Shown here one piece after another: positions 1-64,000 of a stretch of 64,000 nucleotides of DNA. Both the position numbers and the translations under genes were made by a program. The DNA lies in the NCBI GenBank assembly GCA_044222185.1, contig JBGANV010000001.1, forward strand, positions 1,248,001 to 1,312,000. The letters run 5' to 3'. The notes below the pieces were generated by a model. It worked only from the letters and a program-made list of their open reading frames with translations, ran no database searches and was not told the DNA's origin. Numbering within the stretch: the stretch's first letter is position 1; each line of letters begins with the position of its first letter. This stretch comes from Planctomycetota bacterium. Its GTDB lineage: Bacteria; Planctomycetota; GCA-002687715; CAIWVZ01.

Positions 1-117
1 ATCGACTCCGGCCCCAAGGTGCCATGGCAGTACGTCATCGACGTGATGAACATGTGCCAGGAGCAACGGATCAACAAGATCGAGTTCGCGTTCGGCACCC
101 AGCACAAAGGTGGGTAG
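1..117 (+). CDS. ExbD/TolR family biopolymer transport protein, C-terminal fragment (5' end outside window)
   Basis: Frame 1 reads IDSGPKVPWQYVIDVMNMCQEQRINKIEFAFGTQHKGG*, matching the ExbD/TolR C-terminal pattern D..VP(Y/W)..V..VM........I.F. Confidence 0.7.
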   Translation: MDSGPKVPWQYVIDVMNMCQEQRINKIEFAFGTQHKGG

Positions 118-141
118 GACGCGAAGGACCTGACGCGTCCC

Positions 142-1023
142 ATGCCCTACATGCGCGCGAGGCTCCGCCACCCGCTCTACCGTCCAATGGGGACGGAGCC
201 GCCCAAACCCTTTCTGAAGACTCCTGAAGGCAAGCGCATCACCATCTTCGGGTTTGGATTCGCCGCGCTGATCGCAACGCTCCTGAGCGGCGTGAAACAC
301 CCGTCGGCTCAGGAGACACGGCAAACCGACTCGCAGCCGACGTCGCGTCCCGTGACGGTGCTCGCGCATCCCCCCGCGACGTTCATCCCGGCCTCGGTGC
401 TTCACGTCATCCGGGCCGTCCAGGACGAGACCGAAGAACCGTCCGAGGCGGCGCGGGCCGCGGTGCTGAAGTGGCTCTACCCCACCGCGGGGCCCGAGTC
501 CGGGCCCACGGAGCTCCCACCAACTCTGAATCCGACGGAACTGGCGATCGACGAGGCCCGTGCGTTTCCGGACGCGTTCCGCGGCGGTCACGTGCGTACG
601 CGCGGCCAGGTCATTCGGGTGCGAACCTACGACTCGGACCGCGTCCCCGGCGAGCGGATCTATCGCGGATACCTCGTCCAGGACCCGCGCGCGGCCGGCG
701 TGATGTTCGACACGATCAACCCGCTTCCGGGTGACAAGTTCGAGAAGCTCGACCCCATCGAGATCGAGGGCGTATTCGTCCAGAACATTCGCTACGAAGC
801 GGTGAACGGCAAGTTCCAAACGGTCCCCTACATCGTCGCCACGTCGATGAGGGTCGCGCGGCCTGAGACGCCGCACAGTTTGTGGCAGAACCCACTCGTG
901 CTCCTCATGATGGTTGCCATCGTCCTGTTCGGATTGGCAGCCTGGCTCATAATCCAGCGAAGACTCCGAAGGGACATCCCGCCGCCGGGCTTCCGCGCGC
1001 GTCGTCCCGGTCCCGGGAGATGA
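142..1023 (+). CDS. Hypothetical membrane protein with N- and C-terminal TM helices and a periplasmic OB-like beta domain
   Basis: TMs ITIFGFGFAALIATLL and PLVLLMMVAIVLFGLAAWLII; FRGGHVRTRGQV...IEIEGVF beta pattern; start could be ATG 187. Confidence 0.7.
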   Translation: MPYMRARLRHPLYRPMGTEPPKPFLKTPEGKRITIFGFGFAALIATLLSGVKHPSAQETRQTDSQPTSRPVTVLAHPPATFIPASVLHVIRAVQDETEEPSEAARAAVLKWLYPTAGPESGPTELPPTLNPTELAIDEARAFPDAFRGGHVRTRGQVIRVRTYDSDRVPGERIYRGYLVQDPRAAGVMFDTINPLPGDKFEKLDPIEIEGVFVQNIRYEAVNGKFQTVPYIVATSMRVARPETPHSLWQNPLVLLMMVAIVLFGLAAWLIIQRRLRRDIPPPGFRARRPGPGR

Positions 1024-2606
1024 AAGACATCATGCAAACGTGCAACCTTTGTGGCTCAGCGATTTCCCCCGAGATTGGACCGCCGGTTCTTGCGCAGCAA
1101 GGACAGGTCGTCTGCCAACCCTGCTGGAAGAAGTCCGGCGCCGCGGCCCCGGCCGCACAGCGGCGCCCCGTGACGGCCTCGCGCACCGCCGCCGTCACCG
1201 GGTCGGCGCGTCCGGCGACCGGTTCGTCGCGCCGGACCGGCGCAACGCCAGCTCCGTCGGCAGCACGCGCGGGCCGCACCACCGGTTCCTCGCGGACCGC
1301 GGCGCCCGCACCCCGCGCGGCCGAGGCCGCGGAGGAAGGCGGCGAAACGAACGTCGCGCGTCACATGACGACGCGGTCACAGGAGATCATCCAGGTCGGC
1401 TCGACCGGCCTCGGCCGTCACGCCCAGAAGATCGTGATGATCGTCATGGGCGTCCTCGTGATCGCGGCCGGCATCCTGTTCATGGTGAACAAGAACAAGA
1501 AGGCCGCCGAGGCGGAGGAAACCGCTCGCATCCTGAAGGAAGCCGATGACGGCATCTCTGCGATCGTGACGGCGGTCCAGAAGTACCCCGAGGACTTCAA
1601 GCGTCAGCTCGAAGTGGTCTCGAGCGTCCGCGACGCCGTGAACAAGCTCCAGGACGCCGATCACAAGGGCAAGCTGATCAACCTGGAGAACGAGATCCGC
1701 ACGAAGCAGACCGCGGCCAAGACGTCACAGGAGGCCATGGACCTCCTGACCTCGGCGGAAGCGGACGTGCAGGATCCGAACAAGCTCGACTCGGTCAAGG
1801 CCAAGATGAACTCGCTCGAGATCCGCGCCAACACCATGGGCAAGGAGTACGGCGAGCGCGTGAAGAAGATCAAAGAGGCCTACAGCCTCATGAGCGTGAA
1901 GAAGTTCGCCGACACTGCCCGTGCCACGAAGGACGGGGACATCTCGAGCGCGCTCAACGCCTACGACACCGCGATCCGTTCGATCTACGACCTCGTCGAG
2001 AAGCTGCCGAAGCCGCCGCCCGAGATGATCGAGATCTTCAAGGCTGTCCTCGGAGAGTCCGACGCCCTCGTCGAGAAGCTCGTGACGCCTGAGTACGAGG
2101 CGAAGATCCCCGAGCGCGACCTCCTCTCCCCCAAGGAGAAGTCCGTTTGGGGCAACAGCGATGGCATCAAGTGGGAGTTGAAGGGCAAGGAGATGGTGGT
2201 CGAAGGCGTCGAAGTCCCCGGCCGAAAGATCGTCGGCGTGTTCTCCGCGATCCCGCCCGTGGCGGAGATGTGGCAGGACATCATCCTGGACGTCGAGTTC
2301 ACGATCACCGCCGGCGACAGCTTCACGTCGATGTACCGGTACCTGCCTGGAAAGAAGGCCTATGAACTGGGGTACAAGGTCGACCCGAACACGGGCTTCC
2401 AACTGAACAAGAACTACCACCAGATCATCCGCGTCGTCGGAAGCTCGTTCACCCAGAAGGAGTCGGGCAATCCGGATCAGTCCGACAAGCTCGGGTTCTC
2501 CGTCAGCCGCACGGGCGGGATCGGCTTCGCACTGAAGCCCGGCACCAAGATGGTCTTCTCGACCTTCAAGGTGAAGGTCCTCCGCACGACGGCCGGAGTG
2601 AAGTGA
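1020..2606 (+). CDS. Bitopic membrane protein: N-terminal CxxC-x20-CxxC zinc ribbon, disordered linker, TM, periplasmic coiled coil, C-terminal beta-sandwich
   Basis: ATGA overlap with upstream stop (alternative ATG 1032); CNLC...CQPC; TM IVMIVMGVLVIAAGILFMV; K/E-rich helical region; strong GC3 bias. Confidence 0.75.
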   Translation: MKDIMQTCNLCGSAISPEIGPPVLAQQGQVVCQPCWKKSGAAAPAAQRRPVTASRTAAVTGSARPATGSSRRTGATPAPSAARAGRTTGSSRTAAPAPRAAEAAEEGGETNVARHMTTRSQEIIQVGSTGLGRHAQKIVMIVMGVLVIAAGILFMVNKNKKAAEAEETARILKEADDGISAIVTAVQKYPEDFKRQLEVVSSVRDAVNKLQDADHKGKLINLENEIRTKQTAAKTSQEAMDLLTSAEADVQDPNKLDSVKAKMNSLEIRANTMGKEYGERVKKIKEAYSLMSVKKFADTARATKDGDISSALNAYDTAIRSIYDLVEKLPKPPPEMIEIFKAVLGESDALVEKLVTPEYEAKIPERDLLSPKEKSVWGNSDGIKWELKGKEMVVEGVEVPGRKIVGVFSAIPPVAEMWQDIILDVEFTITAGDSFTSMYRYLPGKKAYELGYKVDPNTGFQLNKNYHQIIRVVGSSFTQKESGNPDQSDKLGFSVSRTGGIGFALKPGTKMVFSTFKVKVLRTTAGVK

Positions 2607-2607
2607 G

Positions 2608-3639
2608 ATGCCGGCAGCTGCACCCTCGAAAGTCACGCCCGTCCAGTGGATGGTCGTCTGCGGAGTCGGCGTCCTGGTGCTCGTCGGCGGAGGATGGGTC
2701 ACCTACAAGATGATCATCGATCCGCCGCCGAAGATCGTCGAGAAGCCCTTCGTTCCGCCGGACCTGAAGATCAAGCGAAACCTCGCGCCCGAGAGCCAGG
2801 TGGCGCTCGCTCCGAAGCCGAAGCGGCTCTTCTATCAGTTCTTCGAGGCCGTGGGCGCCAACGATCGCAAGACGGTCGTGAAGTGCTGCGAGATCACCGA
2901 GGACAAGATCGACCTCATCCTCACGGAGGAGCGAGTCGCGATCATGAAGCTCGCTCGCGAGGGCCAGAAGTTCGCGATCGAGAAGGAAGAGATCAAGGAC
3001 GACACGGCGACCTACCAGGTCATGTTCCAGAACGTCAAAGGTCTGGACGTGATGGAGCTCCTGCTCACCATGAAGAAGAAGGGTGGGCCGGAGGACTGGC
3101 AGATCACGGACTTCCAGGACAAGTGGATGGCGGCCTCGGGGCACGTCGCCGAGAACAAGTTCGTCGCACTCGGCGCCGATCGAAAGTTCGCCATCGCGCC
3201 CAAGGTCGAGCGTGACTCGTTCAAGAAGATCCCCGAGGGTGAGCCGACCACCCTCGACTGGTTCCCGGAGACGACGGACGCCCAGAAGTCCGACATCGAG
3301 AAGCACCTGAAGGCGCTCGAGGACGAGAACAACCCCGCTCGCGCGACGGCCGCGTCCCAAGCGCTCATCCAGATGGGCAAGCTCCCGATCCCCCGCCTCT
3401 TGACCGAGCTCGGCAAGCTCGACCCCAAGAAGGAAGACGACAACAAGCGCGCCAACACGATCGACCGGACGCTCGCGGCCCTCACCGACCAGGAGATGGG
3501 ATACAACGTCAGCGAGATGAGCGAGCTCATCCCGCCGCTCGAAGCGCGCCGTCGCGCGATCCGTCGCTGGTTCGGTTGGTGGAAGCTCCACTCCGCCGAT
3601 CCGCTGCCCAAGCGCAACGCGCCCGCTGACGAGAAGTAG
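2608..3639 (+). CDS. Membrane-anchored protein with NTF2/DUF4878-like domain and HEAT-like C-terminal repeat
   Basis: N-terminal TM; ...IEKEEIKDDTATYQV...MKKKGGPEDWQI; C-terminal LAALTDQEMGY...RRAIRRWFGWW; starts 1 nt after previous stop. Confidence 0.7.
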   Translation: MPAAAPSKVTPVQWMVVCGVGVLVLVGGGWVTYKMIIDPPPKIVEKPFVPPDLKIKRNLAPESQVALAPKPKRLFYQFFEAVGANDRKTVVKCCEITEDKIDLILTEERVAIMKLAREGQKFAIEKEEIKDDTATYQVMFQNVKGLDVMELLLTMKKKGGPEDWQITDFQDKWMAASGHVAENKFVALGADRKFAIAPKVERDSFKKIPEGEPTTLDWFPETTDAQKSDIEKHLKALEDENNPARATAASQALIQMGKLPIPRLLTELGKLDPKKEDDNKRANTIDRTLAALTDQEMGYNVSEMSELIPPLEARRRAIRRWFGWWKLHSADPLPKRNAPADEK

Positions 3640-3650
3640 TTGCAGGAACG

Positions 3651-3686
3651 GCGAGGGCCGGTGCCGCTCGGCGCCGGCCCACTCGC
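3651..3686 (+). terminator. GC-rich stem-loop downstream of the ExbD operon
   Basis: GCGAG-GGCCGGTGCCG-CT-CGGCGCCGGCCC-A-CTCGC inverted repeat 12 nt after the stop; no U-tract. Confidence 0.4.
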
Positions 3687-3952
3687 GGCGCCCCCTGCCC
3701 TGGAGCCGGTCTTCGGGCGCGACGGCGCACGGCGTCCTGCGCACCGGACTCGCGCGCCACACCCCCCTGCCGTGTGCCCGTCCTCGCGGGAAGGAATGGC
3801 GCCCGCCGTGCGATTCCACGCGTCCCGGCGTTCGGATCGGCACGATTGCCGGCGCTTCACGTGGCGTACGAAGCCATCCGCCCCTGATGCTCCCGCTGCT
3901 TTCCCCGTGAATTCGCGGCGGCGACGCCGGTTGGCCTCATTCATCCATTTCG

Positions 3953-3968
3953 CGGCACGGGCATTGCA
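3953..3968 (+). promoter_or_regulatory. Sigma54 (-24/-12) promoter candidate upstream of the 4326 lipoprotein
   Basis: CGGCACGGGCATTGCA versus consensus TGGCACG-N4-TTGCW; exact GG-N10-GC spacing. Confidence 0.6.
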
Positions 3969-4325
3969 GGCCAAATGCCACGTGCAAACCGGGTGACCCT
4001 TCACACTCGGCGGCTTGGCAGGCAGGTGTTGGCCTCGGGGCGTTCGGAGCCGAGGCCAAAGAGAGCGAGCGGGTGCGCCGGGTGGCCATTGGCATCTTCG
4101 CTTCCAGGGGAATCCGACCTCGCCCGCGTGTGACCGATCCGTGGGACGATCCCCGTCCGAGCGCATCACGCCCGGACTGCACGGGACGAGACCCACGCGA
4201 GCTGTGCGATTGCAACGCCGCAGCTGCCCGACCCTGGCTGCGGTCGCACGATCGCAGATGAACATTCGGCCGGGATCCGAGGACGCGCGGCGTCGAGAGA
4301 CTGGAACTGACAGGAGACCCAACCG

Positions 4326-6923
4326 ATGCGGATGGAAATAGGACGCCTCGGCGCGTACTGCGCCGTGCTGCTTGCGATCGTCATGCTCTCAGCGTGCGGA
4401 GGATCGAACGGTCACGGAACAACGTCACAGATCCTGCGCATCTCGGTTCAGGCCACGGATCAGACGCTCTGGCCGGCCACCGCCGGCATGCCCTGCGTCT
4501 CGAACCTCCCGCTGACGACCGCCTTCGCACTCGACTTCAGCGACGCAGTCGACGCGTCGAGCCTGCCTGCGATCCACGCGGCAGGGCCAGTTTCCATCAC
4601 CCCGGCCCAAGCGGCCAGCGGTGCGGTGCTCGGCACCTTCCACGTGGTCGATGACCCGTCGCGGCCACCTGGGAACCGGGCTCGGGTGATCTTCGCCCCG
4701 CGATATCCGTCGACCCCGAGCAACGTCTGCTCGGGTGGGCTGACAGGCGGGACGACATACGACATCTCGGTCCCGAGCGGTTTGAACGGGAATGCGGTCG
4801 TCACGGTGAGTGGGCGTCCGCTCGAAAACTCGGCACAGGCGTGCTTCACGACCTGCCCCTGCGGCGTCAGCGGCGGCCCGTGCAACCCGATCACGGACCC
4901 CGTCCCCGGCGACGCTCACGTGATCGGCACGCTTCCGGCCACATCCGATCCGGCCCCGCCGGCCATCTCGGCTTGCAGCATCGGCAACGACGTCGTGGTC
5001 GTGCTGATCGACGAGCCGCTCGACCCGGCAACGCTGACGGCAGCGAGCGTCCGCATCCTGGACGTCGCCACGCAGGCCGTGATCCCTGGCACGCTCTACC
5101 TCATGCAGGGCGATCCCTTCGGCGGGACGGCTTCCGCCACGCGCCTCGAGTTCACGGCACGGCACCATCTCGCCGCGGGCCGCACCTTCGAGATCGTCAT
5201 CGGGCCCGAGGTCCGCGACTTCGGCGGCAACCCGATCCAGACGTCCGTCTCGGGTCCCCCTGGCGCGCATCTCTACTTCGCCACGTCGCCCGGCGCCCCG
5301 CTCGCCCAGGCGCCGATCACGGAGTCGTTCGCCGATACCGGCGGGCTGGCGACTCAGTCCGGCAACATCGCGTGGGATGGCTCGGGCACCGCGCACGCGA
5401 CGCTGCCGACGGCCGTGATCGGCGACGGCAGCGACGGGGCATTCGTCGCCAGCGCGAACGTGACACTCGATACGGGCGTGCCAGCGTCGCGGCATGGCGT
5501 GTTCAACTTCACGACGTTCACCGTCGCCGCGGGCGTCACCGTGCGCGTCGTCGGCCCCTATCCCTGCCACATTCGCTGCCAGGGTGACGTGAGCGTCGAC
5601 GGCATCCTCGACGTTCGCGCCGGCACCAGCGCCTCGGCGCCGTTGGGCTCGCCGGACCAGGCGGCGAAGGCCGGCCTCCTGAACAACGGCGGCGGCCTGG
5701 GCTGCGTCGCGGCGGGCGGCGTAGGTGGCGCCGGAGGCGGCGCGGGAGGGGCTGGATCCCCGGGAACTTGCAACGTTCGGGCGGCGACGGGCGAGAATGG
5801 CTACGGCCCGACGATCGACGGCGCCCCCAATCCCGGTGTTCCCGGGAACGCGACGTACGCGGGTGGCGTCGGCGGCGACTCTGGTTGTTTCCCCGTGGTC
5901 AGCGGCTGCACGCTCGGCGACCTCGGCGGCCTCGGTGGCGCTGGCGGGACGGCGGCGACGGTGGGAGCCGACGGACTTCCGCACGTGAACTCCGTTGCAT
6001 GCCCGCTGCAGACGATCCCGACTCAGCAGCCGATCGCGCATGCGTCGCCCGTCGTCGCTTCGTTCATACCTCCCGTCAGCCTGCTGTCTGCAGGCTCCGG
6101 CGGTGGTGGCGGCGGCGATCACACGGAGACGATCCTCACCCCTCCTGCCGCTGATGACCAGGGCGGTGGCGGCGGCGGCGGCGGCGGCGGAATCCGGATC
6201 ACGAGCGGTGGGAACTTCGTCCAGGGTGGGACCGGACGGATCCTCTGCAGTGGCGGATCCGGCAACATCGGGGCGGTGTTCGGGGGTTCTGGCGGTTCCG
6301 GCTCTGGTGGGGAGATCTGGATCCAGGCGCTCGGCAGCGTCTCCTTGGCGACGACCGCGATCCTGGACGTCGACGGACCCCCGCGCCCGGCCGTCGGCGT
6401 GAACATGTTCGGATGTTCGAACCAGGCGTCGGGCGACGGCGGCGACGGACTCGTGCAGATCGAATACGGCGCCGGCACTGCGCCAAGCGGGTTCGTCACG
6501 AACCCGCCCGCGGCATCGAGCCTCGTCGTGCTGTCGGTTCCGACAGCAGCCACGGTCGAGGGCACGGCCTACTCGTCGTTCCGCCATAGCGGTGACTCGC
6601 TTCCCGATTACACGGGAGTCCTCGAGACGGTGAACCTGGGCACGGCCCCGGGCGCCGTCGTCGAGATCACCTACGAGGGCGCGCACGAAGCGATCACGAG
6701 CAGCGCTGCGGCCCCGATCGCCGACCTCACTACGCTGAAGTCGACGGCCACGGGCGGCGGCCCGATCACGGCGTCGAACATCGACGAGTTGGACGGATTC
6801 GCATTCATCCGCTTCAGGGTGAGGATCGCATACGCGTCACCGCCTGCGACGCCAGCCTCGGCGACGCTTCCGTCCGTCGACGAGGTGAGCATCCTTTACG
6901 CCACCTCCATCGCGTGTCCGTGA
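4326..6923 (+). CDS. Large Gly/Cys-rich surface lipoprotein with SbsA/Big_5-like Ig domains and a glycine-rich region
   Basis: AGGAG RBS; lipobox LSAC; F(S)DAVDASS and IDEPLDPATL Ig-like motifs; GGGGG runs; C-terminal FIRFRVRI..LPSVDEVSI domain. Confidence 0.8.
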   Translation: MRMEIGRLGAYCAVLLAIVMLSACGGSNGHGTTSQILRISVQATDQTLWPATAGMPCVSNLPLTTAFALDFSDAVDASSLPAIHAAGPVSITPAQAASGAVLGTFHVVDDPSRPPGNRARVIFAPRYPSTPSNVCSGGLTGGTTYDISVPSGLNGNAVVTVSGRPLENSAQACFTTCPCGVSGGPCNPITDPVPGDAHVIGTLPATSDPAPPAISACSIGNDVVVVLIDEPLDPATLTAASVRILDVATQAVIPGTLYLMQGDPFGGTASATRLEFTARHHLAAGRTFEIVIGPEVRDFGGNPIQTSVSGPPGAHLYFATSPGAPLAQAPITESFADTGGLATQSGNIAWDGSGTAHATLPTAVIGDGSDGAFVASANVTLDTGVPASRHGVFNFTTFTVAAGVTVRVVGPYPCHIRCQGDVSVDGILDVRAGTSASAPLGSPDQAAKAGLLNNGGGLGCVAAGGVGGAGGGAGGAGSPGTCNVRAATGENGYGPTIDGAPNPGVPGNATYAGGVGGDSGCFPVVSGCTLGDLGGLGGAGGTAATVGADGLPHVNSVACPLQTIPTQQPIAHASPVVASFIPPVSLLSAGSGGGGGGDHTETILTPPAADDQGGGGGGGGGGIRITSGGNFVQGGTGRILCSGGSGNIGAVFGGSGGSGSGGEIWIQALGSVSLATTAILDVDGPPRPAVGVNMFGCSNQASGDGGDGLVQIEYGAGTAPSGFVTNPPAASSLVVLSVPTAATVEGTAYSSFRHSGDSLPDYTGVLETVNLGTAPGAVVEITYEGAHEAITSSAAAPIADLTTLKSTATGGGPITASNIDELDGFAFIRFRVRIAYASPPATPASATLPSVDEVSILYATSIACP

Positions 6924-6942
6924 GACCGATGGGTCCGCCCGT

Positions 6943-6960
6943 GGGTCGCCTCGGCGACCC
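6943..6960. terminator. Hairpin between convergent genes
   Basis: GGGTCGCC-TC-GGCGACCC perfect inverted repeat. Confidence 0.4.
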
Positions 6961-6978
6961 CGGACGGTGCCGGCGCTT

Positions 6979-9048
6979 TCACCCCTTCTTCGGACCGCCC
7001 AGGTGCTCCTGGATCGCCCGCCACATCAGCCGGTGCATGTGCTGGTATTGGGCCTGGCTGCCGACGCCGTGGCGGGACTTCGGATAGAGCATCATCTCGA
7101 AGTCCTTGCCCCGGCGTTCGAGCTCGTAGACGAATCGAATCGTGTTCTGAAGGTGAACGTTGTCATCCATCGTGCCGTGCAGGAGCACGAGGTGGCCCTT
7201 CAGGTTCTTGGCGGCGTTCAGGCACGAGGTCTTCTCGTAGCCTTCCTTGTTCGCCTGTGGGCGATCCATGTACCGCTCGGTGTAGATCGTGTCGTAGAGC
7301 CGCCAGTCGTAGACGCCGGCGCCGGCAATCCCGAGAGCGAAAGCCTCGCTGTGCGTGAGGGCGAACGCGGTCATGAATCCGCCGTAGCTCCAGCCCGTGA
7401 TGCCGACTCGCTTGGCATCCGCCCACGGGTTCTTGCACAGCCAGGCGATTGCGTCCTCGAGGTCCTGCAGCTCCTGGATGCCGAACTGCTTGTAGCAGCT
7501 CGCCGTGTACGACTGCCCCTTGCCGCTGGCCGATCGCACGTTCACCTGGAACACGATGTAGCCCTGCTGCGCGAGGAACTGCTCCCACGGTGAGGGACCC
7601 CACCGGTTCGTGACACTCGGCGTGTCGGGCCCCGAGTACGTATCGATCCAGATCGCGTGCTTCGCGTCCTTGTCCATGTCCGGTGGCTTCGTGACCACCG
7701 CGTCGAGCATCACGCCATCACGGGTCGGAATCTCGACGAGCTCGGTCGTCGCGAATGCCGATTGTTCGATCCCCGGGACGGTCGCCTTCGCCAGGACCTT
7801 CACGACGCTCCCATCGTCTCGACACAGCCGTTGCTCGGGCGGCGCGCTCACGGAGGAGACCGTGTCCAGGAAGTACGTGCCGTCCCCGTTCAGCGTCGTG
7901 CGGTGGGACCCCCGTCCCTGCGTCATGCGAACGACGTCGCCGCCGGCGAGGGGAACGCGATAGAGGTTCGAATCCACGGCGCCGTCCTTCGTCGAGGTGA
8001 AGAAGATCATCGCCTTCTTCTCGTCGACCCTCACGACGTCCTTCACGGCCCATTCGCCCTTCGTGATCGTGGTTCGAAGCGTGCCGTCCGCGTCGTAGTG
8101 ATAGAGGTGGCGGAATCCCGTGCGATCGCTCTGCCAGAGGAACGAGCCGTCCTGGAGCCACTGGGGTTCCTCGATCACTTCGACCCAGCTCTTGCTGGTC
8201 TCGCGGAACAGCGCCTTGACCGCGCCGCTCTCCGGGTCGACGGAAGCCAGGTCCAACCAGGTCTGAATGCGATTCTGGATCTGGACCAGCGCTCGCTTGC
8301 CATCGGGCGTCCATCCGACGCGGACGAGGAGGATGTCCGGCTCGTACGCCGAGAGGTCGGCCCAGATCGTCTTCTTGGACGCGACGTCGTAGATGCCGAG
8401 TTTGGCCGTCGGGTTCGGGTCACCGGCCTTCGGGTACTTCGTCGTCTCGAGCTTCACGGTGCGATCGGTATCGAGCGACGCCGGCACGTGATCGACGACG
8501 GTGAAATCCTTCACCTCGGCCTCGTCCAAGCGGAGGAACGTGAGCCGGGTCGAGTCAGGCGACCACCAGAACGCCTTGAACTTGCCCCGCCCGTAGACTT
8601 CCTCCTGATAGACCCAGTCGAGGTATCCGTTGAAAACCGCCGGGCCGCCGTCGGTCGTCACCGGGACGTCCTTGCCGTCCGGGCCGGCGAGGATCAGGTT
8701 GTTCTCTCGGATGTACGCTTCGAGTTTCCCGTCGGCGCTCCGCTCGGCCAGCAGCCGATCGGACGCCTCGGGACGGCTCGCCGGAGCCGGAGCCGCATCG
8801 GTGCCTGGTTCGCCAGTCTTCCCGGTCGCGGGATCGAGCCAGAGCGTCTTGCCGCCCTCCTTCACGACGACGTGCACGCCGTCGGCGGCCCAGCGCGCGC
8901 CCGACAGACGACCCGCGAAACTCGGCGCCGGAGCGACGCCGATCGCCTGATCGAAGCTGAGCTTCGGGCGGTCCTGCGCGAGGAGCGGCGCCACGACCGC
9001 CGCAACGATCAGCACACCGTTCAGAAGACGTGAACACGAAGTCCGCAT
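6979..9048 (-). CDS. Secreted dipeptidyl-peptidase IV (S9B family)
   Basis: Signal peptide; DWVYQEEV, YPKAGDPNP, nucleophile GWSYGG, DDNVH and catalytic His (SRHG). Confidence 0.95.
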   Translation of the reverse strand: MRTSCSRLLNGVLIVAAVVAPLLAQDRPKLSFDQAIGVAPAPSFAGRLSGARWAADGVHVVVKEGGKTLWLDPATGKTGEPGTDAAPAPASRPEASDRLLAERSADGKLEAYIRENNLILAGPDGKDVPVTTDGGPAVFNGYLDWVYQEEVYGRGKFKAFWWSPDSTRLTFLRLDEAEVKDFTVVDHVPASLDTDRTVKLETTKYPKAGDPNPTAKLGIYDVASKKTIWADLSAYEPDILLVRVGWTPDGKRALVQIQNRIQTWLDLASVDPESGAVKALFRETSKSWVEVIEEPQWLQDGSFLWQSDRTGFRHLYHYDADGTLRTTITKGEWAVKDVVRVDEKKAMIFFTSTKDGAVDSNLYRVPLAGGDVVRMTQGRGSHRTTLNGDGTYFLDTVSSVSAPPEQRLCRDDGSVVKVLAKATVPGIEQSAFATTELVEIPTRDGVMLDAVVTKPPDMDKDAKHAIWIDTYSGPDTPSVTNRWGPSPWEQFLAQQGYIVFQVNVRSASGKGQSYTASCYKQFGIQELQDLEDAIAWLCKNPWADAKRVGITGWSYGGFMTAFALTHSEAFALGIAGAGVYDWRLYDTIYTERYMDRPQANKEGYEKTSCLNAAKNLKGHLVLLHGTMDDNVHLQNTIRFVYELERRGKDFEMMLYPKSRHGVGSQAQYQHMHRLMWRAIQEHLGGPKKG

Positions 9049-9108
9049 GCGATTCCTTTCGTCAGCTCCAGGTGTGACGGATTCGATGCCGAGTGGGCTC
9101 CCTCGTCA

Positions 9109-9621
9109 TCAGTCGGGATTGGAACGCGCCATGTGCGGCCGTACGGCCGCCAGGGTGTCCGAAATGGCTTCGAGCCATCGTTCGTCGCTTGCGCACCAAC
9201 GCTCCAGCAACGAGGAGAGGACGCCGTGCCGCTCGGCTGACACGGTCGATTCGGCGCCAGCCGCCGACGCCACGGGCCCTGCGATGAGCTCTATCGACTG
9301 GGAACGGAAGTGGCGAAAACGCGCCACGAGCTCCACCAGGTCACGGAACGACACGTCCAATGCCGGTGACGGTTCGGGAGCGACGAACGATGCCCCCTCG
9401 CCGGTTCCGACGACGTGACGAGCCTCGCGCCCGAACGTCTCGCGCTCGAGCGTACCCAGATCGGCGACGAGGCGCCTGATGCTCGGCCGTCCCGCAGGCG
9501 GTGTGATCAGGGACCACGCCTCCCTGCACTCCTTCAAGACCAGCTCGACCCGGTCCGGAGCCGCCTCGAGACGCCGCAGGCAACGCTTCAATCCCGCGGC
9601 CGGTGTGCCGCCGTCGACCAT
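9109..9621 (-). CDS. DinB/YfiT-like four-helix protein, apparently lacking metal-binding histidines
   Basis: P..G.(W)SI..LV.(H)L...E pattern present as PPAGRPSIRRLVADLGTLE; F...R helix; 4 nt after the ACAD stop. Confidence 0.5.
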   Translation of the reverse strand: MVDGGTPAAGLKRCLRRLEAAPDRVELVLKECREAWSLITPPAGRPSIRRLVADLGTLERETFGREARHVVGTGEGASFVAPEPSPALDVSFRDLVELVARFRHFRSQSIELIAGPVASAAGAESTVSAERHGVLSSLLERWCASDERWLEAISDTLAAVRPHMARSNPD

Positions 9622-9625
9622 CGTA

Positions 9626-10819
9626 CTACTGCAGGAGCGTCGCGATGTCCGGGAGCAGCGAGCGCGACACCTGACTCATCAGGGCGCGGTTGCTCCCCTC
9701 GCCGACGCGGGTGACGAAGAGATCGTTGTGATGGCGAATCAACCCGAACTCGTCGAGGCAGGCGACGCCGCCGCAGATTTCCATGGCCTCGACGATGAGG
9801 TGGGACGCGCGTCGCGAACATTCGATCTTGATCTTCGCGGCCTGCTCGCGGCTGATCTGCCCCGAGTCGTAGAGGTTCAGGAGACGCACGAGCCACGTCA
9901 CGGACTGCTCGACAGCGATGTCGAGGTCCAGGATGACGTCCTGCACCCGCTGGAATCGGCCGATGGGCTTGTCGTCGAACTGAACGCGCTCGGAGGCATA
10001 GACGCGGCACTTGTCGAGCGCGAAGGCCATGGACGCGACCGCGAGCCCCGCGATGAAGAGTCGCCCGCCGGTGAGCGTCTCCCCCATGACGCGGAACCCG
10101 TCGTTCTCGCGACCGACGATCGTCTCGTCGCCGACCTCGACGTCGTTGAACGCGATGGACCCGGTGGACGATTGCTGCCAGACCATCTTGCCGCCCATCT
10201 CGTTGTAGGCGACGCCGCGCGCGTCCATGGGAACGAGGAAACAGGTGGAGCGGTGTCCCCGTTTGCCGTCGGGGTTCGTGAGCGCGTGCACGATGACGTG
10301 ACTCGCCCACCGCGCATTGGTCGACCAGCACTTCTCCCCACGGATGACCCAGCGATCCCCGCGTCGGTGTGCCGACACCTCCGGGTTCGCCGCGTCCGAC
10401 CCGCGCCCCGGCTCGGAAAGGCCGAAGACGAACATGCGCTTGCCGGTCGCGAGGTCCGGCAGGTGACGCCGCTTCTGCTCCTCGCTTCCCCAAAGCTGAA
10501 TGGGTTTGCTCCCGAGCGACGTTGCGGCTCCGGGCGTGATCGCCACCGAGTGGCTGTGGTACCCGAGCGCGAGGCCCATGAGCACCAGCTCCAGCTGTCC
10601 GCCGCCTTGACCGCCGTACTCGGTTTCGATCGGGAGTCCGAAGAGCCCCAGCTCTCCCATGCGTCCGATCACGTCCCCGGGAACGTGCTCGTGGTTGCGC
10701 TCCCACTTCAGGATCTGGGGAGCTACTTCCTGATCCGCGAAGTCGGCGACGCCGCGGTAGAACGCGAACCGGTCTTCGTCGAGAAGCTGCTGAAGATAGG
10801 TGTCGATGCGCCGCTGCAT
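9626..10819 (-). CDS. Acyl-CoA dehydrogenase family protein
   Basis: FGLSEPGRGSDA, IRGEKCWSTN, RVQFDKPIGRFQ, EICGG, C-terminal VGEGSN; AAGGA RBS before ATG 10819 (ORF-track extension to 12367 is a shadow frame). Confidence 0.93.
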   Translation of the reverse strand: MQRRIDTYLQQLLDEDRFAFYRGVADFADQEVAPQILKWERNHEHVPGDVIGRMGELGLFGLPIETEYGGQGGGQLELVLMGLALGYHSHSVAITPGAATSLGSKPIQLWGSEEQKRRHLPDLATGKRMFVFGLSEPGRGSDAANPEVSAHRRGDRWVIRGEKCWSTNARWASHVIVHALTNPDGKRGHRSTCFLVPMDARGVAYNEMGGKMVWQQSSTGSIAFNDVEVGDETIVGRENDGFRVMGETLTGGRLFIAGLAVASMAFALDKCRVYASERVQFDDKPIGRFQRVQDVILDLDIAVEQSVTWLVRLLNLYDSGQISREQAAKIKIECSRRASHLIVEAMEICGGVACLDEFGLIRHHNDLFVTRVGEGSNRALMSQVSRSLLPDIATLLQ

Positions 10820-10897
10820 GCGGTGGTCCTTGGCCAAACTGCGTGTCCGGGTCGACACGCGTCGACGGGGCGCGAAAAGCGCGGCATAGTACGGGCC

Positions 10898-12583
10898 GTG
10901 ACACCCACCCGCAAGAAACCGAAGGCGAGCCGGCGCGCCGCGACGTCCGGCAATCGGCAAGTCGCCGGCGCGATCACCCTCACGTGCTCGATGGCCCTTT
11001 TCCTTTGGACGAGTTGCAGCGTGAACGCCAACAAAAACGCCTGGGATTCCCCCAAGACCGTCGCCGAGGCATCCAGTTACGCGCGCACGTCCACGTCCGC
11101 GGACGTCGCGGCCTTCGTCGCGGATTGCGCTGCGCACGATTCTCGCCTCGTGCCGCTCCCCATCGGGAGTTCGACCGAGGGCCGCGACGTCACGCTCGTA
11201 CTCGCGGCCGATCCTCCCGTGAGGACGATCGATGACGCCCGGCGCGACGGCCGCATCGTCGCGCTGGTGATGGCGAACATCCACGCGGGCGAGGTCGAGG
11301 GAAAAGAAGCCGTCCAGGAGATCCTGCGCGAAATCGTCCATGGCGATCACGACGCCTTGCTGCGCGACGTCATCGTCGCCTTCATCCCCAACTACAATCC
11401 CGACGGCAACGATCGGATCGACCGGCGCAACCGCCCCGATCAGGCAGGCCCCATCGAGGGAGTGGGACAACGCCCCAACGGCCAGAATCTTGACCTGAAT
11501 CGCGACTACCTGAAGGCCGAGGCGCCAGAGACCGAAGCCCTGATCCGCACCGTACGCGCACTCGATGCCGCGATCGTCGTCGACCTGCACACGACGGATG
11601 GCTCGTACCACGGCTTCGACCTCACCTACGCGGGTCCGCTCCATCCGGGCACGGATCCCGAGATCCTCGCGTTCGAGCGGCAGACGTTCCTCCCGGCGCT
11701 TCGCCTGGGGATGCGGGCCCGCGGTTTCGCGACGTTCGACTACGGCAACTGGCTCGACGAGGACAAGCCTGGCTCGGGCTGGGTGACGTTCGAGCACAAG
11801 CCGCGGTTTGGGAACTCCTACTTCGGCCTGCGCAACCGCCTCACGCTCCTGTCGGAGGCCTACAGCCACGACGTCTTCGAGAAGCGGATCGCATCCACGA
11901 AGGCTCTGGTACTCGAAGGGCTGACGATCGTCGCCGAGCGGCGAGGGCGGATTCGCGAGTTGATCGCTGGGGCCGACGCCCGAGCGGCGCGCTTGTCGGC
12001 AGACGGCGCCCGCCTCCCGACGACCGCCGAAGTCGCGCAGTCGGATCCGGCGGGCTGGATCCCCGTTGGCTCCGTTCGCGAGGAGAAGGATCCGGTCACC
12101 GGGCTCGTGCGGCAGTTCGACACCGACGTCGCGACACCGGTGCGCATGCCCGTCTTCGCCTGGTTCGACGGCGTCCGCCACCGCTCCGTTCCACCGGCCT
12201 GGGTGATCGAATCGCCGTCCGGTGCGCTCCTGCGGGTCCTGGAAATCCACGGGATCGCACACTCCCGCCTTCCCGCAGAAACCGAATGCGACGTCCGCGT
12301 TTTCCAAATCACGAAGGAAGAGATCGAGCCCCGGCCGTTCCAGGGCCATCGCCTCGCGACATTCCACGGCTCGGATCGGGTGACGAAACGGAGGCTTCCC
12401 GTGGGAGCGCTCGTCATCCCTTCGGATCAGCCGCTGGCACGCCTCTGCTTCACTCTCCTCGAACCCGAGTCCGATGATGGATTGGGGACGTGGGGCATCC
12501 TCGGCGCAACCGCAGACGCGGACGGCACGCGGCCGTTCGCAGTCATGCGCTGCGTGGATGAGAGACTCGCGACGACGCGCTGA
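10898..12583 (+). CDS. M14 family zinc carboxypeptidase, probable lipoprotein
   Basis: NIHAGEVEGKE (HxxE), NPDGN, DLNRD, VDLHTT; possible lipobox WTSC; start GTG 10898 chosen, uncertain. Confidence 0.88.
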   Translation: MTPTRKKPKASRRAATSGNRQVAGAITLTCSMALFLWTSCSVNANKNAWDSPKTVAEASSYARTSTSADVAAFVADCAAHDSRLVPLPIGSSTEGRDVTLVLAADPPVRTIDDARRDGRIVALVMANIHAGEVEGKEAVQEILREIVHGDHDALLRDVIVAFIPNYNPDGNDRIDRRNRPDQAGPIEGVGQRPNGQNLDLNRDYLKAEAPETEALIRTVRALDAAIVVDLHTTDGSYHGFDLTYAGPLHPGTDPEILAFERQTFLPALRLGMRARGFATFDYGNWLDEDKPGSGWVTFEHKPRFGNSYFGLRNRLTLLSEAYSHDVFEKRIASTKALVLEGLTIVAERRGRIRELIAGADARAARLSADGARLPTTAEVAQSDPAGWIPVGSVREEKDPVTGLVRQFDTDVATPVRMPVFAWFDGVRHRSVPPAWVIESPSGALLRVLEIHGIAHSRLPAETECDVRVFQITKEEIEPRPFQGHRLATFHGSDRVTKRRLPVGALVIPSDQPLARLCFTLLEPESDDGLGTWGILGATADADGTRPFAVMRCVDERLATTR

Positions 12584-12682
12584 TCGCGGAACGAATCCCC
12601 GTGCACGTCAATCCAATGGACCGGATTCGCGTATAAGTCAGCGACTCGGTGGGCGCGCGGAGGCGCGATCGAGGGACCCACG

Positions 12683-13408
12683 ATGGGCCACAAGACGATC
12701 ATCATCATCGGCGAGCACGAACCGGGCTTCCCGGCCCATGAGCGGCTGCGCGACGCCGTTCGCCACGCCTCGTCCGCCCTCGACGTCGTCGTCAACACCC
12801 GGTGGTACACGAACGACGAACTGGCACGCCGTCCTGGGCTCGTCGAGGATGGATCCGCCATCATCGTCGCGCCGCGGGGTTCCCGCCCGACCCGGGTCCT
12901 GCCGGCCGCCGTGATCGCAGCCCTCAAGACCGCGCGGGAACACGACACGCCGACCCTCGCGACCGGCGACGGCCAGGAGCTGAGCCTGATCGAGTTCGGC
13001 CGCAACGTCGCCGGGATCCCGGGCGCGGCCAGCGCGTTCTACGACGAGGACGCAAAGGATCCGATCGTCAAGGAAGTGATGCTCCGTGACGGGGCAGACC
13101 GAATCGCCGGCACCCTGGACCTCGAAGTCCGCGCCGACCCCGTGCTCTCGCCGTGGCTTCCGCCCGTCAGGCGGGAGGAGCAGGTGGACCTCACCCACGT
13201 CCTCAATCCGGACTACGTGCCGGTGTTGGAAGAGGCCGGTCTGCACCTGGCGGGAACCGATGCGGTCACCGGACGGCCGTTTCTGCTGACGTTCCCGGCG
13301 AACCGCTGGCACGTCGCAGCGGCTTTCCTCCCGCAGCTGCGAACGTCCGAGCGGGAACCTCACCCGTTGTTCGTGGGCCTCCTCAGCCACGCCACCGGGC
13401 TCGTCTGA
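12683..13408 (+). CDS. Stand-alone CTP-synthase C-terminal (class I glutamine amidotransferase-like) protein with degenerate catalytic triad
   Basis: AREHDTPTLATGDGQELSLIEFGRNVAG and PHPLFVGLL align with PyrG ARE...P.LG.CLG.Q...IE.ARNV.G and PHPLF..F. Confidence 0.8.
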   Translation: MGHKTIIIIGEHEPGFPAHERLRDAVRHASSALDVVVNTRWYTNDELARRPGLVEDGSAIIVAPRGSRPTRVLPAAVIAALKTAREHDTPTLATGDGQELSLIEFGRNVAGIPGAASAFYDEDAKDPIVKEVMLRDGADRIAGTLDLEVRADPVLSPWLPPVRREEQVDLTHVLNPDYVPVLEEAGLHLAGTDAVTGRPFLLTFPANRWHVAAAFLPQLRTSEREPHPLFVGLLSHATGLV

Positions 13409-13494
13409 GTGTCCGATCGAGGACGAGATCACGACCAGGGGGCGGCTATCATCCCCGCCTCCCCGACCACGAGTCTGGACGAAGGACCACCCGT

Positions 13495-14907
13495 ATGACG
13501 GAACAGTCACTCACCGACGTCAAGAGCCGCCTCGAAGACGTCCTCCGCAGCGAGGATGGGTTCGTCGAGCTCCGCTATCACTGCAAGACGACGCGCTCTG
13601 CCGCCGTGGAGAATGGCCGCGTCGAGGCGGCGACGGTGCGTCACCGCGACGGCACCGGCGTGCGAGTCATCGAGAACGGCTGCTTCGGCTACGCCTCCTG
13701 CGGGACGACCGAGCCCGCGGAGATCCGCGGCGCGATCGCCCGCGCGCGCGCCGCCGCGCGAACCTCCTCGGTCCATCGACGCGAGCGGATCGACGGTCTT
13801 GCCGCGACGGATCTGGTCCGGGGCCATTTCGAGTTGGAGGGCGTCGACGAGTGCTCTTCGCGCCCCTTCGACCAGAAGGTCGGGCTCGCACGCGAGATCG
13901 AAGCGGCGACACGAACGGCCGCCCAGTCGATCGCCTCGGCGAGCTGCGGCTACTCGGAGATATTCGAGGAGAAGGCCATCGTCACGACGGACGGTGCCAG
14001 CGCGTCCTATCGACTGGTGCGGCCCGAGTTCCGCGTCACCGCAGTCGCAAGCCGCAACGGCGAACGCCAGGTCGGGACGAGGACGGTCGGTGTGACCGGC
14101 GGGTGGTCCTGTCTGTTCAACGCGAATCCCGCGGCACGGCTGGCCGAAGAGTCGGCACGCACGGCTGTCGATCTCCTCTCGGCGCGCCGGCCCGAGGGCG
14201 GACGAACGACGGTCATCCTCGCCCCCTCGATCGTGGGCCTGCTCGTCCACGAGGCCATCGGGCACACCGTCGAAGCGGACTTCGTCAGCTCGGGCTCGGT
14301 CGCCGCGGGAAAGCTCGGCACGCGCGTCGCGAGTGACATCGTGACGTTGTGTGATTCGGGTCAGAGCGAGCTGGCCCCCGGTGCTGCGGGTTCGATTCCC
14401 GTCGACGACGAGGGTGTTCGCGCCGGCCGCACGGTGATCATCCGCAACGGAATCCTCGCGAGCTACCTGCACGATCGGGAGTCGGCAGCGCGCTTCGGTG
14501 TGAAGCCCACGGGCAACGCACGGGCTCACGCGTACAGCGACCAACCACTCATCCGCATGCGCAACACGTACCTGGAACCGGGTGAACATCGCCTCGAGCA
14601 GATGATCTCCGAGGTGAGCGACGGCTTCCTGCTGGAAGGGCCCCGGAACGGGCAAGCGGACGCCACCGGCGAGTTCATGTTCGGCGTCGAGCGTGCATGG
14701 CGCATTCGTCACGGGAAGATCACCGAACTCGTTCGCGGCGTCACGCTCTCCGGCATTGCCTTCGACGTGCTGATGACCATCGACGCCGTGAGCTCCGAGT
14801 TCCGGTGGGACCTGGGCTCGGGCTACTGCGGCAAGGGGCAGCCGGCGAAGGTCGACGCAGGCGGACCGTACGTGCGATGCCAGGCGCTGCTTGGGGGCGA
14901 TCAGTGA
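13495..14907 (+). CDS. tldD: TldD metalloprotease
   Basis: HEAIGHTVEAD (HExxxH), DDEGV, TGNARA, IRMRNTY, C-terminal CGKGQ..V..GGP; GAAGGA RBS. Confidence 0.93.
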   Translation: MTEQSLTDVKSRLEDVLRSEDGFVELRYHCKTTRSAAVENGRVEAATVRHRDGTGVRVIENGCFGYASCGTTEPAEIRGAIARARAAARTSSVHRRERIDGLAATDLVRGHFELEGVDECSSRPFDQKVGLAREIEAATRTAAQSIASASCGYSEIFEEKAIVTTDGASASYRLVRPEFRVTAVASRNGERQVGTRTVGVTGGWSCLFNANPAARLAEESARTAVDLLSARRPEGGRTTVILAPSIVGLLVHEAIGHTVEADFVSSGSVAAGKLGTRVASDIVTLCDSGQSELAPGAAGSIPVDDEGVRAGRTVIIRNGILASYLHDRESAARFGVKPTGNARAHAYSDQPLIRMRNTYLEPGEHRLEQMISEVSDGFLLEGPRNGQADATGEFMFGVERAWRIRHGKITELVRGVTLSGIAFDVLMTIDAVSSEFRWDLGSGYCGKGQPAKVDAGGPYVRCQALLGGDQ

Positions 14908-16259
14908 AGGTGGTGCGCGGAATCGACCTCCTCCCGATTGCCGACGAAGGGGTTCGCGAAGGGCGCAAGGCCGGAGCCGACGAGGTGGAGGTCTTCGTCA
15001 CACGGTCGAAATCCACGTCCGTGAGCCTGCAGAAGAACGACGTGAAGGGCGCGTCGACGGAGGAGGAGACCGTCGTCGGAGTGCGCGTGTTCGTCAACAA
15101 GGCCATGGGCTTTGCGACCATCAACGACGCGCGGCGCATCGCTCGGGTGTGCGAGGAGGCGGTGGCGCTCGCGCGCGTCGCTCCGGCGGACGAGAAGAAC
15201 GGCCTGGCGGAACCACGTCCCATCGTTCCCGTCGAGGGCCTCTGCGATCCCGTGCTGCTCGAAGCGGATGTCGCCTCGGTCGTGGACGTGGCTGCCGAGT
15301 TCCTCGATCTGGTGCGGACGCGCGACAAGCGCGTGAACGTCGACTCGGGCTCCGTCTCCGTCGACACGACGACCCGAGCGATCGCCACGAGCCGTGGCAT
15401 TCGCGCGTCGGAGGACCATGCGCACGCGGGCGGATCCCTCTTCGGCATGGCCGTCGACGGTGCGGACGTCGGTTCGTTCGACTACGACGGAGACACGGTG
15501 CGCCGCGCCGACGACTTTCGGACCGCACTTTCCGCGGCGGCGGAACGCTTCGTCATCAAGACACTCGGCGGGCTCGGAACCCAGGCCGGCGAGTCGTTCT
15601 CGGGTGCGGTGATCCTCTCGCCCGAAGTCGTGGCCGAGTTTCTCCTCGCGAACCTCCTCTCCGTGCTGTCGGCGAAGGCCGTCCGGCTGGGCCGGAGCCC
15701 GTTCGCCAAGCGCATTGGGGAGAAGATCGCCCACGCCTCCCTCTCGGTGATCGACGACCCGCGTGACGGACGACGCGCAGCATCCGTGGCCTTCGATCGC
15801 GAAGGTCAACCCACCGTCCGACGCGAACTCATCTCGAACGGGGTCCTCAACGCGTTCCTCTACGACGCATTCGAGGCTCGCTCGGCGGATACGCCCGCAT
15901 CCAGCGGCAACGCCCGCGGGAGCGCGGCGGGGCTCCCATCGATCGGCCCGTGGAACCTCATCGTCCCGGGAGGCACGATCCCGTTCGCGCGCCTGTGCAG
16001 CGAACCGCCACGCGCCGTGCTGGTCTCGCGCTTCAGCGGCACGAGCAACCCGGTGACGGGCGAGTTCTCCGGCGTCGTGAAGGGCGGGTTCCTTCTCCGC
16101 GGCGCCGACCGCGTGCCGATCAAGGAGGTCCAGATCGCAGGCAGTCTGTATGACGCCATCCAGTCGATCAGTGGGCTCTCGAAGGAAACCCGCCTGATCG
16201 AGGGCACCACCCTGGTGCCGGCCGTGCGGATCGAGAACGTCTCGATTACGGCCGGGTGA
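14904..16259 (+). CDS. pmbA: TldE/PmbA partner subunit
   Basis: GADEVEVF, FDREG, GNARGS, NPVTGEFSG, IAGSL; no HExxH; GTGA overlap with tldD. Confidence 0.9.
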   Translation: MKVVRGIDLLPIADEGVREGRKAGADEVEVFVTRSKSTSVSLQKNDVKGASTEEETVVGVRVFVNKAMGFATINDARRIARVCEEAVALARVAPADEKNGLAEPRPIVPVEGLCDPVLLEADVASVVDVAAEFLDLVRTRDKRVNVDSGSVSVDTTTRAIATSRGIRASEDHAHAGGSLFGMAVDGADVGSFDYDGDTVRRADDFRTALSAAAERFVIKTLGGLGTQAGESFSGAVILSPEVVAEFLLANLLSVLSAKAVRLGRSPFAKRIGEKIAHASLSVIDDPRDGRRAASVAFDREGQPTVRRELISNGVLNAFLYDAFEARSADTPASSGNARGSAAGLPSIGPWNLIVPGGTIPFARLCSEPPRAVLVSRFSGTSNPVTGEFSGVVKGGFLLRGADRVPIKEVQIAGSLYDAIQSISGLSKETRLIEGTTLVPAVRIENVSITAG

Positions 16260-16292
16260 ACGAAGCTCGCCCGCTCTCGGCGAGCGCGGGCG

Positions 16293-18905
16293 TCACCGAT
16301 TCGTCGGTCCGAGCAGCAGCGCGTTGGCGACGAGCTTGAACCAACCCGGGCTTGCGCCGCGAAAGAGCGGGTCCTCGGTGAATGCGACGACGAGTCCAGG
16401 GTTCAGGCGGCGCTCGATGAGGATGGGCGCCTGTTTGACGAGCGCCGCCTTCGGGGGCGGCAACTGCCCGGAAAGGAGGAGCCCATCGCCCTCCGTGAGC
16501 CTCGCCCACACCTCGCCTTTCTCCCCCTCGGGCAGGTCGTAGAACGCGCGTCCGCGAAGCTGAACCGGCAGTTCACCATCGAGTCCGCGCGTCAGCCACC
16601 CTCCGCCGTCGATCGTCGCGCGCACGATCGGGCCATGGAGCGTCGCGAGACGATCGCTCGCTGCCCGCACGTTCAACTCGAGAACGCCACGCTCCTTCTT
16701 CGCGAGGTACTGAGTGGCTCCGCGGAACGAAACGACGACGCCGCCACGCCCGAGGAAGGCCTTCACGTCCTCGTACGGGAGCGCCTTCTCCCACGCATCG
16801 GCCGATCCATCGGGAAGCACGAGCACGTTGGCCTTCTCCAGCGCCGTGCGGATCGGGCGATCGACTCCGACGCAGGTGTGGCGCGCATGAAGTTCCGTCT
16901 CCAGGAACCACCGGATCGCGCCCGCCGACGGGGCCTCCGCCGGCGGTCCGAACGCGACCACGATCGACGGCTCGACGACGGGCTTCGCGTGGCGACTTCC
17001 CAGGTCCGAGCCAAGCTCCGTGCGCAGGCTGTCCGCGACGTCGAAGGTCAGGCCCAGTTTGCGCGCCACGCGTCTTGCCGTCTCGTACCGCCCGCCCTCC
17101 GCGTTGGGCTCGGGAAGAACGACGAGCGTTCCCGGCCCGAAGCTCTTACCGCCCGTCGAGAAGGCGAAGTCCGTGACGCGGACCCGGACTCCGGCCGCAA
17201 GGAGCCCTGCGAGGAGCCGGGAACTCGAGAAACGGTGGCCCGGGAAGATCAACGCGCCCGACGTCCGTGAGTCCGTCGGCTCCGATTCGGCGCGCCGCGA
17301 CTGTGCGCTCGGGGCCGGCTCGCGTTCCGGCACGAGCACCGCGCCCGTGACGTTGGCCGTCCGGTATCCGCCCACGCCGAACAGCAGAGGGAGATTCCAC
17401 GCAGTGACGTCGTAGATCTCGCTCGCCTCCTTGCGATCGAGGTGCCGCGCCTCGCGCTCGACGAAATCCGGCGCGAGTTCGTTCCGCGGGTCGAGCAGGG
17501 TCATCACGAGCGCACGGAACGATTGTGCCACGGGGACGATTCGCGTTCCCGGCGCGAGCGTGACCTTCGACGACGGCCCGCCCTGGATGGGCACGACGTC
17601 CGCAGTCCACGCTCGGTCGAGGCGCGAGACCGCGATGCCACACCGCTGCAACGTCGCAGCCAGGCGATCGACGAGATCGGGATCGCGGAGCGCGGCCAAG
17701 ACGAAGAACGGTGATTCATCGTGCTCCGCCGCTGCGCGCTGTGCCTCCACGTGCTCGGCCTGGAGGCGAAAGAGATCCGCCTTGCGAGCTCCGGCCGTCT
17801 CGATCGTCGTCAGGCACGCCGTCGCATGGTGGAGGACGGCATCGCGAAGAGTGAGCGTGCTCCCGTCGTCGCGCCGGAGTGCCGCGCCCGAGGGGCTTGC
17901 CTGCTCGAACGTCATGGCGACGGCCCCACAGAAGAGCGGAAACGAACCGCCGAAGCCCGGATAGTCCAGCGGGAACACGTCCTGCGTGAAATAGGACCAC
18001 CGATGCGCGTCGAAGGCGCGAGAGATGGCGTCGCCGAAGATGCGCCAGCGAGCCTTCACCTGCTCCGATGTGTGCGGGTTCAACGGCTCTGCCGGAGGCG
18101 CCGACACGAAGTAGCTCTCGTTTCCGCCCATCTCGTGGACGTCGACGACGACCTGCGGCATGAGTCCCAGGTAGAACGCGACACGGGCTCGCGACTCCGT
18201 CTGGTTCTGGAGGAACCAGTCGCGATTGAGATCGAACAGGTCGTGGCTCACGCGCCCCCCAGGCCACGGTTGCTGATGATCCCACGCCAACGGCTCGCGT
18301 TGGGTTTCCCGGCTTGCGCGATCGTTGACGAGCGTGACGAACCGATCGCGTCCATCGGGGTTCTGCGCGGGGTCGATCACGACCACCACGTCGTCGAGCA
18401 GGCGTCGCGTCTCGGGGCGCTCGTCGGCGGCCAGATGATAGAGCAGCGCGGCTGCGGCCTCGCCACCTGAGGCTTCGTCCCCGTGCACGCCCATGGCGAC
18501 GTAGACGGTGATCGGTCCCGATGAGTCGTCCTTCGTCGCCTCGCGAGCGCGGGCACGGTTGCGCTCGGCGATCTCCGCCTTGCGGGCCAGGTTCTCCGGC
18601 GACGAGACGAACACGGCGACGAGACGGCGTCCACCGCTCGAACGCCCGTAGTCGACGACGCGCACGCGCTCGGTCGCGCGCGCGACCGCCTCGGCGTAGC
18701 GCACGAGGTCGCCACTTTCCGTGTAGCGTTCGCCCAGGCCGTGGCCGAGCACGTTCTCGGGCGTGGGGATCGCCACGGTGTAGCGCGGCCGGCTGCCAGG
18801 CGAGCCCGACGTGAGTTCGTCGAAGAACGCCTGCTGCGACCAGACCGGAAACGAAGCGACGAGGGCCACGAGCACCGCGAACGCGGATTGGAAACGGCGG
18901 CACAT
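16293..18905 (-). CDS. Secreted M14 zinc carboxypeptidase with C-terminal GATase-like domain
   Basis: Signal peptide; GVHGDEASG, NPDGRDR, FDLNRDW, VDVHEMG; C-terminal VLVLPDG...FLGRGG...DPLFRG. Confidence 0.9.
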   Translation of the reverse strand: MCRRFQSAFAVLVALVASFPVWSQQAFFDELTSGSPGSRPRYTVAIPTPENVLGHGLGERYTESGDLVRYAEAVARATERVRVVDYGRSSGGRRLVAVFVSSPENLARKAEIAERNRARAREATKDDSSGPITVYVAMGVHGDEASGGEAAAALLYHLAADERPETRRLLDDVVVVIDPAQNPDGRDRFVTLVNDRASRETQREPLAWDHQQPWPGGRVSHDLFDLNRDWFLQNQTESRARVAFYLGLMPQVVVDVHEMGGNESYFVSAPPAEPLNPHTSEQVKARWRIFGDAISRAFDAHRWSYFTQDVFPLDYPGFGGSFPLFCGAVAMTFEQASPSGAALRRDDGSTLTLRDAVLHHATACLTTIETAGARKADLFRLQAEHVEAQRAAAEHDESPFFVLAALRDPDLVDRLAATLQRCGIAVSRLDRAWTADVVPIQGGPSSKVTLAPGTRIVPVAQSFRALVMTLLDPRNELAPDFVEREARHLDRKEASEIYDVTAWNLPLLFGVGGYRTANVTGAVLVPEREPAPSAQSRRAESEPTDSRTSGALIFPGHRFSSSRLLAGLLAAGVRVRVTDFAFSTGGKSFGPGTLVVLPEPNAEGGRYETARRVARKLGLTFDVADSLRTELGSDLGSRHAKPVVEPSIVVAFGPPAEAPSAGAIRWFLETELHARHTCVGVDRPIRTALEKANVLVLPDGSADAWEKALPYEDVKAFLGRGGVVVSFRGATQYLAKKERGVLELNVRAASDRLATLHGPIVRATIDGGGWLTRGLDGELPVQLRGRAFYDLPEGEKGEVWARLTEGDGLLLSGQLPPPKAALVKQAPILIERRLNPGLVVAFTEDPLFRGASPGWFKLVANALLLGPTNR

Positions 18906-18956
18906 GAGCGTCTTCTCCAGGCGACAGGGAAACCGCCGTCCAGCGGCGCGGGACGG

Positions 18957-18986
18957 AACGTATGTCGGCGGGCGGCGACTGGTCAA
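18957..18986 (-). promoter_or_regulatory. Sigma70-type promoter for the M14 peptidase
   Basis: Minus strand TTGACC-N18-TACGTT, about 50 nt upstream of ATG 18905. Confidence 0.5.
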
Positions 18987-19029
18987 GGCCCACAACGACT
19001 TGCGCGACCTGTGTGCGAGCGGATCGACC

Positions 19030-19046
19030 TTGGCCCCGCGCTTGCT
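19030..19046 (+). promoter_or_regulatory. Sigma54 (-24/-12) promoter candidate for the repeat protein
   Basis: TTGGCCCCGCGCTTGCT, exact GG-N10-GC, 80 nt upstream of ATG 19126. Confidence 0.6.
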
Positions 19047-19125
19047 ATGTTCCCCCCCATCGAATCGACGACGGCCATGCCGCCGCCCATTCCGCCTGGC
19101 GCTCGCGCGCCGAAAGGAGCACACG

Positions 19126-20166
19126 ATGTGGTTCGCCCTTCTCGCTCTCGCCGGCATGACCCCAGTCAGCGCCGGCCCGCGCCCTGAGTGCCCGCCAGGC
19201 TACGTCGTCCAGGAAGTCGTCGTCCCGGTCTGGGAACCGGCACGCTACCAGCGCGTCGAGAAGCAGGTCTGGGTCGCGCCGGTCATCTGCAAGCGAACCG
19301 TCGACGAGTACGTTCCGCCGCGTTACGTCGACGTGCCAGAGCGCATCTTCGTTCCGGCGCAGTACCAGACGGTCGAACGGAAGGTCTGGATCCCGCCCGC
19401 CTTCGAGATGAAGGAGCGTCGCGTCTGGATCCCCATCGAGTACACGACGAGCAAGGTGACCGAGTGGGTTCCCGCTCGATTCGAAACCGTCGAAGAGCAG
19501 GTCTTCGTGCCGGCCACGTTCCACTGGGAAGTGGTGAAGGTGCCCGTCGAACCGATCTACGACGTGCAGGAGAAGAAGGTCTGGGTCGAGCCGCAGTTCA
19601 AGAAGGAGCTGAAGAAGTCCTTCGACCCCGTGACGAAACGCCCGGTCGTCGAGGAAGTCCAGGTGCAGGTCCCCGGCACCGGCGTTTGGCGTGTGGACAA
19701 GGTGAAGGTCCCCCGCCCCGGAACCGGTGGGTTCCGCGACGAGCGCCGCCAGGTCCAGGATCCGGGAACCGGGTGCAACAAGACCGTCCGGAAACAGGTG
19801 CAGGTCCCGGGAACCGGGTGCAACGTGAGCCGCGAAGTCCGCGTCCAGGTCCCCGGGACGGGCTGCTATCGCAACATCCAGGAGCGCTGCCAGGTCGCCG
19901 GCACTGGGGTCTGGACGAATCAGTGCGAGCAGGTGCTCGTCGCCGGCACGAACGTCTGGGTCGAGCGCCTCGTCCGCAAGCAGGTCGAAGGCACGGGCAT
20001 CACCGTGCGGCGCGAGATCGAGGAGACCCAGCCCGGCACTGGCGTGTGGAAGACGGTCTGCGAAGACGTCCTCATTCCTGGGACCGGGTGCTACGTGCAG
20101 AAGGTCGAGTACCGCGTCGTCCCCGACCCGCACCACCACGGCCACGGGCACGGTCGCGGCCGGTGA
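19126..20166 (+). CDS. Secreted Val/Pro-rich beta-repeat protein with His/Gly tail
   Basis: AAAGGAG RBS; signal peptide MWFALLALAGMTPVSA; 13-aa VWVPxxY repeats then 15-aa VQVPGTGxW repeats; HHHGHGHGRGR end. Confidence 0.85.
   Translation: MWFALLALAGMTPVSAGPRPECPPGYVVQEVVVPVWEPARYQRVEKQVWVAPVICKRTVDEYVPPRYVDVPERIFVPAQYQTVERKVWIPPAFEMKERRVWIPIEYTTSKVTEWVPARFETVEEQVFVPATFHWEVVKVPVEPIYDVQEKKVWVEPQFKKELKKSFDPVTKRPVVEEVQVQVPGTGVWRVDKVKVPRPGTGGFRDERRQVQDPGTGCNKTVRKQVQVPGTGCNVSREVRVQVPGTGCYRNIQERCQVAGTGVWTNQCEQVLVAGTNVWVERLVRKQVEGTGITVRREIEETQPGTGVWKTVCEDVLIPGTGCYVQKVEYRVVPDPHHHGHGHGRGR
19228..20097 (+). repeat. Intragenic tandem repeats: 10 x 39 bp units then 10 x 45 bp units
   Basis: Recurring gtctgggtc/atc-ccg at 39-bp period and caggtccc(c/g)gg(c/a/g)ac(c/g)gg at 45-bp period. 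Confidence 0.85.
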
Positions 20167-20182
20167 TGGTGCGCCCGAAGGG

Positions 20183-21403
20183 TCACAGCCCGATGAGGAC
20201 GTCGAGCGCCGGTGAGAATCCCGTGGTGGTCGCCGAGCGGTTGGCCGCCTGCAGGTAGAGGTGCGACCCCACGAGCGCAGGGTTGTTCGGAACGAACACC
20301 TGCGCGGAAGACTGGGTGCCCATCTCGGCGATGAAGTCCGGTGACACACGGAGAGCGCAACCGCTGAAACCGTAAGGGGCGAGGCTCATCGGGAGCACAC
20401 CCGCCGAGGAGATCGTGTTCGAATTGCCGAACGCGACGGTGTGCAGGTAGAGCGCCGACCCGGACACCTGGACGGTGAACGTGCTCCCGAGCGTGGGCGC
20501 ACCGGCGACGCTCAGCGTCGTCCCGTTGCACCCCGTGCCGAAGGTCGATGGCGGGACGTAGTAGTCGAACGCGTTCGACAGCGTCCCCGTCCCTCCCGGC
20601 CCCGTCACGTTGATCGACGTCCACCCGCTCGCATTCGGCGGAGCGTCCACCGAGAGAGTCGTCCCATTGATGACCGTGAACGTCGCCGGAGTCGAGCCGA
20701 ACGTCACCGCGGTCGTTCCCGTGAAATTCGAGCCGCTGATCACCACGGCAGCAGCTCCGGTCGTCGGCCCGTGATTGGGCAGCACGGCCGCAACGACGGG
20801 CGCCGTCACCGGCGCGAGCGCGACCAGCTGCACGTTGTCGATCATCCAGCCCGTCCCGCTGTTCCCGATCCCATCCGCCGTGAAATAGAAGCGGAGCTTG
20901 ATCGCCGTTCCCGGTGTCGCAGTGAACGTGTGGCTGCGCTGCGCATTGAATCCGATGGCGGGCGCTGACGGTGTGACCGGCGTCCAGAACGGGGCGGTGA
21001 ACGGCGCGTAGACGCGGTAGGCAACCTGGGCCGTGTCGCCCGTCGGGTCGACGCCAAGCCAGCAGGTGTAGTTGATCTGATAGGTTCCGCTCCCGGTGAG
21101 CGTGATCAGCGGCGAGATGAGCTCGCCACCGGTTGCCACTCCCTGCCCAGCGGAATAGCTACATGTCGCGGAGGTGGTGTTGTACGCGGCCGTCATGCTC
21201 GTGGAACCACAGGTCCCGGGGCCAGCGATGTGCCACAAACCGCTGGCGTAGTTGTTGACTGTCCACCCCGAGATCCCCCCTTGGAAATTCTCGCTGAAGA
21301 GCGTTGTCTGGCTCGGAGTGAGGCTCGCGACGATGGCGATCACTGCACTCGACCAAATCCCCAGCCGCACCGAGCCCATGGCGCGCTTCGAGTCCGTCTT
21401 CAT
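20183..21403 (-). CDS. Secreted modular protein: MAM/jelly-roll-like domain, IPT/TIG domain, Cys-containing C-terminal domain
   Basis: FSENF..G.SGW...LISP.ITL...LRFYF...GWMIDNV; IPT motif P..GP.TG...V.ISGSNF...VTFG; C-terminal FGTGC...VPNNPALVG...Q. Confidence 0.8.
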   Translation of the reverse strand: MKTDSKRAMGSVRLGIWSSAVIAIVASLTPSQTTLFSENFQGGISGWTVNNYASGLWHIAGPGTCGSTSMTAAYNTTSATCSYSAGQGVATGGELISPLITLTGSGTYQINYTCWLGVDPTGDTAQVAYRVYAPFTAPFWTPVTPSAPAIGFNAQRSHTFTATPGTAIKLRFYFTADGIGNSGTGWMIDNVQLVALAPVTAPVVAAVLPNHGPTTGAAAVVISGSNFTGTTAVTFGSTPATFTVINGTTLSVDAPPNASGWTSINVTGPGGTGTLSNAFDYYVPPSTFGTGCNGTTLSVAGAPTLGSTFTVQVSGSALYLHTVAFGNSNTISSAGVLPMSLAPYGFSGCALRVSPDFIAEMGTQSSAQVFVPNNPALVGSHLYLQAANRSATTTGFSPALDVLIGL

Positions 21404-21537
21404 CTGGCCACCCTTCCCAGCGAGTAGCGAGTTCCCAACAAGCAGGCTTTGACGCGCCCGATGATGCCAGAAAAACTCCGACCGAGTACCCTGGGCGCGC
21501 CACACATTTCACCATCGAAGCCATAGAGCACCCGCCG

Positions 21538-24500
21538 ATGAAATTCCGCAACCTCCGCACTCTGACGTTCGTCGCCCTCGCCGCATGGTCGGCGCTCGGG
21601 CAAGGCGACCTCCCGGCGCGACTGCCACCCGAGAACGGACCGCAATCGATGGAGGTCGGATGGCACGTCCTCCGCGGAGGCACGGTCCACCTGGACTCCG
21701 AACGGACCATCGAGAAGGGTGTCGTGGAGATTCGTGACGGCCGGATCGTGCGCGTGGGTCCGGCGAGCGAGCCGGTCGCAGGCATCGGCGCCCGTGAATG
21801 GGACACCACCGGGCACCACATTTATCCTGGCCTGATAGAGAGTTACATCGAAGTGGATGCACCCGCACCTGACGCGCAATCGGGCGGTGTGCACTGGAGT
21901 GCGAAGGTCACGCCCCAGCGCTCGGCCCTCGACGGCAAGGGGTTGGACGCGAAGACGGCCGACGCCCTTCGGAGGCTCGGCTTCTGCGCCGCCGCCATCT
22001 CCCCGAAGGGAGGGGTGTTCCGAGGGCGGGCCGCCGTCGTGTCGACGGAGGACCCGACCCCGGAGCCATCCCGCGCAGGCCCCGCGGTACTCAAGGAGGA
22101 CGTCTATCAGTCCGTCGGAATGAGCGTGTCATTCTCATTTGGCGACCCCCCTGCCACGCCGGGGACGGCGCCACGGACGGAGGCATGGCCGGCCTACCCA
22201 TCGTCGCTCATGGGGACGATCGCCGTGATCCGGCAGACGCTGCTGGACGCGGACTGGGCGGCGCGCGTCGGGAAGGCGATCGGCCCGAACGCCGACGTCG
22301 GTGCCCTCGGCCACCTGGACGGCGCCAGGCCCATCCTCTTCGACGTCGCCGACGAGCAGGACGTCCTGCGCGCCGGCAAGCTCGCGGCGGAGTTCCACCG
22401 AACGGGGATCGTGCTGGGCACCGGTCGGGAGTTCCGGCGCCTGTCCGCCATCGCGAAATCCCGACTGCCGATCATCGTCCCACTCGACTTCCCCGATCGG
22501 CCGAAGGTCTCGTCCGTCAGCGACGGCGAGGCCGTCGACCTCCGCGAGATGATGAGCTGGGAACAGTCACCGACGAACCTGCGCCGCCTCGTGGCAGCGG
22601 GCGTCCAGGTCGCGATCACGTCCAGCAAACTTCGCGACCGCTCGAAGTTCCGCGAGAACCTCCGCCTCGCGATCCGCAACGGTCTGAGTGAATCCACGGC
22701 GCTCCGCCTCCTCACCGTCGTGCCCGCGACGATCCTCGGGATCGAGCGCGTAGGCACGCTCGACCCGGGCAACCGTGCCAACGTCCTGGTCACCGACGGC
22801 CCTCTCTTCGGCAAGGACGCGAAGATCCGCGACGTGTGGATCGACGGCCGGCGCCACGAGATCACGCCGCCCAAGGAAGAAGTGCCCCGCGGCGACTGGT
22901 CCGTGACGATCGCGGGCCCCAAGGTCCCCTCGCTCGAACTCGGCGTTCAGCCCGAAAACAAGCTCGGGCTGCGGTCGGGCGATCAGAAGTCCCAGGCGAA
23001 GGACGTCCGCCTCGACCAGGGCCGACTGGAGTTCGTCGCAGAGCTTCCCGGCGTCGCGGGCGCGCTCGCGAGTTTCTCCGCCGTGCTCGACGGCGATCGC
23101 CTGGTGGGCACCGTTCGCCTCGCGGACGGGTCGCTCTCACCGTGGAGCGCGTCGAGGATCGCGGGATCGGAGACGCGTGCTGCGGAGTCGCGTGAGGCGG
23201 AGTCCCGCACGTCGTCACGAAGGTCGAACGAGAGCGGCCCGTCGACGCGCGCGGCATCGCGTCCCAGCTCCAAGCCTGACGACGACGCGCCCGTGACCGA
23301 CGTCCCCGAGACGTTCGGTCATCCATTCGGGCCGTACGCCCATGCGGACCTTCCCCTGCGCCGATACTCCGTGCTGCTGTCGGGGGCGACCGTCTGGACG
23401 TCGGGACCGCAAGGCGTGATCGAGAACGGGTTCGTGCTGCTCGAGAGCTCGCGCATCAAATACGTCGGCGCGCGTCGCCCAACGGATCTCCCCGCCGTGA
23501 CGGTGGAGATCGACTGCCGTGGCAAGCACGTCACGCCGGGTCTCATCGACTGCCACTCGCACACTGGGATCGCTCGCGGCGTGAACGAGGGCGGCGAAGC
23601 CGTGAGCGCCGAGGTCCGCGTCGAAGACGTCACGGATGCCGACGCCATCTCCTGGTATCGACAGCTGGCGGGCGGCATCACGACCGTGAACTCGCTCCAC
23701 GGATCCGCCAACGCCATCGGCGGACAGAACTGCATCAACAAGAACCGCTGGGGCGCGATCCGCGCCGACGACCTGCACTTCCGTGGCGCGCCGCCCGGCA
23801 TCAAGTTCGCCCTCGGCGAGAACCCGCGCGGCGCCAACTCACCGCCGGAACGCCAGGGCAATCCGCGATACCCACAGACGCGACTTGGGGTCGAAGCGCT
23901 CATCCGTGACCGGCTCACGGCCGGGCGGGATTACGCCGCTGCATTCGAGCGATGGCGCGCCGCTGGCCGCCCTGCCGCGTCGGAGCCCCGCCGGGACCTC
24001 GAACTCGACGCCATGGCGGAGATCCTGGCGGGGACCCGCCTCGTGCACTGTCACTCCTATCGTCAGGACGAGATCCTCATGCTGTGCCGCCTGTCGCAGG
24101 AGTTCGGCTTCAAGCTCGGCACCTTCCAGCACGTACTCGAGGGCTACAAGGTGGCCGACGCCATCAAGGAGACGTCGCGCGGCGGCTCCACGTTCTCCGA
24201 CTGGTGGGGTTACAAGCTCGAGGTCCAGGATGCCATTCCGGAGAACGGCGCGATCATGCATGAAGTCGGCGTGACCGTCAGCTTCAACTCCGACTCGGAT
24301 GAACTCGCTCGCCGAATGAACCTCGAGGCGGCAAAGGCCGTGCGGTACGGACACGTCACTCCGGAGGAGGCGCTCAAGTTCGTGACGATCAACCCCGCGC
24401 GACAGCTCGCGATCGACGCGACCGTCGGATCGCTCGAAGCGGGCAAGGACGCGGACCTCGTCATCTGGAGCGGGCACCCGCTTTCGGTCTCGACGAAGGC

Positions 24501-24744
24501 CGAGCAGACTTGGGTCGATGGTCGGCCGTATTTCACGCTCGAACGCGACGCAGCGATGAGGAAGACGATCGCGGATGAGCGCACCAGACTGGTGCAGAAG
24601 ATCCTCGCGAGCGCCAAGGACGGCCCCGGGGACGCACCGCCCGACGGAGGCCCACCCGGCGGGCCCGGGGGCCGACGTCGACGACCGACCGATCACGACG
24701 TTCGCGGGGATTGCGGGTGCTCGGAGGTGGACGCCCATGAATGA
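21538..24744 (+). CDS. Secreted tandem amidohydrolase (degenerate N-terminal barrel, intact C-terminal barrel)
   Basis: YPGLIESY (no HxH) in domain 1; TPGLIDCHSH, KFALGEN, HCHSY, FQHVLEG, NSD, GSLEAGKDAD in domain 2. Confidence 0.9.
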   Translation: MKFRNLRTLTFVALAAWSALGQGDLPARLPPENGPQSMEVGWHVLRGGTVHLDSERTIEKGVVEIRDGRIVRVGPASEPVAGIGAREWDTTGHHIYPGLIESYIEVDAPAPDAQSGGVHWSAKVTPQRSALDGKGLDAKTADALRRLGFCAAAISPKGGVFRGRAAVVSTEDPTPEPSRAGPAVLKEDVYQSVGMSVSFSFGDPPATPGTAPRTEAWPAYPSSLMGTIAVIRQTLLDADWAARVGKAIGPNADVGALGHLDGARPILFDVADEQDVLRAGKLAAEFHRTGIVLGTGREFRRLSAIAKSRLPIIVPLDFPDRPKVSSVSDGEAVDLREMMSWEQSPTNLRRLVAAGVQVAITSSKLRDRSKFRENLRLAIRNGLSESTALRLLTVVPATILGIERVGTLDPGNRANVLVTDGPLFGKDAKIRDVWIDGRRHEITPPKEEVPRGDWSVTIAGPKVPSLELGVQPENKLGLRSGDQKSQAKDVRLDQGRLEFVAELPGVAGALASFSAVLDGDRLVGTVRLADGSLSPWSASRIAGSETRAAESREAESRTSSRRSNESGPSTRAASRPSSKPDDDAPVTDVPETFGHPFGPYAHADLPLRRYSVLLSGATVWTSGPQGVIENGFVLLESSRIKYVGARRPTDLPAVTVEIDCRGKHVTPGLIDCHSHTGIARGVNEGGEAVSAEVRVEDVTDADAISWYRQLAGGITTVNSLHGSANAIGGQNCINKNRWGAIRADDLHFRGAPPGIKFALGENPRGANSPPERQGNPRYPQTRLGVEALIRDRLTAGRDYAAAFERWRAAGRPAASEPRRDLELDAMAEILAGTRLVHCHSYRQDEILMLCRLSQEFGFKLGTFQHVLEGYKVADAIKETSRGGSTFSDWWGYKLEVQDAIPENGAIMHEVGVTVSFNSDSDELARRMNLEAAKAVRYGHVTPEEALKFVTINPARQLAIDATVGSLEAGKDADLVIWSGHPLSVSTKAEQTWVDGRPYFTLERDAAMRKTIADERTRLVQKILASAKDGPGDAPPDGGPPGGPGGRRRRPTDHDVRGDCGCSEVDAHE

Positions 24745-26068
24745 TCGCACCAGAGTCGCGCTCGTCGTCACGCTCGTGCTCGCGTCTGCGGGCAGCGCCC
24801 AGGACCTGGGAGTGAAGGCCGCGGCCCAGAGAGCCCCGGTCGTGCTCACCCATGCAATGATTCACCCGGTCACAGGCCCCGTCATCGAAGATGGAGCGCT
24901 GCGTTTCGAGTCCGGAAAGATCACCGCCGTCGGCAAGGTGGAGCCGTCGGCCAAGGACACCGTGATCGACGTCCGCGGCCACCACGTCTACCCCGGACTG
25001 ATCGCCTGCTGGACACGCCTCGGGCTCACGGAGTTCGACGAGGTCCGCCAGTCCATCGATCATTCGGAGACCGGTGAGTACACGCCCGAGGTGAAGGCCG
25101 CAGTCGGCGTCAACGCCGACTCGACCCTCTTCCCCGTGACGCGCTCGAACGGCGTTCTGCTTGCAGGAGTCGTGCCCGGCGGCGGAACCATCGCCGGCCG
25201 CATGAGCGTCCTGCAGCTCGAGGGCTGGACGTGGGAGGAGATGACCGTGCTCGACGTGGGCGGACTCGTGGTGAACTGGCCCGCGGCGCGGCGCTCACCG
25301 TTCGGCTTTGGGGCCACCGGTGCGGATGCAGACTCGGCACGCGAGTCGAATGCCGCGATCACCAGACTCGACGCCTACTTCTCCGCTGCGAGGGCGTACG
25401 CGTTCTCACGCGCGGTCGATCCGTCCACGCCGTCGAACATCCGATACGACGCCATGGCGGCGGTCTGGGCGTCGAAGTTCTCGGCCGCGCGCCCCGTGTT
25501 CATCACCGCGGAGACGCTGGCGCAGATCGAGGCGGCCGTCGCGTTCGGAGCGCGCCACTCGCTCTCCGTCGTGATCGTCGGCGGCCGCGACGCGCCGTTG
25601 TGCGCCGAGCTGCTGCGCGCCCGCAAGGTCCCCGTCGTCGTTCCGGGCACCCACCGCCTTCCCCGCCGCGGGGACTCGCCCTACGACGAATCCTTCACTC
25701 TCCCGGCGCGGCTCGAGGCCGCGGGAATCACGTGGTGCCTCGCCAGCGGCGAGGAGACGCCCCACGAGCGCAACCTCCCCTTCAACGCCGGAATGGCCAC
25801 GGCTCACGGGCTGTCACGCGAGGCGGCCCTTCGTGCGATCACGCTCGCACCGGCACAGGTGCTGGGCATCTCGGATGGGTTCGGCTCCATCGAGGTCGGC
25901 AAGTCCGCGACGATCTTCATGACGGATGGCGATCCGCTGGAGATCATGACGCAGACGAAGCGCGCGTGGATCGCGGGCCGGGAGATCGACCTCGCCAACA
26001 AGCAGACCCACCTCGCGGAGAAATACCGGACGAGATACCGGCAGCGCGCCCTGCTCTCCGACAAGTGA
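24737..26068 (+). CDS. Secreted amidohydrolase-fold partner protein lacking HxH
   Basis: Signal peptide; YPGLIACWTRLGLTE, ALRAITLAPAQVLG..GSIEVGK.A; overlaps upstream stop. Confidence 0.88.
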   Translation: MNDRTRVALVVTLVLASAGSAQDLGVKAAAQRAPVVLTHAMIHPVTGPVIEDGALRFESGKITAVGKVEPSAKDTVIDVRGHHVYPGLIACWTRLGLTEFDEVRQSIDHSETGEYTPEVKAAVGVNADSTLFPVTRSNGVLLAGVVPGGGTIAGRMSVLQLEGWTWEEMTVLDVGGLVVNWPAARRSPFGFGATGADADSARESNAAITRLDAYFSAARAYAFSRAVDPSTPSNIRYDAMAAVWASKFSAARPVFITAETLAQIEAAVAFGARHSLSVVIVGGRDAPLCAELLRARKVPVVVPGTHRLPRRGDSPYDESFTLPARLEAAGITWCLASGEETPHERNLPFNAGMATAHGLSREAALRAITLAPAQVLGISDGFGSIEVGKSATIFMTDGDPLEIMTQTKRAWIAGREIDLANKQTHLAEKYRTRYRQRALLSDK

Positions 26069-26078
26069 CGGTCACACC

Positions 26079-29000
26079 ATGACGGACCAGACGTTGGGCG
26101 GAGCGGCGCCAGATCCATCGGCACGACCATGGGACACCGGAATGGAGACGGTCCGGCGTTGCTGGCAGGAGACCGTCCTCGCCGGTGCCGACTGGCGCTC
26201 TCAGGCCGTCGAGGCCTCCTACGGGAGGAGGCCGCCTGACGCCGCCACGGCCATCGAGCTCGCCACGCTACGGCTGTCGACGAATCCCCCACCCAGCGAC
26301 GTGCCCGCGACGCCTGCCGCCGCCGGCTACGACTTGCTGGAGGAGATCGGGCGCGGCGGCATGGGCGTCGTCTATCGTGGACGGCAGCGCAACCTCGACC
26401 GCGACGTCGCCGTCAAGACCATCTCCCCGAAGCTCGGCGACCGGATGGTCGCGCACTTCGTGACCGAGGCGCGAGTCACGGGCTCCCTCTCGCACCCGAA
26501 CATCCTGCCCGTCTACGATCTCGGCGTCGGAGACGACGGCAAGCCGTTCCTCGCCATGAAGCTCGTCGGTGGCCGGCCCTGGAGCGCCCTCCTCCACCCG
26601 AAGACGGAGAGCGACGAGGCTGCCGCGCTGGCACTCGACTTCCCCGCGCACCTGGGAATCCTCATCGCCGTGTGCAACGCCGTCGCCTACGCGCACCAAA
26701 GCGGCGTGATCCATCGCGATCTGAAGCCGAGCAACGTGATGGTCGGCGAGTTCGGCGAGGTCCTGCTCATGGATTGGGGCCTCGCGCTGAAGCTGGACTC
26801 GCGGTCGCAGGCACATGCGGAATCAGGTCCCGTGGGAACGCCCGTGTACATGTCGCCGGAACTCGCCGTGGGTGACGTCCCGGGGCATGGGCCGTGGACC
26901 GACATCTACCTTCTCGGCGGCATCCTCCACGAGATCATCTCGGGGCGTCCGCCCCACGGTCATTCGACGCTCCCCGAAGTGATCGACGCGGCGATCCGCA
27001 GTTCGCCGCCATCGTTCACCGACGAGACTCCCCTCGAGCTCCAGCAGATCTGCAGCCGCGCCATGGCCCGCGATCCGCGCGAGCGACACCCGTCGGCCAT
27101 CGCGTTCCGGGACGCGCTCACGGCATTCCTGCGGCATCGGGAAAGCATCGCCATCTCGGACTCTGCACGAGGCCGCCTGCAACGGTCCCGCTCGAAGGCG
27201 GAGTCCGACGAAGCGGTCCGTCACGAGGGATTCAGCAGGGCCGTCGCCGGGTTCGAGCAGGCCCTGGTGCTGTGGCCTCAAAACCCGGAGGCGATCTCGG
27301 GCCTCGCTGCGGCGCGCCTCGACTGGGCAGGCGCGGCCTTGGCCGCTGGTGATCTCGCGCTCGCCGAAGCGCAGCTGCGCTCTCTCGCCGTCGATGACGA
27401 GCGCGTCGCCACGACGACTCGCGCCGTCGCCGTCGCGCGCGACCGGCGCTTGCGAGCGACCGAACATGCGAGGCGCACGAAGATCGCGCTGATCGCCGCC
27501 GGCCTCCTGCTGTTCGCGAGCGTTGCCACGGGATTGATCGTCGTCTCGATCGAGCAGGGACACACACGGCGCGCACTCGAAGGCGAGAGCGCCGCCCGCG
27601 GCCGCGCCGAGCAACGGGCTGTGGACATCCGCAAGCTCACGCAGTCGCTCGTGTACGAGGTCCACGACGCCGTGGAGAAGCTCCCCGGAGCGACGCCCGT
27701 GCGCGCCACGCTGGCGGCGCGGGCCGTCGAGGTACTGGACAAGCTCGCTGCGGAATCGACGGACGACCCAACGCTCATCGCAGAATTGTCGGCGGCCTAC
27801 GAGCGCGTGGCGGCCGTGCAGGGGCACAGCCTCACGGGGCATCTGGGTCAGGCTTCGGAAGCGCTGAAGACGTTCGAGAAGGCCCTCGCCTTGCGGACGC
27901 GCGCCGCAACGCTCGCGCCGGCGAACGAGGACAACCAACGGGCCGTCGCAATCGTGAATCGACTGATCGGCGAAGCCCTCGTCCGCCTCGACCGCATGCG
28001 CGAGGCCCACGAGCACTACGAGGCCGCGCAGAAGCTCATCGCGGCAGTCGAGGCACGGAACCCCGATCACCCGCTCGTGCTCCGCGATCGAGCGGGCATT
28101 CTCGAGCGCCGGGCCGACCTCGCGAAGGCCGAAGGGCGAATCGTGGAAGCGCTCGAGATCCAGCGCGAATGCACGCGCATCGCCAACCGCATCCTCCAAC
28201 TGAAACCCGGTGATCCGGAGGCGAAGGCCGACCTGACGGGTTCGCTGCTCGGCGAAGCGCAGCTCCTGTGGCTCACGGGACGGGCCGGCGAATCGATCGA
28301 CGTCGCACGCCGCACCGTCGCGATGCAGCAGGAACTCCTCGCGGCCGCACCCAACGACGCCGAACGGCGCCGAAGCCTCACCATCAGCCTGGAGGCACTC
28401 GCCGAGGGGCTCGTGAGTCAGGGCCAGATGGACGAAGCCATCAAGATCGACCGCAACGTCGTCACGGCTCGGCGCAAACTGTCGACGGACGACCCGGCGA
28501 ACGTGCAAGCACGGTCGGATCTCGGAAGCGCTCTCTTCCATCTGGGCGACGCGTTGATGAAGGTCAGCGAATTCAACGAGGCGATGGCTGCCTACAAGGA
28601 ATGGCAGGTCGTCGCCAAGGAATGCGCCGCGCTCGACCCCGGGGATTCCCAGTTCCAACGGGACGTGGTCCTCTCCGACCTCTTCGCGGCCCAGGCGCAG
28701 CTTGCCCTCGGCGACCCGGCCGGCGCGAATGCCGTGCTCGGGCGCGCACTCGAGAACGCCGAGAAGCGGACTGCGGCCGAACCCAAGAACGCGAATTCCG
28801 CGCTGGATGCGGTTCAGATCCGGATCCGTCGCGCGGAGGCCTTCACCGCACTCGGGGACGATTCGTCGGCGGTCGCCGAGCTCGAGCGAGGCCTGGGCTA
28901 CTTCCTGCCGTTCGGGGACCTCGGCGGAAACTTCGCCGCGCTGCGTCGCACGCGAGCACACCTGCTCGAGCGCTACGGCGACCTGCTCCAGACCGCCGGC

Positions 29001-29939
29001 GACCTCGACGGTGCGCAGGCCCGATTCGCCGAGGCGATGAACACCGCCCTTGCGGCGACGATGCGTGACGGCACGAACGTGGAAGCCATCCGGGACGCCG
29101 CCGTGCTCGCCACGAAGCTCGGCGGAGTGCTCGAAGGCCTCGGGCGACTCCCCGAAGCCGGCCAGAGATTCCGCGAGGCTCTCACGAGCATGGAGCGCGC
29201 GATCGCCGCGTCGGGGAACACGCTCTATTACCGGGACGTCGGCACGATCCGCCACCTCCTCGGGTCCGTGTGCCAGAGCCAGAAGCAGTTCGACTCGGCC
29301 CGCGAATCGTTCGATGCGTCGATCGCGGCCTTCGGCAAGGCGCCGACGACCGACGTGCTCACCCTCCGAGAGCTCGCGCTCGCCCACGAGAAGCGCGCCG
29401 GACTGAGGCAGGCGCTGGACGAGGATCCGCTGCCGGACCTGGAAGCCGCGAGCGCATCCATGGCACGCGCCCAAAAGCTCGTGCCCGACAACCAGGACGT
29501 CGCACTCGAAGCCGCGCGGTACCTGGGGCGGCGTGCCGAGATCGTTCTCGCGCGCGGCGACGCCCGGTCCGCCGAGTCCCTGCAACGTCTCGCGCACGAG
29601 ATGCTGGAGTCCTTCGCCGGAACACCCGGAGCGACGGCGTCGTTGCTGAATGCGCTCGCCTGGATGCTCTTGACGGACAAACCCGACTCGGTCCGCAACG
29701 CGGCCCGCGCCCTCGAGCTCGCGCTCCTCGCCGTTCGCGCGACGGAGGGAAGACACGCGGGCATTCTCGACACGCTCGCGCTCGCCTATTTCGAGAACGG
29801 GCAGCGGCGGCTTGCGATCGAAACCGAGCGGAAGGCGCTGGCTCTCCTCGCGGACACGCCGAGCAACGCTGCGACACGCGCCGAGTTCCAGGCGAATCTG
29901 GACCGCTTCCAGGCGCCGGCTGCAGAGTCACGCCCGTGA
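26079..29939 (+). CDS. Hanks-type Ser/Thr protein kinase with TM helix and extracytoplasmic TPR array
   Basis: IGRGGMGVVY, VAVK, HPNI, HRDLKPSNVM, DWGLA, GTPVYMSPE, DIY.LG; TM IALIAAGLLLFASVATGLIVV; TPR-like repeats; LNALAW...DTLALAY. Confidence 0.95.
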   Translation: MTDQTLGGAAPDPSARPWDTGMETVRRCWQETVLAGADWRSQAVEASYGRRPPDAATAIELATLRLSTNPPPSDVPATPAAAGYDLLEEIGRGGMGVVYRGRQRNLDRDVAVKTISPKLGDRMVAHFVTEARVTGSLSHPNILPVYDLGVGDDGKPFLAMKLVGGRPWSALLHPKTESDEAAALALDFPAHLGILIAVCNAVAYAHQSGVIHRDLKPSNVMVGEFGEVLLMDWGLALKLDSRSQAHAESGPVGTPVYMSPELAVGDVPGHGPWTDIYLLGGILHEIISGRPPHGHSTLPEVIDAAIRSSPPSFTDETPLELQQICSRAMARDPRERHPSAIAFRDALTAFLRHRESIAISDSARGRLQRSRSKAESDEAVRHEGFSRAVAGFEQALVLWPQNPEAISGLAAARLDWAGAALAAGDLALAEAQLRSLAVDDERVATTTRAVAVARDRRLRATEHARRTKIALIAAGLLLFASVATGLIVVSIEQGHTRRALEGESAARGRAEQRAVDIRKLTQSLVYEVHDAVEKLPGATPVRATLAARAVEVLDKLAAESTDDPTLIAELSAAYERVAAVQGHSLTGHLGQASEALKTFEKALALRTRAATLAPANEDNQRAVAIVNRLIGEALVRLDRMREAHEHYEAAQKLIAAVEARNPDHPLVLRDRAGILERRADLAKAEGRIVEALEIQRECTRIANRILQLKPGDPEAKADLTGSLLGEAQLLWLTGRAGESIDVARRTVAMQQELLAAAPNDAERRRSLTISLEALAEGLVSQGQMDEAIKIDRNVVTARRKLSTDDPANVQARSDLGSALFHLGDALMKVSEFNEAMAAYKEWQVVAKECAALDPGDSQFQRDVVLSDLFAAQAQLALGDPAGANAVLGRALENAEKRTAAEPKNANSALDAVQIRIRRAEAFTALGDDSSAVAELERGLGYFLPFGDLGGNFAALRRTRAHLLERYGDLLQTAGDLDGAQARFAEAMNTALAATMRDGTNVEAIRDAAVLATKLGGVLEGLGRLPEAGQRFREALTSMERAIAASGNTLYYRDVGTIRHLLGSVCQSQKQFDSARESFDASIAAFGKAPTTDVLTLRELALAHEKRAGLRQALDEDPLPDLEAASASMARAQKLVPDNQDVALEAARYLGRRAEIVLARGDARSAESLQRLAHEMLESFAGTPGATASLLNALAWMLLTDKPDSVRNAARALELALLAVRATEGRHAGILDTLALAYFENGQRRLAIETERKALALLADTPSNAATRAEFQANLDRFQAPAAESRP

Positions 29940-31088
29940 CGAGCGGCCATCCCGGGAGACGCGCTCGAGCACCCGCGCGACCTTGCGCGCCACCGCATCG
30001 CGGCTGAAGCGCGACGCCGCGTCGGGCACGAGGAACCTCGTGGGGTCCTCGATCGCGTCCGCCAGCACGCGCGCGAGCGCGACCGGGTCTCCCGGTGGAA
30101 CGAGCGCCGGGCCTGTGAGTACGTCCGGCAGGCCGCCGGTTTCGGATCCCACGATCGCGCTCCCGCAGCATGCCGCTTCGAGTGCGACGACCGGCACGCC
30201 CTCCGTCCGCCCGCCCGCCAGCTCGCGGCTCGGGACCGCGACGACTGATGCCGACTGAAACAGGCATGACAGCTTGGTGGGTCCGAGGCGTCCTGGCAAC
30301 TGGAGGTTCACTCCGAGCTCCCGCGCGAGCCGGGCGAGCGCCGGTCGCTCCGGACCGTCCCCGGCGATCACGAGATCTGCGTCCAACGCCGCGCTCGCTC
30401 GCACGAGCACGTCGAAGCCCTTGATGGCGACGAGGCGGCCAGCAGCCACGATGCGCCGCGCGGCGCGCGGTGTTTTCGCGGACGGGCGGAAGCACTCGGT
30501 GTCGATTCCCATCGGCGTGCGGACGATGAGGTCAGGCGCGACGCCCAGCATTTCGCCGAGTGCGCAGCCAGATGCCGTGGTCGCCACCACGGCGCTCAAC
30601 TTTCGAACGAGCGGTCGCCGCAGCGCGAGTCCCAAGAGCCCGCGCGAGAGCCAATGCACGTCGCCTCCGTGCGCGACACCGACGACGGGAATCCCCGTGC
30701 GCGCGCGCACCGCCCAAGTCCCTGCGGGCGCCAACCAATGGGCCAGGATCACGTCGCAGCCCTCGGCTTCGCGACGGATCGTCCTGATTGCAGCGACGCC
30801 AAGTCGCGCGAGCGCCCGCCACGCGGCCAGTCGGCCCAGTCGCGCGGCGTTCGCCTCCATGCCGTCGCCGTACACGAGATCGTGATCGGCGCCGACCGTC
30901 GACCGGAAGCGCGCCACGGGCCCCGCCGCGGAGTCAGGAGTTCGCTCCGCCAGCCCTGACGCATGAGGGGCGAGAGTCTTCACGGCGAGGCCTGCATTCT
31001 GCAAGCCGACGTTCAGGTCGCGTACGAAGCGTCCCGCATGATCGTCTGCGTCGCGCGGATACGACGACGTGACGACGAGGACGTTCAC
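29928..31088 (-). CDS. Glycosyltransferase family 4
   Basis: VLVVTSSYPR, HGGD, GRLVAIKG, EGVPVVALEA (EX7E). Confidence 0.92.
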   Translation of the reverse strand: MNVLVVTSSYPRDADDHAGRFVRDLNVGLQNAGLAVKTLAPHASGLAERTPDSAAGPVARFRSTVGADHDLVYGDGMEANAARLGRLAAWRALARLGVAAIRTIRREAEGCDVILAHWLAPAGTWAVRARTGIPVVGVAHGGDVHWLSRGLLGLALRRPLVRKLSAVVATTASGCALGEMLGVAPDLIVRTPMGIDTECFRPSAKTPRAARRIVAAGRLVAIKGFDVLVRASAALDADLVIAGDGPERPALARLARELGVNLQLPGRLGPTKLSCLFQSASVVAVPSRELAGGRTEGVPVVALEAACCGSAIVGSETGGLPDVLTGPALVPPGDPVALARVLADAIEDPTRFLVPDAASRFSRDAVARKVARVLERVSRDGRSSRA

Positions 31089-31894
31089 ACCGGTCTCGCG
31101 ACCGATCCGGTCGTCGGGGCCTTCGTCGCGACCGGGTCGGACGCGGCGCTCGAGCCGCGGTCGCCTCGCGCGCGCCGCGCACGCCGGATCTCGCGCCATC
31201 CGCGCCACAGGATTCCCGCGATGCGGGGAACGACGACGAACGGGTCGATCCCCGAAACCTCGTCCCCGTAGATCGCGCGGACGGGAACGTCCACGACCCT
31301 GACGCGGCGCACGGCGAACTTGACCAGCATGTCGTTCGGAAACCCGTAGCGCGGATAGAGCGTCGACAGGTCGATGGCCTGCAACGCGCTGCGGGTCGCC
31401 ACGGTGTACCCACATTGGCTGTCGCCGATCGACCGAAGACCCGTCGCGAGGCGCGTCAGCCAGGAGAGGAGCCGGTTGCCGACGATCCGAAGGAACGGCA
31501 TGGATCCGTAGCCGTCCGCGTGGAGGAAGCGATTGCCCTTGGCGTAGCCGGCGGTGGAACCGAGGGCTCCGACGAGACGGGCCAGGTCGCCAGGGTCCAT
31601 CTGCGCGTCTCCGGCCATGACGGCGCACGCATCGGAGGACGCGCCCCCGTGAGCGAGGAACGCCCTGTAACCGTCGACGATGGCCGCACCCACGCCCCCG
31701 TTCGCCGTGCGGCGGACGAGATCGATGCGGGAATCCCTGAACTCCTGCACGACCTGGGAGGTGCGGTCAGGTGACGCGTCGTCGACGACGACCACACGAT
31801 CCACGAATGGCGGGATCGACGCGAGCGTTCGCCCGATGAGCCGCTCCTCCTCGAACGCGGGGATCACGACCCAGATCGCACGGCCCTCAAGCAT
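31085..31894 (-). CDS. Glycosyltransferase family 2 (polyprenol-phosphate glycosyltransferase-like)
   Basis: VVIPAFEEE, VVVDDASPD, NGGVGAA, MAGDAQMDP, KGNRF, DSQCGY. Confidence 0.92.
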   Translation of the reverse strand: MLEGRAIWVVIPAFEEERLIGRTLASIPPFVDRVVVVDDASPDRTSQVVQEFRDSRIDLVRRTANGGVGAAIVDGYRAFLAHGGASSDACAVMAGDAQMDPGDLARLVGALGSTAGYAKGNRFLHADGYGSMPFLRIVGNRLLSWLTRLATGLRSIGDSQCGYTVATRSALQAIDLSTLYPRYGFPNDMLVKFAVRRVRVVDVPVRAIYGDEVSGIDPFVVVPRIAGILWRGWREIRRARRARGDRGSSAASDPVATKAPTTGSVARPV

Positions 31895-33518
31895 GGCGCT
31901 TCTTCCCGAGCACGCGTGCGAAGCGCGCCCGGTCCTCCGGGCCGAAAACCCCGATGACGAAGAGCAGGACGATGAACACGGCGACGCCACAGGAGAACCC
32001 GGTGAGCGTGCACGCGATGCGCACGAGGCCGCCCTGGAATCCTGCAAGCAGCCCCGCCGTGCCGAAGACGGTGCGATCGGCGAGAAGTGCGTGTGACACC
32101 GCGCAGCCGACGGCCGCGGCCACCAGGGCCCGGACGGCCATGCCGAGATCGAGTCCTGCGCCGAACATCCGCTTGAGCGTCGCGCTGGCGATGACCAGCG
32201 TCGCCGTCATTCCGATGGCCGCGGCCTGCGCGGCGCCGAGGGTCCCACCGTTCGGAACACTCCAGAGCCCCACCGCCCCCTGAAGGAGCACCATGACCGC
32301 GACGAGGGCCGCGCTGACGAGCGGGCGCCCGCTTGCGGTGACGATGGAGATCATGATGAAGACCACCGAGAACGAGACGTACCCGAGCACGAGCACCCCG
32401 AGCGGCGCTGCGGCGGGCCCTTGGTATTCGGTCTTGTACAGGAGACCGACGGCGCGGGCCGGCGCCGACACGACGGCGAGCGCGAACATGAGCGCGATCA
32501 CGAGCGCGTAACGGGTCGTCTGCGCGATGTAGCCGCGGATGAGGCCCGCGTCCTTCCCCGACGCCGCCGACACGAGCGGGAAGAGAATGAACGTGATGGC
32601 GAAAACGGCCGAGTACGGAACGGTCGCGAGTTGCTGTGCCGCGCGGTATTGGCCGGCGAGCATCTCGCGCGCAGCCTGATCGCCGGGCCCGATCATCTGC
32701 ACGAGATTGATGTCGAGCTGCGTCGCGAGTGCGGTCAGGCCACTCAGCAACATGGTGACGGCTTCGAATCGGAACAGTTCGCCGACGCCCAGGTGACCGA
32801 CGACGGGTCCGCGCGGCGCCATGGCGAGACTCATCCCGAGCACGAGTACGGACGCGAAGGCCCAGCCCGCGACGGCTGCCTCCGGGCGCCCGAGAGAGCT
32901 TCCCAACAGCCAGGCGAAGCAGACGATGAACACGACCCGAAGCGTCGAGTAACTCAGGTCGACGAGTGCCTGACGGCGGAAAAGCTGGGACCCGGTGAAG
33001 GAACCCATGGTGACGGCATAGAACGCATACGCCGCGGTGATGATCGCCGCGAGGCGCAGCGGCTGGGTGAGGTTCTCGTTGGCGTACAGCCGGTCCGCGA
33101 TCAACGGCGCGCACGAGAAGAGGAGGATCGAGAGCCCTCCGCCCAAGGCCGCCTGGAGTCGCATGGCGGCTCTGCGCACCGCGCGATGTTCCTGCGGAGC
33201 CCGTCCCACGAAGCGGGCGACGGCCTGCACCGTTCCCTGATAGACGAGCGCATTCAGGATCGTGGCGAAGCTCGCCGCGCTCGAGTACACGCCGTAGAGG
33301 CGCTGGCCTTCCTCTTCGGAGACCCCCAACGCCATCACGCGACTGAGCGCCCACTGGATGATGAAGGCCGACGCCAGAAACCAGAACTTGCCGGCCGTCA
33401 GCAGGATCGCGCCCTGGCCGGTTCGGCGCTCGAAATCGCGATCCTCGGAAGGTGCCGCGCGCGATGGGTCTGAACCCGACGCGGCCGGGACGGTTGTTGA
33501 AGCTTGGGATGGATTCAC
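31887..33518 (-). CDS. MOP-superfamily oligosaccharide flippase (Wzx-like)
   Basis: About 14 TM helices; YGVYS, LDINLV, AGQYRAAQQLA, G.LGAA.A motifs. Confidence 0.85.
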   Translation of the reverse strand: MNPSQASTTVPAASGSDPSRAAPSEDRDFERRTGQGAILLTAGKFWFLASAFIIQWALSRVMALGVSEEEGQRLYGVYSSAASFATILNALVYQGTVQAVARFVGRAPQEHRAVRRAAMRLQAALGGGLSILLFSCAPLIADRLYANENLTQPLRLAAIITAAYAFYAVTMGSFTGSQLFRRQALVDLSYSTLRVVFIVCFAWLLGSSLGRPEAAVAGWAFASVLVLGMSLAMAPRGPVVGHLGVGELFRFEAVTMLLSGLTALATQLDINLVQMIGPGDQAAREMLAGQYRAAQQLATVPYSAVFAITFILFPLVSAASGKDAGLIRGYIAQTTRYALVIALMFALAVVSAPARAVGLLYKTEYQGPAAAPLGVLVLGYVSFSVVFIMISIVTASGRPLVSAALVAVMVLLQGAVGLWSVPNGGTLGAAQAAAIGMTATLVIASATLKRMFGAGLDLGMAVRALVAAAVGCAVSHALLADRTVFGTAGLLAGFQGGLVRIACTLTGFSCGVAVFIVLLFVIGVFGPEDRARFARVLGKKRHA

Positions 33519-33580
33519 GAAAAGGTCCGGATTATATCGGGCCGCTCAAGGCGGAAACACCGCGCGTCGAAACCCCAGAT

Positions 33581-34129
33581 ATGCCGGGATTCCCGCAGTC
33601 TTCCCCCGTCGGCCGGCGCATCGGCCTGACGGTGTGGATCCTCGTCGGCGCGTTCGCGCTCGCCGCGCGCGTGCATGCCGACGAAGTCCGACTGAGGAAC
33701 GGATCGACGTTCCACGGTCGGATCGTGAAGGAAGACGAGACCGCGGTCACGATCGACGTCGGTTCGGGGAGCATGACGATCGCGCGGCGTGACATCATCG
33801 CGGTCATTCACACTCCCGTTCCCACCAGGACGCGAGACGGCGATCGTTCGCCGTCGAGCCTCGTCGGGAAACGCCCCGATGCCCCGACGCCGCGAGCGCC
33901 GCAACGAGGGCCCCAGTCTCCGCCACAATCGGCACGGGCACCAGCGACGACGGCCCGGTCGAACGATCCAAAGCCGCCACCGACCCGCGCCGGCGCGGCC
34001 GGTCAGCGTCAAACCGCACGCGCGGGAACCGCTGGTGGTCGCACTCCGGATGATTCGAAGAACGGTGGGTCGACGCGCAAGCCCACGAAGGCCGCGGAGA
34101 GCCGCCCTGGAAGCAAGCCCGACTGGTGA
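33581..34129 (+). CDS. Secreted protein with one small Sm/SH3-like beta domain and a disordered tail
   Basis: Signal ...ARVHA-DEVRLRNGSTFHGRIVKEDETAVTIDVGSGSMTIARRDI; Pro/Thr/Arg-rich tail. Confidence 0.65.
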   Translation: MPGFPQSSPVGRRIGLTVWILVGAFALAARVHADEVRLRNGSTFHGRIVKEDETAVTIDVGSGSMTIARRDIIAVIHTPVPTRTRDGDRSPSSLVGKRPDAPTPRAPQRGPQSPPQSARAPATTARSNDPKPPPTRAGAAGQRQTARAGTAGGRTPDDSKNGGSTRKPTKAAESRPGSKPDW

Positions 34130-34138
34130 TGCCTCGCC

Positions 34139-35656
34139 TCAGCGCGCGGGCACGAGCTTCATCACGAAGCCGTCGTAGCCGCCCCCGGGACGCGTCTGGA
34201 CGGCACCGGCCGTGACCGGGAAGTTGCGCGCTTTGGTTCCGCCGACGAGGTACAGGGAATCATCCGTACCGAAGGCCATGTTCCGGACGATCGTGTCGCC
34301 GTCGCCGCCCACGTAGGTCGCGTACACGATCTTCGCGCCGTCCGGTGCGAAGGCGGCCACGACACCCATCTGCGCCGACCCGCCCCGCGAGCCCATGAGC
34401 GCGTCCGCCGTGACGGCGAGATCTGGTGAACTGCTGAAACCCACGGCCCAGACGTTGCCATCCGGCCCCACCATCGGCGTGAGCAGGTCGTCGCTGGATC
34501 CGCCGCCGAAGCACGACAGGAACACACAAGCGCCCAGGTCGCGCCGGAACCGCCCCACGAACGCGTCGTCGTCGGCCTTCGGCCGCGGCTGGAACGCGCC
34601 AGCGGTTCCCGGGAAGTCCGGCGATGCGGTTCCGCCCGTGACGAGGACGGTTCCATCGGGCGCGAGCCGCAGGCCGTGTTCGGTGAACTCGTCGCCGCTG
34701 CCGCCGATCAGCGTGGCGCGAAGGAGCCTCGAGCCGTCGGGTGACATCTCGATCAGGAAGCCGTCGTTTCTGCCACCGTGCGAGCGCTGGAACGCGCCGG
34801 CGGTCGTCGGAAAGTCGACCGACGCGGTGTGACCTCCGACCCAGATGCCTCCGTCGGCCCCCATGGCGACGGAGGCAACCCCCTCATCGTTCGACCCGCC
34901 AACCCTCGTCGCGAAGACGACGCCCGATCCGTCGGCCTTGAGCTTCACGATGCCGACGTCGTCCTTGCCGCGCCCGACCTTCTGAAACGCTCCGTCCGTC
35001 GCAGGGAAGTCCGGTGACGGCGTCGGCCCGACGACGACCACGTCGTCGTTCGCGTCGAGCACGAGCCCGCCTCTCGGAAATTCCTCCAGCGATCCCCCGA
35101 CGTAGGTGCACCAGATCGTCCGGGTGAGATCCGGCGACAGCTTGGCGACGAACCAGTCGGCCTTGCCGCCGCCGTAGCGCGGCTGGAAGCAGCCCTTCGT
35201 CGTCGGAATGTCCATCGACCTCGTGGCGCTCGTGATGACGACGTTCCCAGCCCTGTCGACCGCGAGGCCGTAGACGTTGCGCTCCTGCTTCGAGCCGCCG
35301 AAGTAGGTGCCGGCGAGAACACGGGCCCCATCGGCCGAAAGTCGCGCCAGGTAGCAGTCGCCGCCCATCGCGCCTTCCTTGCCCGCGGGCTGATCGTCGC
35401 CGGCGTACCGTGGCTGCACGACGCCAGGAGTCGTGGGAAGTCCGGCGGACGACGCCTGCCCTGCGACGAGGATCGAGCCGTCCTTCATCACCAGGACCTC
35501 ACGGAGCTGATCGAACAGCGGTCCACCGAGATAGGTCGCCCAGGCGATCCTGTAACGGCTGGCGGGGTTGAGGGCCTGGGGTTGCACCGTCGGGTTCTGC
35601 GGGGGAGCGCAGGCACCGATCGCGACGAGGACGAGGGACGTGAGGAGTGGGCGCAC
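34139..35656 (-). CDS. SBBP-type beta-propeller repeat lipoprotein
   Basis: Lipobox IGAC; repeated TYxGGS..(E/D)...G.T.S.DFP.T.GAFQ...GG.D.F..KL; TACAAT -10 just upstream of GTG. Confidence 0.88.
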   Translation of the reverse strand: MRPLLTSLVLVAIGACAPPQNPTVQPQALNPASRYRIAWATYLGGPLFDQLREVLVMKDGSILVAGQASSAGLPTTPGVVQPRYAGDDQPAGKEGAMGGDCYLARLSADGARVLAGTYFGGSKQERNVYGLAVDRAGNVVITSATRSMDIPTTKGCFQPRYGGGKADWFVAKLSPDLTRTIWCTYVGGSLEEFPRGGLVLDANDDVVVVGPTPSPDFPATDGAFQKVGRGKDDVGIVKLKADGSGVVFATRVGGSNDEGVASVAMGADGGIWVGGHTASVDFPTTAGAFQRSHGGRNDGFLIEMSPDGSRLLRATLIGGSGDEFTEHGLRLAPDGTVLVTGGTASPDFPGTAGAFQPRPKADDDAFVGRFRRDLGACVFLSCFGGGSSDDLLTPMVGPDGNVWAVGFSSSPDLAVTADALMGSRGGSAQMGVVAAFAPDGAKIVYATYVGGDGDTIVRNMAFGTDDSLYLVGGTKARNFPVTAGAVQTRPGGGYDGFVMKLVPAR

Positions 35657-35729
35657 GGCGCCGGGATTGTACGCGGCATCCCCTTTACGCGCGGTCCGCT
35701 TCGCGTTCTCATGCCGCGTGAGCCTTCCC

Positions 35730-36950
35730 ATGAGAACCTCTCGACTCGTCATCCTCGTGTTCGCGATCCTCGCTGGGCCCGCCGCCCGAGCGCAGAAACC
35801 CGCCGTGACGCTCGGCATCGACGTGCTCCTCGGGGAGCGCATCGATCTCGTGGCGAAGAAGCGCGTGGGACTCGTCACCAACCCGTCCGGCGTCGGTGGC
35901 AACCTGGTGGCGACGCTCGACCTGTTGGCACGGGACCCGCGCCTGAAACTCGTTCAACTGTACGGGCCCGAACACGGGATCCGGGGCAGCGAGGCGGCCG
36001 GGGGCGCCGTCGCCGACGCCGTGGACCCGGTGACGAAAATCCCCGTGCAGAGTCTCTATGGGAAGACGCGCCGGCCCACGCCCGAGACGCTCGCAGCTCT
36101 GGACGTGCTCGTGTTCGACATCCAGGACATCGGCTCGCGCACCTACACGTTCACGTCGACCATGGCCGAATGCATGAAGGCCGCGAAGGACGCCGGCAAG
36201 CCGTTCGTCGTGCTCGACCGACCCAATCCGCTGGGCGGGCTCCTGTTCGAAGGCCCCGTTCGTGAAGAGAAGTATGCGAGCTTCATCGGATACGGCCCAA
36301 CTCCCGTCTCGCACGGCATGACCATGGGCGAGCTCGCGAGGTTCTTCAACGAGGAGATGGGGATCGGCTGCAACCTCGTCGTCGTGGCGATGAAGGGCTG
36401 GAAGCGCAGCATGGTCTGGGAGGACACGGGGCTCGATTGGGTGCAGACGTCGCCTCACATTCCCCATGCACTGAACGCCCACCTCTACATCACCACGGGG
36501 ATGATCGCAGGGTTGTCCAAGAACGTGAACGAGGGCGTCGGCTACACCCTTCCCTTCGAGACGATCGCCGCCGAGTGGATCGATCGCGACGCGCTCGTGG
36601 CTGCGATCGATGGAGAGAAGCTGCCGGGCCTGCGCGTCCGTCCCCTGAGCTACACGCCGACCTACGGCAAGTTCTCGGGCAAGCTCCTGCACGGCATTCA
36701 GTTGATCCCGTCCGACCTCCGCCAGTTCCGCCCGCTACGCACGACGATCACGATCATGACCGTCCTCGAGCGGCTGTATCCGCGCCGCGCGGAATACGAG
36801 GGCGACCAGTCCACGGGCCGTCACTGGGGCAACCTTCGCGTCCTCGAAATGGTGCGCGCAGGAAGGTCTGCCGCGGAGATCGAGGCATCATGGCAGGCCG
36901 AGCTGGCCACCTTCGCCGCGAAACGCGCGAAGGCCCTGCTCTACGACTGA
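35730..36950 (+). CDS. namZ: Secreted exo-beta-N-acetylmuramidase NamZ family (DUF1343/YbbC)
   Basis: GLVTNPSG, PEHGIRG, SLYG, FDIQDIGSR.YT, LDRPNP, HGMTMGELA, EG.G...PFE. Confidence 0.9.
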   Translation: MRTSRLVILVFAILAGPAARAQKPAVTLGIDVLLGERIDLVAKKRVGLVTNPSGVGGNLVATLDLLARDPRLKLVQLYGPEHGIRGSEAAGGAVADAVDPVTKIPVQSLYGKTRRPTPETLAALDVLVFDIQDIGSRTYTFTSTMAECMKAAKDAGKPFVVLDRPNPLGGLLFEGPVREEKYASFIGYGPTPVSHGMTMGELARFFNEEMGIGCNLVVVAMKGWKRSMVWEDTGLDWVQTSPHIPHALNAHLYITTGMIAGLSKNVNEGVGYTLPFETIAAEWIDRDALVAAIDGEKLPGLRVRPLSYTPTYGKFSGKLLHGIQLIPSDLRQFRPLRTTITIMTVLERLYPRRAEYEGDQSTGRHWGNLRVLEMVRAGRSAAEIEASWQAELATFAAKRAKALLYD

Positions 36951-36963
36951 CGACCTCGCGGGA

Positions 36964-38175
36964 TCATTGGAGTTGGAGCGGACCGGACACCGGGACGGCG
37001 TCGTCGGCCCCGTCCACGAGATTGCAGAACGGGTTCAGGCCCCGGCCGTACCAGACCGTCGCCCCGTCCGGCGCCGCGCCCGGAAGACGGAGGACCACGG
37101 ACTTCCCGTCGGCGCCCAGCGCTGCATCGAACGGAGGATCGAGCGGCGTCCCGTCCTTTGCCGCGAGCGAGAAGCCGGCCACGCGCTGCGAAACCGCGGG
37201 CGCCGCGTCGGCGCGGCCGCTCGCGACCGTCGACAGCGAGCCCTTCACGCCTTCGAACGAAACGATGATCTCGTCACGTCGTCCAGCGACGAACGCCACG
37301 CCGGTGATCCTCGGGCCGAACGTCGCGCCAGCCCCCGCGTCGATCGCGGCGGCGGCCCGCGCCATGCGGCGACCGAGCCGACGTTCTCCGTCCGTGCTCA
37401 CGTGGATCGGATCGTCCAGGGACAGATCGATCGTGGACACGCACGCCGTCCGAGGAACGCGTGCCGGCAGGACGCGCTGGGCCTCCTGCACCATGTTCCA
37501 CGGATCGTTCCACTCGGCCCGCGACGTCACGTAGCGGCTCAGTTGGGCGAACACGAAGGGGAGCTCCGGGTTCCCAAGGTCGGCGCGTACGGCGGCGATG
37601 AACGCCTCGAACCGCTTGCCGTAGGAGGCGGCTGACTCGGCTCCGCCGACGGCATCCGCCTCGCCCTGGTACCACAGCACGCCGGCCACCTTGGCTCCAG
37701 AGGCCTTCACCTTGGCCAGCATGGCCCCGTAAAGCGACTTCGAGTCGGCGCGCTTGCCCGGGTCCCATTGCGCGAGCGACGTGCCGCCGACGGCGCACGG
37801 GATCAGGCCGACGGGCTGCTTGACCCTGGCGAAGTGATCTCGCGCGAAGGTGAGGCCGGGGCCCACGCCCTTGATGACCGGCTGTGCCAGAGGGCGCCCG
37901 AGCGGTGCGGCGGCCCACCCCGCTCCCTGGCCCGGGTTCTTCGCCGAATGGAGGGGCTCCGCCGCGGGTTTCCACGACATCTCGCCCCGCGAGCCGAAGG
38001 TGAGCACGGGTGACGGATCGGCTGACTCCGTCTCGACGTAGCCGTTCCCTTCCATGTTCGATTGGCCGGCCAGGACCCAGACGACGGGCGGTGGCGTGGC
38101 GTCCTGCCGTCGTCCGTCCTGCTGAGCGGCCAAGGCGATGCAAAGATGAGCGACGCAGGTGACTGTTAGAAACAT
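36964..38175 (-). CDS. Secreted SGNH-fold sialate O-acetylesterase-like protein (SASA/CE6)
   Basis: LAGQSNMEG, GGTS, WYQGEAD, DPIH. Confidence 0.9.
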   Translation of the reverse strand: MFLTVTCVAHLCIALAAQQDGRRQDATPPPVVWVLAGQSNMEGNGYVETESADPSPVLTFGSRGEMSWKPAAEPLHSAKNPGQGAGWAAAPLGRPLAQPVIKGVGPGLTFARDHFARVKQPVGLIPCAVGGTSLAQWDPGKRADSKSLYGAMLAKVKASGAKVAGVLWYQGEADAVGGAESAASYGKRFEAFIAAVRADLGNPELPFVFAQLSRYVTSRAEWNDPWNMVQEAQRVLPARVPRTACVSTIDLSLDDPIHVSTDGERRLGRRMARAAAAIDAGAGATFGPRITGVAFVAGRRDEIIVSFEGVKGSLSTVASGRADAAPAVSQRVAGFSLAAKDGTPLDPPFDAALGADGKSVVLRLPGAAPDGATVWYGRGLNPFCNLVDGADDAVPVSGPLQLQ

Positions 38176-38225
38176 GGGCATCTCCGCGAGCGTTCGCGCG
38201 CGGAGCGTACCGGAGACCCCCGCAC

Positions 38226-39104
38226 GTGCGAAGACTCCCGCTCGTTCTCGTTTCGGTGACGGCTCTCGTGGGCGCCGGTCCCGCGTCGTTCGCGCAGGTC
38301 GCGCCGTCGGCCCCGGCGACGGACACGCGCCCCGCTGCAACCACGTCCGTGAAGCCGCCGCGGGTGCTCGATCGCGGCCCCTCCCTCGACGTACTGGCGA
38401 AACGCAAACCAACGACGGCCGATGCAGGCGACGCCACGTCGATCCCGACGTTCCGGATCGACCCCCAGAAGCCGGTCGCCACGCTCCGCACGGAAGCCAT
38501 GCATGCGGCGCCGCCCACCGAGAAGAAACCGTCCCGGGCGGCGGATCTCGTCGAGGTCTCGACCCTCGATCCGACGATCAAGCTCGACATCCGATACGCA
38601 GGCACGAACAACTTCGTCGGCACTGCGTTCTACTCGCAGGCCCGGGCATTCCTGCAGAGACCCGCGGCAGAAGCGGTGTTGCGCGCACATCGGCGACTGA
38701 AGCCGCTGGGGTTCGGCCTGCTGATCCACGATGCCTACCGCCCGTGGTACGTCACGAAGATGTTCTGGGACGCCACGCCCGCGGACAAGAAGGAGTTCGT
38801 CGCCAACCCGGCGAGCGGATCCAGGCACAACCGCGGCTGCGCCGTCGACCTCACGCTGTACGACCTGCCGTCGGGCAGACCCATCGCCATGCCCAGCGGG
38901 TACGACGAGTTCTCCGACAGGGCGAGTCCGACCTACGCAGGAGGCTCGGAATCCGCTCGATGGCACCGAGACGTGTTGCGCGCCGCGATGGAGGCCGAAG
39001 GGTTCTGGGTGAATCAGAACGAGTGGTGGCACTTCGACCACGAGCAGTTCGAGCTCTACGGCATCTTGAACGTTCCGTTCGAGCAACTGGGCGCACCGCG
39101 ATGA
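38226..39104 (+). CDS. ddpX: D-Ala-D-Ala dipeptidase (VanX/DdpX, M15D) with signal peptide
   Basis: RYAGTNNFVG, DAYRP, SRHNRGCAVDLT (SxHxxGxAxD), EWWHF. Confidence 0.92.
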   Translation: MRRLPLVLVSVTALVGAGPASFAQVAPSAPATDTRPAATTSVKPPRVLDRGPSLDVLAKRKPTTADAGDATSIPTFRIDPQKPVATLRTEAMHAAPPTEKKPSRAADLVEVSTLDPTIKLDIRYAGTNNFVGTAFYSQARAFLQRPAAEAVLRAHRRLKPLGFGLLIHDAYRPWYVTKMFWDATPADKKEFVANPASGSRHNRGCAVDLTLYDLPSGRPIAMPSGYDEFSDRASPTYAGGSESARWHRDVLRAAMEAEGFWVNQNEWWHFDHEQFELYGILNVPFEQLGAPR

Positions 39105-40120
39105 AGCGCCTGCCGGCGCGGATCTCCGTCGTGCTCGCCGTCGCCCTCGCCCAGGTGCTCGCGCAGACCCCGGCGCAGCGGCTCCGGATGGAGGCGGGGA
39201 ACCTCTACCGAGAGGGGCGCCACCGCGACATCCTCTTGCGCGTCTCGCCCAACCTCGCGGAGTCGCCCGACTGCGCCGACCTCTGGGTCATGGCGGCCGA
39301 GGCCAATCTGAAGCTCGACGAGCCAGCCCGCGCCGTCGAGCAATTCGAGAAGGCGATCCACCTTCAGCCGACCATTCGCTCGCTCTGCCTGAACCTGGGT
39401 TACGCCTACACGAAGGTGGGGCGGCTCGATGATGCGCGAAAGACGTTCCAATCCTTCGTCGGCGGGAACACGCCCGACCGCATGGCGAGGGCGCACGTGG
39501 GGCTGGGCCTGATCTCGCTCGAAGAGAGCGACACGGCGTCCGCGCGCGCGTCATTCGAAGCGGCGATCAAGCTCGGCTCCGACGATCAACGACCCTACTT
39601 CCGACTCGCCCAGCTCCAGCTCACGGAGGGCGACGCGCTCGCGGCAATCGCGAATTTCGAGGCCGCACTGAAGCGCGATCCGCTCCAGCATGGTGCCGCC
39701 TACGGGCTCGCACGCGCGCATGCGCGTGCGGGCCACGCCGCGGAGGCCGCCACCTGGGAGTCCCGGCACCGGCGGATCCTCGCGGCAAGCGATGGGATCC
39801 ACTCCGCCATCGAGGCACTCTCGCGCGCGCCCGATCCGGCCGTCGCCCGTCTTGCGATCGCGCGCCTCTACCTTTCCGTGTCCGCCGAGACGGAGGCCGC
39901 GAACTGGCTTCGCCGCGGTTTCGAGGCCGCCGGCGACGCGCGAGACGTACGCGCCGCGCTCCTGTCAGCAGGGTTCACGGGAAGTGACTCGTCCCTTGCG
40001 GCGTCCGCGCTCCGCAAATTCCAGGACCGTTTGAAGGCCGAACCGCGAACGCTTCGAGGGCTGGACGTCCTGACGAAGATGACCGAGTCGCGTCCCACAC
40101 CCGCCGAGTCCCGCCCATGA
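39101..40120 (+). CDS. Secreted TPR protein
   Basis: Signal peptide; several TPR units (NLGYAY..GR.DDA, AHVGLG, YFRLAQ, AYGLA); ATGA overlaps at both ends. Confidence 0.85.
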   Translation: MKRLPARISVVLAVALAQVLAQTPAQRLRMEAGNLYREGRHRDILLRVSPNLAESPDCADLWVMAAEANLKLDEPARAVEQFEKAIHLQPTIRSLCLNLGYAYTKVGRLDDARKTFQSFVGGNTPDRMARAHVGLGLISLEESDTASARASFEAAIKLGSDDQRPYFRLAQLQLTEGDALAAIANFEAALKRDPLQHGAAYGLARAHARAGHAAEAATWESRHRRILAASDGIHSAIEALSRAPDPAVARLAIARLYLSVSAETEAANWLRRGFEAAGDARDVRAALLSAGFTGSDSSLAASALRKFQDRLKAEPRTLRGLDVLTKMTESRPTPAESRP

Positions 40121-41841
40121 AGACCTCACTGGCTGCCCTGCTGGCCGTCGTCTTCGTGAGCGGTTGCGGCAAGTCCACGCCGGTTGCGCCGACGCGGCCC
40201 GCGCCCCCACCTGCGAGCGGGCCAACCGGCTCCGCCGAGACGTTCCGGTTCTCCGACGTGTCGGCGGCATCGGGTCTCACGTTCGTCTCCCGCTGCGGCG
40301 ACAGGCAGGAGTACATCCCCGAGGCCAAGGGATCGGGCGTCGCGGTCTTCGACTACGATCGTGACGGCAAGGTGGACGTGCTCCTCATCGCCGGATCGAC
40401 CGTCGAGCGCGAGCGCGCCCGGCAGGCGGGTTTCGGCGTCCGCCTGTATCGCGGCCGAGGCGACCTGACCTTCGAGGACGTCACGGAGCGCGCGGGATTC
40501 CCCGACCTGGGGTGGATCAACGCGCCAGTGCCGTTGGATTTTGACGGCGACGGGTGGACTGACGTGCTCTTCACCGGGCTGAGCGGACTCCGCCTCTTCC
40601 GCAACGTCGAAGGGCGATTCGTCGAGGCGACCGGGACTTCGCTGCCTCCTGACGCTCGTGCGATGTCGTGGTGCACGAGCGCCGTCGCCGTCGACATCGA
40701 CGCCGACGGCGACCTCGACGTCTTCGTGGCCCGCTACATCGACTTCGATCTCGCGCGTCCTCCCAAGGACGGCGTCGACGGGCGCCAGTGCCGGTGGAAG
40801 AACCGCCCCGTGGTCTGTGGTCCACGCGGCCTGAAGGCCCTGACGGACGTCCTGCTCGTGAACCGAGGGGATGGGACGTTCGAGAACGCCACGCACCGCA
40901 TGGGGATCGATGCCGTCGAGCCAGCGTACGGTCTCGGCGTCATCGCGATGGACTACGACCGCGACGAAAGACCGGACATCTTCGTCGCGAACGATGCCAC
41001 GCCGAACCACCTGTGGCACAACGAGGGTGGCCGGTTCGTCGAGGTCGCGTTCCGCATGGGCGTGGCCTATTCGGCCGACGGCGCCCCGGAGGCCGGCATG
41101 GGCGTCGACGCAGCCGACCTGAACGGCGATGGCATCGAGGACCTGTACGTCACGAACTTCGAAGGCGAGACGAACGACGTGTATCTCTCGACGAAGCTCG
41201 GCGACTTCGAGGAGGCGTCGGCGCGGGTTCGCTGTGCCGCGGTCGACAAGCCAAACCTCGGGTGGGGATGCGCGATCCGCGATTTCGATGGCGATGGCCG
41301 CCAGGACATCCTCGTCGCGAACGGACACGTCTACGCGAACGCGGACGAGCCCGGAACCGGTACCTCCTACGCGATGCCGCGCGTCCTCCATCTCGGCGAC
41401 GCCGGGGGGACGTTCCACCCCATGAGAGGTCCGGACGCCGCGGCCCTCGACGACAAGCACGTGAGCCGCGGGATGGCCGTTGCGGACTTCGACGACGACG
41501 GCGACTGCGACGTATTGATCGTGAACATCAACCAGCCGCCGACGTTGCTGCGAAACGACACGCCGGCAGGGCGTACGTGGCTCGGCCTCGTACTCGAGGG
41601 ACCGAGGGGCAACCCCACCGCGCTGGGCGCGACGGTGAAGACGATCGGCGACGGATTCGAACGCACCCAGATGGTTCGCGCTCAGTCGTCGTTCGAAAGC
41701 TCCTGCGACCCGCGGGTCATCGTGAGGTTTCCATCGCCGGCGAAGAACCTGCGCGTGGAGGTCGGGTTGGCCGGCTGCAAGCCCGTGCGGCTGGACGCCC
41801 CGGCAACCGGCCGGTACCACGCAGTCGTCTTCGCCAGGTAA
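40117..41841 (+). CDS. CRTAC1 family FG-GAP lipoprotein with ASPIC/UnbV C-terminus
   Basis: Lipobox VSGC; F.DV....GL.F, GSGVAVFDYD.DG, AGMGVD, SRGMAVADFDDDGD, N..ALGA.V. Confidence 0.92.
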   Translation: MKTSLAALLAVVFVSGCGKSTPVAPTRPAPPPASGPTGSAETFRFSDVSAASGLTFVSRCGDRQEYIPEAKGSGVAVFDYDRDGKVDVLLIAGSTVERERARQAGFGVRLYRGRGDLTFEDVTERAGFPDLGWINAPVPLDFDGDGWTDVLFTGLSGLRLFRNVEGRFVEATGTSLPPDARAMSWCTSAVAVDIDADGDLDVFVARYIDFDLARPPKDGVDGRQCRWKNRPVVCGPRGLKALTDVLLVNRGDGTFENATHRMGIDAVEPAYGLGVIAMDYDRDERPDIFVANDATPNHLWHNEGGRFVEVAFRMGVAYSADGAPEAGMGVDAADLNGDGIEDLYVTNFEGETNDVYLSTKLGDFEEASARVRCAAVDKPNLGWGCAIRDFDGDGRQDILVANGHVYANADEPGTGTSYAMPRVLHLGDAGGTFHPMRGPDAAALDDKHVSRGMAVADFDDDGDCDVLIVNINQPPTLLRNDTPAGRTWLGLVLEGPRGNPTALGATVKTIGDGFERTQMVRAQSSFESSCDPRVIVRFPSPAKNLRVEVGLAGCKPVRLDAPATGRYHAVVFAR

Positions 41842-41928
41842 ACGCGCGGCGTGCCCGCGGAGCGACGGTTCGAGGCCCTCCTGGTAGACTCCTCGGCTCT
41901 TCCCCGTCACTCCGTCAGGTTTTCAAAG

Positions 41929-43770
41929 ATGAAGTCATTCGGCGCCCTCGTGGTGTGTGCCCTCGTCGTGTGCGGACGGATCCGCGCACAACAGTTCGTG
42001 GACCAGACCGCCGCTCGGCTACCGGTCGCGGCCGTCTGGAGCGAAGAAGTGGATGCGGCGGACGTGGACGGCGACGGCGACCTGGACATCATCTGGGGTC
42101 GCGGCGACGGCTTCGCCAGTGCGGGCACGGGTCGCCAGAGTCTGCTCCTCATCAACAACGGCTCCGGTGTCTTCGCCGACCAGACGGCGACCCGACTGCC
42201 GGTCCTCCTCGAGAACACCAAGGACGTGGACTTCGTCGACGTGGACGGCGACGGCGACTTCGACCTCGTGTTCGCGAATGCCTTCGGACATCTGCCGCGA
42301 CTCTTCCTGAACAACGGCAGCGGCGTCTTCACCGACGTCACCTCGACGAACCTTCCCGGCATCCCGCTGAACTCCTTCGGCTGCGCGGCGGGCGACGTCG
42401 ACAACGACGGCGACCTGGACCTGGTCTTCACCGACAGCGGCCCGACGACGTTCACGGCGCCCGGCGGTCAACCGCGCATCTACCGGAACGACGGCACCGG
42501 TCACTTCACCGACGTCACGACGAGTTCGATGCCTGCCGTCCTCATGTCGGCGTGCACCGACGTCAACTTCGCCGACGTCGACGGCGACTTCGACCTGGAC
42601 CTGTTCGTCGTCAGCCGCGATGGACAGAGCAAGCTCTTCATCAACGACGGCGCGGGGCATTTCACGGAGCGCGTCCTCCCGCCGGATGGCTCGGGCACCT
42701 ACGACTACGCGATCGGCGACCTGGATGGTGACAACGACGCCGACGTGTTCGTCGTCGGCGTCAGCGGGTTGAACGAGGGTGTCTTTCGCAACGATGGCCT
42801 CGGCAACTTCACCGACGTGAGCGGAGCGTCCGTGCTCGGAAACGCCAACTCGGACGACAACCAGGCGACGCTCGGCGACATCGACAACGACGGCGACTGG
42901 GACGTGGCCGTCGCCGCTCTGACCACGGCCGAGCGCATCCTCGTCAACAACGGCGCCGGGGTGTTCACGTACAACTCGGCCCTGGTCACGAGCTTCATCG
43001 ATAGTTCGCTGGACTGCGAGTTCGCGGACATCGACAACGACGGCGACCTGGACCTGCTCACGGCCGTCGGCGAATCCGGAGCCTTCCAGAATCGCGTGTA
43101 CGTCAACAACGGCGTCACGGATACGCGGGCGCCGGTGCTCACGATCCAGACGCCCCCGTCGTCCACGCCGTGGGGATTGGTGCCCGTTCGCGTGTCGATC
43201 CGGGACATCCGGGCCTCGGACGGCGATCCCGAATACCACGGAGTCACGCTCACCTACGCCATCAACGGTGGCGCATCGCAGACGGTGCCCATGCACTGGA
43301 GCGGCGCCCAGATCTTCCGGGGCGCGATTCCCGGCGTTCCACCGGGCGCGTCGATAACCTGCCACGCGAACTGCACGGATCGCAGCAACAACGTGGGCGC
43401 CAGCGCGACGGTCAACTTCAGCCCCCTCGGGATCCCCCCGCTGTCACTCTCCGTGACCCCGCAGTCCGGCGGCGCGACCATCGTGATCGCGAGCCCCGGA
43501 GACCCGGGAGCGGAGGAGTACCTGCTCGTCTCGGCTCAGACCTCGGCACCCATCGGCGCGGGCCCGTTCGTGGGACTTGGCGTCGATGCATTCAACATCC
43601 TGCTTCTTCCCACCGGCCTCCCGCCGCTCCACGATTTCCTGAACGCCGCGGGCACCCAGACGACCGTCATTCCCTCCGGGGCCGTGCCGTTGGGCACGCA
43701 GTTCGATGCCCGCGTCGTGCTCGTCGTCCCCGGGATCAAGCTCTCGCCGATCTCGCGCATCCTGTTCTGA
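41929..43770 (+). CDS. Secreted FG-GAP/VCBS repeat beta-propeller protein with Ig-like and C-terminal domains
   Basis: Seven D(V/I/L)D(G/N)DGDxD-type repeats, each followed by N(N/D)G.G.F; signal peptide; TAGACT -10 upstream. Confidence 0.9.
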   Translation: MKSFGALVVCALVVCGRIRAQQFVDQTAARLPVAAVWSEEVDAADVDGDGDLDIIWGRGDGFASAGTGRQSLLLINNGSGVFADQTATRLPVLLENTKDVDFVDVDGDGDFDLVFANAFGHLPRLFLNNGSGVFTDVTSTNLPGIPLNSFGCAAGDVDNDGDLDLVFTDSGPTTFTAPGGQPRIYRNDGTGHFTDVTTSSMPAVLMSACTDVNFADVDGDFDLDLFVVSRDGQSKLFINDGAGHFTERVLPPDGSGTYDYAIGDLDGDNDADVFVVGVSGLNEGVFRNDGLGNFTDVSGASVLGNANSDDNQATLGDIDNDGDWDVAVAALTTAERILVNNGAGVFTYNSALVTSFIDSSLDCEFADIDNDGDLDLLTAVGESGAFQNRVYVNNGVTDTRAPVLTIQTPPSSTPWGLVPVRVSIRDIRASDGDPEYHGVTLTYAINGGASQTVPMHWSGAQIFRGAIPGVPPGASITCHANCTDRSNNVGASATVNFSPLGIPPLSLSVTPQSGGATIVIASPGDPGAEEYLLVSAQTSAPIGAGPFVGLGVDAFNILLLPTGLPPLHDFLNAAGTQTTVIPSGAVPLGTQFDARVVLVVPGIKLSPISRILF

Positions 43771-43929
43771 GGACGCATCGCGCGCCGGCCGCACCGCGGC
43801 CGTGCGCCGGCCCCAAGTTCCACGGATCGCGTCGACGCGATGGCCGGCGTAGGCGTCCGGCCGTATGATCGCCGCCGAAGGAAAGGCCCGCCCGGCTCCA
43901 CACCCCGCGGCGCGCCACGGCCCGGCCTG

Positions 43930-44541
43930 ATGAAACCGTCCCGATCGTTCCTCGGCGTCGTGGTGTTCGTGATCCTCGCGAGCGGCACGGCGTGCGAGTC
44001 GAGCCGCGTCACCCTCGCGGAAGTGGCACCCGTCCCCGACGAGGTCTACCGCAGCGAGGTCGTGGACCTCGCCGAGCAGGCCTCGCTCGAATCCAGGATC
44101 GTCGCCGCGGCCGAGCGCGTGCTCCGGTCGGCGGACGCTCCCCGGTGGCGGGAACGCCAGACGACCGAGTTCAAGGCGCGCCATGCGCAAGCCCTCGCGT
44201 CGATCGTCGGGTCAGCCGGAATCACGCGGCCGGACCTCCGGGACCCAGCCTCCACCACACGCCGTGCGTTCACCCTGCCCGGCGATGAGCCACGCCCGTC
44301 GCCGGCCTTCCGCGGATTCGACACACGCTTCACGGTCGACCATCCCCTGGCGCAGAGCGACCTGGTGATCTTGATCGATCAGGATCTGGCGTTCGCGTTC
44401 TACTTCGACGATCCGCATGCGGTCGACGGGACCCACACGCGGCCGGCGGATCCAGCGCTGGACCTGCCCCCGATCCGCACGACGGCCGGGTGGCTGATCC
44501 TCTTCCCCTCCTCACTCCTCCTCGATCGGACGAATCCATGA
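43930..44541 (+). CDS. Hypothetical lipoprotein
   Basis: MKPSRSFLGVVVFVILASGTAC lipobox; ATGA-coupled to next gene. Confidence 0.6.
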   Translation: MKPSRSFLGVVVFVILASGTACESSRVTLAEVAPVPDEVYRSEVVDLAEQASLESRIVAAAERVLRSADAPRWRERQTTEFKARHAQALASIVGSAGITRPDLRDPASTTRRAFTLPGDEPRPSPAFRGFDTRFTVDHPLAQSDLVILIDQDLAFAFYFDDPHAVDGTHTRPADPALDLPPIRTTAGWLILFPSSLLLDRTNP

Positions 44542-45689
44542 CGGCCGACGAGCTCCATGCAGAGGTCCTCGCGTCGTTGCTCGAGCTCACACGCGGAGAC
44601 ACTCCAACCGCCGCGTGCGTGCGGCTGATCGCCCGCCTGCAGGACGACGAAAGGCTCGGACGCATCGACGCGTCGACCGCCGCGGTCTTCCTCCCGGACT
44701 TTCACCTCACGACGCGCCGCAAATCGCAGGACTACAAGTACTCGTTCCACTTCGTCACGCAGGACAAGCCGAGCCATCGCGCGGAGCTCCTCGAGGCGCT
44801 GCTCCTGCAACTTCGCGCCGCGCAACGCCGGGTGACGGCCGCGGGGGGTGCGTTCGAACTCCACCAGCTGGGCGACTTCATCGATTTCTGGCGCGCGCGG
44901 GACTTCATCGAGCCCGACGCCGCATCGGTCAAGGGCGTGTCCCAGGCGATCTTCGCGGAGATGCCGTTCCTCGTCCCGGGATTCGTCGAGCGCAGGACGA
45001 TCTACCGCGGACGCTTCCTGGCGGGGAATCACGACCCGCACCTGGCGTCGCTCGACGGGATCAACTGTGCGAGGAGTCGGTTGCTCGAGAACGGTGAGAC
45101 GGGGGAAGCCGTCGCCCTGGTCACGCACGGCGACCTGTTCGACGACCTCGAGCAGCAGTTCAGCGAAGGTCTGAAGCGAACCATGGTCCGGTTGTTCGGC
45201 CCCGACGCCACACCATCGACGTACGCCATCCCGAAGACCGACGACGTCCTCGAGGGATCCCGCCCCGCAATCACGCTCCAGTCCGTCGATGATCCGATTC
45301 CGGCCGTCGTGAACGTGTGCACCATCGACACGAAAACCGAGACCGGCAGTGAAACGTCGAAGGCCGCGCTCAACCGCCAGCACGAGCTGCTGGCGCATGC
45401 GACCGAGGCCTTCCGCGGGCTCCGCGCAGGCAACGCCGCGGATGCGGCGCGGCTCGACCTCGACGTCGACGGCGCCCTGCCGGACCTGCAGGCGATCGTC
45501 GTCGGGCACTCCCATCATCCGCGCATCGTCGCGGTGGACGAGGACGGCGAGCCCGCCTTCGTTCTGTTCGATCCGGGCGCCTGGATCGAGAAGATCAGGA
45601 TCAACGACGGCGACACCGCCCACAGTGCGCAGGTCGGCGTCCTCTGCGGATCAGACGCCCGGATCTACCAGCTCGACCCGCTGGGCTGA
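44538..45689 (+). CDS. Calcineurin-like metallophosphoesterase
   Basis: All five motifs: PDFH, GDFID, GNHD, THGD, GHSH. Confidence 0.85.
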   Translation: MTADELHAEVLASLLELTRGDTPTAACVRLIARLQDDERLGRIDASTAAVFLPDFHLTTRRKSQDYKYSFHFVTQDKPSHRAELLEALLLQLRAAQRRVTAAGGAFELHQLGDFIDFWRARDFIEPDAASVKGVSQAIFAEMPFLVPGFVERRTIYRGRFLAGNHDPHLASLDGINCARSRLLENGETGEAVALVTHGDLFDDLEQQFSEGLKRTMVRLFGPDATPSTYAIPKTDDVLEGSRPAITLQSVDDPIPAVVNVCTIDTKTETGSETSKAALNRQHELLAHATEAFRGLRAGNAADAARLDLDVDGALPDLQAIVVGHSHHPRIVAVDEDGEPAFVLFDPGAWIEKIRINDGDTAHSAQVGVLCGSDARIYQLDPLG

Positions 45690-45707
45690 GCCGGCGGGCG
45701 GGCTGCA

Positions 45708-47045
45708 TCACGCGCGGGCCGACAGCGTGTCGATGCGCTGCCGGAGCTGCGCGGCGAGATCCGCGCGGGCGATGGTCACCTGCTCTCCCGTGGCGAGGGT
45801 CTTCAGGTTCACGGTGCCGGCCGCGAGCTCAGCGGTGCCTGCAATCACGGCGAACGGAATGCCCTTGCGCTCCGCGTGCTGGAACTGCTTCTTCATCTTG
45901 TCGGGTTCGAGGAAGAACTCCGTCGGGATTCCGGCAGAACGCAGCTCGGTCGCGAGCGCGAGAAGCGCCGCCACGGGCGTGTCGGCGAGTCGCATCACGA
46001 GGGCTTGCGCCGGCGTCTCGCGGCGGCGGAGCAGGTCGTACTTGAGGAGAGCCGCAAGCACGCGCGACAGGCCGATGGAGACTCCCGTCGCCGGGGTCGC
46101 CTCGCGCCCGAAGATCGTCATCAGGTCGTCGTAGCGGCCTCCGCCTCCCAAGCTGCCGAACTTGTCGGCAGTCGTGAGGACGACCTCGTAGACGGGGCCG
46201 GTGTAATAGTCGAGTCCCCGCGTCAGCGAGAGGTCGACGCCCACGCGCGCCAGGCTGACGCCGAGTGCTTCCGTGTGCTGCAGCACCTCGCGAAGTTCGT
46301 CGATTCCCACGCGCGCCGATTCCTCCGCCCTAAGCACGTCCTCGGCCGTCTGGAGGACGTGGCGCGGAGTGCCCGTGATGCTCATCAACTCGACGAGCTT
46401 GCCGATGGCCGAATCGGGGACGCCGATCTCCCGCAGCTCGGCCGTCACGCCGTCCATGCCGATCTTGTCCAGCTTGTCGACGACGCGCAGCACGTCCGCG
46501 TCGCGCTCCTTGGGCAGACCGGCGAACGACACCATGCCCCGCAACAGCTTCCGGTTGTTGAGCTTGACTTTGAACTCGCGGATCCCGAGGGCGAGGATGC
46601 CCTCGTGAACGACGGCGACGTTCTCCGCGTCCGCGATCAGCGACGCCGTCCCGACGGTGTCGACGTCACACTGGTAGAACTCGCGGAATCGCCCCTGCGC
46701 CGGCTGCGGCCGATCGGCGCGCCACACGGGCTGGATCTGGTAGCGCTTGAACGGCTTCGGCAGCTCGGGGTGCATGGCGACGAGCCGCGCGAGAGGAACC
46801 GTGAGGTCGTAACGGAGCGCGAGCGTCTTCCCGTCCTCGTATGCGAGCCGGTAGATCAGCTTTTCTCCCTCGACGCCGTACTTGCCGAGGAGGATGTCCA
46901 GGTACTCCATCGCCGGCGTTTCCACGGGAGCGAACCCGAAACGCTCGAAGACGCGCACGAGGGTCCGCAGAAGGTCCTGCTGCGGCAGCAGTTCGCCGGG
47001 AAGGATGTCGCGGACTCCGTGGTAGAGGCGGGCGTCGACGGGCAT
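45708..47045 (-). CDS. hisS: Histidine--tRNA ligase
   Basis: GVRD, LRYDLTVP, VWRADRP..GRFREFYQCDVD, RGLDYYTG, GGGRYD. Confidence 0.97.
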   Translation of the reverse strand: MPVDARLYHGVRDILPGELLPQQDLLRTLVRVFERFGFAPVETPAMEYLDILLGKYGVEGEKLIYRLAYEDGKTLALRYDLTVPLARLVAMHPELPKPFKRYQIQPVWRADRPQPAQGRFREFYQCDVDTVGTASLIADAENVAVVHEGILALGIREFKVKLNNRKLLRGMVSFAGLPKERDADVLRVVDKLDKIGMDGVTAELREIGVPDSAIGKLVELMSITGTPRHVLQTAEDVLRAEESARVGIDELREVLQHTEALGVSLARVGVDLSLTRGLDYYTGPVYEVVLTTADKFGSLGGGGRYDDLMTIFGREATPATGVSIGLSRVLAALLKYDLLRRRETPAQALVMRLADTPVAALLALATELRSAGIPTEFFLEPDKMKKQFQHAERKGIPFAVIAGTAELAAGTVNLKTLATGEQVTIARADLAAQLRQRIDTLSARA

Positions 47046-47150
47046 GCGTGAGGATCCGGACTGGGCCTGAGGCTTGGACTGCGGACTCCGGCAGCGCACG
47101 CGGCGGTGCGGGATTCGCCGAACGTCCGAGGAACGTATCATCGGGCGCCG

Positions 47151-47864
47151 ATGCGACCCATCCGGCCGAGCGCTGCCGATCCGCCGACGTCGACCACGAA
47201 CGATCCACGGGATCTCGCGGTCGGACGCGCGCCCGTGCGCATGCGTGCGGCCATCGGCGTCGCCATCGCGCTCCAGGTCCTTCTGCTCTGGAGGCTCACG
47301 AGCGCACCGCGCGCGGCGTCGCTTGCGGCGCCGGCCGAGGCCTCGCCCACTCGGCCGGTCGCGGCGACGACCGCACCGGCGCCGTCGTCGGATGGGCGGC
47401 GGCCCCCAAGCCCGCGGTTCATCGACTTTCCGGCCACGGCGACCTTCGCCGGCAAGCCCGCGCCCGTGGACCTGGACAGCGCGCCAGACGCCCGGATGTT
47501 CCGCACGCGCCTGCGCGCCGGGGCCGCGGAAGGTCCAAACTTCGCTGGGGATCAGACAGTCGTGACCTGGGGGTGCGGTACGAACTGCCAGGTCGTCGCG
47601 ATCGTCGACGCACGGTCCGGCCGCGTGTACTTCCCGGGCATCATTTCGGAAACGGGCCTGGCGTTTCGCCGGGACAGCCGCTTGCTGATCGAAAACCCGG
47701 CCGATTCGCACGACGTGCGCGCGGATGAACGCGCCCCACGGCCCGACGACGAGGGGGCGCGACTCTTCGGCGGCCCCAATTTCTACGCCTGGAACGGGAC
47801 GAGCCTGGTGCCGATTCTGGTCGACGACACGTTCGGCCTGCCGTTCCCGGCCTGGGCGCGATGA
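47151..47864 (+). CDS. Conserved hypothetical exported protein (PNFAG...WGCGTxC family)
   Basis: FRTRLR......PNFAG....VTWGCGTNCQ...IVDA.SG.VY...F..DSRLL; hydrophobic anchor; start uncertain (47151 or 47241). Confidence 0.7.
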   Translation: MRPIRPSAADPPTSTTNDPRDLAVGRAPVRMRAAIGVAIALQVLLLWRLTSAPRAASLAAPAEASPTRPVAATTAPAPSSDGRRPPSPRFIDFPATATFAGKPAPVDLDSAPDARMFRTRLRAGAAEGPNFAGDQTVVTWGCGTNCQVVAIVDARSGRVYFPGIISETGLAFRRDSRLLIENPADSHDVRADERAPRPDDEGARLFGGPNFYAWNGTSLVPILVDDTFGLPFPAWAR

Positions 47865-47910
47865 GAGTCGGGCCGGCCGGTTCGCGGAAGGAAGTGGGGG
47901 CGCGGCGCGC

Positions 47911-47940
47911 TTGACGTCCCACGTCCCTGCACGCTACGAT
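47911..47940 (+). promoter_or_regulatory. Sigma70-type promoter for the small lipoprotein
   Basis: TTGACG-N18-TACGAT, followed by GGAGGA RBS and ATG 48003. Confidence 0.55.
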
Positions 47941-48002
47941 CCCGCCCACTTGAACTTAGGTGCCGCCGCCAACGCACCGGCGGACACCCTCGGAGGAATA
48001 GG

Positions 48003-48356
48003 ATGTCGAAACTCTCTCTGGTCGCGTGCGCCGCGCTCCTCATCACGCTCGGGGGCTGTGTCTCCGGCGAGGCGTACGGCGTCTTCACGGACGACAACGC
48101 GACGACCCTGAACGGCGAGCCGGTGTCCGGAAACAACGACTACGGTGCTCACGTCTCCAACTACGTGACGTCACAGGGGACGCATCTCGAGCACGCCTTC
48201 AAGACGGCGGGCCTGTGGCTCCTGAACACGAACTTCGAGTACCCGCCGTACGAGACGTTCCTGGACGACCAGATGCCGCGCGCCATGTGGACCATCGAGA
48301 AGACCGTCGACGTCCACCTCTTCAACTACGACTGGGACGATCCCTTCCTCGAGTGA
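48003..48356 (+). CDS. Small lipoprotein of unknown function
   Basis: GGAGGA RBS; lipobox LGGC; strongly biased codons. Confidence 0.8.
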   Translation: MSKLSLVACAALLITLGGCVSGEAYGVFTDDNATTLNGEPVSGNNDYGAHVSNYVTSQGTHLEHAFKTAGLWLLNTNFEYPPYETFLDDQMPRAMWTIEKTVDVHLFNYDWDDPFLE

Positions 48357-49291
48357 GGATCGCCGGCGCAGCCTGCGCCGAAGTCGTCAACGATCAGATC
48401 CACGACCGTGGTCGGATCGTCGCCTCGCCGGAGCGTGAACCATCGCGCGCCGGCGAGTTTTCGTAGCCACGTCAACTGTTTTCGCGCAAAGCGCCTCGTC
48501 TGGGCCTGCACCGCGTTGACGGTCTCCACCAACGTGCGCCGCCCGAGCACGAACTCGGCGACGTCGCCGTAGCCGAGCGCGTCACGCGACTCGCGACCGA
48601 ATCCCCCGTCGTCGAGGATCCGCCGCACCTCGTCCACGAATCCCGCGGTGAACATCTGCCGGACCCGTGCGTCGATGCGTTCGTCCAGGACGTCGCGTTC
48701 GAACGTCAGGACGTAGGTGCGGTGCGGGAACGCAGCCGGAACCGTCAACCGGCGCTGCAGCTCGGAGATCGGCTCGCCCGTGAGATGATGGACCTCGAGC
48801 GCCCGTTCGATCCGCTTCATGTCGTTTTCATGGATGCGACTCGCGGCCACCGGGTCCAGGCGGGACAGCCGCGCGTGCAGTGCGGGAACGCCCTGGCTGC
48901 GGGCCTCCTCCCGGAGTCCCTCTCGGAACGCCGCGTCCGCCCCGGGGCCGTCGAACACCCCGTGCAGAAGGCCCCGCAGGTACATCTGGGTGCCGCCGAC
49001 CACGACCGGACAGTGCCCTCGTTCGGCGATCTCCCTGAGCGTCGCCGTCGCCAGGTCGGTGAACCGCCGCAGGTTCATGCTCTCCCGTGGGGAGATCAGA
49101 TCCATCAGGTGATGGGGAACGCCCGCCTGCTCGCTCGGCCCCGGCTTCGCCGTCCCGATGTCCATCCCCCGATAGACCTTCATGGAGTCCAGGACGACGA
49201 CCTCGCCGGATAGCCGGCGAGCGACCTGGGCACCAACGGTGTTCTTTCCCGAAGCGGTGGTGCCCGTGAGGATGAGGACGGGGCGATTCAT
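48326..49291 (-). CDS. miaA: tRNA dimethylallyltransferase
   Basis: GTTASGK, DSMKVYRGMDIGTAKP, PHHLMD, VGGT..Y, RALEV, TRRFARKQLTW. Confidence 0.96.
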   Translation of the reverse strand: MNRPVLILTGTTASGKNTVGAQVARRLSGEVVVLDSMKVYRGMDIGTAKPGPSEQAGVPHHLMDLISPRESMNLRRFTDLATATLREIAERGHCPVVVGGTQMYLRGLLHGVFDGPGADAAFREGLREEARSQGVPALHARLSRLDPVAASRIHENDMKRIERALEVHHLTGEPISELQRRLTVPAAFPHRTYVLTFERDVLDERIDARVRQMFTAGFVDEVRRILDDGGFGRESRDALGYGDVAEFVLGRRTLVETVNAVQAQTRRFARKQLTWLRKLAGARWFTLRRGDDPTTVVDLIVDDFGAGCAGDPHSRKGSSQS

Positions 49292-49431
49292 GACGCGATG
49301 CGTAGTTCCGACTGAGGGCGGCGCACGGTAACCCGCGCAGACACCTGCAACACCGGCGACTCGGGTCCACGACGCGAGCGACGCACCGCCCCATGCCCCG
49401 CCACGCGCCCTGAGATAGAGTGCTGCCGTCG

Positions 49432-50166
49432 ATGACGTCCCAAACGATCGCGCACCCCGGCAACCCGGCCCGAACCGTCGTCGAGCGGTTGCTCGGGCTT
49501 GCGTGGACGCGGAACCTGCGAGTCCCGGCGCTGTCGGCCATCGCGCTCCTCGCCGCGATGGTCTCCGGCGGCATCCAGGCATTGGTCACCCCGGCGTGGC
49601 CTGGGAGCAACGACCCCGCGCTCGAGCCCGCGGGTTCCCCCGGGGTCATCCGCAACGGCGACCGCTTCGAATTCATCGGCACCGTGCCCTGGACGGGACG
49701 CCAGAAGGTCGGTGGCCGTGCCATCCTCTTCGGCGATTCGGCTGGCCAACCTGCGCCCGCGGCACCCTACATCCATTACACGTCGAACGGCATCGTCGTC
49801 CGCGAGAAAACGTCGGTCGAGACGGTTCAGCCCGTCGAAGCCGAACGGCGCGCGCGGATGGTGGCGTTCGCGCTCGTGCTGACCCAGTCGTTCATCTTCG
49901 GCGTGTTGTTCCTCTTCGTCGTGCGATTGATGCTCCGCGCTCGGCGCTTCGACATTCCGTTTCCAGGTCAACTCGCGCTTCTCGCGCGCGCCTTCATCCC
50001 GGCGACGCTCGTCTCCGGCGTCGTCGCGGCAGTCGTGCCCCAATCGCTCTCGGCGCTCGTTCCACAGTTCGTTCTCGCCGGCCTGTTCTCGGCGAACGTT
50101 CTCCTCGTCACTTCGAATCCCGAATTGCGTACGCCGGTCCCATCGGGCCCATCCTTCCAGGTTTGA
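49432..50166 (+). CDS. Integral membrane protein (DUF1189/Yip1-like topology)
   Basis: One N-terminal TM, periplasmic beta loop, three C-terminal TMs. Confidence 0.55.
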   Translation: MTSQTIAHPGNPARTVVERLLGLAWTRNLRVPALSAIALLAAMVSGGIQALVTPAWPGSNDPALEPAGSPGVIRNGDRFEFIGTVPWTGRQKVGGRAILFGDSAGQPAPAAPYIHYTSNGIVVREKTSVETVQPVEAERRARMVAFALVLTQSFIFGVLFLFVVRLMLRARRFDIPFPGQLALLARAFIPATLVSGVVAAVVPQSLSALVPQFVLAGLFSANVLLVTSNPELRTPVPSGPSFQV

Positions 50167-50183
50167 ACGCACCGACCCCCGTG

Positions 50184-51074
50184 ATGAAATCCACCTGCCT
50201 CGCTCTGGCGTTGCTCGCTTCGCTCGTGCCCGCTCAGACTCCGCGGTCCGATCCTGCGGCGGAGTCCCGCGCTGAATCACGCGCCGAGACCCGCGCCGAC
50301 TCCCGGCCTGCCGCGAGCGATCCAAAGGCCGTCGCGATCTTCCGAAAGGGAGCCGCTACGCAGGCGATGGACGGCAAGCCCGTCGTCATCCAGGATTTCC
50401 AGGCCGACTTCGAAGCGACGCTCTTCGAGTTCGACGAGAAGACCAAGGAGCGCCGTCCGCATTCCGCCCACCTCACCGAGTTCTGGAAACGAACCAGCGA
50501 CCCGATGGCGCGATACCGGCGGCACCTGATCGAGCCCCTCGACCAGAAGACGACGGTCCACGGGTATGACGGGAGGATCTTCTGGCAGCAGCTCGGCACC
50601 GCCGCCGCGGACGAGCTCCGCGGTCGGAATGCGCGCACGGACGTTCAAAAGATCCGCGACGAGATCAACCGGACGACGGAATTCCTGAGGCTTCTCGTTC
50701 TCTCGAATCTGGAAGACGCCGGCGTCACCTGGACCATGACCCCGACGACGAAGGTGCGGACCAATGACGCGGAACGGGACGTGGTCGGCATCCGCCGGAC
50801 GAAGGACGGCGAGCGCCCCATCGAGCTCCTCTTCGGCACGACCGACTCGCGACTCTATGCCTTCATTCGCGACGGTGACGACAAGCACCCCAAGGAGTCG
50901 ATCCTCTTCGCCGTGCATGAACCCGTCGGCGTCGCCGGGGGCCGTCTCCTCGTACCGCAGGTGATCCAGTACAAGGAGAACGACGCGCTCACGGTCGAGG
51001 CGCGCGTCGCGAAACCCACGGACCTGAAGTTCAACGTGAACCTGGAGGAGAAGCTCTTCCAGATCCCCCGCTGA
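50184..51074 (+). CDS. Periplasmic LolA-fold (lipoprotein carrier/sorting-like) protein
   Basis: Signal peptide; DPKA..I, GYDG..FW, C-terminal KFNVNLEEKLFQIP. Confidence 0.65.
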   Translation: MKSTCLALALLASLVPAQTPRSDPAAESRAESRAETRADSRPAASDPKAVAIFRKGAATQAMDGKPVVIQDFQADFEATLFEFDEKTKERRPHSAHLTEFWKRTSDPMARYRRHLIEPLDQKTTVHGYDGRIFWQQLGTAAADELRGRNARTDVQKIRDEINRTTEFLRLLVLSNLEDAGVTWTMTPTTKVRTNDAERDVVGIRRTKDGERPIELLFGTTDSRLYAFIRDGDDKHPKESILFAVHEPVGVAGGRLLVPQVIQYKENDALTVEARVAKPTDLKFNVNLEEKLFQIPR

Positions 51075-51089
51075 GGGACGCGTCCGCGC

Positions 51090-52874
51090 CTACTTCTTGC
51101 GCTGGAACTGGGTTTCCAGGTCCTTCAGCGACAACAGGAGCGACGTGTTGCGCCCGTGGGGGCAGTTGCGTGCCTCCGGATGCTCACGCTCATAGGCGAT
51201 CAAGGCGCGCACTTCCGCATCGGGCAGCGCGTCGCTGAACTTCACTGCCGCCTTGCATGCGACGGTGGCGATGACGTCGTGCAGGAGCGCATCCCGGTCG
51301 ACCGTCGCCCCTGAAGTGAGGACCTCGAGCGCCGCCTCGATGGCGCGTGCCGGATCGACCCGGCGCAGCGCGGCCGGAACGCTACGCAGGGCGATCGCAG
51401 ACGTGCCGAAGGCCTCGATGCGCAACCCGAGCCGAGCGAGGTCTGCTGCCCATGGCAGGATTCGCTCGCGGTCCGCCGCCGACACGTCGACGACGTGCGG
51501 CACGAGCAGCAGTTGATCTTCGCCATCGGAGGCGCGGAACCTCTCGAGAAGTTCGTCGAACAACTTGCGTTCGTGGAGCGCGTGCTGATCGAAGATCCGG
51601 ATCCCGTCACCCACTTCGACGACGACGTAGGAGCGGTGAACCTGGAGGAAGCGACCAGAAGGTGCGGGCTCCGGCGCGATGCCGTGAAAGAGCTGCGGCG
51701 TCCGCACCGGCAAGGCCTCCACGGGCGCCGCATCGGCAGGGGCCCGGCGCGGAAGCGACGCGAACGGCCGCACGAGCGGCGTTTCGCTCGACCATGCGGA
51801 GGACATCTGCGTCGCCCCCTCGCGGGCCACCATCGGGGCTCCGGCGTCGGTCGCTGCAGCCGATTCGCGCAGACGGACTCCGTGGCTTCCTGCCGCCCCG
51901 TCCAAGGCTCGCCGCAGCGCGCCCGTGACGAGGCCGAACAGCTTGTCCGCGTCCCGGAATCGGACCTCGGCCTTGGCGGGGTGCACGTTCACATCCACCT
52001 CCCCCGGGTCGACGGTGAGGAAGAGGAACGCGATCGGATGATCCTTGGGCATGATCAGCCCGCGGTAGGCCTCGGTGATCGCGTACGAGAGCTTTCGGTC
52101 GCGGATCGCGCGCCCGTTCAGGAACAGGTACTGCTGGCGAGCGGTGGGCCGGACAAGGTCGACCGGCGAAATGAACCCGACGAGGTGGGCGTCGCCGCGA
52201 TGAGCCTCGCATCCGAGGAGCCGCGCCGCCACGTCCTCGCCGAAGAAGCTCGCGATCCGCTCGCGGCGATCGGTGACTTCCGTCGCGGAGACCGAGCGCC
52301 TGCCGTTGTTCACGAGCTCGAGCGTCCACGCGGGGTCCGGCAACGCGAGCCGGGTGAGGACTTCGATCACCTGCGCAACCTCTGCACGGTCCTGCTTCAG
52401 GAACTGCTTTCGCGCAGGAACGTTGAAGAAGAGATTTGCGACCTCGACGCAGGTCCCCAACGGCGCCCCCGCCGGCTCGACGGCCTGCGCGCGACCGCCA
52501 TCGACGACGATGCGCGCACCGATCGGCGCGGATTTCGGTCGTGAGGTGATGGTGAGGCGGGCGACGGATCCGATCGACGGAAGCGCCTCGCCGCGGAACC
52601 CGAGCGTCGTGACGCGGAAGAGGTCGCTGACGTCGGAGATCTTCGACGTGGCGTGAGGCAGGATGCAGCGGCCCAGGTCATCCGCGGCCATCCCGACCCC
52701 GTCATCCGTGACCCGGATGAGCTTGCCGCCGCCGTCTTCGATCTCGACGCGAATGCGCCGGGCCCCGGCGTCGAGGGAGTTCTCCACGAGTTCCTTCACC
52801 ACGCTGGCGGGCCGCTCGATCACCTCGCCTGCGGCGATGCGATTGGCGATCTCGGGCGGCAGGACACGGATCAC
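51090..52874 (-). CDS. mutL: DNA mismatch repair endonuclease MutL
   Basis: IAAGEVIERPASVVKELVENSLDAGA, HATSK, GFRGEAL, DVNVHPAK, DQHALHER, ACK, CPHGR. Confidence 0.97.
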   Translation of the reverse strand: MIRVLPPEIANRIAAGEVIERPASVVKELVENSLDAGARRIRVEIEDGGGKLIRVTDDGVGMAADDLGRCILPHATSKISDVSDLFRVTTLGFRGEALPSIGSVARLTITSRPKSAPIGARIVVDGGRAQAVEPAGAPLGTCVEVANLFFNVPARKQFLKQDRAEVAQVIEVLTRLALPDPAWTLELVNNGRRSVSATEVTDRRERIASFFGEDVAARLLGCEAHRGDAHLVGFISPVDLVRPTARQQYLFLNGRAIRDRKLSYAITEAYRGLIMPKDHPIAFLFLTVDPGEVDVNVHPAKAEVRFRDADKLFGLVTGALRRALDGAAGSHGVRLRESAAATDAGAPMVAREGATQMSSAWSSETPLVRPFASLPRRAPADAAPVEALPVRTPQLFHGIAPEPAPSGRFLQVHRSYVVVEVGDGIRIFDQHALHERKLFDELLERFRASDGEDQLLLVPHVVDVSAADRERILPWAADLARLGLRIEAFGTSAIALRSVPAALRRVDPARAIEAALEVLTSGATVDRDALLHDVIATVACKAAVKFSDALPDAEVRALIAYEREHPEARNCPHGRNTSLLLSLKDLETQFQRKK

Positions 52875-54028
52875 GTCCGCCTCCGAACCGGGGCCGCCGC
52901 GCCGGCGCGCCGCAGTCCGAGAGCGTCGGCGACGAACCGGTCCACGAGAACGCGGGGCGGGCCGCCGCCGGACTTCAGCCGCTTGTCCAGGTCCACCATC
53001 GCTTCGGTTGCGCGCCGGATCGACCGTCGCTTCCAGGCCTCGACCTGGACGCGGAGCTGTTCGCGGAACATCGGCGGTGTGCGAACCGCGGACGCCGCAT
53101 CGTCGAACGACTCGCCGGCCTTCATCAGCGCGACGACCGCCCCGATGCGGCGCAGCTTCGAAGCCGTCGCCGCAGCGAGCATCATCGATATGGCCGTCTC
53201 GTCGGTGACTCGGCGCCCGCTCCCCTCGTCGATCCCGCGCTCGAAGAGTTCCGCCGACACCTCGAACGCCTTGCGGGCATCCGCCGACGCCACCGCCTCT
53301 GCAAATGCGAATGACGGGGACGTCTTGTTGACGCCGACCACGGCCTCGATGTCACCCGCCGCGATCCTCGGTCGATTGGCGGTGTACAGGGCGAGCTTGT
53401 CGAGCTCCGCGCTCAGCTCCCGCAGGTCCGTTCCCGCGAACTGATGGAGCTGGAACGCGTCCTCTGGCGAAAGTTCCTTCCCACGGAATCGCGCCTCTTC
53501 CACCACCCAGCGCGTGAGGTCGCTCTGCCACGCGGGCCCCCGGCCGCCGAACGGCGTGTCGTAGAGCGCGTCGCAGAAGACGACGACGCCGCCGCTCTTC
53601 TCCACGAGGCCGGCAAACCCGCTGGCGCCGGACTTCTTGCCGCCCCCCACCTCACCGCCGCGAGCGGGCTTGGGGACGATCGAATCGCCTTCGAAGATCA
53701 CGCGATGGCAGGCCTCACCCCCTTCGAAGAAGCGAATAAGCCGATCGGCGTGCGCCTTCACCAAGGCGTCGGCGCGACGAATGCGCAGCACGCGCTCGTC
53801 GCCAAAGAGGCTGCGCGTCCGGAGCGTGTCGAGCAGGCCGCCCAGGTCGTAGCTCTCGGCCTCCTTGGCGGCGGGTCCGTCGATGGACTCGAGGGCCAGG
53901 TCCGTGCCGTAGGCCTCGAGCAACCGTTCGATCACTCGATCGCGGAGCAACCCCTCGGCGCCGGTCACGATGGCCACGCGGACGGCCGCCAGATCCTGGC
54001 GCGATTTGAGGAACTCGAGGGCCTTCAC
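52871..54028 (-). CDS. holA: DNA polymerase III delta subunit
   Basis: G.E..L, L.T.SLFG..R, G.DL..L..ELDKL.LY, I...DI..VV, D..LKSG. Confidence 0.8.
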   Translation of the reverse strand: MKALEFLKSRQDLAAVRVAIVTGAEGLLRDRVIERLLEAYGTDLALESIDGPAAKEAESYDLGGLLDTLRTRSLFGDERVLRIRRADALVKAHADRLIRFFEGGEACHRVIFEGDSIVPKPARGGEVGGGKKSGASGFAGLVEKSGGVVVFCDALYDTPFGGRGPAWQSDLTRWVVEEARFRGKELSPEDAFQLHQFAGTDLRELSAELDKLALYTANRPRIAAGDIEAVVGVNKTSPSFAFAEAVASADARKAFEVSAELFERGIDEGSGRRVTDETAISMMLAAATASKLRRIGAVVALMKAGESFDDAASAVRTPPMFREQLRVQVEAWKRRSIRRATEAMVDLDKRLKSGGGPPRVLVDRFVADALGLRRAGAAAPVRRRT

Positions 54029-54954
54029 TGGCCGCGTCCCCCCTGGACCCAAACGGACACGAGGGCCGACGCCATGACGAGGACGCTGATGGCGACGTTC
54101 ACTTGGAAGAACGCCGTGCCGACCCGTGAAAGATCGTCCGGCCGCACGAGGCGATGCTCGTACACGAGCAAGAGAGCCACGACGCCGACTCCGCAGGCGA
54201 AGATCCACCCAAGTCCGAGCGACAGCCCGGCGAGCGCCAGGAAAACGGGGACGAACGCATGGCTGATCCGGGCAACGCGAAGCGCACCTTCGACTCCGAG
54301 GCGAGCAGGAATGCTGTGAAGGCCTTCACGTCGGTCGTGCTCGATGTCGTCGCACGCATACAGGATGTCGAATCCGGCCGTCCAGACGAGCACCGCGAGG
54401 CCGAGCCAGGCGACACCGAGGCACCCGGCGTCGAAGGCCCCATGCACCGCGAGATAGGCGCCGACTGGCGACAGCCCGAGCGCCAGCCCGAGGACGAAAT
54501 GAACGAGTGCCGTCCGGCGCTTGGCAAGCGAGTACCCGAGGATCACGAGAAGAGCCACGAACGACAGCCACCCGCACAACGGGTTCAGCCAGGCCGCGGC
54601 CAGGCAGAACGCCGCGCTCGATACGATCACGGCGGTGCGCATGGTCGCGACGGACACCTCACCCGTCACCGATGGTCGCGTGGCCGTCCGTGGATTCGTC
54701 GCATCGAAACGCCGGTCCACCAGCCGGTTGAAAGTCATGGCGGCCGTTCGCGCCGCCACCATCGCCACGAGGACGCCTGCGAAGACCGCTCCCAGCGGTC
54801 GCTCGTGCACGGAAGCCGAGCGCCACCCCACGACGAACCCCGTGATCGCGTACGGCAAGGCAAACAACGTGTGCGAAAAGCGGATCAGCCGCAGAAACAC
54901 CGGCAGTCCGGTGCTGCGTGGCGGGACCATGGAGGTGGGCGCCCCGGGCGACAT
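54025..54954 (-). CDS. UbiA family prenyltransferase (MqnP-like)
   Basis: IRFSHTLFALP, ARTAAMTFNRLVDRRFDATNPRT..RP, W.AGFDILYA..D..HD. Confidence 0.9.
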   Translation of the reverse strand: MSPGAPTSMVPPRSTGLPVFLRLIRFSHTLFALPYAITGFVVGWRSASVHERPLGAVFAGVLVAMVAARTAAMTFNRLVDRRFDATNPRTATRPSVTGEVSVATMRTAVIVSSAAFCLAAAWLNPLCGWLSFVALLVILGYSLAKRRTALVHFVLGLALGLSPVGAYLAVHGAFDAGCLGVAWLGLAVLVWTAGFDILYACDDIEHDRREGLHSIPARLGVEGALRVARISHAFVPVFLALAGLSLGLGWIFACGVGVVALLLVYEHRLVRPDDLSRVGTAFFQVNVAISVLVMASALVSVWVQGGRGQ

Positions 54955-55005
54955 GGACCGGAATTCTGACCGCAGACGCGCGCCCCGCAAACCCTGGGAC
55001 GGGAA

Positions 55006-55755
55006 TCAGGCAGCCCAGACGCAGAGCAGGTCGTAGATCACGTGCGTGTAGCACGCGACCCCGAAACCCCGGATCACGAAAAGACCTCCCAGGAGCACGC
55101 CCGCCAGGAACCGGAACGCGAAGACGCGAGCCACGAAGGGTTCGCTCGCGAGACCGACGTGGTGAAACAGAGCAAACAGGAAGCTCGAGAGGAACAACGG
55201 GATGCTGACGGCCCAAAACTGACTCAGGTGGAGGACACGTCGCAACGGGAGGTAGAGGCCGGCAACGCCGGCCAATCGGAACAGGACCTCCTCGTAGAAC
55301 CCCGCGCCCAGCGACAAGACCGTCGCCTCGATCCGTGGATCCGTGGGAAGCCCGCCGATGGACAGGCTCCTCCCCGACATGAGCAGCACGAGTGGCGCGA
55401 GGATGCAGGCGTAGATCGTGCTTTCCAGCACCACCGGCACGATCAGTCCCACGGGCGACGCGAGCCGGCGCCTGGGGACGAACGCAGCGACGAGGATCGC
55501 GATCAACACGGTGACGTTCAGGATGAGCGTCCCCGGCCGGCCCAACTGGGTGAGCAGGTCGTTCACCAGGACGTGAGCCGCGTTGCGCGTGCGGGCACCC
55601 GTGGCGATCAGACCGATCTCGTACAGGAGGACGACGGGCGCGGTGAGCAGGATGGACGCCGAGCCGGTGGAACTTTCACGCAGGTAGCGCTGGAGCGTGA
55701 AGTCGTCGTCGTTGCGCTTTCGATTGCCGGCGCGTGTCGGCTGCTTCGTGGCCAC
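55006..55755 (-). CDS. CPBP (Abi/CAAX) intramembrane glutamic endopeptidase
   Basis: EEVLFR, FALFHH, HVIYD motifs in a polytopic protein. Confidence 0.88.
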   Translation of the reverse strand: MATKQPTRAGNRKRNDDDFTLQRYLRESSTGSASILLTAPVVLLYEIGLIATGARTRNAAHVLVNDLLTQLGRPGTLILNVTVLIAILVAAFVPRRRLASPVGLIVPVVLESTIYACILAPLVLLMSGRSLSIGGLPTDPRIEATVLSLGAGFYEEVLFRLAGVAGLYLPLRRVLHLSQFWAVSIPLFLSSFLFALFHHVGLASEPFVARVFAFRFLAGVLLGGLFVIRGFGVACYTHVIYDLLCVWAA

Positions 55756-55877
55756 GTCCGATCGTATGGCGCGCGTCCTCTGCCGGCAAACGACCGAGGC
55801 CGGTTACCGCACCCCCGATGGGAGTGGCGGACCGGCCTCGATGGCGTCACGACGGCGCGCGCGCCGTCACGCGGTGA

Positions 55878-58556
55878 TCACTGATCGTAGTAGGTGTGCA
55901 GGAAGTCGCAGCCCGGCACCGACGCCGACCCGAGGATCGCGGGCGTGTTGTAGTCGAAGGAGACGACCTTGCCCGAACCCGGGTAGGCGACGAGAACCAC
56001 GCTCGGCGCGCCACCACCGATCGTCGGATCCACCACACCCTTGTTGTTGGTGACACCGACGACGTTGACGTTGTAGAGGCCGGACATGGTATCGATCGTC
56101 ACGTCGCTCGGCGACGCGGTCCCGGCAATCGAGGTGCCGTTGAACTGCTTGAAGATGTGGAAGTCGCGGCGGCCTTGCGGTCCCGGGAATCCCGGAGGCG
56201 GCGACAGGGTGAAGTTGAACAGAGTCAACTCGTCCACCGTCGAGCCATTGCCGTTCGCGACGAACACTCCGAGCTCCGTCGTGGCACCGATGTAGCTGAT
56301 CCAGTTCCAGCATCCGCGCTTGGGCGAGAGGAATCCACCGACCTGTTTGATCATGCGCCCGTTCGGCTGGTTCTCGAGAACCGCGCCGCCGGACGACTCG
56401 TAGATGTGGATGTCGTTGGAGAACTGGCACAGGACGTAGGCCATGTACTCGTTCGTGAGGCCCATGCCGAGCATGCGGCGCGTGCAGGTGACCTCGGACG
56501 GGCCGAGACCGACCTGGAACTTCACGCGCTCGACCTGGGTCGCCTGACGGATGACCGACAGCGAATTCTCCGAGAAGTTGGCAACGAAGATGTCTTCGTT
56601 CGCCGGCATCACGGTGATCGCACGTGGCCCGGCGCCGACGGTGATCGTGTTGGCGATCGTGTGGAAGTTGGGGCTGGTCGGGTTCGCGAAGACCCGCTGG
56701 ACCGTGCCCTGGTTTCCGTTGGCGATGTAGAGGAACTGGAGGTCCGGCGACATTCCCAGCCCCGTCGGAGACGCGATGCCAGTCAGCGTGGTGATCAAGG
56801 TGAAGTCGTAGGAGTTGAAAACCTTCACCGAGTTCGCGGTCCCGTCCACGACGTACAAGCGGCTGCCGAATGGCGGTCCGGCCGAGGGCTGCGCCCCCAG
56901 GCACACGAGGAGGTCCGCCGGCGGGATGCCGTTCTGGTCGTCCGGCACACCCGGGATGATCGTCGCACGCGCCGGGTTCGACGTGTGGTTCGCGCCATTG
57001 ATCCAGGCGCCAAGCTCCATGTCGAGAGGCACCCCGAGGACCGCGGGCGTCGCAAGCGGATTACCGGCAACGGAAAGCCGTCCGGTGACGAACGCCCCGT
57101 ATGTCACGGGGACGTTGCTGCACGGAGCGAGGGTGTTGTCCCCTGTCGTGTTCGCGAGGTTCAGCACGCCGATGCCTGGGTGATCGAAGGGCACCGGACC
57201 GCCGCTCGACCGCCCGATGTATGCCGCATCGGGAGGAACCGGATTCCGGGCGACGGCTGGACCGATTGCCCAGTTGAACGTGGAGCTGAAGGCTGCGGCG
57301 AGAGCATTGCCCGAGCGGTCAGTGACGGACGTCCCGACACTGATCTGGATGTTCGCGAACGACACGACGAGGTTCGACCCACGGAACGATCCCGGCACCG
57401 GCTGGATCGGCGGCAGTTGGAGGATCGCCCCTCCCTGTGCCGGATCCTGGCTTGCGATCGGGAACTTGAGCGGGTTGCTCGCGTAGTTCTGGAAGACGCT
57501 CTGCGCCGGGTTGTTCAGGCCACGCAACCCCGTCGTTGTGATGAATCGCACGCGGACCTGGGCTGGATTCAGAATCGGATCCGGCATGTAGAACAGGTAG
57601 CCCAGCGACGTTGGCGGTGTCTGCGTGGTGGCCGTCACCGGATCCGACGGCGGGTTGTAGGTCACCGTGATGCCGGGGCCCGGTGTGTTGAGAGGCAGCG
57701 GCACGGAGATGAACGGGTCGAGGGCACTCACGTTCGTCTGTTGGCCACAAACCGTGACGAAGTCGACCGCGTCCTGGAAGTTGATCACGATCTCCGAGTT
57801 GATCGGAGCGGCGGACTCGTTCAGCACGGGGATGATCGGCGTGGTCTGCGACAGGCTCAAAGCCGTCGTGTTGCCACCGACCGTGAAGGGCAGCGACGGC
57901 GTGTACGTGTTGACGCAATCGCTCGCCGAACTCGCGACGCAGAAGGGACCGCCGTTTGACGAGCGGAGCGCGTTCGTGATGACCAGCACGTAGTCACCCG
58001 TCGGGAGCGCGTCCGGCGTCGTCGTATTGAAGTCCGGGTCATACAGCAGCCGCAGGGTCGCCGGCGCCACTCCGGGCGCGGGGAACGTCGCCTGGTCGAT
58101 GTTCAAGCAGACGGTGTTTCCGACGCAGGCCGCGCCCGCTCCACCGTTGATGATGAAGAGCGCGATGCCGACCTGTCCGGACGGCGTCGGCGGTGGCGTT
58201 CCGACCGACGGAGGCAAGGGGAAGATCGAGCTTGCCAGCACCGTCGTGTTGAAATTGAGTGTGATCGCGGTCTGGGTCGCTGCGCCGTGGGCCGTAAAGA
58301 CCGCGGGCGGCACGGTGAACGCGGTGCTACCAGCCGGGACCGGGACCCCGTTCGCCGGTACCGTCGGATAGATCTCGTTGACCGACCCGGTGGTCAGCGT
58401 GCCGTACTCCATCGGCGACGCGAGCGCCAGGAACGACGGACCATTGGACCCGCCGCCACCCCCGCCGCCACCGCCTCCGCAGCCGGTGAGCGACCAGAGT
58501 CCGGCGATTGCGAGACCGGCCAGAGCCGGGCTCAGCCACTTCCGTTCGATTGCCAT
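55878..58556 (-). CDS. Large surface lipoprotein with Ig-like domains and YVTN-type beta-propeller
   Basis: Lipobox LTGC plus poly-Gly tether; I.INF.D.VD and VTDRSGNAL Ig motifs; LYV.....NSV.V, I.VG.GP, FVANF.ENS.SVI repeats. Confidence 0.85.
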   Translation of the reverse strand: MAIERKWLSPALAGLAIAGLWSLTGCGGGGGGGGGGSNGPSFLALASPMEYGTLTTGSVNEIYPTVPANGVPVPAGSTAFTVPPAVFTAHGAATQTAITLNFNTTVLASSIFPLPPSVGTPPPTPSGQVGIALFIINGGAGAACVGNTVCLNIDQATFPAPGVAPATLRLLYDPDFNTTTPDALPTGDYVLVITNALRSSNGGPFCVASSASDCVNTYTPSLPFTVGGNTTALSLSQTTPIIPVLNESAAPINSEIVINFQDAVDFVTVCGQQTNVSALDPFISVPLPLNTPGPGITVTYNPPSDPVTATTQTPPTSLGYLFYMPDPILNPAQVRVRFITTTGLRGLNNPAQSVFQNYASNPLKFPIASQDPAQGGAILQLPPIQPVPGSFRGSNLVVSFANIQISVGTSVTDRSGNALAAAFSSTFNWAIGPAVARNPVPPDAAYIGRSSGGPVPFDHPGIGVLNLANTTGDNTLAPCSNVPVTYGAFVTGRLSVAGNPLATPAVLGVPLDMELGAWINGANHTSNPARATIIPGVPDDQNGIPPADLLVCLGAQPSAGPPFGSRLYVVDGTANSVKVFNSYDFTLITTLTGIASPTGLGMSPDLQFLYIANGNQGTVQRVFANPTSPNFHTIANTITVGAGPRAITVMPANEDIFVANFSENSLSVIRQATQVERVKFQVGLGPSEVTCTRRMLGMGLTNEYMAYVLCQFSNDIHIYESSGGAVLENQPNGRMIKQVGGFLSPKRGCWNWISYIGATTELGVFVANGNGSTVDELTLFNFTLSPPPGFPGPQGRRDFHIFKQFNGTSIAGTASPSDVTIDTMSGLYNVNVVGVTNNKGVVDPTIGGGAPSVVLVAYPGSGKVVSFDYNTPAILGSASVPGCDFLHTYYDQ

Positions 58557-58660
58557 CTAAGGCTCCCTTCTCAAGCGAATTGAAGGATCTGTTGCCACAC
58601 GCAGGTCCTTGGTCCGGAGGACCTGCATGGAGCGTCTTGCTTCGTCGGGCCGTGGATATC

Positions 58661-58676
58661 CGCAACCGGTGTGCCG
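58661..58676 (-). promoter_or_regulatory. Sigma54 (-24/-12) promoter candidate for the 58556 lipoprotein
   Basis: Minus strand CGGCACACCGGTTGCG, exact GG-N10-GC, about 105 nt upstream of ATG; 9-bp leader hairpin at 58601-58626. Confidence 0.6.
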
Positions 58677-58978
58677 AAGCGTCGGAGTCCACGATTCTGC
58701 CGGGTCGGACGCGATCTCGGCCAACGAGCGCTGTCTCACCGACGGATTCCAGTTTGCAAAGCAGATCTGCACGCGTGCGATCCCGAACGTCCAGTGATCG
58801 GGATACGGACCAAGGGTGACGGGCGGTGCATTTTATGGATCGTCCCCTCTCCCGCAACCCCATTGCAACCAAGCATTCGCGGTCCACGTGGGTCGGGCCC
58901 GAACGGTCCACCTGCCTCCCTCCTGTGGGCCCGGTCTGGTAAGACTCGTGCCGTCGGCTCCGGCCGGTTGGGGAAATC

Positions 58979-60022
58979 ATGGCCACGTTCGAGCCTCCGC
59001 TCAGTCGCGACGTCCTGCCCTCCGATCCGAAGGAGGCGACGCTGGATCTCGCCCTCCGTCCGCGCACGTTGGGCGAGTTCGTCGGCCAGCGCGGGGTCGT
59101 GGACAACTTGAGGGTCGCGATCCAGGCGGCGCGAATCCGCGCCGAACCCCTCGATCACACGCTGCTTTCAGGCCTTCCCGGACTGGGCAAGACGACGCTT
59201 GCGGAGCTCATTGCGCGGGAGCTCGGCGTCAACATCAAGACGACGTCGGGCCCCGTGATCGAGCGCCCCGCGGACCTCGCCGGACTCCTCACCGGGTTGC
59301 ACCGGGGCGATGTGCTGTTCATCGACGAGGTCCACCGCCTCCCCACCGCCGTCGAGGAGTACCTCTACTCGGCGATGGAGGACTTCGTTCTCGACATCAT
59401 GCTGGACCAGGGCCCTCGGGCGCGGACCGTGCGTTTGCAGATCGAACCCTTCACGCTGGTCGCCGCGACGACGCGTGAGGGCATGCTCGCGCCTCCGTTT
59501 CGCAGCCGCTTCGGAGTCGTCGAACGCCTCGAGTCCTACGACGTTCCCGACCTCGAATCGATCGCGAAACGTTCGGCGGCTCTCCTCAACATGGCGATCG
59601 ATCCGGGTGGGGCGCACATGGTCGCCTCGCGATCGCGGGGGACCCCACGACTCGTCAACCGATTCCTCCGGCGACTGCGGGACTTCGCGCAGGTGGAAGG
59701 TCTCGGGTCCATCGACGAGGGGCTGGCGTCCCGGGGGCTCCAACGGCTCGGCCTCGACGGCCGCGGGCTCATGATGCTCGATCGCAAACTGCTCGAGACC
59801 CTGCATCACGCGGGCGGCGTCGCCGTCGGACTGAAGACCCTCGCCGTCTCCGTCGGGGAAGACGAGCGCACGATAGAGGATGTCTACGAACCGTTCCTCA
59901 TCCGTGAGGGGTTCATGCTGAAGACCCCACGCGGACGCCAGATCACACAGCGAGGCGAAGAGGCCATCGGCGTCACGGGCCGACGGCGTGCGGACGCCGG
60001 GAATCTCTTCCGTGACGAGTGA
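58979..60022 (+). CDS. ruvB: Holliday junction branch migration helicase RuvB
   Basis: LRP..L.EFVGQ, GLPGLGKTTLA, FIDEVHRL, EEYLYSAMEDF, SRGTPR, EP(F)LI..G...TPRGR. Confidence 0.97.
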   Translation: MATFEPPLSRDVLPSDPKEATLDLALRPRTLGEFVGQRGVVDNLRVAIQAARIRAEPLDHTLLSGLPGLGKTTLAELIARELGVNIKTTSGPVIERPADLAGLLTGLHRGDVLFIDEVHRLPTAVEEYLYSAMEDFVLDIMLDQGPRARTVRLQIEPFTLVAATTREGMLAPPFRSRFGVVERLESYDVPDLESIAKRSAALLNMAIDPGGAHMVASRSRGTPRLVNRFLRRLRDFAQVEGLGSIDEGLASRGLQRLGLDGRGLMMLDRKLLETLHHAGGVAVGLKTLAVSVGEDERTIEDVYEPFLIREGFMLKTPRGRQITQRGEEAIGVTGRRRADAGNLFRDE

Positions 60023-61217
60023 CTGGGACCTGGGCACGCAGCGCCAGTCGGCTCGCACGGTGCGGACATCCATCGTCGTCCTCATCCTGCTTCTCGCGGC
60101 GATCGTCGTGATCCAACTGCTGCCCCGACCTTCGGCAGTACCGCCGGCGCAGCCGCCCAAGTCGCCGTACGTCTTCGCGCGACAGCCCGACGTGCGCGTG
60201 CGGATCTTCGCCATCGAGCCCGGGCAGTCGGTCGACATCACGGGCGTCGACAAGACGCGGGACAATGGCACCGGGAAGATCACCGTCGCGAACCAGGCCG
60301 GAGTGGCACGCCTGGGGGGCACGGTCGTCAACCTCCCGTTCGTCATCGAGTCCACGGGGAAACCGTTCGCGATCGGCACCCGACGCTACAACGGTGACCT
60401 GCTTCTCGCGGCCGAGGCGGATTCGCAGAGGATCGTCGTCGTGAACCGCCTGCCGATGGAGCAGTACCTGGAAGGCGTCGTCCTCTCGGAGATGCCGTCG
60501 GACTACCGCGACGAAGCCTTGCGGGCGCAGGCGGTCGCCAGTCGAAGTTACGCGGCGTGGCAGGTGATGACTCGGCGGAGCCGCCCCTACGACGTCTCGG
60601 ATACCGAGCGTTCACAGGTCTACCAGGGGACACCGGCGCGCACGGCCCTCGCCCACCGCGTCGTCTCCGAGACGCGCGGGCGCGGCCTGCTCCACATGGG
60701 ACGCGTCATCGAGGCCGTGTTCAGCAGCACGTGCGGCGGCCACACCCGAGGAGCGGAGGAGGCGTTCGGCGACCAGAGCGTCCCGCCCCTCGCCGGCACG
60801 ACGTGCGGCCTGTGCGACGGCACGCAATTCTCCTCGTGGAAGGGTCGGGCGCGGCGATCCGACGTCGGCAAATCGCTCGGGCTCGGCGGCGCGGTCAGTG
60901 GGTTGACCGATCCCGAGTACTACGACAGCGATCGGCTCGCGGGGATCACGATCAAGGGACCCAAGGCCGAGAAACGGCTGACCGGCAACCAGTTTCGAGA
61001 ACTCTTCGGCCAGAGCGGCAAGTCGACGTGGTTCACGAGCATCCAGCTGAAGGGCGACGCCATCCTGATCGAAGGCCGGGGCTATGGCCACGGCGTGGGC
61101 ATGTGTCAGGTGGGTGCGCAGAAGATGGCGCAGGCCGGGCAGGATCACGCCGCGATCCTCGCCAAGTACTACCCGGGCGCGATCATCGCGCTCCTCTACC
61201 CCCTCGATCAGAGCTGA
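60012..61217 (+). CDS. SpoIID/LytB family lytic transglycosylase
   Basis: VN.LPMEQYL.GVV.SEMP, EALRAQAVASRSYA, SQVY, GRGYGHGVGMCQ.GA; N-terminal TM. Confidence 0.92.
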   Translation: MTSDWDLGTQRQSARTVRTSIVVLILLLAAIVVIQLLPRPSAVPPAQPPKSPYVFARQPDVRVRIFAIEPGQSVDITGVDKTRDNGTGKITVANQAGVARLGGTVVNLPFVIESTGKPFAIGTRRYNGDLLLAAEADSQRIVVVNRLPMEQYLEGVVLSEMPSDYRDEALRAQAVASRSYAAWQVMTRRSRPYDVSDTERSQVYQGTPARTALAHRVVSETRGRGLLHMGRVIEAVFSSTCGGHTRGAEEAFGDQSVPPLAGTTCGLCDGTQFSSWKGRARRSDVGKSLGLGGAVSGLTDPEYYDSDRLAGITIKGPKAEKRLTGNQFRELFGQSGKSTWFTSIQLKGDAILIEGRGYGHGVGMCQVGAQKMAQAGQDHAAILAKYYPGAIIALLYPLDQS

Positions 61218-61218
61218 G

Positions 61219-62388
61219 ATGACGACGGCAGGATCCGCTGGCCCGTTCTCGTTCCGCCCGGTCGTGTCGTGTCCGAGGTCGCGCGCGCGAACGGGAGTCC
61301 TCGTCACGCCCCACGGCCCGGCACAAACACCCACGTTCATGGCGGTGGGCACGGCGGCGACCGTCAAGGCGCTCACGCCCGAACAGGTCCGCGCAACCGG
61401 GACGCAGATCGTTCTGTGCAACACCTACCACCTGGCGCTGCGGCCCGGCGACGCTCTGGTGGCGAAGCTCGGTGGACTGCACCGGTTCATGCGATGGAGC
61501 GGGCCGATCCTCACCGATTCCGGCGGCTTCCAGGTCTTCTCGCTCGGCGAATGCCGCACCGTGGACGACGACGGAGTCACGTTCCAAAGTCACATCGACG
61601 GAGCGCGGTTGCGCCTGACGCCTGAGCGGGCGATGGAGATCCAGGCCAACCTGGGATCCGACATCGCCATGGTGTTCGACGAGTGTCTTCCCTATCCCTC
61701 GAGCGCCGACGCGGTCCGCCGGTCCGTGTTCGAGCGGACGATCCCGTGGGAGATCCGCTCGCTCGCATGCCACCCCCGGGACGGGCGTGCGATTTTCGCG
61801 ATCGGCCAGGGTGCGTTCCTCCCGGACGTGAGAGCCGAGTGTCTCGACGAGCTGCGTCGCCATCCCTTCGACGGATTCGCCATCGGCGGATTGTCCGTCG
61901 GCGAATCGCACGACGAATTCCTCGCCATGGTGGACGTCTCCACGAAGCACATGCCTTGGGAGAAGCCGCGATACCTGATGGGTGTGGGGTCGCCGCGCGA
62001 ACTCATGGAGGCCGTCGCGCTCGGCGTGGACCTCTTCGATTGCGTGCTCCCCACGCGCAACGCGCGCAACGCCCAGGCGCTGACGTTCGACGGCCCCCTG
62101 CGCCTCAAGAATGCACGGCATGCGGAAGATCCGTCGCCGATCGACGCCACCTGCACGTGCCTCGCCTGCGCCGGGGGCTTCTCCCGCGCGTACCTCCGTC
62201 ACCTGTTCATGGCGAACGAGATGCTCGCCGGAACACTCACGACGAGTCACAACCTGACGTTCCTTCAGCAGCTCATGAGCGGCGCGCGCGAGGCCATCGC
62301 GGGCGGAACGTTCGACCAGTACGTCGCTCGCGTGCTCGCACGCTACCCGGTGTCGGCGGGCCTCGCGTCGGACGACGGGGGCGGATGA
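61219..62388 (+). CDS. tgt: tRNA-guanine(34) transglycosylase
   Basis: TPTFM.VGT, NTYHL, TDSGGFQVFSL, FDEC, GGLSVGE, DCVLPTRNAR, C.C..C Zn site, HN. Confidence 0.97.
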   Translation: MTTAGSAGPFSFRPVVSCPRSRARTGVLVTPHGPAQTPTFMAVGTAATVKALTPEQVRATGTQIVLCNTYHLALRPGDALVAKLGGLHRFMRWSGPILTDSGGFQVFSLGECRTVDDDGVTFQSHIDGARLRLTPERAMEIQANLGSDIAMVFDECLPYPSSADAVRRSVFERTIPWEIRSLACHPRDGRAIFAIGQGAFLPDVRAECLDELRRHPFDGFAIGGLSVGESHDEFLAMVDVSTKHMPWEKPRYLMGVGSPRELMEAVALGVDLFDCVLPTRNARNAQALTFDGPLRLKNARHAEDPSPIDATCTCLACAGGFSRAYLRHLFMANEMLAGTLTTSHNLTFLQQLMSGAREAIAGGTFDQYVARVLARYPVSAGLASDDGGG

Positions 62389-62419
62389 GGCTTCTGGCCC
62401 CCGGTTCAGGGGCCTCGGC

Positions 62420-63640
62420 TCACTCGGTGCCGGCCGGCAGGACTTCCATCTTCTTCACGTTCGCGACGCGGAACGTGTTCCCGGGCGAGCTCTCGGGCGA
62501 ATCCCACTCGAGGATCCCCACGAGCTTGCCCTCGAAGTCCGCGAGGTCGTAGCGCGAACTCGTCAGGTAGTACTCGCGCTGGCTGCCCTTGTAGATCGCG
62601 TACTTGGGCGTGGTCCCAGGAGCGCCCGGAATCGGCGGAGCGAGTCGCACGTACCCCGCGGCGAGGTACGGCCAGAGCTTCTTGTCTCGCTGCGCGGCTT
62701 CGGCTTCCTTCCGCTTGCGGAGTTCCTCCAGGTCCTTCTGATAGGTGATCTGGCTTTCCTTGGCGCGCCGGTCGGCCTCGGCGATCGCCGCGCGAGCCTT
62801 GCGCGTGACCTCGGCGTTCTGCTCCCAGTCCTTGACGCGGCCGAGGGTGGCCGTGGCGAGCGCTCGCTGAGGGTCGTCGGCGTCGGGCGTCGACGCGATG
62901 ACGTCGTCGAGCACGGCCTTCGTACCGGTGATGTCCCGATCGAGAACGTCCTTCTTGCGCTCCGTCTCGAATTTCTCGAGCGCCGCGCGGAACTTCTCGC
63001 GTCGAGCCTTCTCCTTCGCTTCCTGCTCCGCCGCCTTGGCCGACAGCTCGCCCTGGCGAACGGCGTCCGCCCGGGCCGCAGCGTCCCGATCGCGAAACTC
63101 GGTCGCGATCGCGCCCCCATCCATCACGCGCTTGATCAACGTGTTGTGGACGAAGCCCGGATGCGACGGCGGCATGAGCACGTGCGCCCATTCGTCCTTC
63201 GTGTCGAGCACCACGAGGCGCTCACCGGCTTTCAGCTCGCCGACGGGCGGCTCGTCCGTGCTCGCGGTCCCGCGAAGCTGCAGATCGTTGACGGTGACGA
63301 TCCCCTCGCCGGGCTTCTCCATCCGCAGATATTCGTTCGCACCCTGGCGGGTCTTGACCCAGAGCGGGAGACCGCCCGGGACCTCGATCTGGTACCAGTC
63401 GCCCTTGCGGCCCACGACCTTCACGACATCGGGCGAGTTGAGTCGCATCACTTCCGAGTGGAAGTCGCCGGGTCCACCCCGGACGCGGACGTTCTTGCCG
63501 GCAACCCGGCCGAAGTAGGGGAACGTCTCGGTCGGTGCCGAGGTCGGCAGCGTCGTCGGACGCGAAGCCGGCGCCGGGACCTGCCCAAGCACCACGCTCA
63601 CCAGTGTGCATCCGATGCACATCAGATATCCCAGCCGCAT
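62420..63640 (-). CDS. Secreted tandem SH3b-domain protein with coiled coil and C-terminal OB-like domain
   Basis: GGAG RBS; signal peptide; NVRVRGGPG...WYQIE.P and LQLRGTAS...WAHV..P SH3b units. Confidence 0.85.
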   Translation of the reverse strand: MRLGYLMCIGCTLVSVVLGQVPAPASRPTTLPTSAPTETFPYFGRVAGKNVRVRGGPGDFHSEVMRLNSPDVVKVVGRKGDWYQIEVPGGLPLWVKTRQGANEYLRMEKPGEGIVTVNDLQLRGTASTDEPPVGELKAGERLVVLDTKDEWAHVLMPPSHPGFVHNTLIKRVMDGGAIATEFRDRDAAARADAVRQGELSAKAAEQEAKEKARREKFRAALEKFETERKKDVLDRDITGTKAVLDDVIASTPDADDPQRALATATLGRVKDWEQNAEVTRKARAAIAEADRRAKESQITYQKDLEELRKRKEAEAAQRDKKLWPYLAAGYVRLAPPIPGAPGTTPKYAIYKGSQREYYLTSSRYDLADFEGKLVGILEWDSPESSPGNTFRVANVKKMEVLPAGTE

Positions 63641-63803
63641 GTCAGTCACTCCGTCGCAGATGTCGTCTGATTTCCCTCGTCGAACGGCCGCTATGCTACG
63701 GACGCGAGCGGCGCGGGCCAACGTTCAAGCGTGAGCCCGGCGATCGGTCGATCACAGGAGACTGACGACGCGGCCGCCCTCGGTTCGTTCGACTCCACAC
63801 CCC

Positions 63804-64000
63804 TTGGAGAAGACCCTGCAGACATCGTGCGACGACGCGCCTGCGCGGGCATCCCGCGAGGCCTTCGCCCTCGGTCCGTCGCTGCGCCGGGCCTGGCTCG
63901 CGCTCCCGGCCGCGGCACTGGTTGCGCTCGCCGTCGGAGGCGCGATCAGGCAAGGCTGGACCGGTGACTTCTGGGAGCACGCGGCCGTCGTCCGGGCGTT
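63804..64000 (+). CDS. 5' end of a membrane protein, possibly GT-C fold (runs off the window)
   Basis: Open frame ...AWLALPAAALVALAVGGAIRQGWTGDFWEHAAVVRA: TM followed by an acidic DFWEH loop; start codon uncertain. Confidence 0.5.
   Translation, partial: MEKTLQTSCDDAPARASREAFALGPSLRRAWLALPAAALVALAVGGAIRQGWTGDFWEHAAVVRA

Follow-up and report, generated by a model that had tools for sequence, protein, structure and literature searches.

Thin, coreless beta sheets can be stable and rod-like, as the G5-E rods of SasG and the central sheet of OspA illustrate, and the tip needle of T4 gp37 is a trimer in which three chains run out and back and bind metal through histidines. To our knowledge there is no solved precedent for a free two-stranded beta-ribbon of the length considered below. 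The protein studied here has no sequence relation to gp37, SasG or OspA, and SasG is not a fold-back hairpin. The beta-ribbon arms of HU/IHF-type proteins, the sole solved named match to our model, have about 10 residues per strand versus 140 and again no sequence relation. Within the same phylum, the YTV-domain cell-wall proteins of Planctomycetia (PF07639) are exported, as our protein probably is, and likewise built of short V/T-rich beta repeats with cysteines. They are cysteine-rich (Hieu et al. 2008, as cited in PMC8567305 and PMC12673574), and the accessible text of these two articles does not describe their fold. The present protein differs in having two different repeat types and in not being cysteine-rich, its nine cysteines making up 2.7% of the mature sequence. 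PF07639 gave no match to it at E ≤ 10 and none to 10 relatives at E ≤ 1; a PF07639 search of its own genome is uninformative, as the control too was without a match. The WXXGXW repeat (PF12779), whose motif W-V-P-G-x-W resembles the kinks described below, has no known structure or function and appears only in a table of PMC8078820. A distant relative (P0013) scored 17.9 bits against the PF12779 cut-off of 18, and neither our protein nor its orthologue P0002 gave a match.

Two further groups share the unit motif and 13-residue period of our protein, and in both the repeat has no Pfam family. The first consists of small, uncharacterized exported proteins with V-W-V-P-x-x-Y repeats, many of which have basic or His-rich C-terminal tails. 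Their central hairpin has a turn of the R-x-V-D-x-x-G type, which is also seen in those PGTG proteins that have five or seven units per arm. They have 3-6 units per arm versus 10, and their C arm is of a 13-14-residue type rather than the 15-residue PGTG type. The second group is the Pseudomonadota proteins that combine I-P-A-x-Y-x-T-V repeats with PF01471. These look like tandem modules accompanied by a wall-binding domain and a lipoprotein-like leader, neither of which is present in our protein.

The window analyzed is a 64,000-nucleotide stretch of a Planctomycetota contig. The features of the repeat-protein gene, in window coordinates, are as follows.

19031 to 19046, + strand: sigma54-type -24/-12 promoter element TGGCCC-N5-TTGCT (TGGCCCCGCGCTTGCT), putative, 95 nt upstream of the start codon
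19114 to 19119, + strand: Shine-Dalgarno sequence AAGGAG, read from the sequence, 6 nt upstream of the ATG
19126 to 20166, + strand: coding sequence P0001, 346 residues plus stop (translation of 19126-20163), supported by orthologues and RNA-library contigs
19126 to 19176, + strand: hydrophobic leader MWFALLALAGMTPVSAG, residues 1-17, with a helix at 2-9 in the model
19177 to 19200, + strand: N-terminal tail with Cys22, residues 18-25, at the position where relatives carry C-H-x-x-C
19201 to 19623, + strand: N arm, residues 26-166, with 11 predicted strands (26-37 to 158-166) and 10 kinks at a 13-residue period
19624 to 19641, + strand: predicted hairpin-tip loop DPVTKR, residues 167-172, the gap in the AlphaFold model between strands 158-166 and 173-181
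19642 to 20124, + strand: C arm, residues 173-333, with 11 predicted strands, 10 P-G-T-G kinks at a 15-residue period and seven of the nine cysteines
20125 to 20163, + strand: His/Gly/Arg tail DPHHHGHGHGRGR, residues 334-346, at the presumed open end of the hairpin, where relatives finish in C, CC or CCH

By sequence comparison the repeat protein belongs to an undescribed family that is so far known from a few Planctomycetota. Pfam hmmscan at E ≤ 10 returned only LacZ_4 (0.053), NCBIfam gave nothing meaningful, and the single sequence had no match in the PDB. The best ESM Atlas clusters were unnamed and, at 0.80, under the meaningful level. A genome search at the order level gave no proteins beyond the relatives already found, and no paper on this family or architecture was found in a literature search whose coverage excluded subscription journals.

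The DNA of this region is 67% G+C and many long spurious open reading frames overlap it in other frames, which raised the question of a chance frame or low-complexity sequence. That reading is effectively refuted and we give it a negligible chance: orthologues of 35-45% identity and the same architecture occur in five other genomes and on one metagenome contig, the ribosome binding site and promoter are conserved, and the protein motifs are kept despite divergence of the DNA. The repeat units are 60-83% alike at the DNA level and no tandem DNA array was found in the gene except for the His/Gly tail, and thus the repeats are old and have been kept at the protein level. Contigs from RNA libraries (four runs, two studies) are also identical to 19100-19566, although DNA carry-over is possible. 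That these contigs span 19100-19566 only, leaving the C half and both neighboring genes uncovered, proves nothing.

The original prediction of a sigma54-type promoter and a strong ribosome binding site was borne out. The promoter element agrees with the consensus at 10 of 11 positions and is conserved at five of six loci, where it lies at -66 to -95 relative to the start. Four of the five relatives' loci have a similar element (8-11 of 11 positions, 66-72 nt upstream of the start), that of L017 being a perfect 11 of 11, against a background of 65 sites scoring at least 8 per 128 kb. The same genome encodes RpoN (one Sigma54_DBD match) and has 14 Sigma54_activat matches, which denote enhancer-binding activators. 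Judged from these sequences, the sigma54 promoter of the repeat-protein gene is real, and the protein would be made only once a sigma54 activator is switched on. No conserved operon partner or neighboring gene that hinted at function was found across the relatives' loci; the neighbors at our locus are peptidases and a TIG-domain protein on the other strand.

Scripted motif placement found the N-arm kink (hydrophobic-V/I-P-x-x-aromatic) spaced exactly 13 residues apart (36, 49, 62 and so on to 153) and the C-arm kink ([P/A/E]GT[G/N]) spaced exactly 15 residues apart (183 to 318), with no insertions or deletions in either array. The ten 13-residue and ten 15-residue units of the original prediction were thereby recovered, including all ten of its N-half hexamers. 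Its central turn, KSFDPVTKRP, contains the AlphaFold loop at 167-172, and its clustering of cysteines in the C half also held (seven of nine; positions 22, 55, 217, 232, 247, 255, 267, 312 and 322). Its division of each half into ten units was right as to the ten kinks per arm, but each arm has 11 strands, giving 11 rungs rather than 10. Valines alternate along the predicted strands, which span 8-12 residues, the center between the last N motif (ending at 158) and the first PGTG (183) is 24 residues, and the chain ends in the His-rich tail VVPDPHHHGHGHGRGR.

We propose that this probably exported, sigma54-controlled repeat protein forms one fold-back, two-stranded, kinked beta-ribbon that is probably an envelope rod, a proposal to which we give somewhat better than even chances. 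The chain would run out along the N arm in 13-residue units, as 11 short strands with V-W-V-P-x-x-Y kinks at the 10 junctions, make a tight central hairpin and return along the C arm in 15-residue units, again as 11 strands but with P-G-T-G at the 10 kinks. If strands are numbered 0 to 10 from the start of each arm, N-arm strand k would lie antiparallel beside C-arm strand 10-k. Each PGTG kink would then stand opposite one P-x-x-aromatic kink with two residues bulging out to absorb the difference between 15 and 13, and the product would be a ribbon of 11 rungs with about 140 residues per arm. The open end would be closed by the two termini, through C-H-x-x-C with C/CC(H) in relatives and through Cys22 with the His-rich tail in our protein.

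The proposal bears on how the arms vary in length among relatives. The numbers of N and C kinks were equal in all eight full-length proteins, ours included, at five different counts: 10:10 in our protein and L004, 9:9 in L005 and L006, 8:8 in L013, 7:7 in L016 and 5:5 in P0004 and P0005. In these counts the regular expression had missed N9 and N10 of our protein and given five false or double matches, which were corrected by means of the 13/15 period. Hence the homologues with unequal halves that the original prediction had set against itself were not found, and in all eight full-length proteins arm lengths differ in matched steps only. The sole irregularity of length, in L016, adds two residues to each arm, with a 15-residue N4-N5 spacing and a 17-residue C3-C4 spacing that are mirror partners. 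In L013 the innermost units of the two arms seem to have degenerated in parallel. The center between the arrays is 22-24 residues in seven of nine proteins (six computed, ours counted by hand). The terminal motifs also go together: N-terminal C-H-x-x-C (C-x-x-C in L016) co-occurs with C-terminal C/CC(H) in six proteins, and P0005 lacks both. Among the small V-W-V-P-x-x-Y proteins, about 18 of 24 had equal kinks on both sides by eye, six were ambiguous and none was clearly unequal, these counts having been made with the hypothesis known. An automatic kink counter applied to 67 wider-family proteins of ≤ 300 residues gave equal N and C numbers in 28, a difference of one either way in 26 and a greater difference in 13; it divides some visually plain cases wrongly, P0008 among them, and its counts were left unused.

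Both P-G-T-G and P-x-x-aromatic are classic sequences for tight turns. The kinks might thus be ordinary turns of this kind, each arm meandering through local hairpins and the pair of arms forming a compact two-layer sheet, barrel or solenoid. Such a fold would suit the strong turn formers (PGTG and P-G/P-x-x-aromatic) and the short strands, and would bury the alternating valines. A meander, however, needs no equality of N and C counts and leaves the mirror-placed addition in L016 unexplained, as it does the charge pattern and the mirrored dips in model confidence described below. Two sheets packed face to face would also give equal counts, but the center looks like an in-plane hairpin, for instance in L004 (L-I-E-N-G-Q-I-K). 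We regard the compact fold as quite improbable.

Residues that face one another in the proposed mirror register were compared in a test pooled over 63 rungs with 5000 partner shuffles. Like-charge partner pairs were avoided (17 observed versus 34.3 ± 4.6 shuffled; 0 of 5000 shuffles as low) and hydrophobic-charged pairs were in excess (185 versus 146 ± 8.4; 0 of 5000 as high), and both measures reached their extremes when neither the partner nor the register was shifted. Opposite-charge pairs were not significantly enriched in the pooled data (39 versus 34.1). Hydrophobic-hydrophobic pairs were rarer than in the shuffles (145 versus 160.3), and a combined hydrophobic-plus-charge score went against mirror pairing (-18 observed versus a shuffled mean of +14.6 ± 13.9) because, as splitting the score showed, hydrophobic residues face charged ones. 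These two results exclude a simple hydrophobic-to-hydrophobic zipper. At the variable positions, hydrophobic and charged residues tend to be partners in a checkerboard, and this together with like-charge avoidance agrees with a ribbon that exposes both of its faces to solvent. Taken protein by protein, like-charge avoidance was significant in three of eight, our protein, L004 and L005 (P = 0.002, 0.004 and 0.014), and as these are orthologous the three tests are not independent; in L016 like charges were if anything commoner than expected (6 versus 4.4). The conserved V/W/V beside each kink faces V(C)/W/V in the mirror register.

Two mirror features of the original prediction fared differently. 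CKRTVDE (55-61) does stand opposite VRREIEE (294-300), with K56 facing E299 and D60 facing R295. The two VKVP copies (137-140 and 193-196) flank N-kink 9 and C-kink 2 as claimed but do not face each other. The central part of that prediction, that the two halves pair antiparallel around the central turn with each unit beside its counterpart, is supported by the equal counts, the mirrored two-residue addition, the Cys/His termini, AlphaFold2 and charge avoidance. The oligomeric state and straightness of the ribbon and its function as an envelope rod or fiber are inferred. The straight, free-standing 40 nm monomer, the role as a ruler or strut and the metal-binding His end that were also suggested are conjectural, and the disulfide-linked fiber is possible.

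AlphaFold2 given a 7-row alignment returned 11 + 11 strands with a pLDDT of 70.8; the small alignment and the pTM of 0.24 weigh against the model. The two stretches of low pLDDT in this model, 97-110 and 233-250, are mirror partners (97-110 maps to about 237-252). Given the single sequence, AlphaFold2 drew local consecutive hairpins at 293-331, which would favor the meander, though at a pLDDT of 37. When the 7-row model was compared with 48,161 chains only three reached Z ≥ 2 and the best Z was 2.5, where a best of 7-8 is typical; compact beta folds usually have many structural neighbors. Two of the three were two-stranded arms of HU-type proteins (Z 2.0-2.5), aligned over the model range 54 to 300, near the ends of which lie residues 54 and 301, predicted mirror partners. 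The pLDDT symmetry and the residues joined by the structural aligner suggest that the arms pair within the model. Foldseek against the PDB gave nothing at E ≤ 0.001, its weak top rows being phi29 and Andhra tail proteins and the lysenin and epsilon-toxin pores (TM 0.06-0.15). Complex prediction of the N arm (18-166) with the C arm (167-336) scored 0.18 and 0.17 against a mark of 0.32, without controls, and is evidence neither way.

Triple beta-spiral shafts have as their consensus a pseudo-repeat of 15 residues that contains a Pro/Gly turn, and the ten C-half units with their exact 15-residue period and P-G turn might form such a trimeric shaft of the adenovirus or reovirus fiber type, the N half being a separate domain. 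A profile of four orthologues touched an adenoviral fiber chain (8on5_A) over residues 212-295, but the E value of 0.042 falls short of significance and there was no match from the single sequence. No fiber shaft was among the Foldseek rows or those of the 48,161-chain comparison. A search for the C arm alone among proteins of 190-606 residues returned only P0005, and none with just a C arm. The shaft would also leave the matched N and C counts and the mirror features unexplained, and we think it very improbable.

The fold-back hairpin could be correct and yet be only a subunit, with chains bundling or cross-linking into a needle, sheet or wall layer. The nine cysteines are an odd number, none of them faces another in the mirror register, and in 22 of 63 C-arm units a cysteine directly follows the kink. 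Valines would be exposed on both faces, and the His-rich tail is reminiscent of the metal-binding gp37 needles. Cys-rich repeat proteins are also described from planctomycete wall preparations in the accessible text of PMC8567305 and PMC12673574. Against this, the checkerboard suggests faces exposed to solvent, L016 and P0005 have no cysteine after the kink, and the cysteine content of our protein is low. We consider assembly of this kind unlikely.

The leader of our protein has a hydrophobic core and S-A-G, with no basic residue before the core; three of nine relatives (P0004, P0005 and L005) have classic leaders bearing KK or RR. Hence the leader is likely an atypical signal peptide and the protein is likely exported. 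A manual count found the PF01471 peptidoglycan-binding domain together with the shared unit motif in 65 of the 120 profile matches listed, which we counted in favor of an envelope role, and those PF01471-bearing matches that were inspected look like lipoproteins. In our proposal the fold-back ribbon would have a structural role at the cell surface or in the envelope, as a long, thin and fairly stiff spacer, strut or fiber subunit, and its unpaired cysteines beside the C-arm kinks might be free for intermolecular cross-links.

A bolder form of the proposal, which we hold to be doubtful, makes the protein a monomeric, free-standing, kinked and coreless ribbon of tens of nanometers. It would be the longest member of a large, unrecognized superfamily of hairpin-of-repeats envelope proteins, to which the peptidoglycan-binding lipoproteins of Pseudomonadota would also belong. 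Such a monomer would owe its cohesion to backbone pairing, to Trp/Val clusters at the kinks, to the valine/charge checkerboard and to the Cys/His clasp, and its arm length would set an envelope distance, as a beta analogue of Lpp, the helical ruler.

Should the fold-back ribbon prove real, it would be an architecture without a solved example, one in which 13- and 15-residue repeats are kept in equal number as structural partners of each other. This would supply a simple rule, testable on sequences, for many unannotated exported repeat proteins of Planctomycetota and Pseudomonadota, and a concrete picture of thin beta rods of adjustable length in bacterial envelopes. A natural, length-tunable beta scaffold that has no core may also interest protein designers. 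The conserved sigma54 promoter, which suggests production on demand, offers a route to the function of the family.

The gene lies in a window of ~67% G+C, and the genome that carries it comprises 7.08 Mb in 16 contigs.

19126-20166, + strand, repeat protein P0001 (open frame, 346 residues on translation)

P0001 begins with a hydrophobic leader of 17 residues, then a short Pro/Cys segment. In the first array (N arm) the motif hydrophobic-V/I/E-P/A-x-x-aromatic recurs at residues 36, 49 and onward to 153 with a period of 13, and in the second (C arm), separated by a gap of 24 residues, [P/A/E]-G-T-[G/N] recurs at residues 183, 198 and onward to 318 with a period of 15; neither array contained an indel by script. 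The protein ends in PDPHHHGHGHGRGR and has cysteines at positions 22, 55, 217, 232, 247, 255, 267, 312 and 322. The script thus reproduced exactly the layout of periods, centre and tail given in the original prediction. As DNA, the units are only 60-83% alike, and apart from the short His/Gly tail the gene contains no tandem DNA array. It follows that the repeats are old and have been conserved as protein.

By sequence, P0001 matched nothing in Pfam, NCBIfam or the PDB. A HMMER search of 1.8 billion representatives gave 36 proteins at E <= 0.001; of those whose sequences were read, five (P0007, P0012, P0016, P0019 and P0038) are unrelated eukaryote-type low-complexity repeats. Few proteins have both repeat types together: P0002 (cut by a contig end), P0004 (the gene of locus L017), P0005 and a fragment, P0031. 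Orthologues are present in three of the 22 other genomes of the order (G007, G013 and G019), and none was found in the four genomes of the same family. Elsewhere in the phylum, proteins having both repeat types are encoded by genomes G061 and G134, and one metagenome contig (locus L013) also encodes such a protein; at E <= 1e-6 the phylum search matched 17 of 401 genomes, mostly to the wider family. The only other match in the query genome (G000:C16:404089-404316, - strand, locus L002; E = 0.005, 33% identity over residues 70-159) may be a small member of that wider family.

If the N and C arms pair unit for unit, homologues should gain or lose repeats of the two arms in equal numbers, as had been proposed. 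Kinks (the unit motifs) were counted by anchor motif plus period, with the degenerate N9/N10 of the query and five false or double regex matches corrected by strict period.

Kinks in the N and C arms of full-length proteins (N:C)
P0001 (query), 10:10
L004, 10:10
L005, 9:9
L006, 9:9
L013, 8:8
L016, 7:7
P0004, 5:5
P0005, 5:5

The two counts were equal in all eight full-length proteins, across five different counts. P0002 (six regular N units, at least six C units) and P0031 were not scored because they are truncated. These counts can be explained if each N unit pairs with one C unit in mirror order, whereas independent duplications of whole arrays cannot yield matched counts of two unit types in close orthologues. 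Beyond the hairpin, the 5:5 relatives P0004, P0005 and P0031 continue into a further C-terminal domain of ~110 residues; for P0004 only, this domain gave a weak LPP20 match (E = 0.0015, 19.3 bits, below the 25.9 cut-off).

Four other features agree with the equal counts. L016 has one irregular spacing per arm, N4-N5 (15 rather than 13) and C3-C4 (17 rather than 15), which in a protein of seven units are mirror partners, so that both strands of one rung (a mirror strand pair) are longer by two residues. The query and L004 have in common the irregular kink pair N9/C2 (V-x-V-P-V-x-P, which has an extra Pro, and G-T-G-G). L004, L005, L006, L013, L016 and P0004 have C-H-x-x-C (C-x-x-C in L016) at the N terminus together with C, CC or CCH at the C terminus, each motif lying some ten residues outside the outermost kink of its own arm; P0005 lacks both motifs, and in the query Cys22 and a His-rich tail are present instead. 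In seven of nine proteins the arrays are 22-24 residues apart, L013 and P0002 having extra material at the tip. The 54-residue centre of L013 looks as though the innermost unit of each arm had decayed there, and the extra material of P0002 is a charged, probably helical insert.

For a residue-level test, N strands were anchored at the following kink and C strands at the preceding one, both being read away from the kink. The profiles so anchored are alike: I/V, W/F, V ... V ... Y/F in the N arm and C/V/I, W, V ... V ... L in the C arm. Mirror partners were then compared with partners shuffled within each protein (63 rungs, 5000 shuffles).

Residue pairs across mirror rungs, observed and shuffled
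Like-charge: 17 observed, 34.3 +/- 4.6 shuffled, 0/5000 as low
Hydrophobic-charged: 185 observed, 146 +/- 8.4 shuffled, 0/5000 as high
Hydrophobic-hydrophobic: 145 observed, 160.3 +/- 4.3 shuffled, depleted
Opposite-charge: 39 observed, 34.1 shuffled, not significant

The like-charge and hydrophobic-charged effects were strongest at a partner shift of 0 and a register shift of 0. Protein by protein, partner effects reached significance in just three proteins, orthologues of one another (the query, L004 and L005); L006, L013, L016, P0004 and P0005 showed no significant effect, and in L016 like-charge mirror pairs were slightly above expectation. Charge complementarity alone was significant only in the query (13 versus 1.9 +/- 3.9, P = 0.002) and L004 (P = 0.011). 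A combined score that rewards hydrophobic-hydrophobic pairs came out against mirror pairing. Taken together, these sequence statistics argue that each position of one arm is coupled to its partner in the other, with valine facing a long charged side chain in a checkerboard pattern rather than hydrophobics matched as in a zipper. Such a checkerboard would suit a sheet having both faces in water; a similar build is seen in the single-layer sheets of OspA and SasG. A cysteine follows PGTG in 22 of 63 C-arm units, and no Cys faced Cys across the ribbon in the mirror register of P0001, which would leave these cysteines free for intermolecular bonds, metal or nothing.

AlphaFold2 failed on the single sequence of P0001 (pLDDT 37) and, with a seven-row alignment, gave a pLDDT of 70.8 (234 residues at 70-90) and a pTM of 0.24. 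The latter model has 11 N strands with 3-residue breaks and 11 C strands with 5-6-residue breaks, and the two stretches of low confidence (97-110 and 233-250) fall at mirror positions, since the rung table places 97-110 opposite ~237-252. Foldseek found no PDB chain at E <= 0.001, the weak rows having rmsd values of 30-50 Å. In a Foldseek-independent search of 48,161 chains, three alone reached Z >= 2 (models typically reach 7-8), and two of these are HU-type proteins, matched through their two-stranded beta arms. As only 37-43 residues were aligned across the model range 54 to 300, stretches near 54 and near 300 must lie side by side, and the predicted partner of residue 54 is residue 301. 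Hence, we infer from the fold-search alignments that the model is an extended two-stranded ribbon in mirror register; the same alignments, by joining ~54 and ~300, argue against a compact sandwich or a solenoid. Of the long two-stranded ribbon put forward in the original prediction, antiparallel unit-for-unit pairing was borne out by the equal counts, the mirror indel, the model and the charges. The ribbon may be straight, in which case eleven rungs of ~ten residues each would span 35-45 nm, or it may coil, and copies may bundle or cross-link with one another.

Literature searches found no description of this repeat family or of its fold-back architecture. The nearest named planctomycete family is that of the cysteine-rich YTV wall proteins (PMC8567305, PMC12673574); these gave no profile match to the query and differ in Cys content. 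One distant relative scores just below the cut-off for WXXGXW (PF12779). Like the C arm, the adenovirus-type triple beta-spiral has a 15-residue period, and it gave a weak profile match (E = 0.042), but this reading leaves the matched arms without explanation. The equal-arm-count test largely upholds the reading of mirror-paired arms. The family is undescribed, and its unusual architecture, though well supported, is so far a prediction.

The promoter and ribosome binding site assigned earlier gained support from the relatives. AAGGAG, a Shine-Dalgarno-type sequence, lies 6 nt upstream of the ATG, and a sigma54-type TGGCCC-N5-TTGCT (10/11 consensus positions) lies 95 nt upstream of the start. 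Taken alone the latter match is weak, a looser pattern occurring twice in the window versus 1.4 expected; the background was 65 sites scoring >=8 and 11 scoring >=9 (window, both strands, 128 kb). A -24/-12 element (8-11 of 11) is present 66-72 nt upstream of the start codon at four of five examinable loci of relatives (L004, L006, L013 and L017, the last a perfect match) and was not found upstream of the repeat gene in L005; L016 was omitted as its upstream region runs past the contig end. The genome encodes one rpoN-type DNA-binding domain and 14 sigma54 activator domains, none within the window; the nearest activator domain (G000:C1:1239288-1239791, + strand) is ~27 kb before the repeat gene. 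The gene is real and regulated, and putative sigma54 control says only that its expression is conditional. Contigs of four metatranscriptome libraries (two studies) are identical to 19100-19566, a hint of transcription, although DNA carry-over is possible and assembled contigs give no starts or levels.

Genes near P0001
9479-12583, + strand, predicted peptide-degrading enzyme
14697-16259, + strand, predicted peptide-degrading enzyme
16296-18905, - strand, predicted peptide-degrading enzyme
20183-21505, - strand, TIG/IPT-domain exported protein
21538-24744, + strand, predicted peptide-degrading enzyme
24575-26068, + strand, predicted peptide-degrading enzyme
26079-29939, + strand, Ser/Thr protein kinase with many TPR repeats (1286 aa)

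The five enzymes, all large, are two M14 carboxypeptidase-like proteins (~870-1030 aa), one TldD/PmbA metallopeptidase and two amidohydrolases. As the flanking genes, encoding an M14-type peptidase and the TIG-domain protein, are both on the opposite strand, the repeat gene stands alone. The convergent TIG/IPT gene ends only 16 nt past the repeat gene's stop codon, leaving no room for separate terminators. In the orthologous loci L004 (2482-3909, - strand) and L006 (2010-3260, - strand), the repeat gene is followed directly by a convergent ORF of 416-475 aa that is homologous between the two; no similar ORF is present at the corresponding place in the window.

A basic tail ending in Arg (…GRGR, …RRGR, …RSTR, …HRHR), often preceded by a His-rich stretch, is found in many family members (P0001, P0003, P0005, P0006, P0008, P0009, P0013, P0014, P0017, P0021, P0023 and P0040) and could be a signal for sorting, processing or binding. 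The functions proposed for P0001, as a ruler, as a strut or in metal binding, are conjecture. A profile search added 154 proteins beyond the first set, some being small exported proteins of 13-residue V-W-V-P-x-x-Y units. Among the 120 profile matches listed, 65 contain the peptidoglycan-binding domain PF01471 (manual count), and those examined have lipoprotein-like leaders and I-P-A-x-Y-x-T-V repeats. Six from Pseudomonadota (P0039, P0041, P0053, P0078, P0120 and P0133) have two or more modules of ~70 residues, each with a Cys start (E-C-Y-A-R-V or M-C-L-V-E-I), three I-P-A-x-Y-x-T-V units and a Trp end; the repeat part of these Pseudomonadota proteins matched no Pfam family. The domain company kept by these peptidoglycan-binding relatives suggests that the repeat works in the envelope, where it would space an anchor from the wall.
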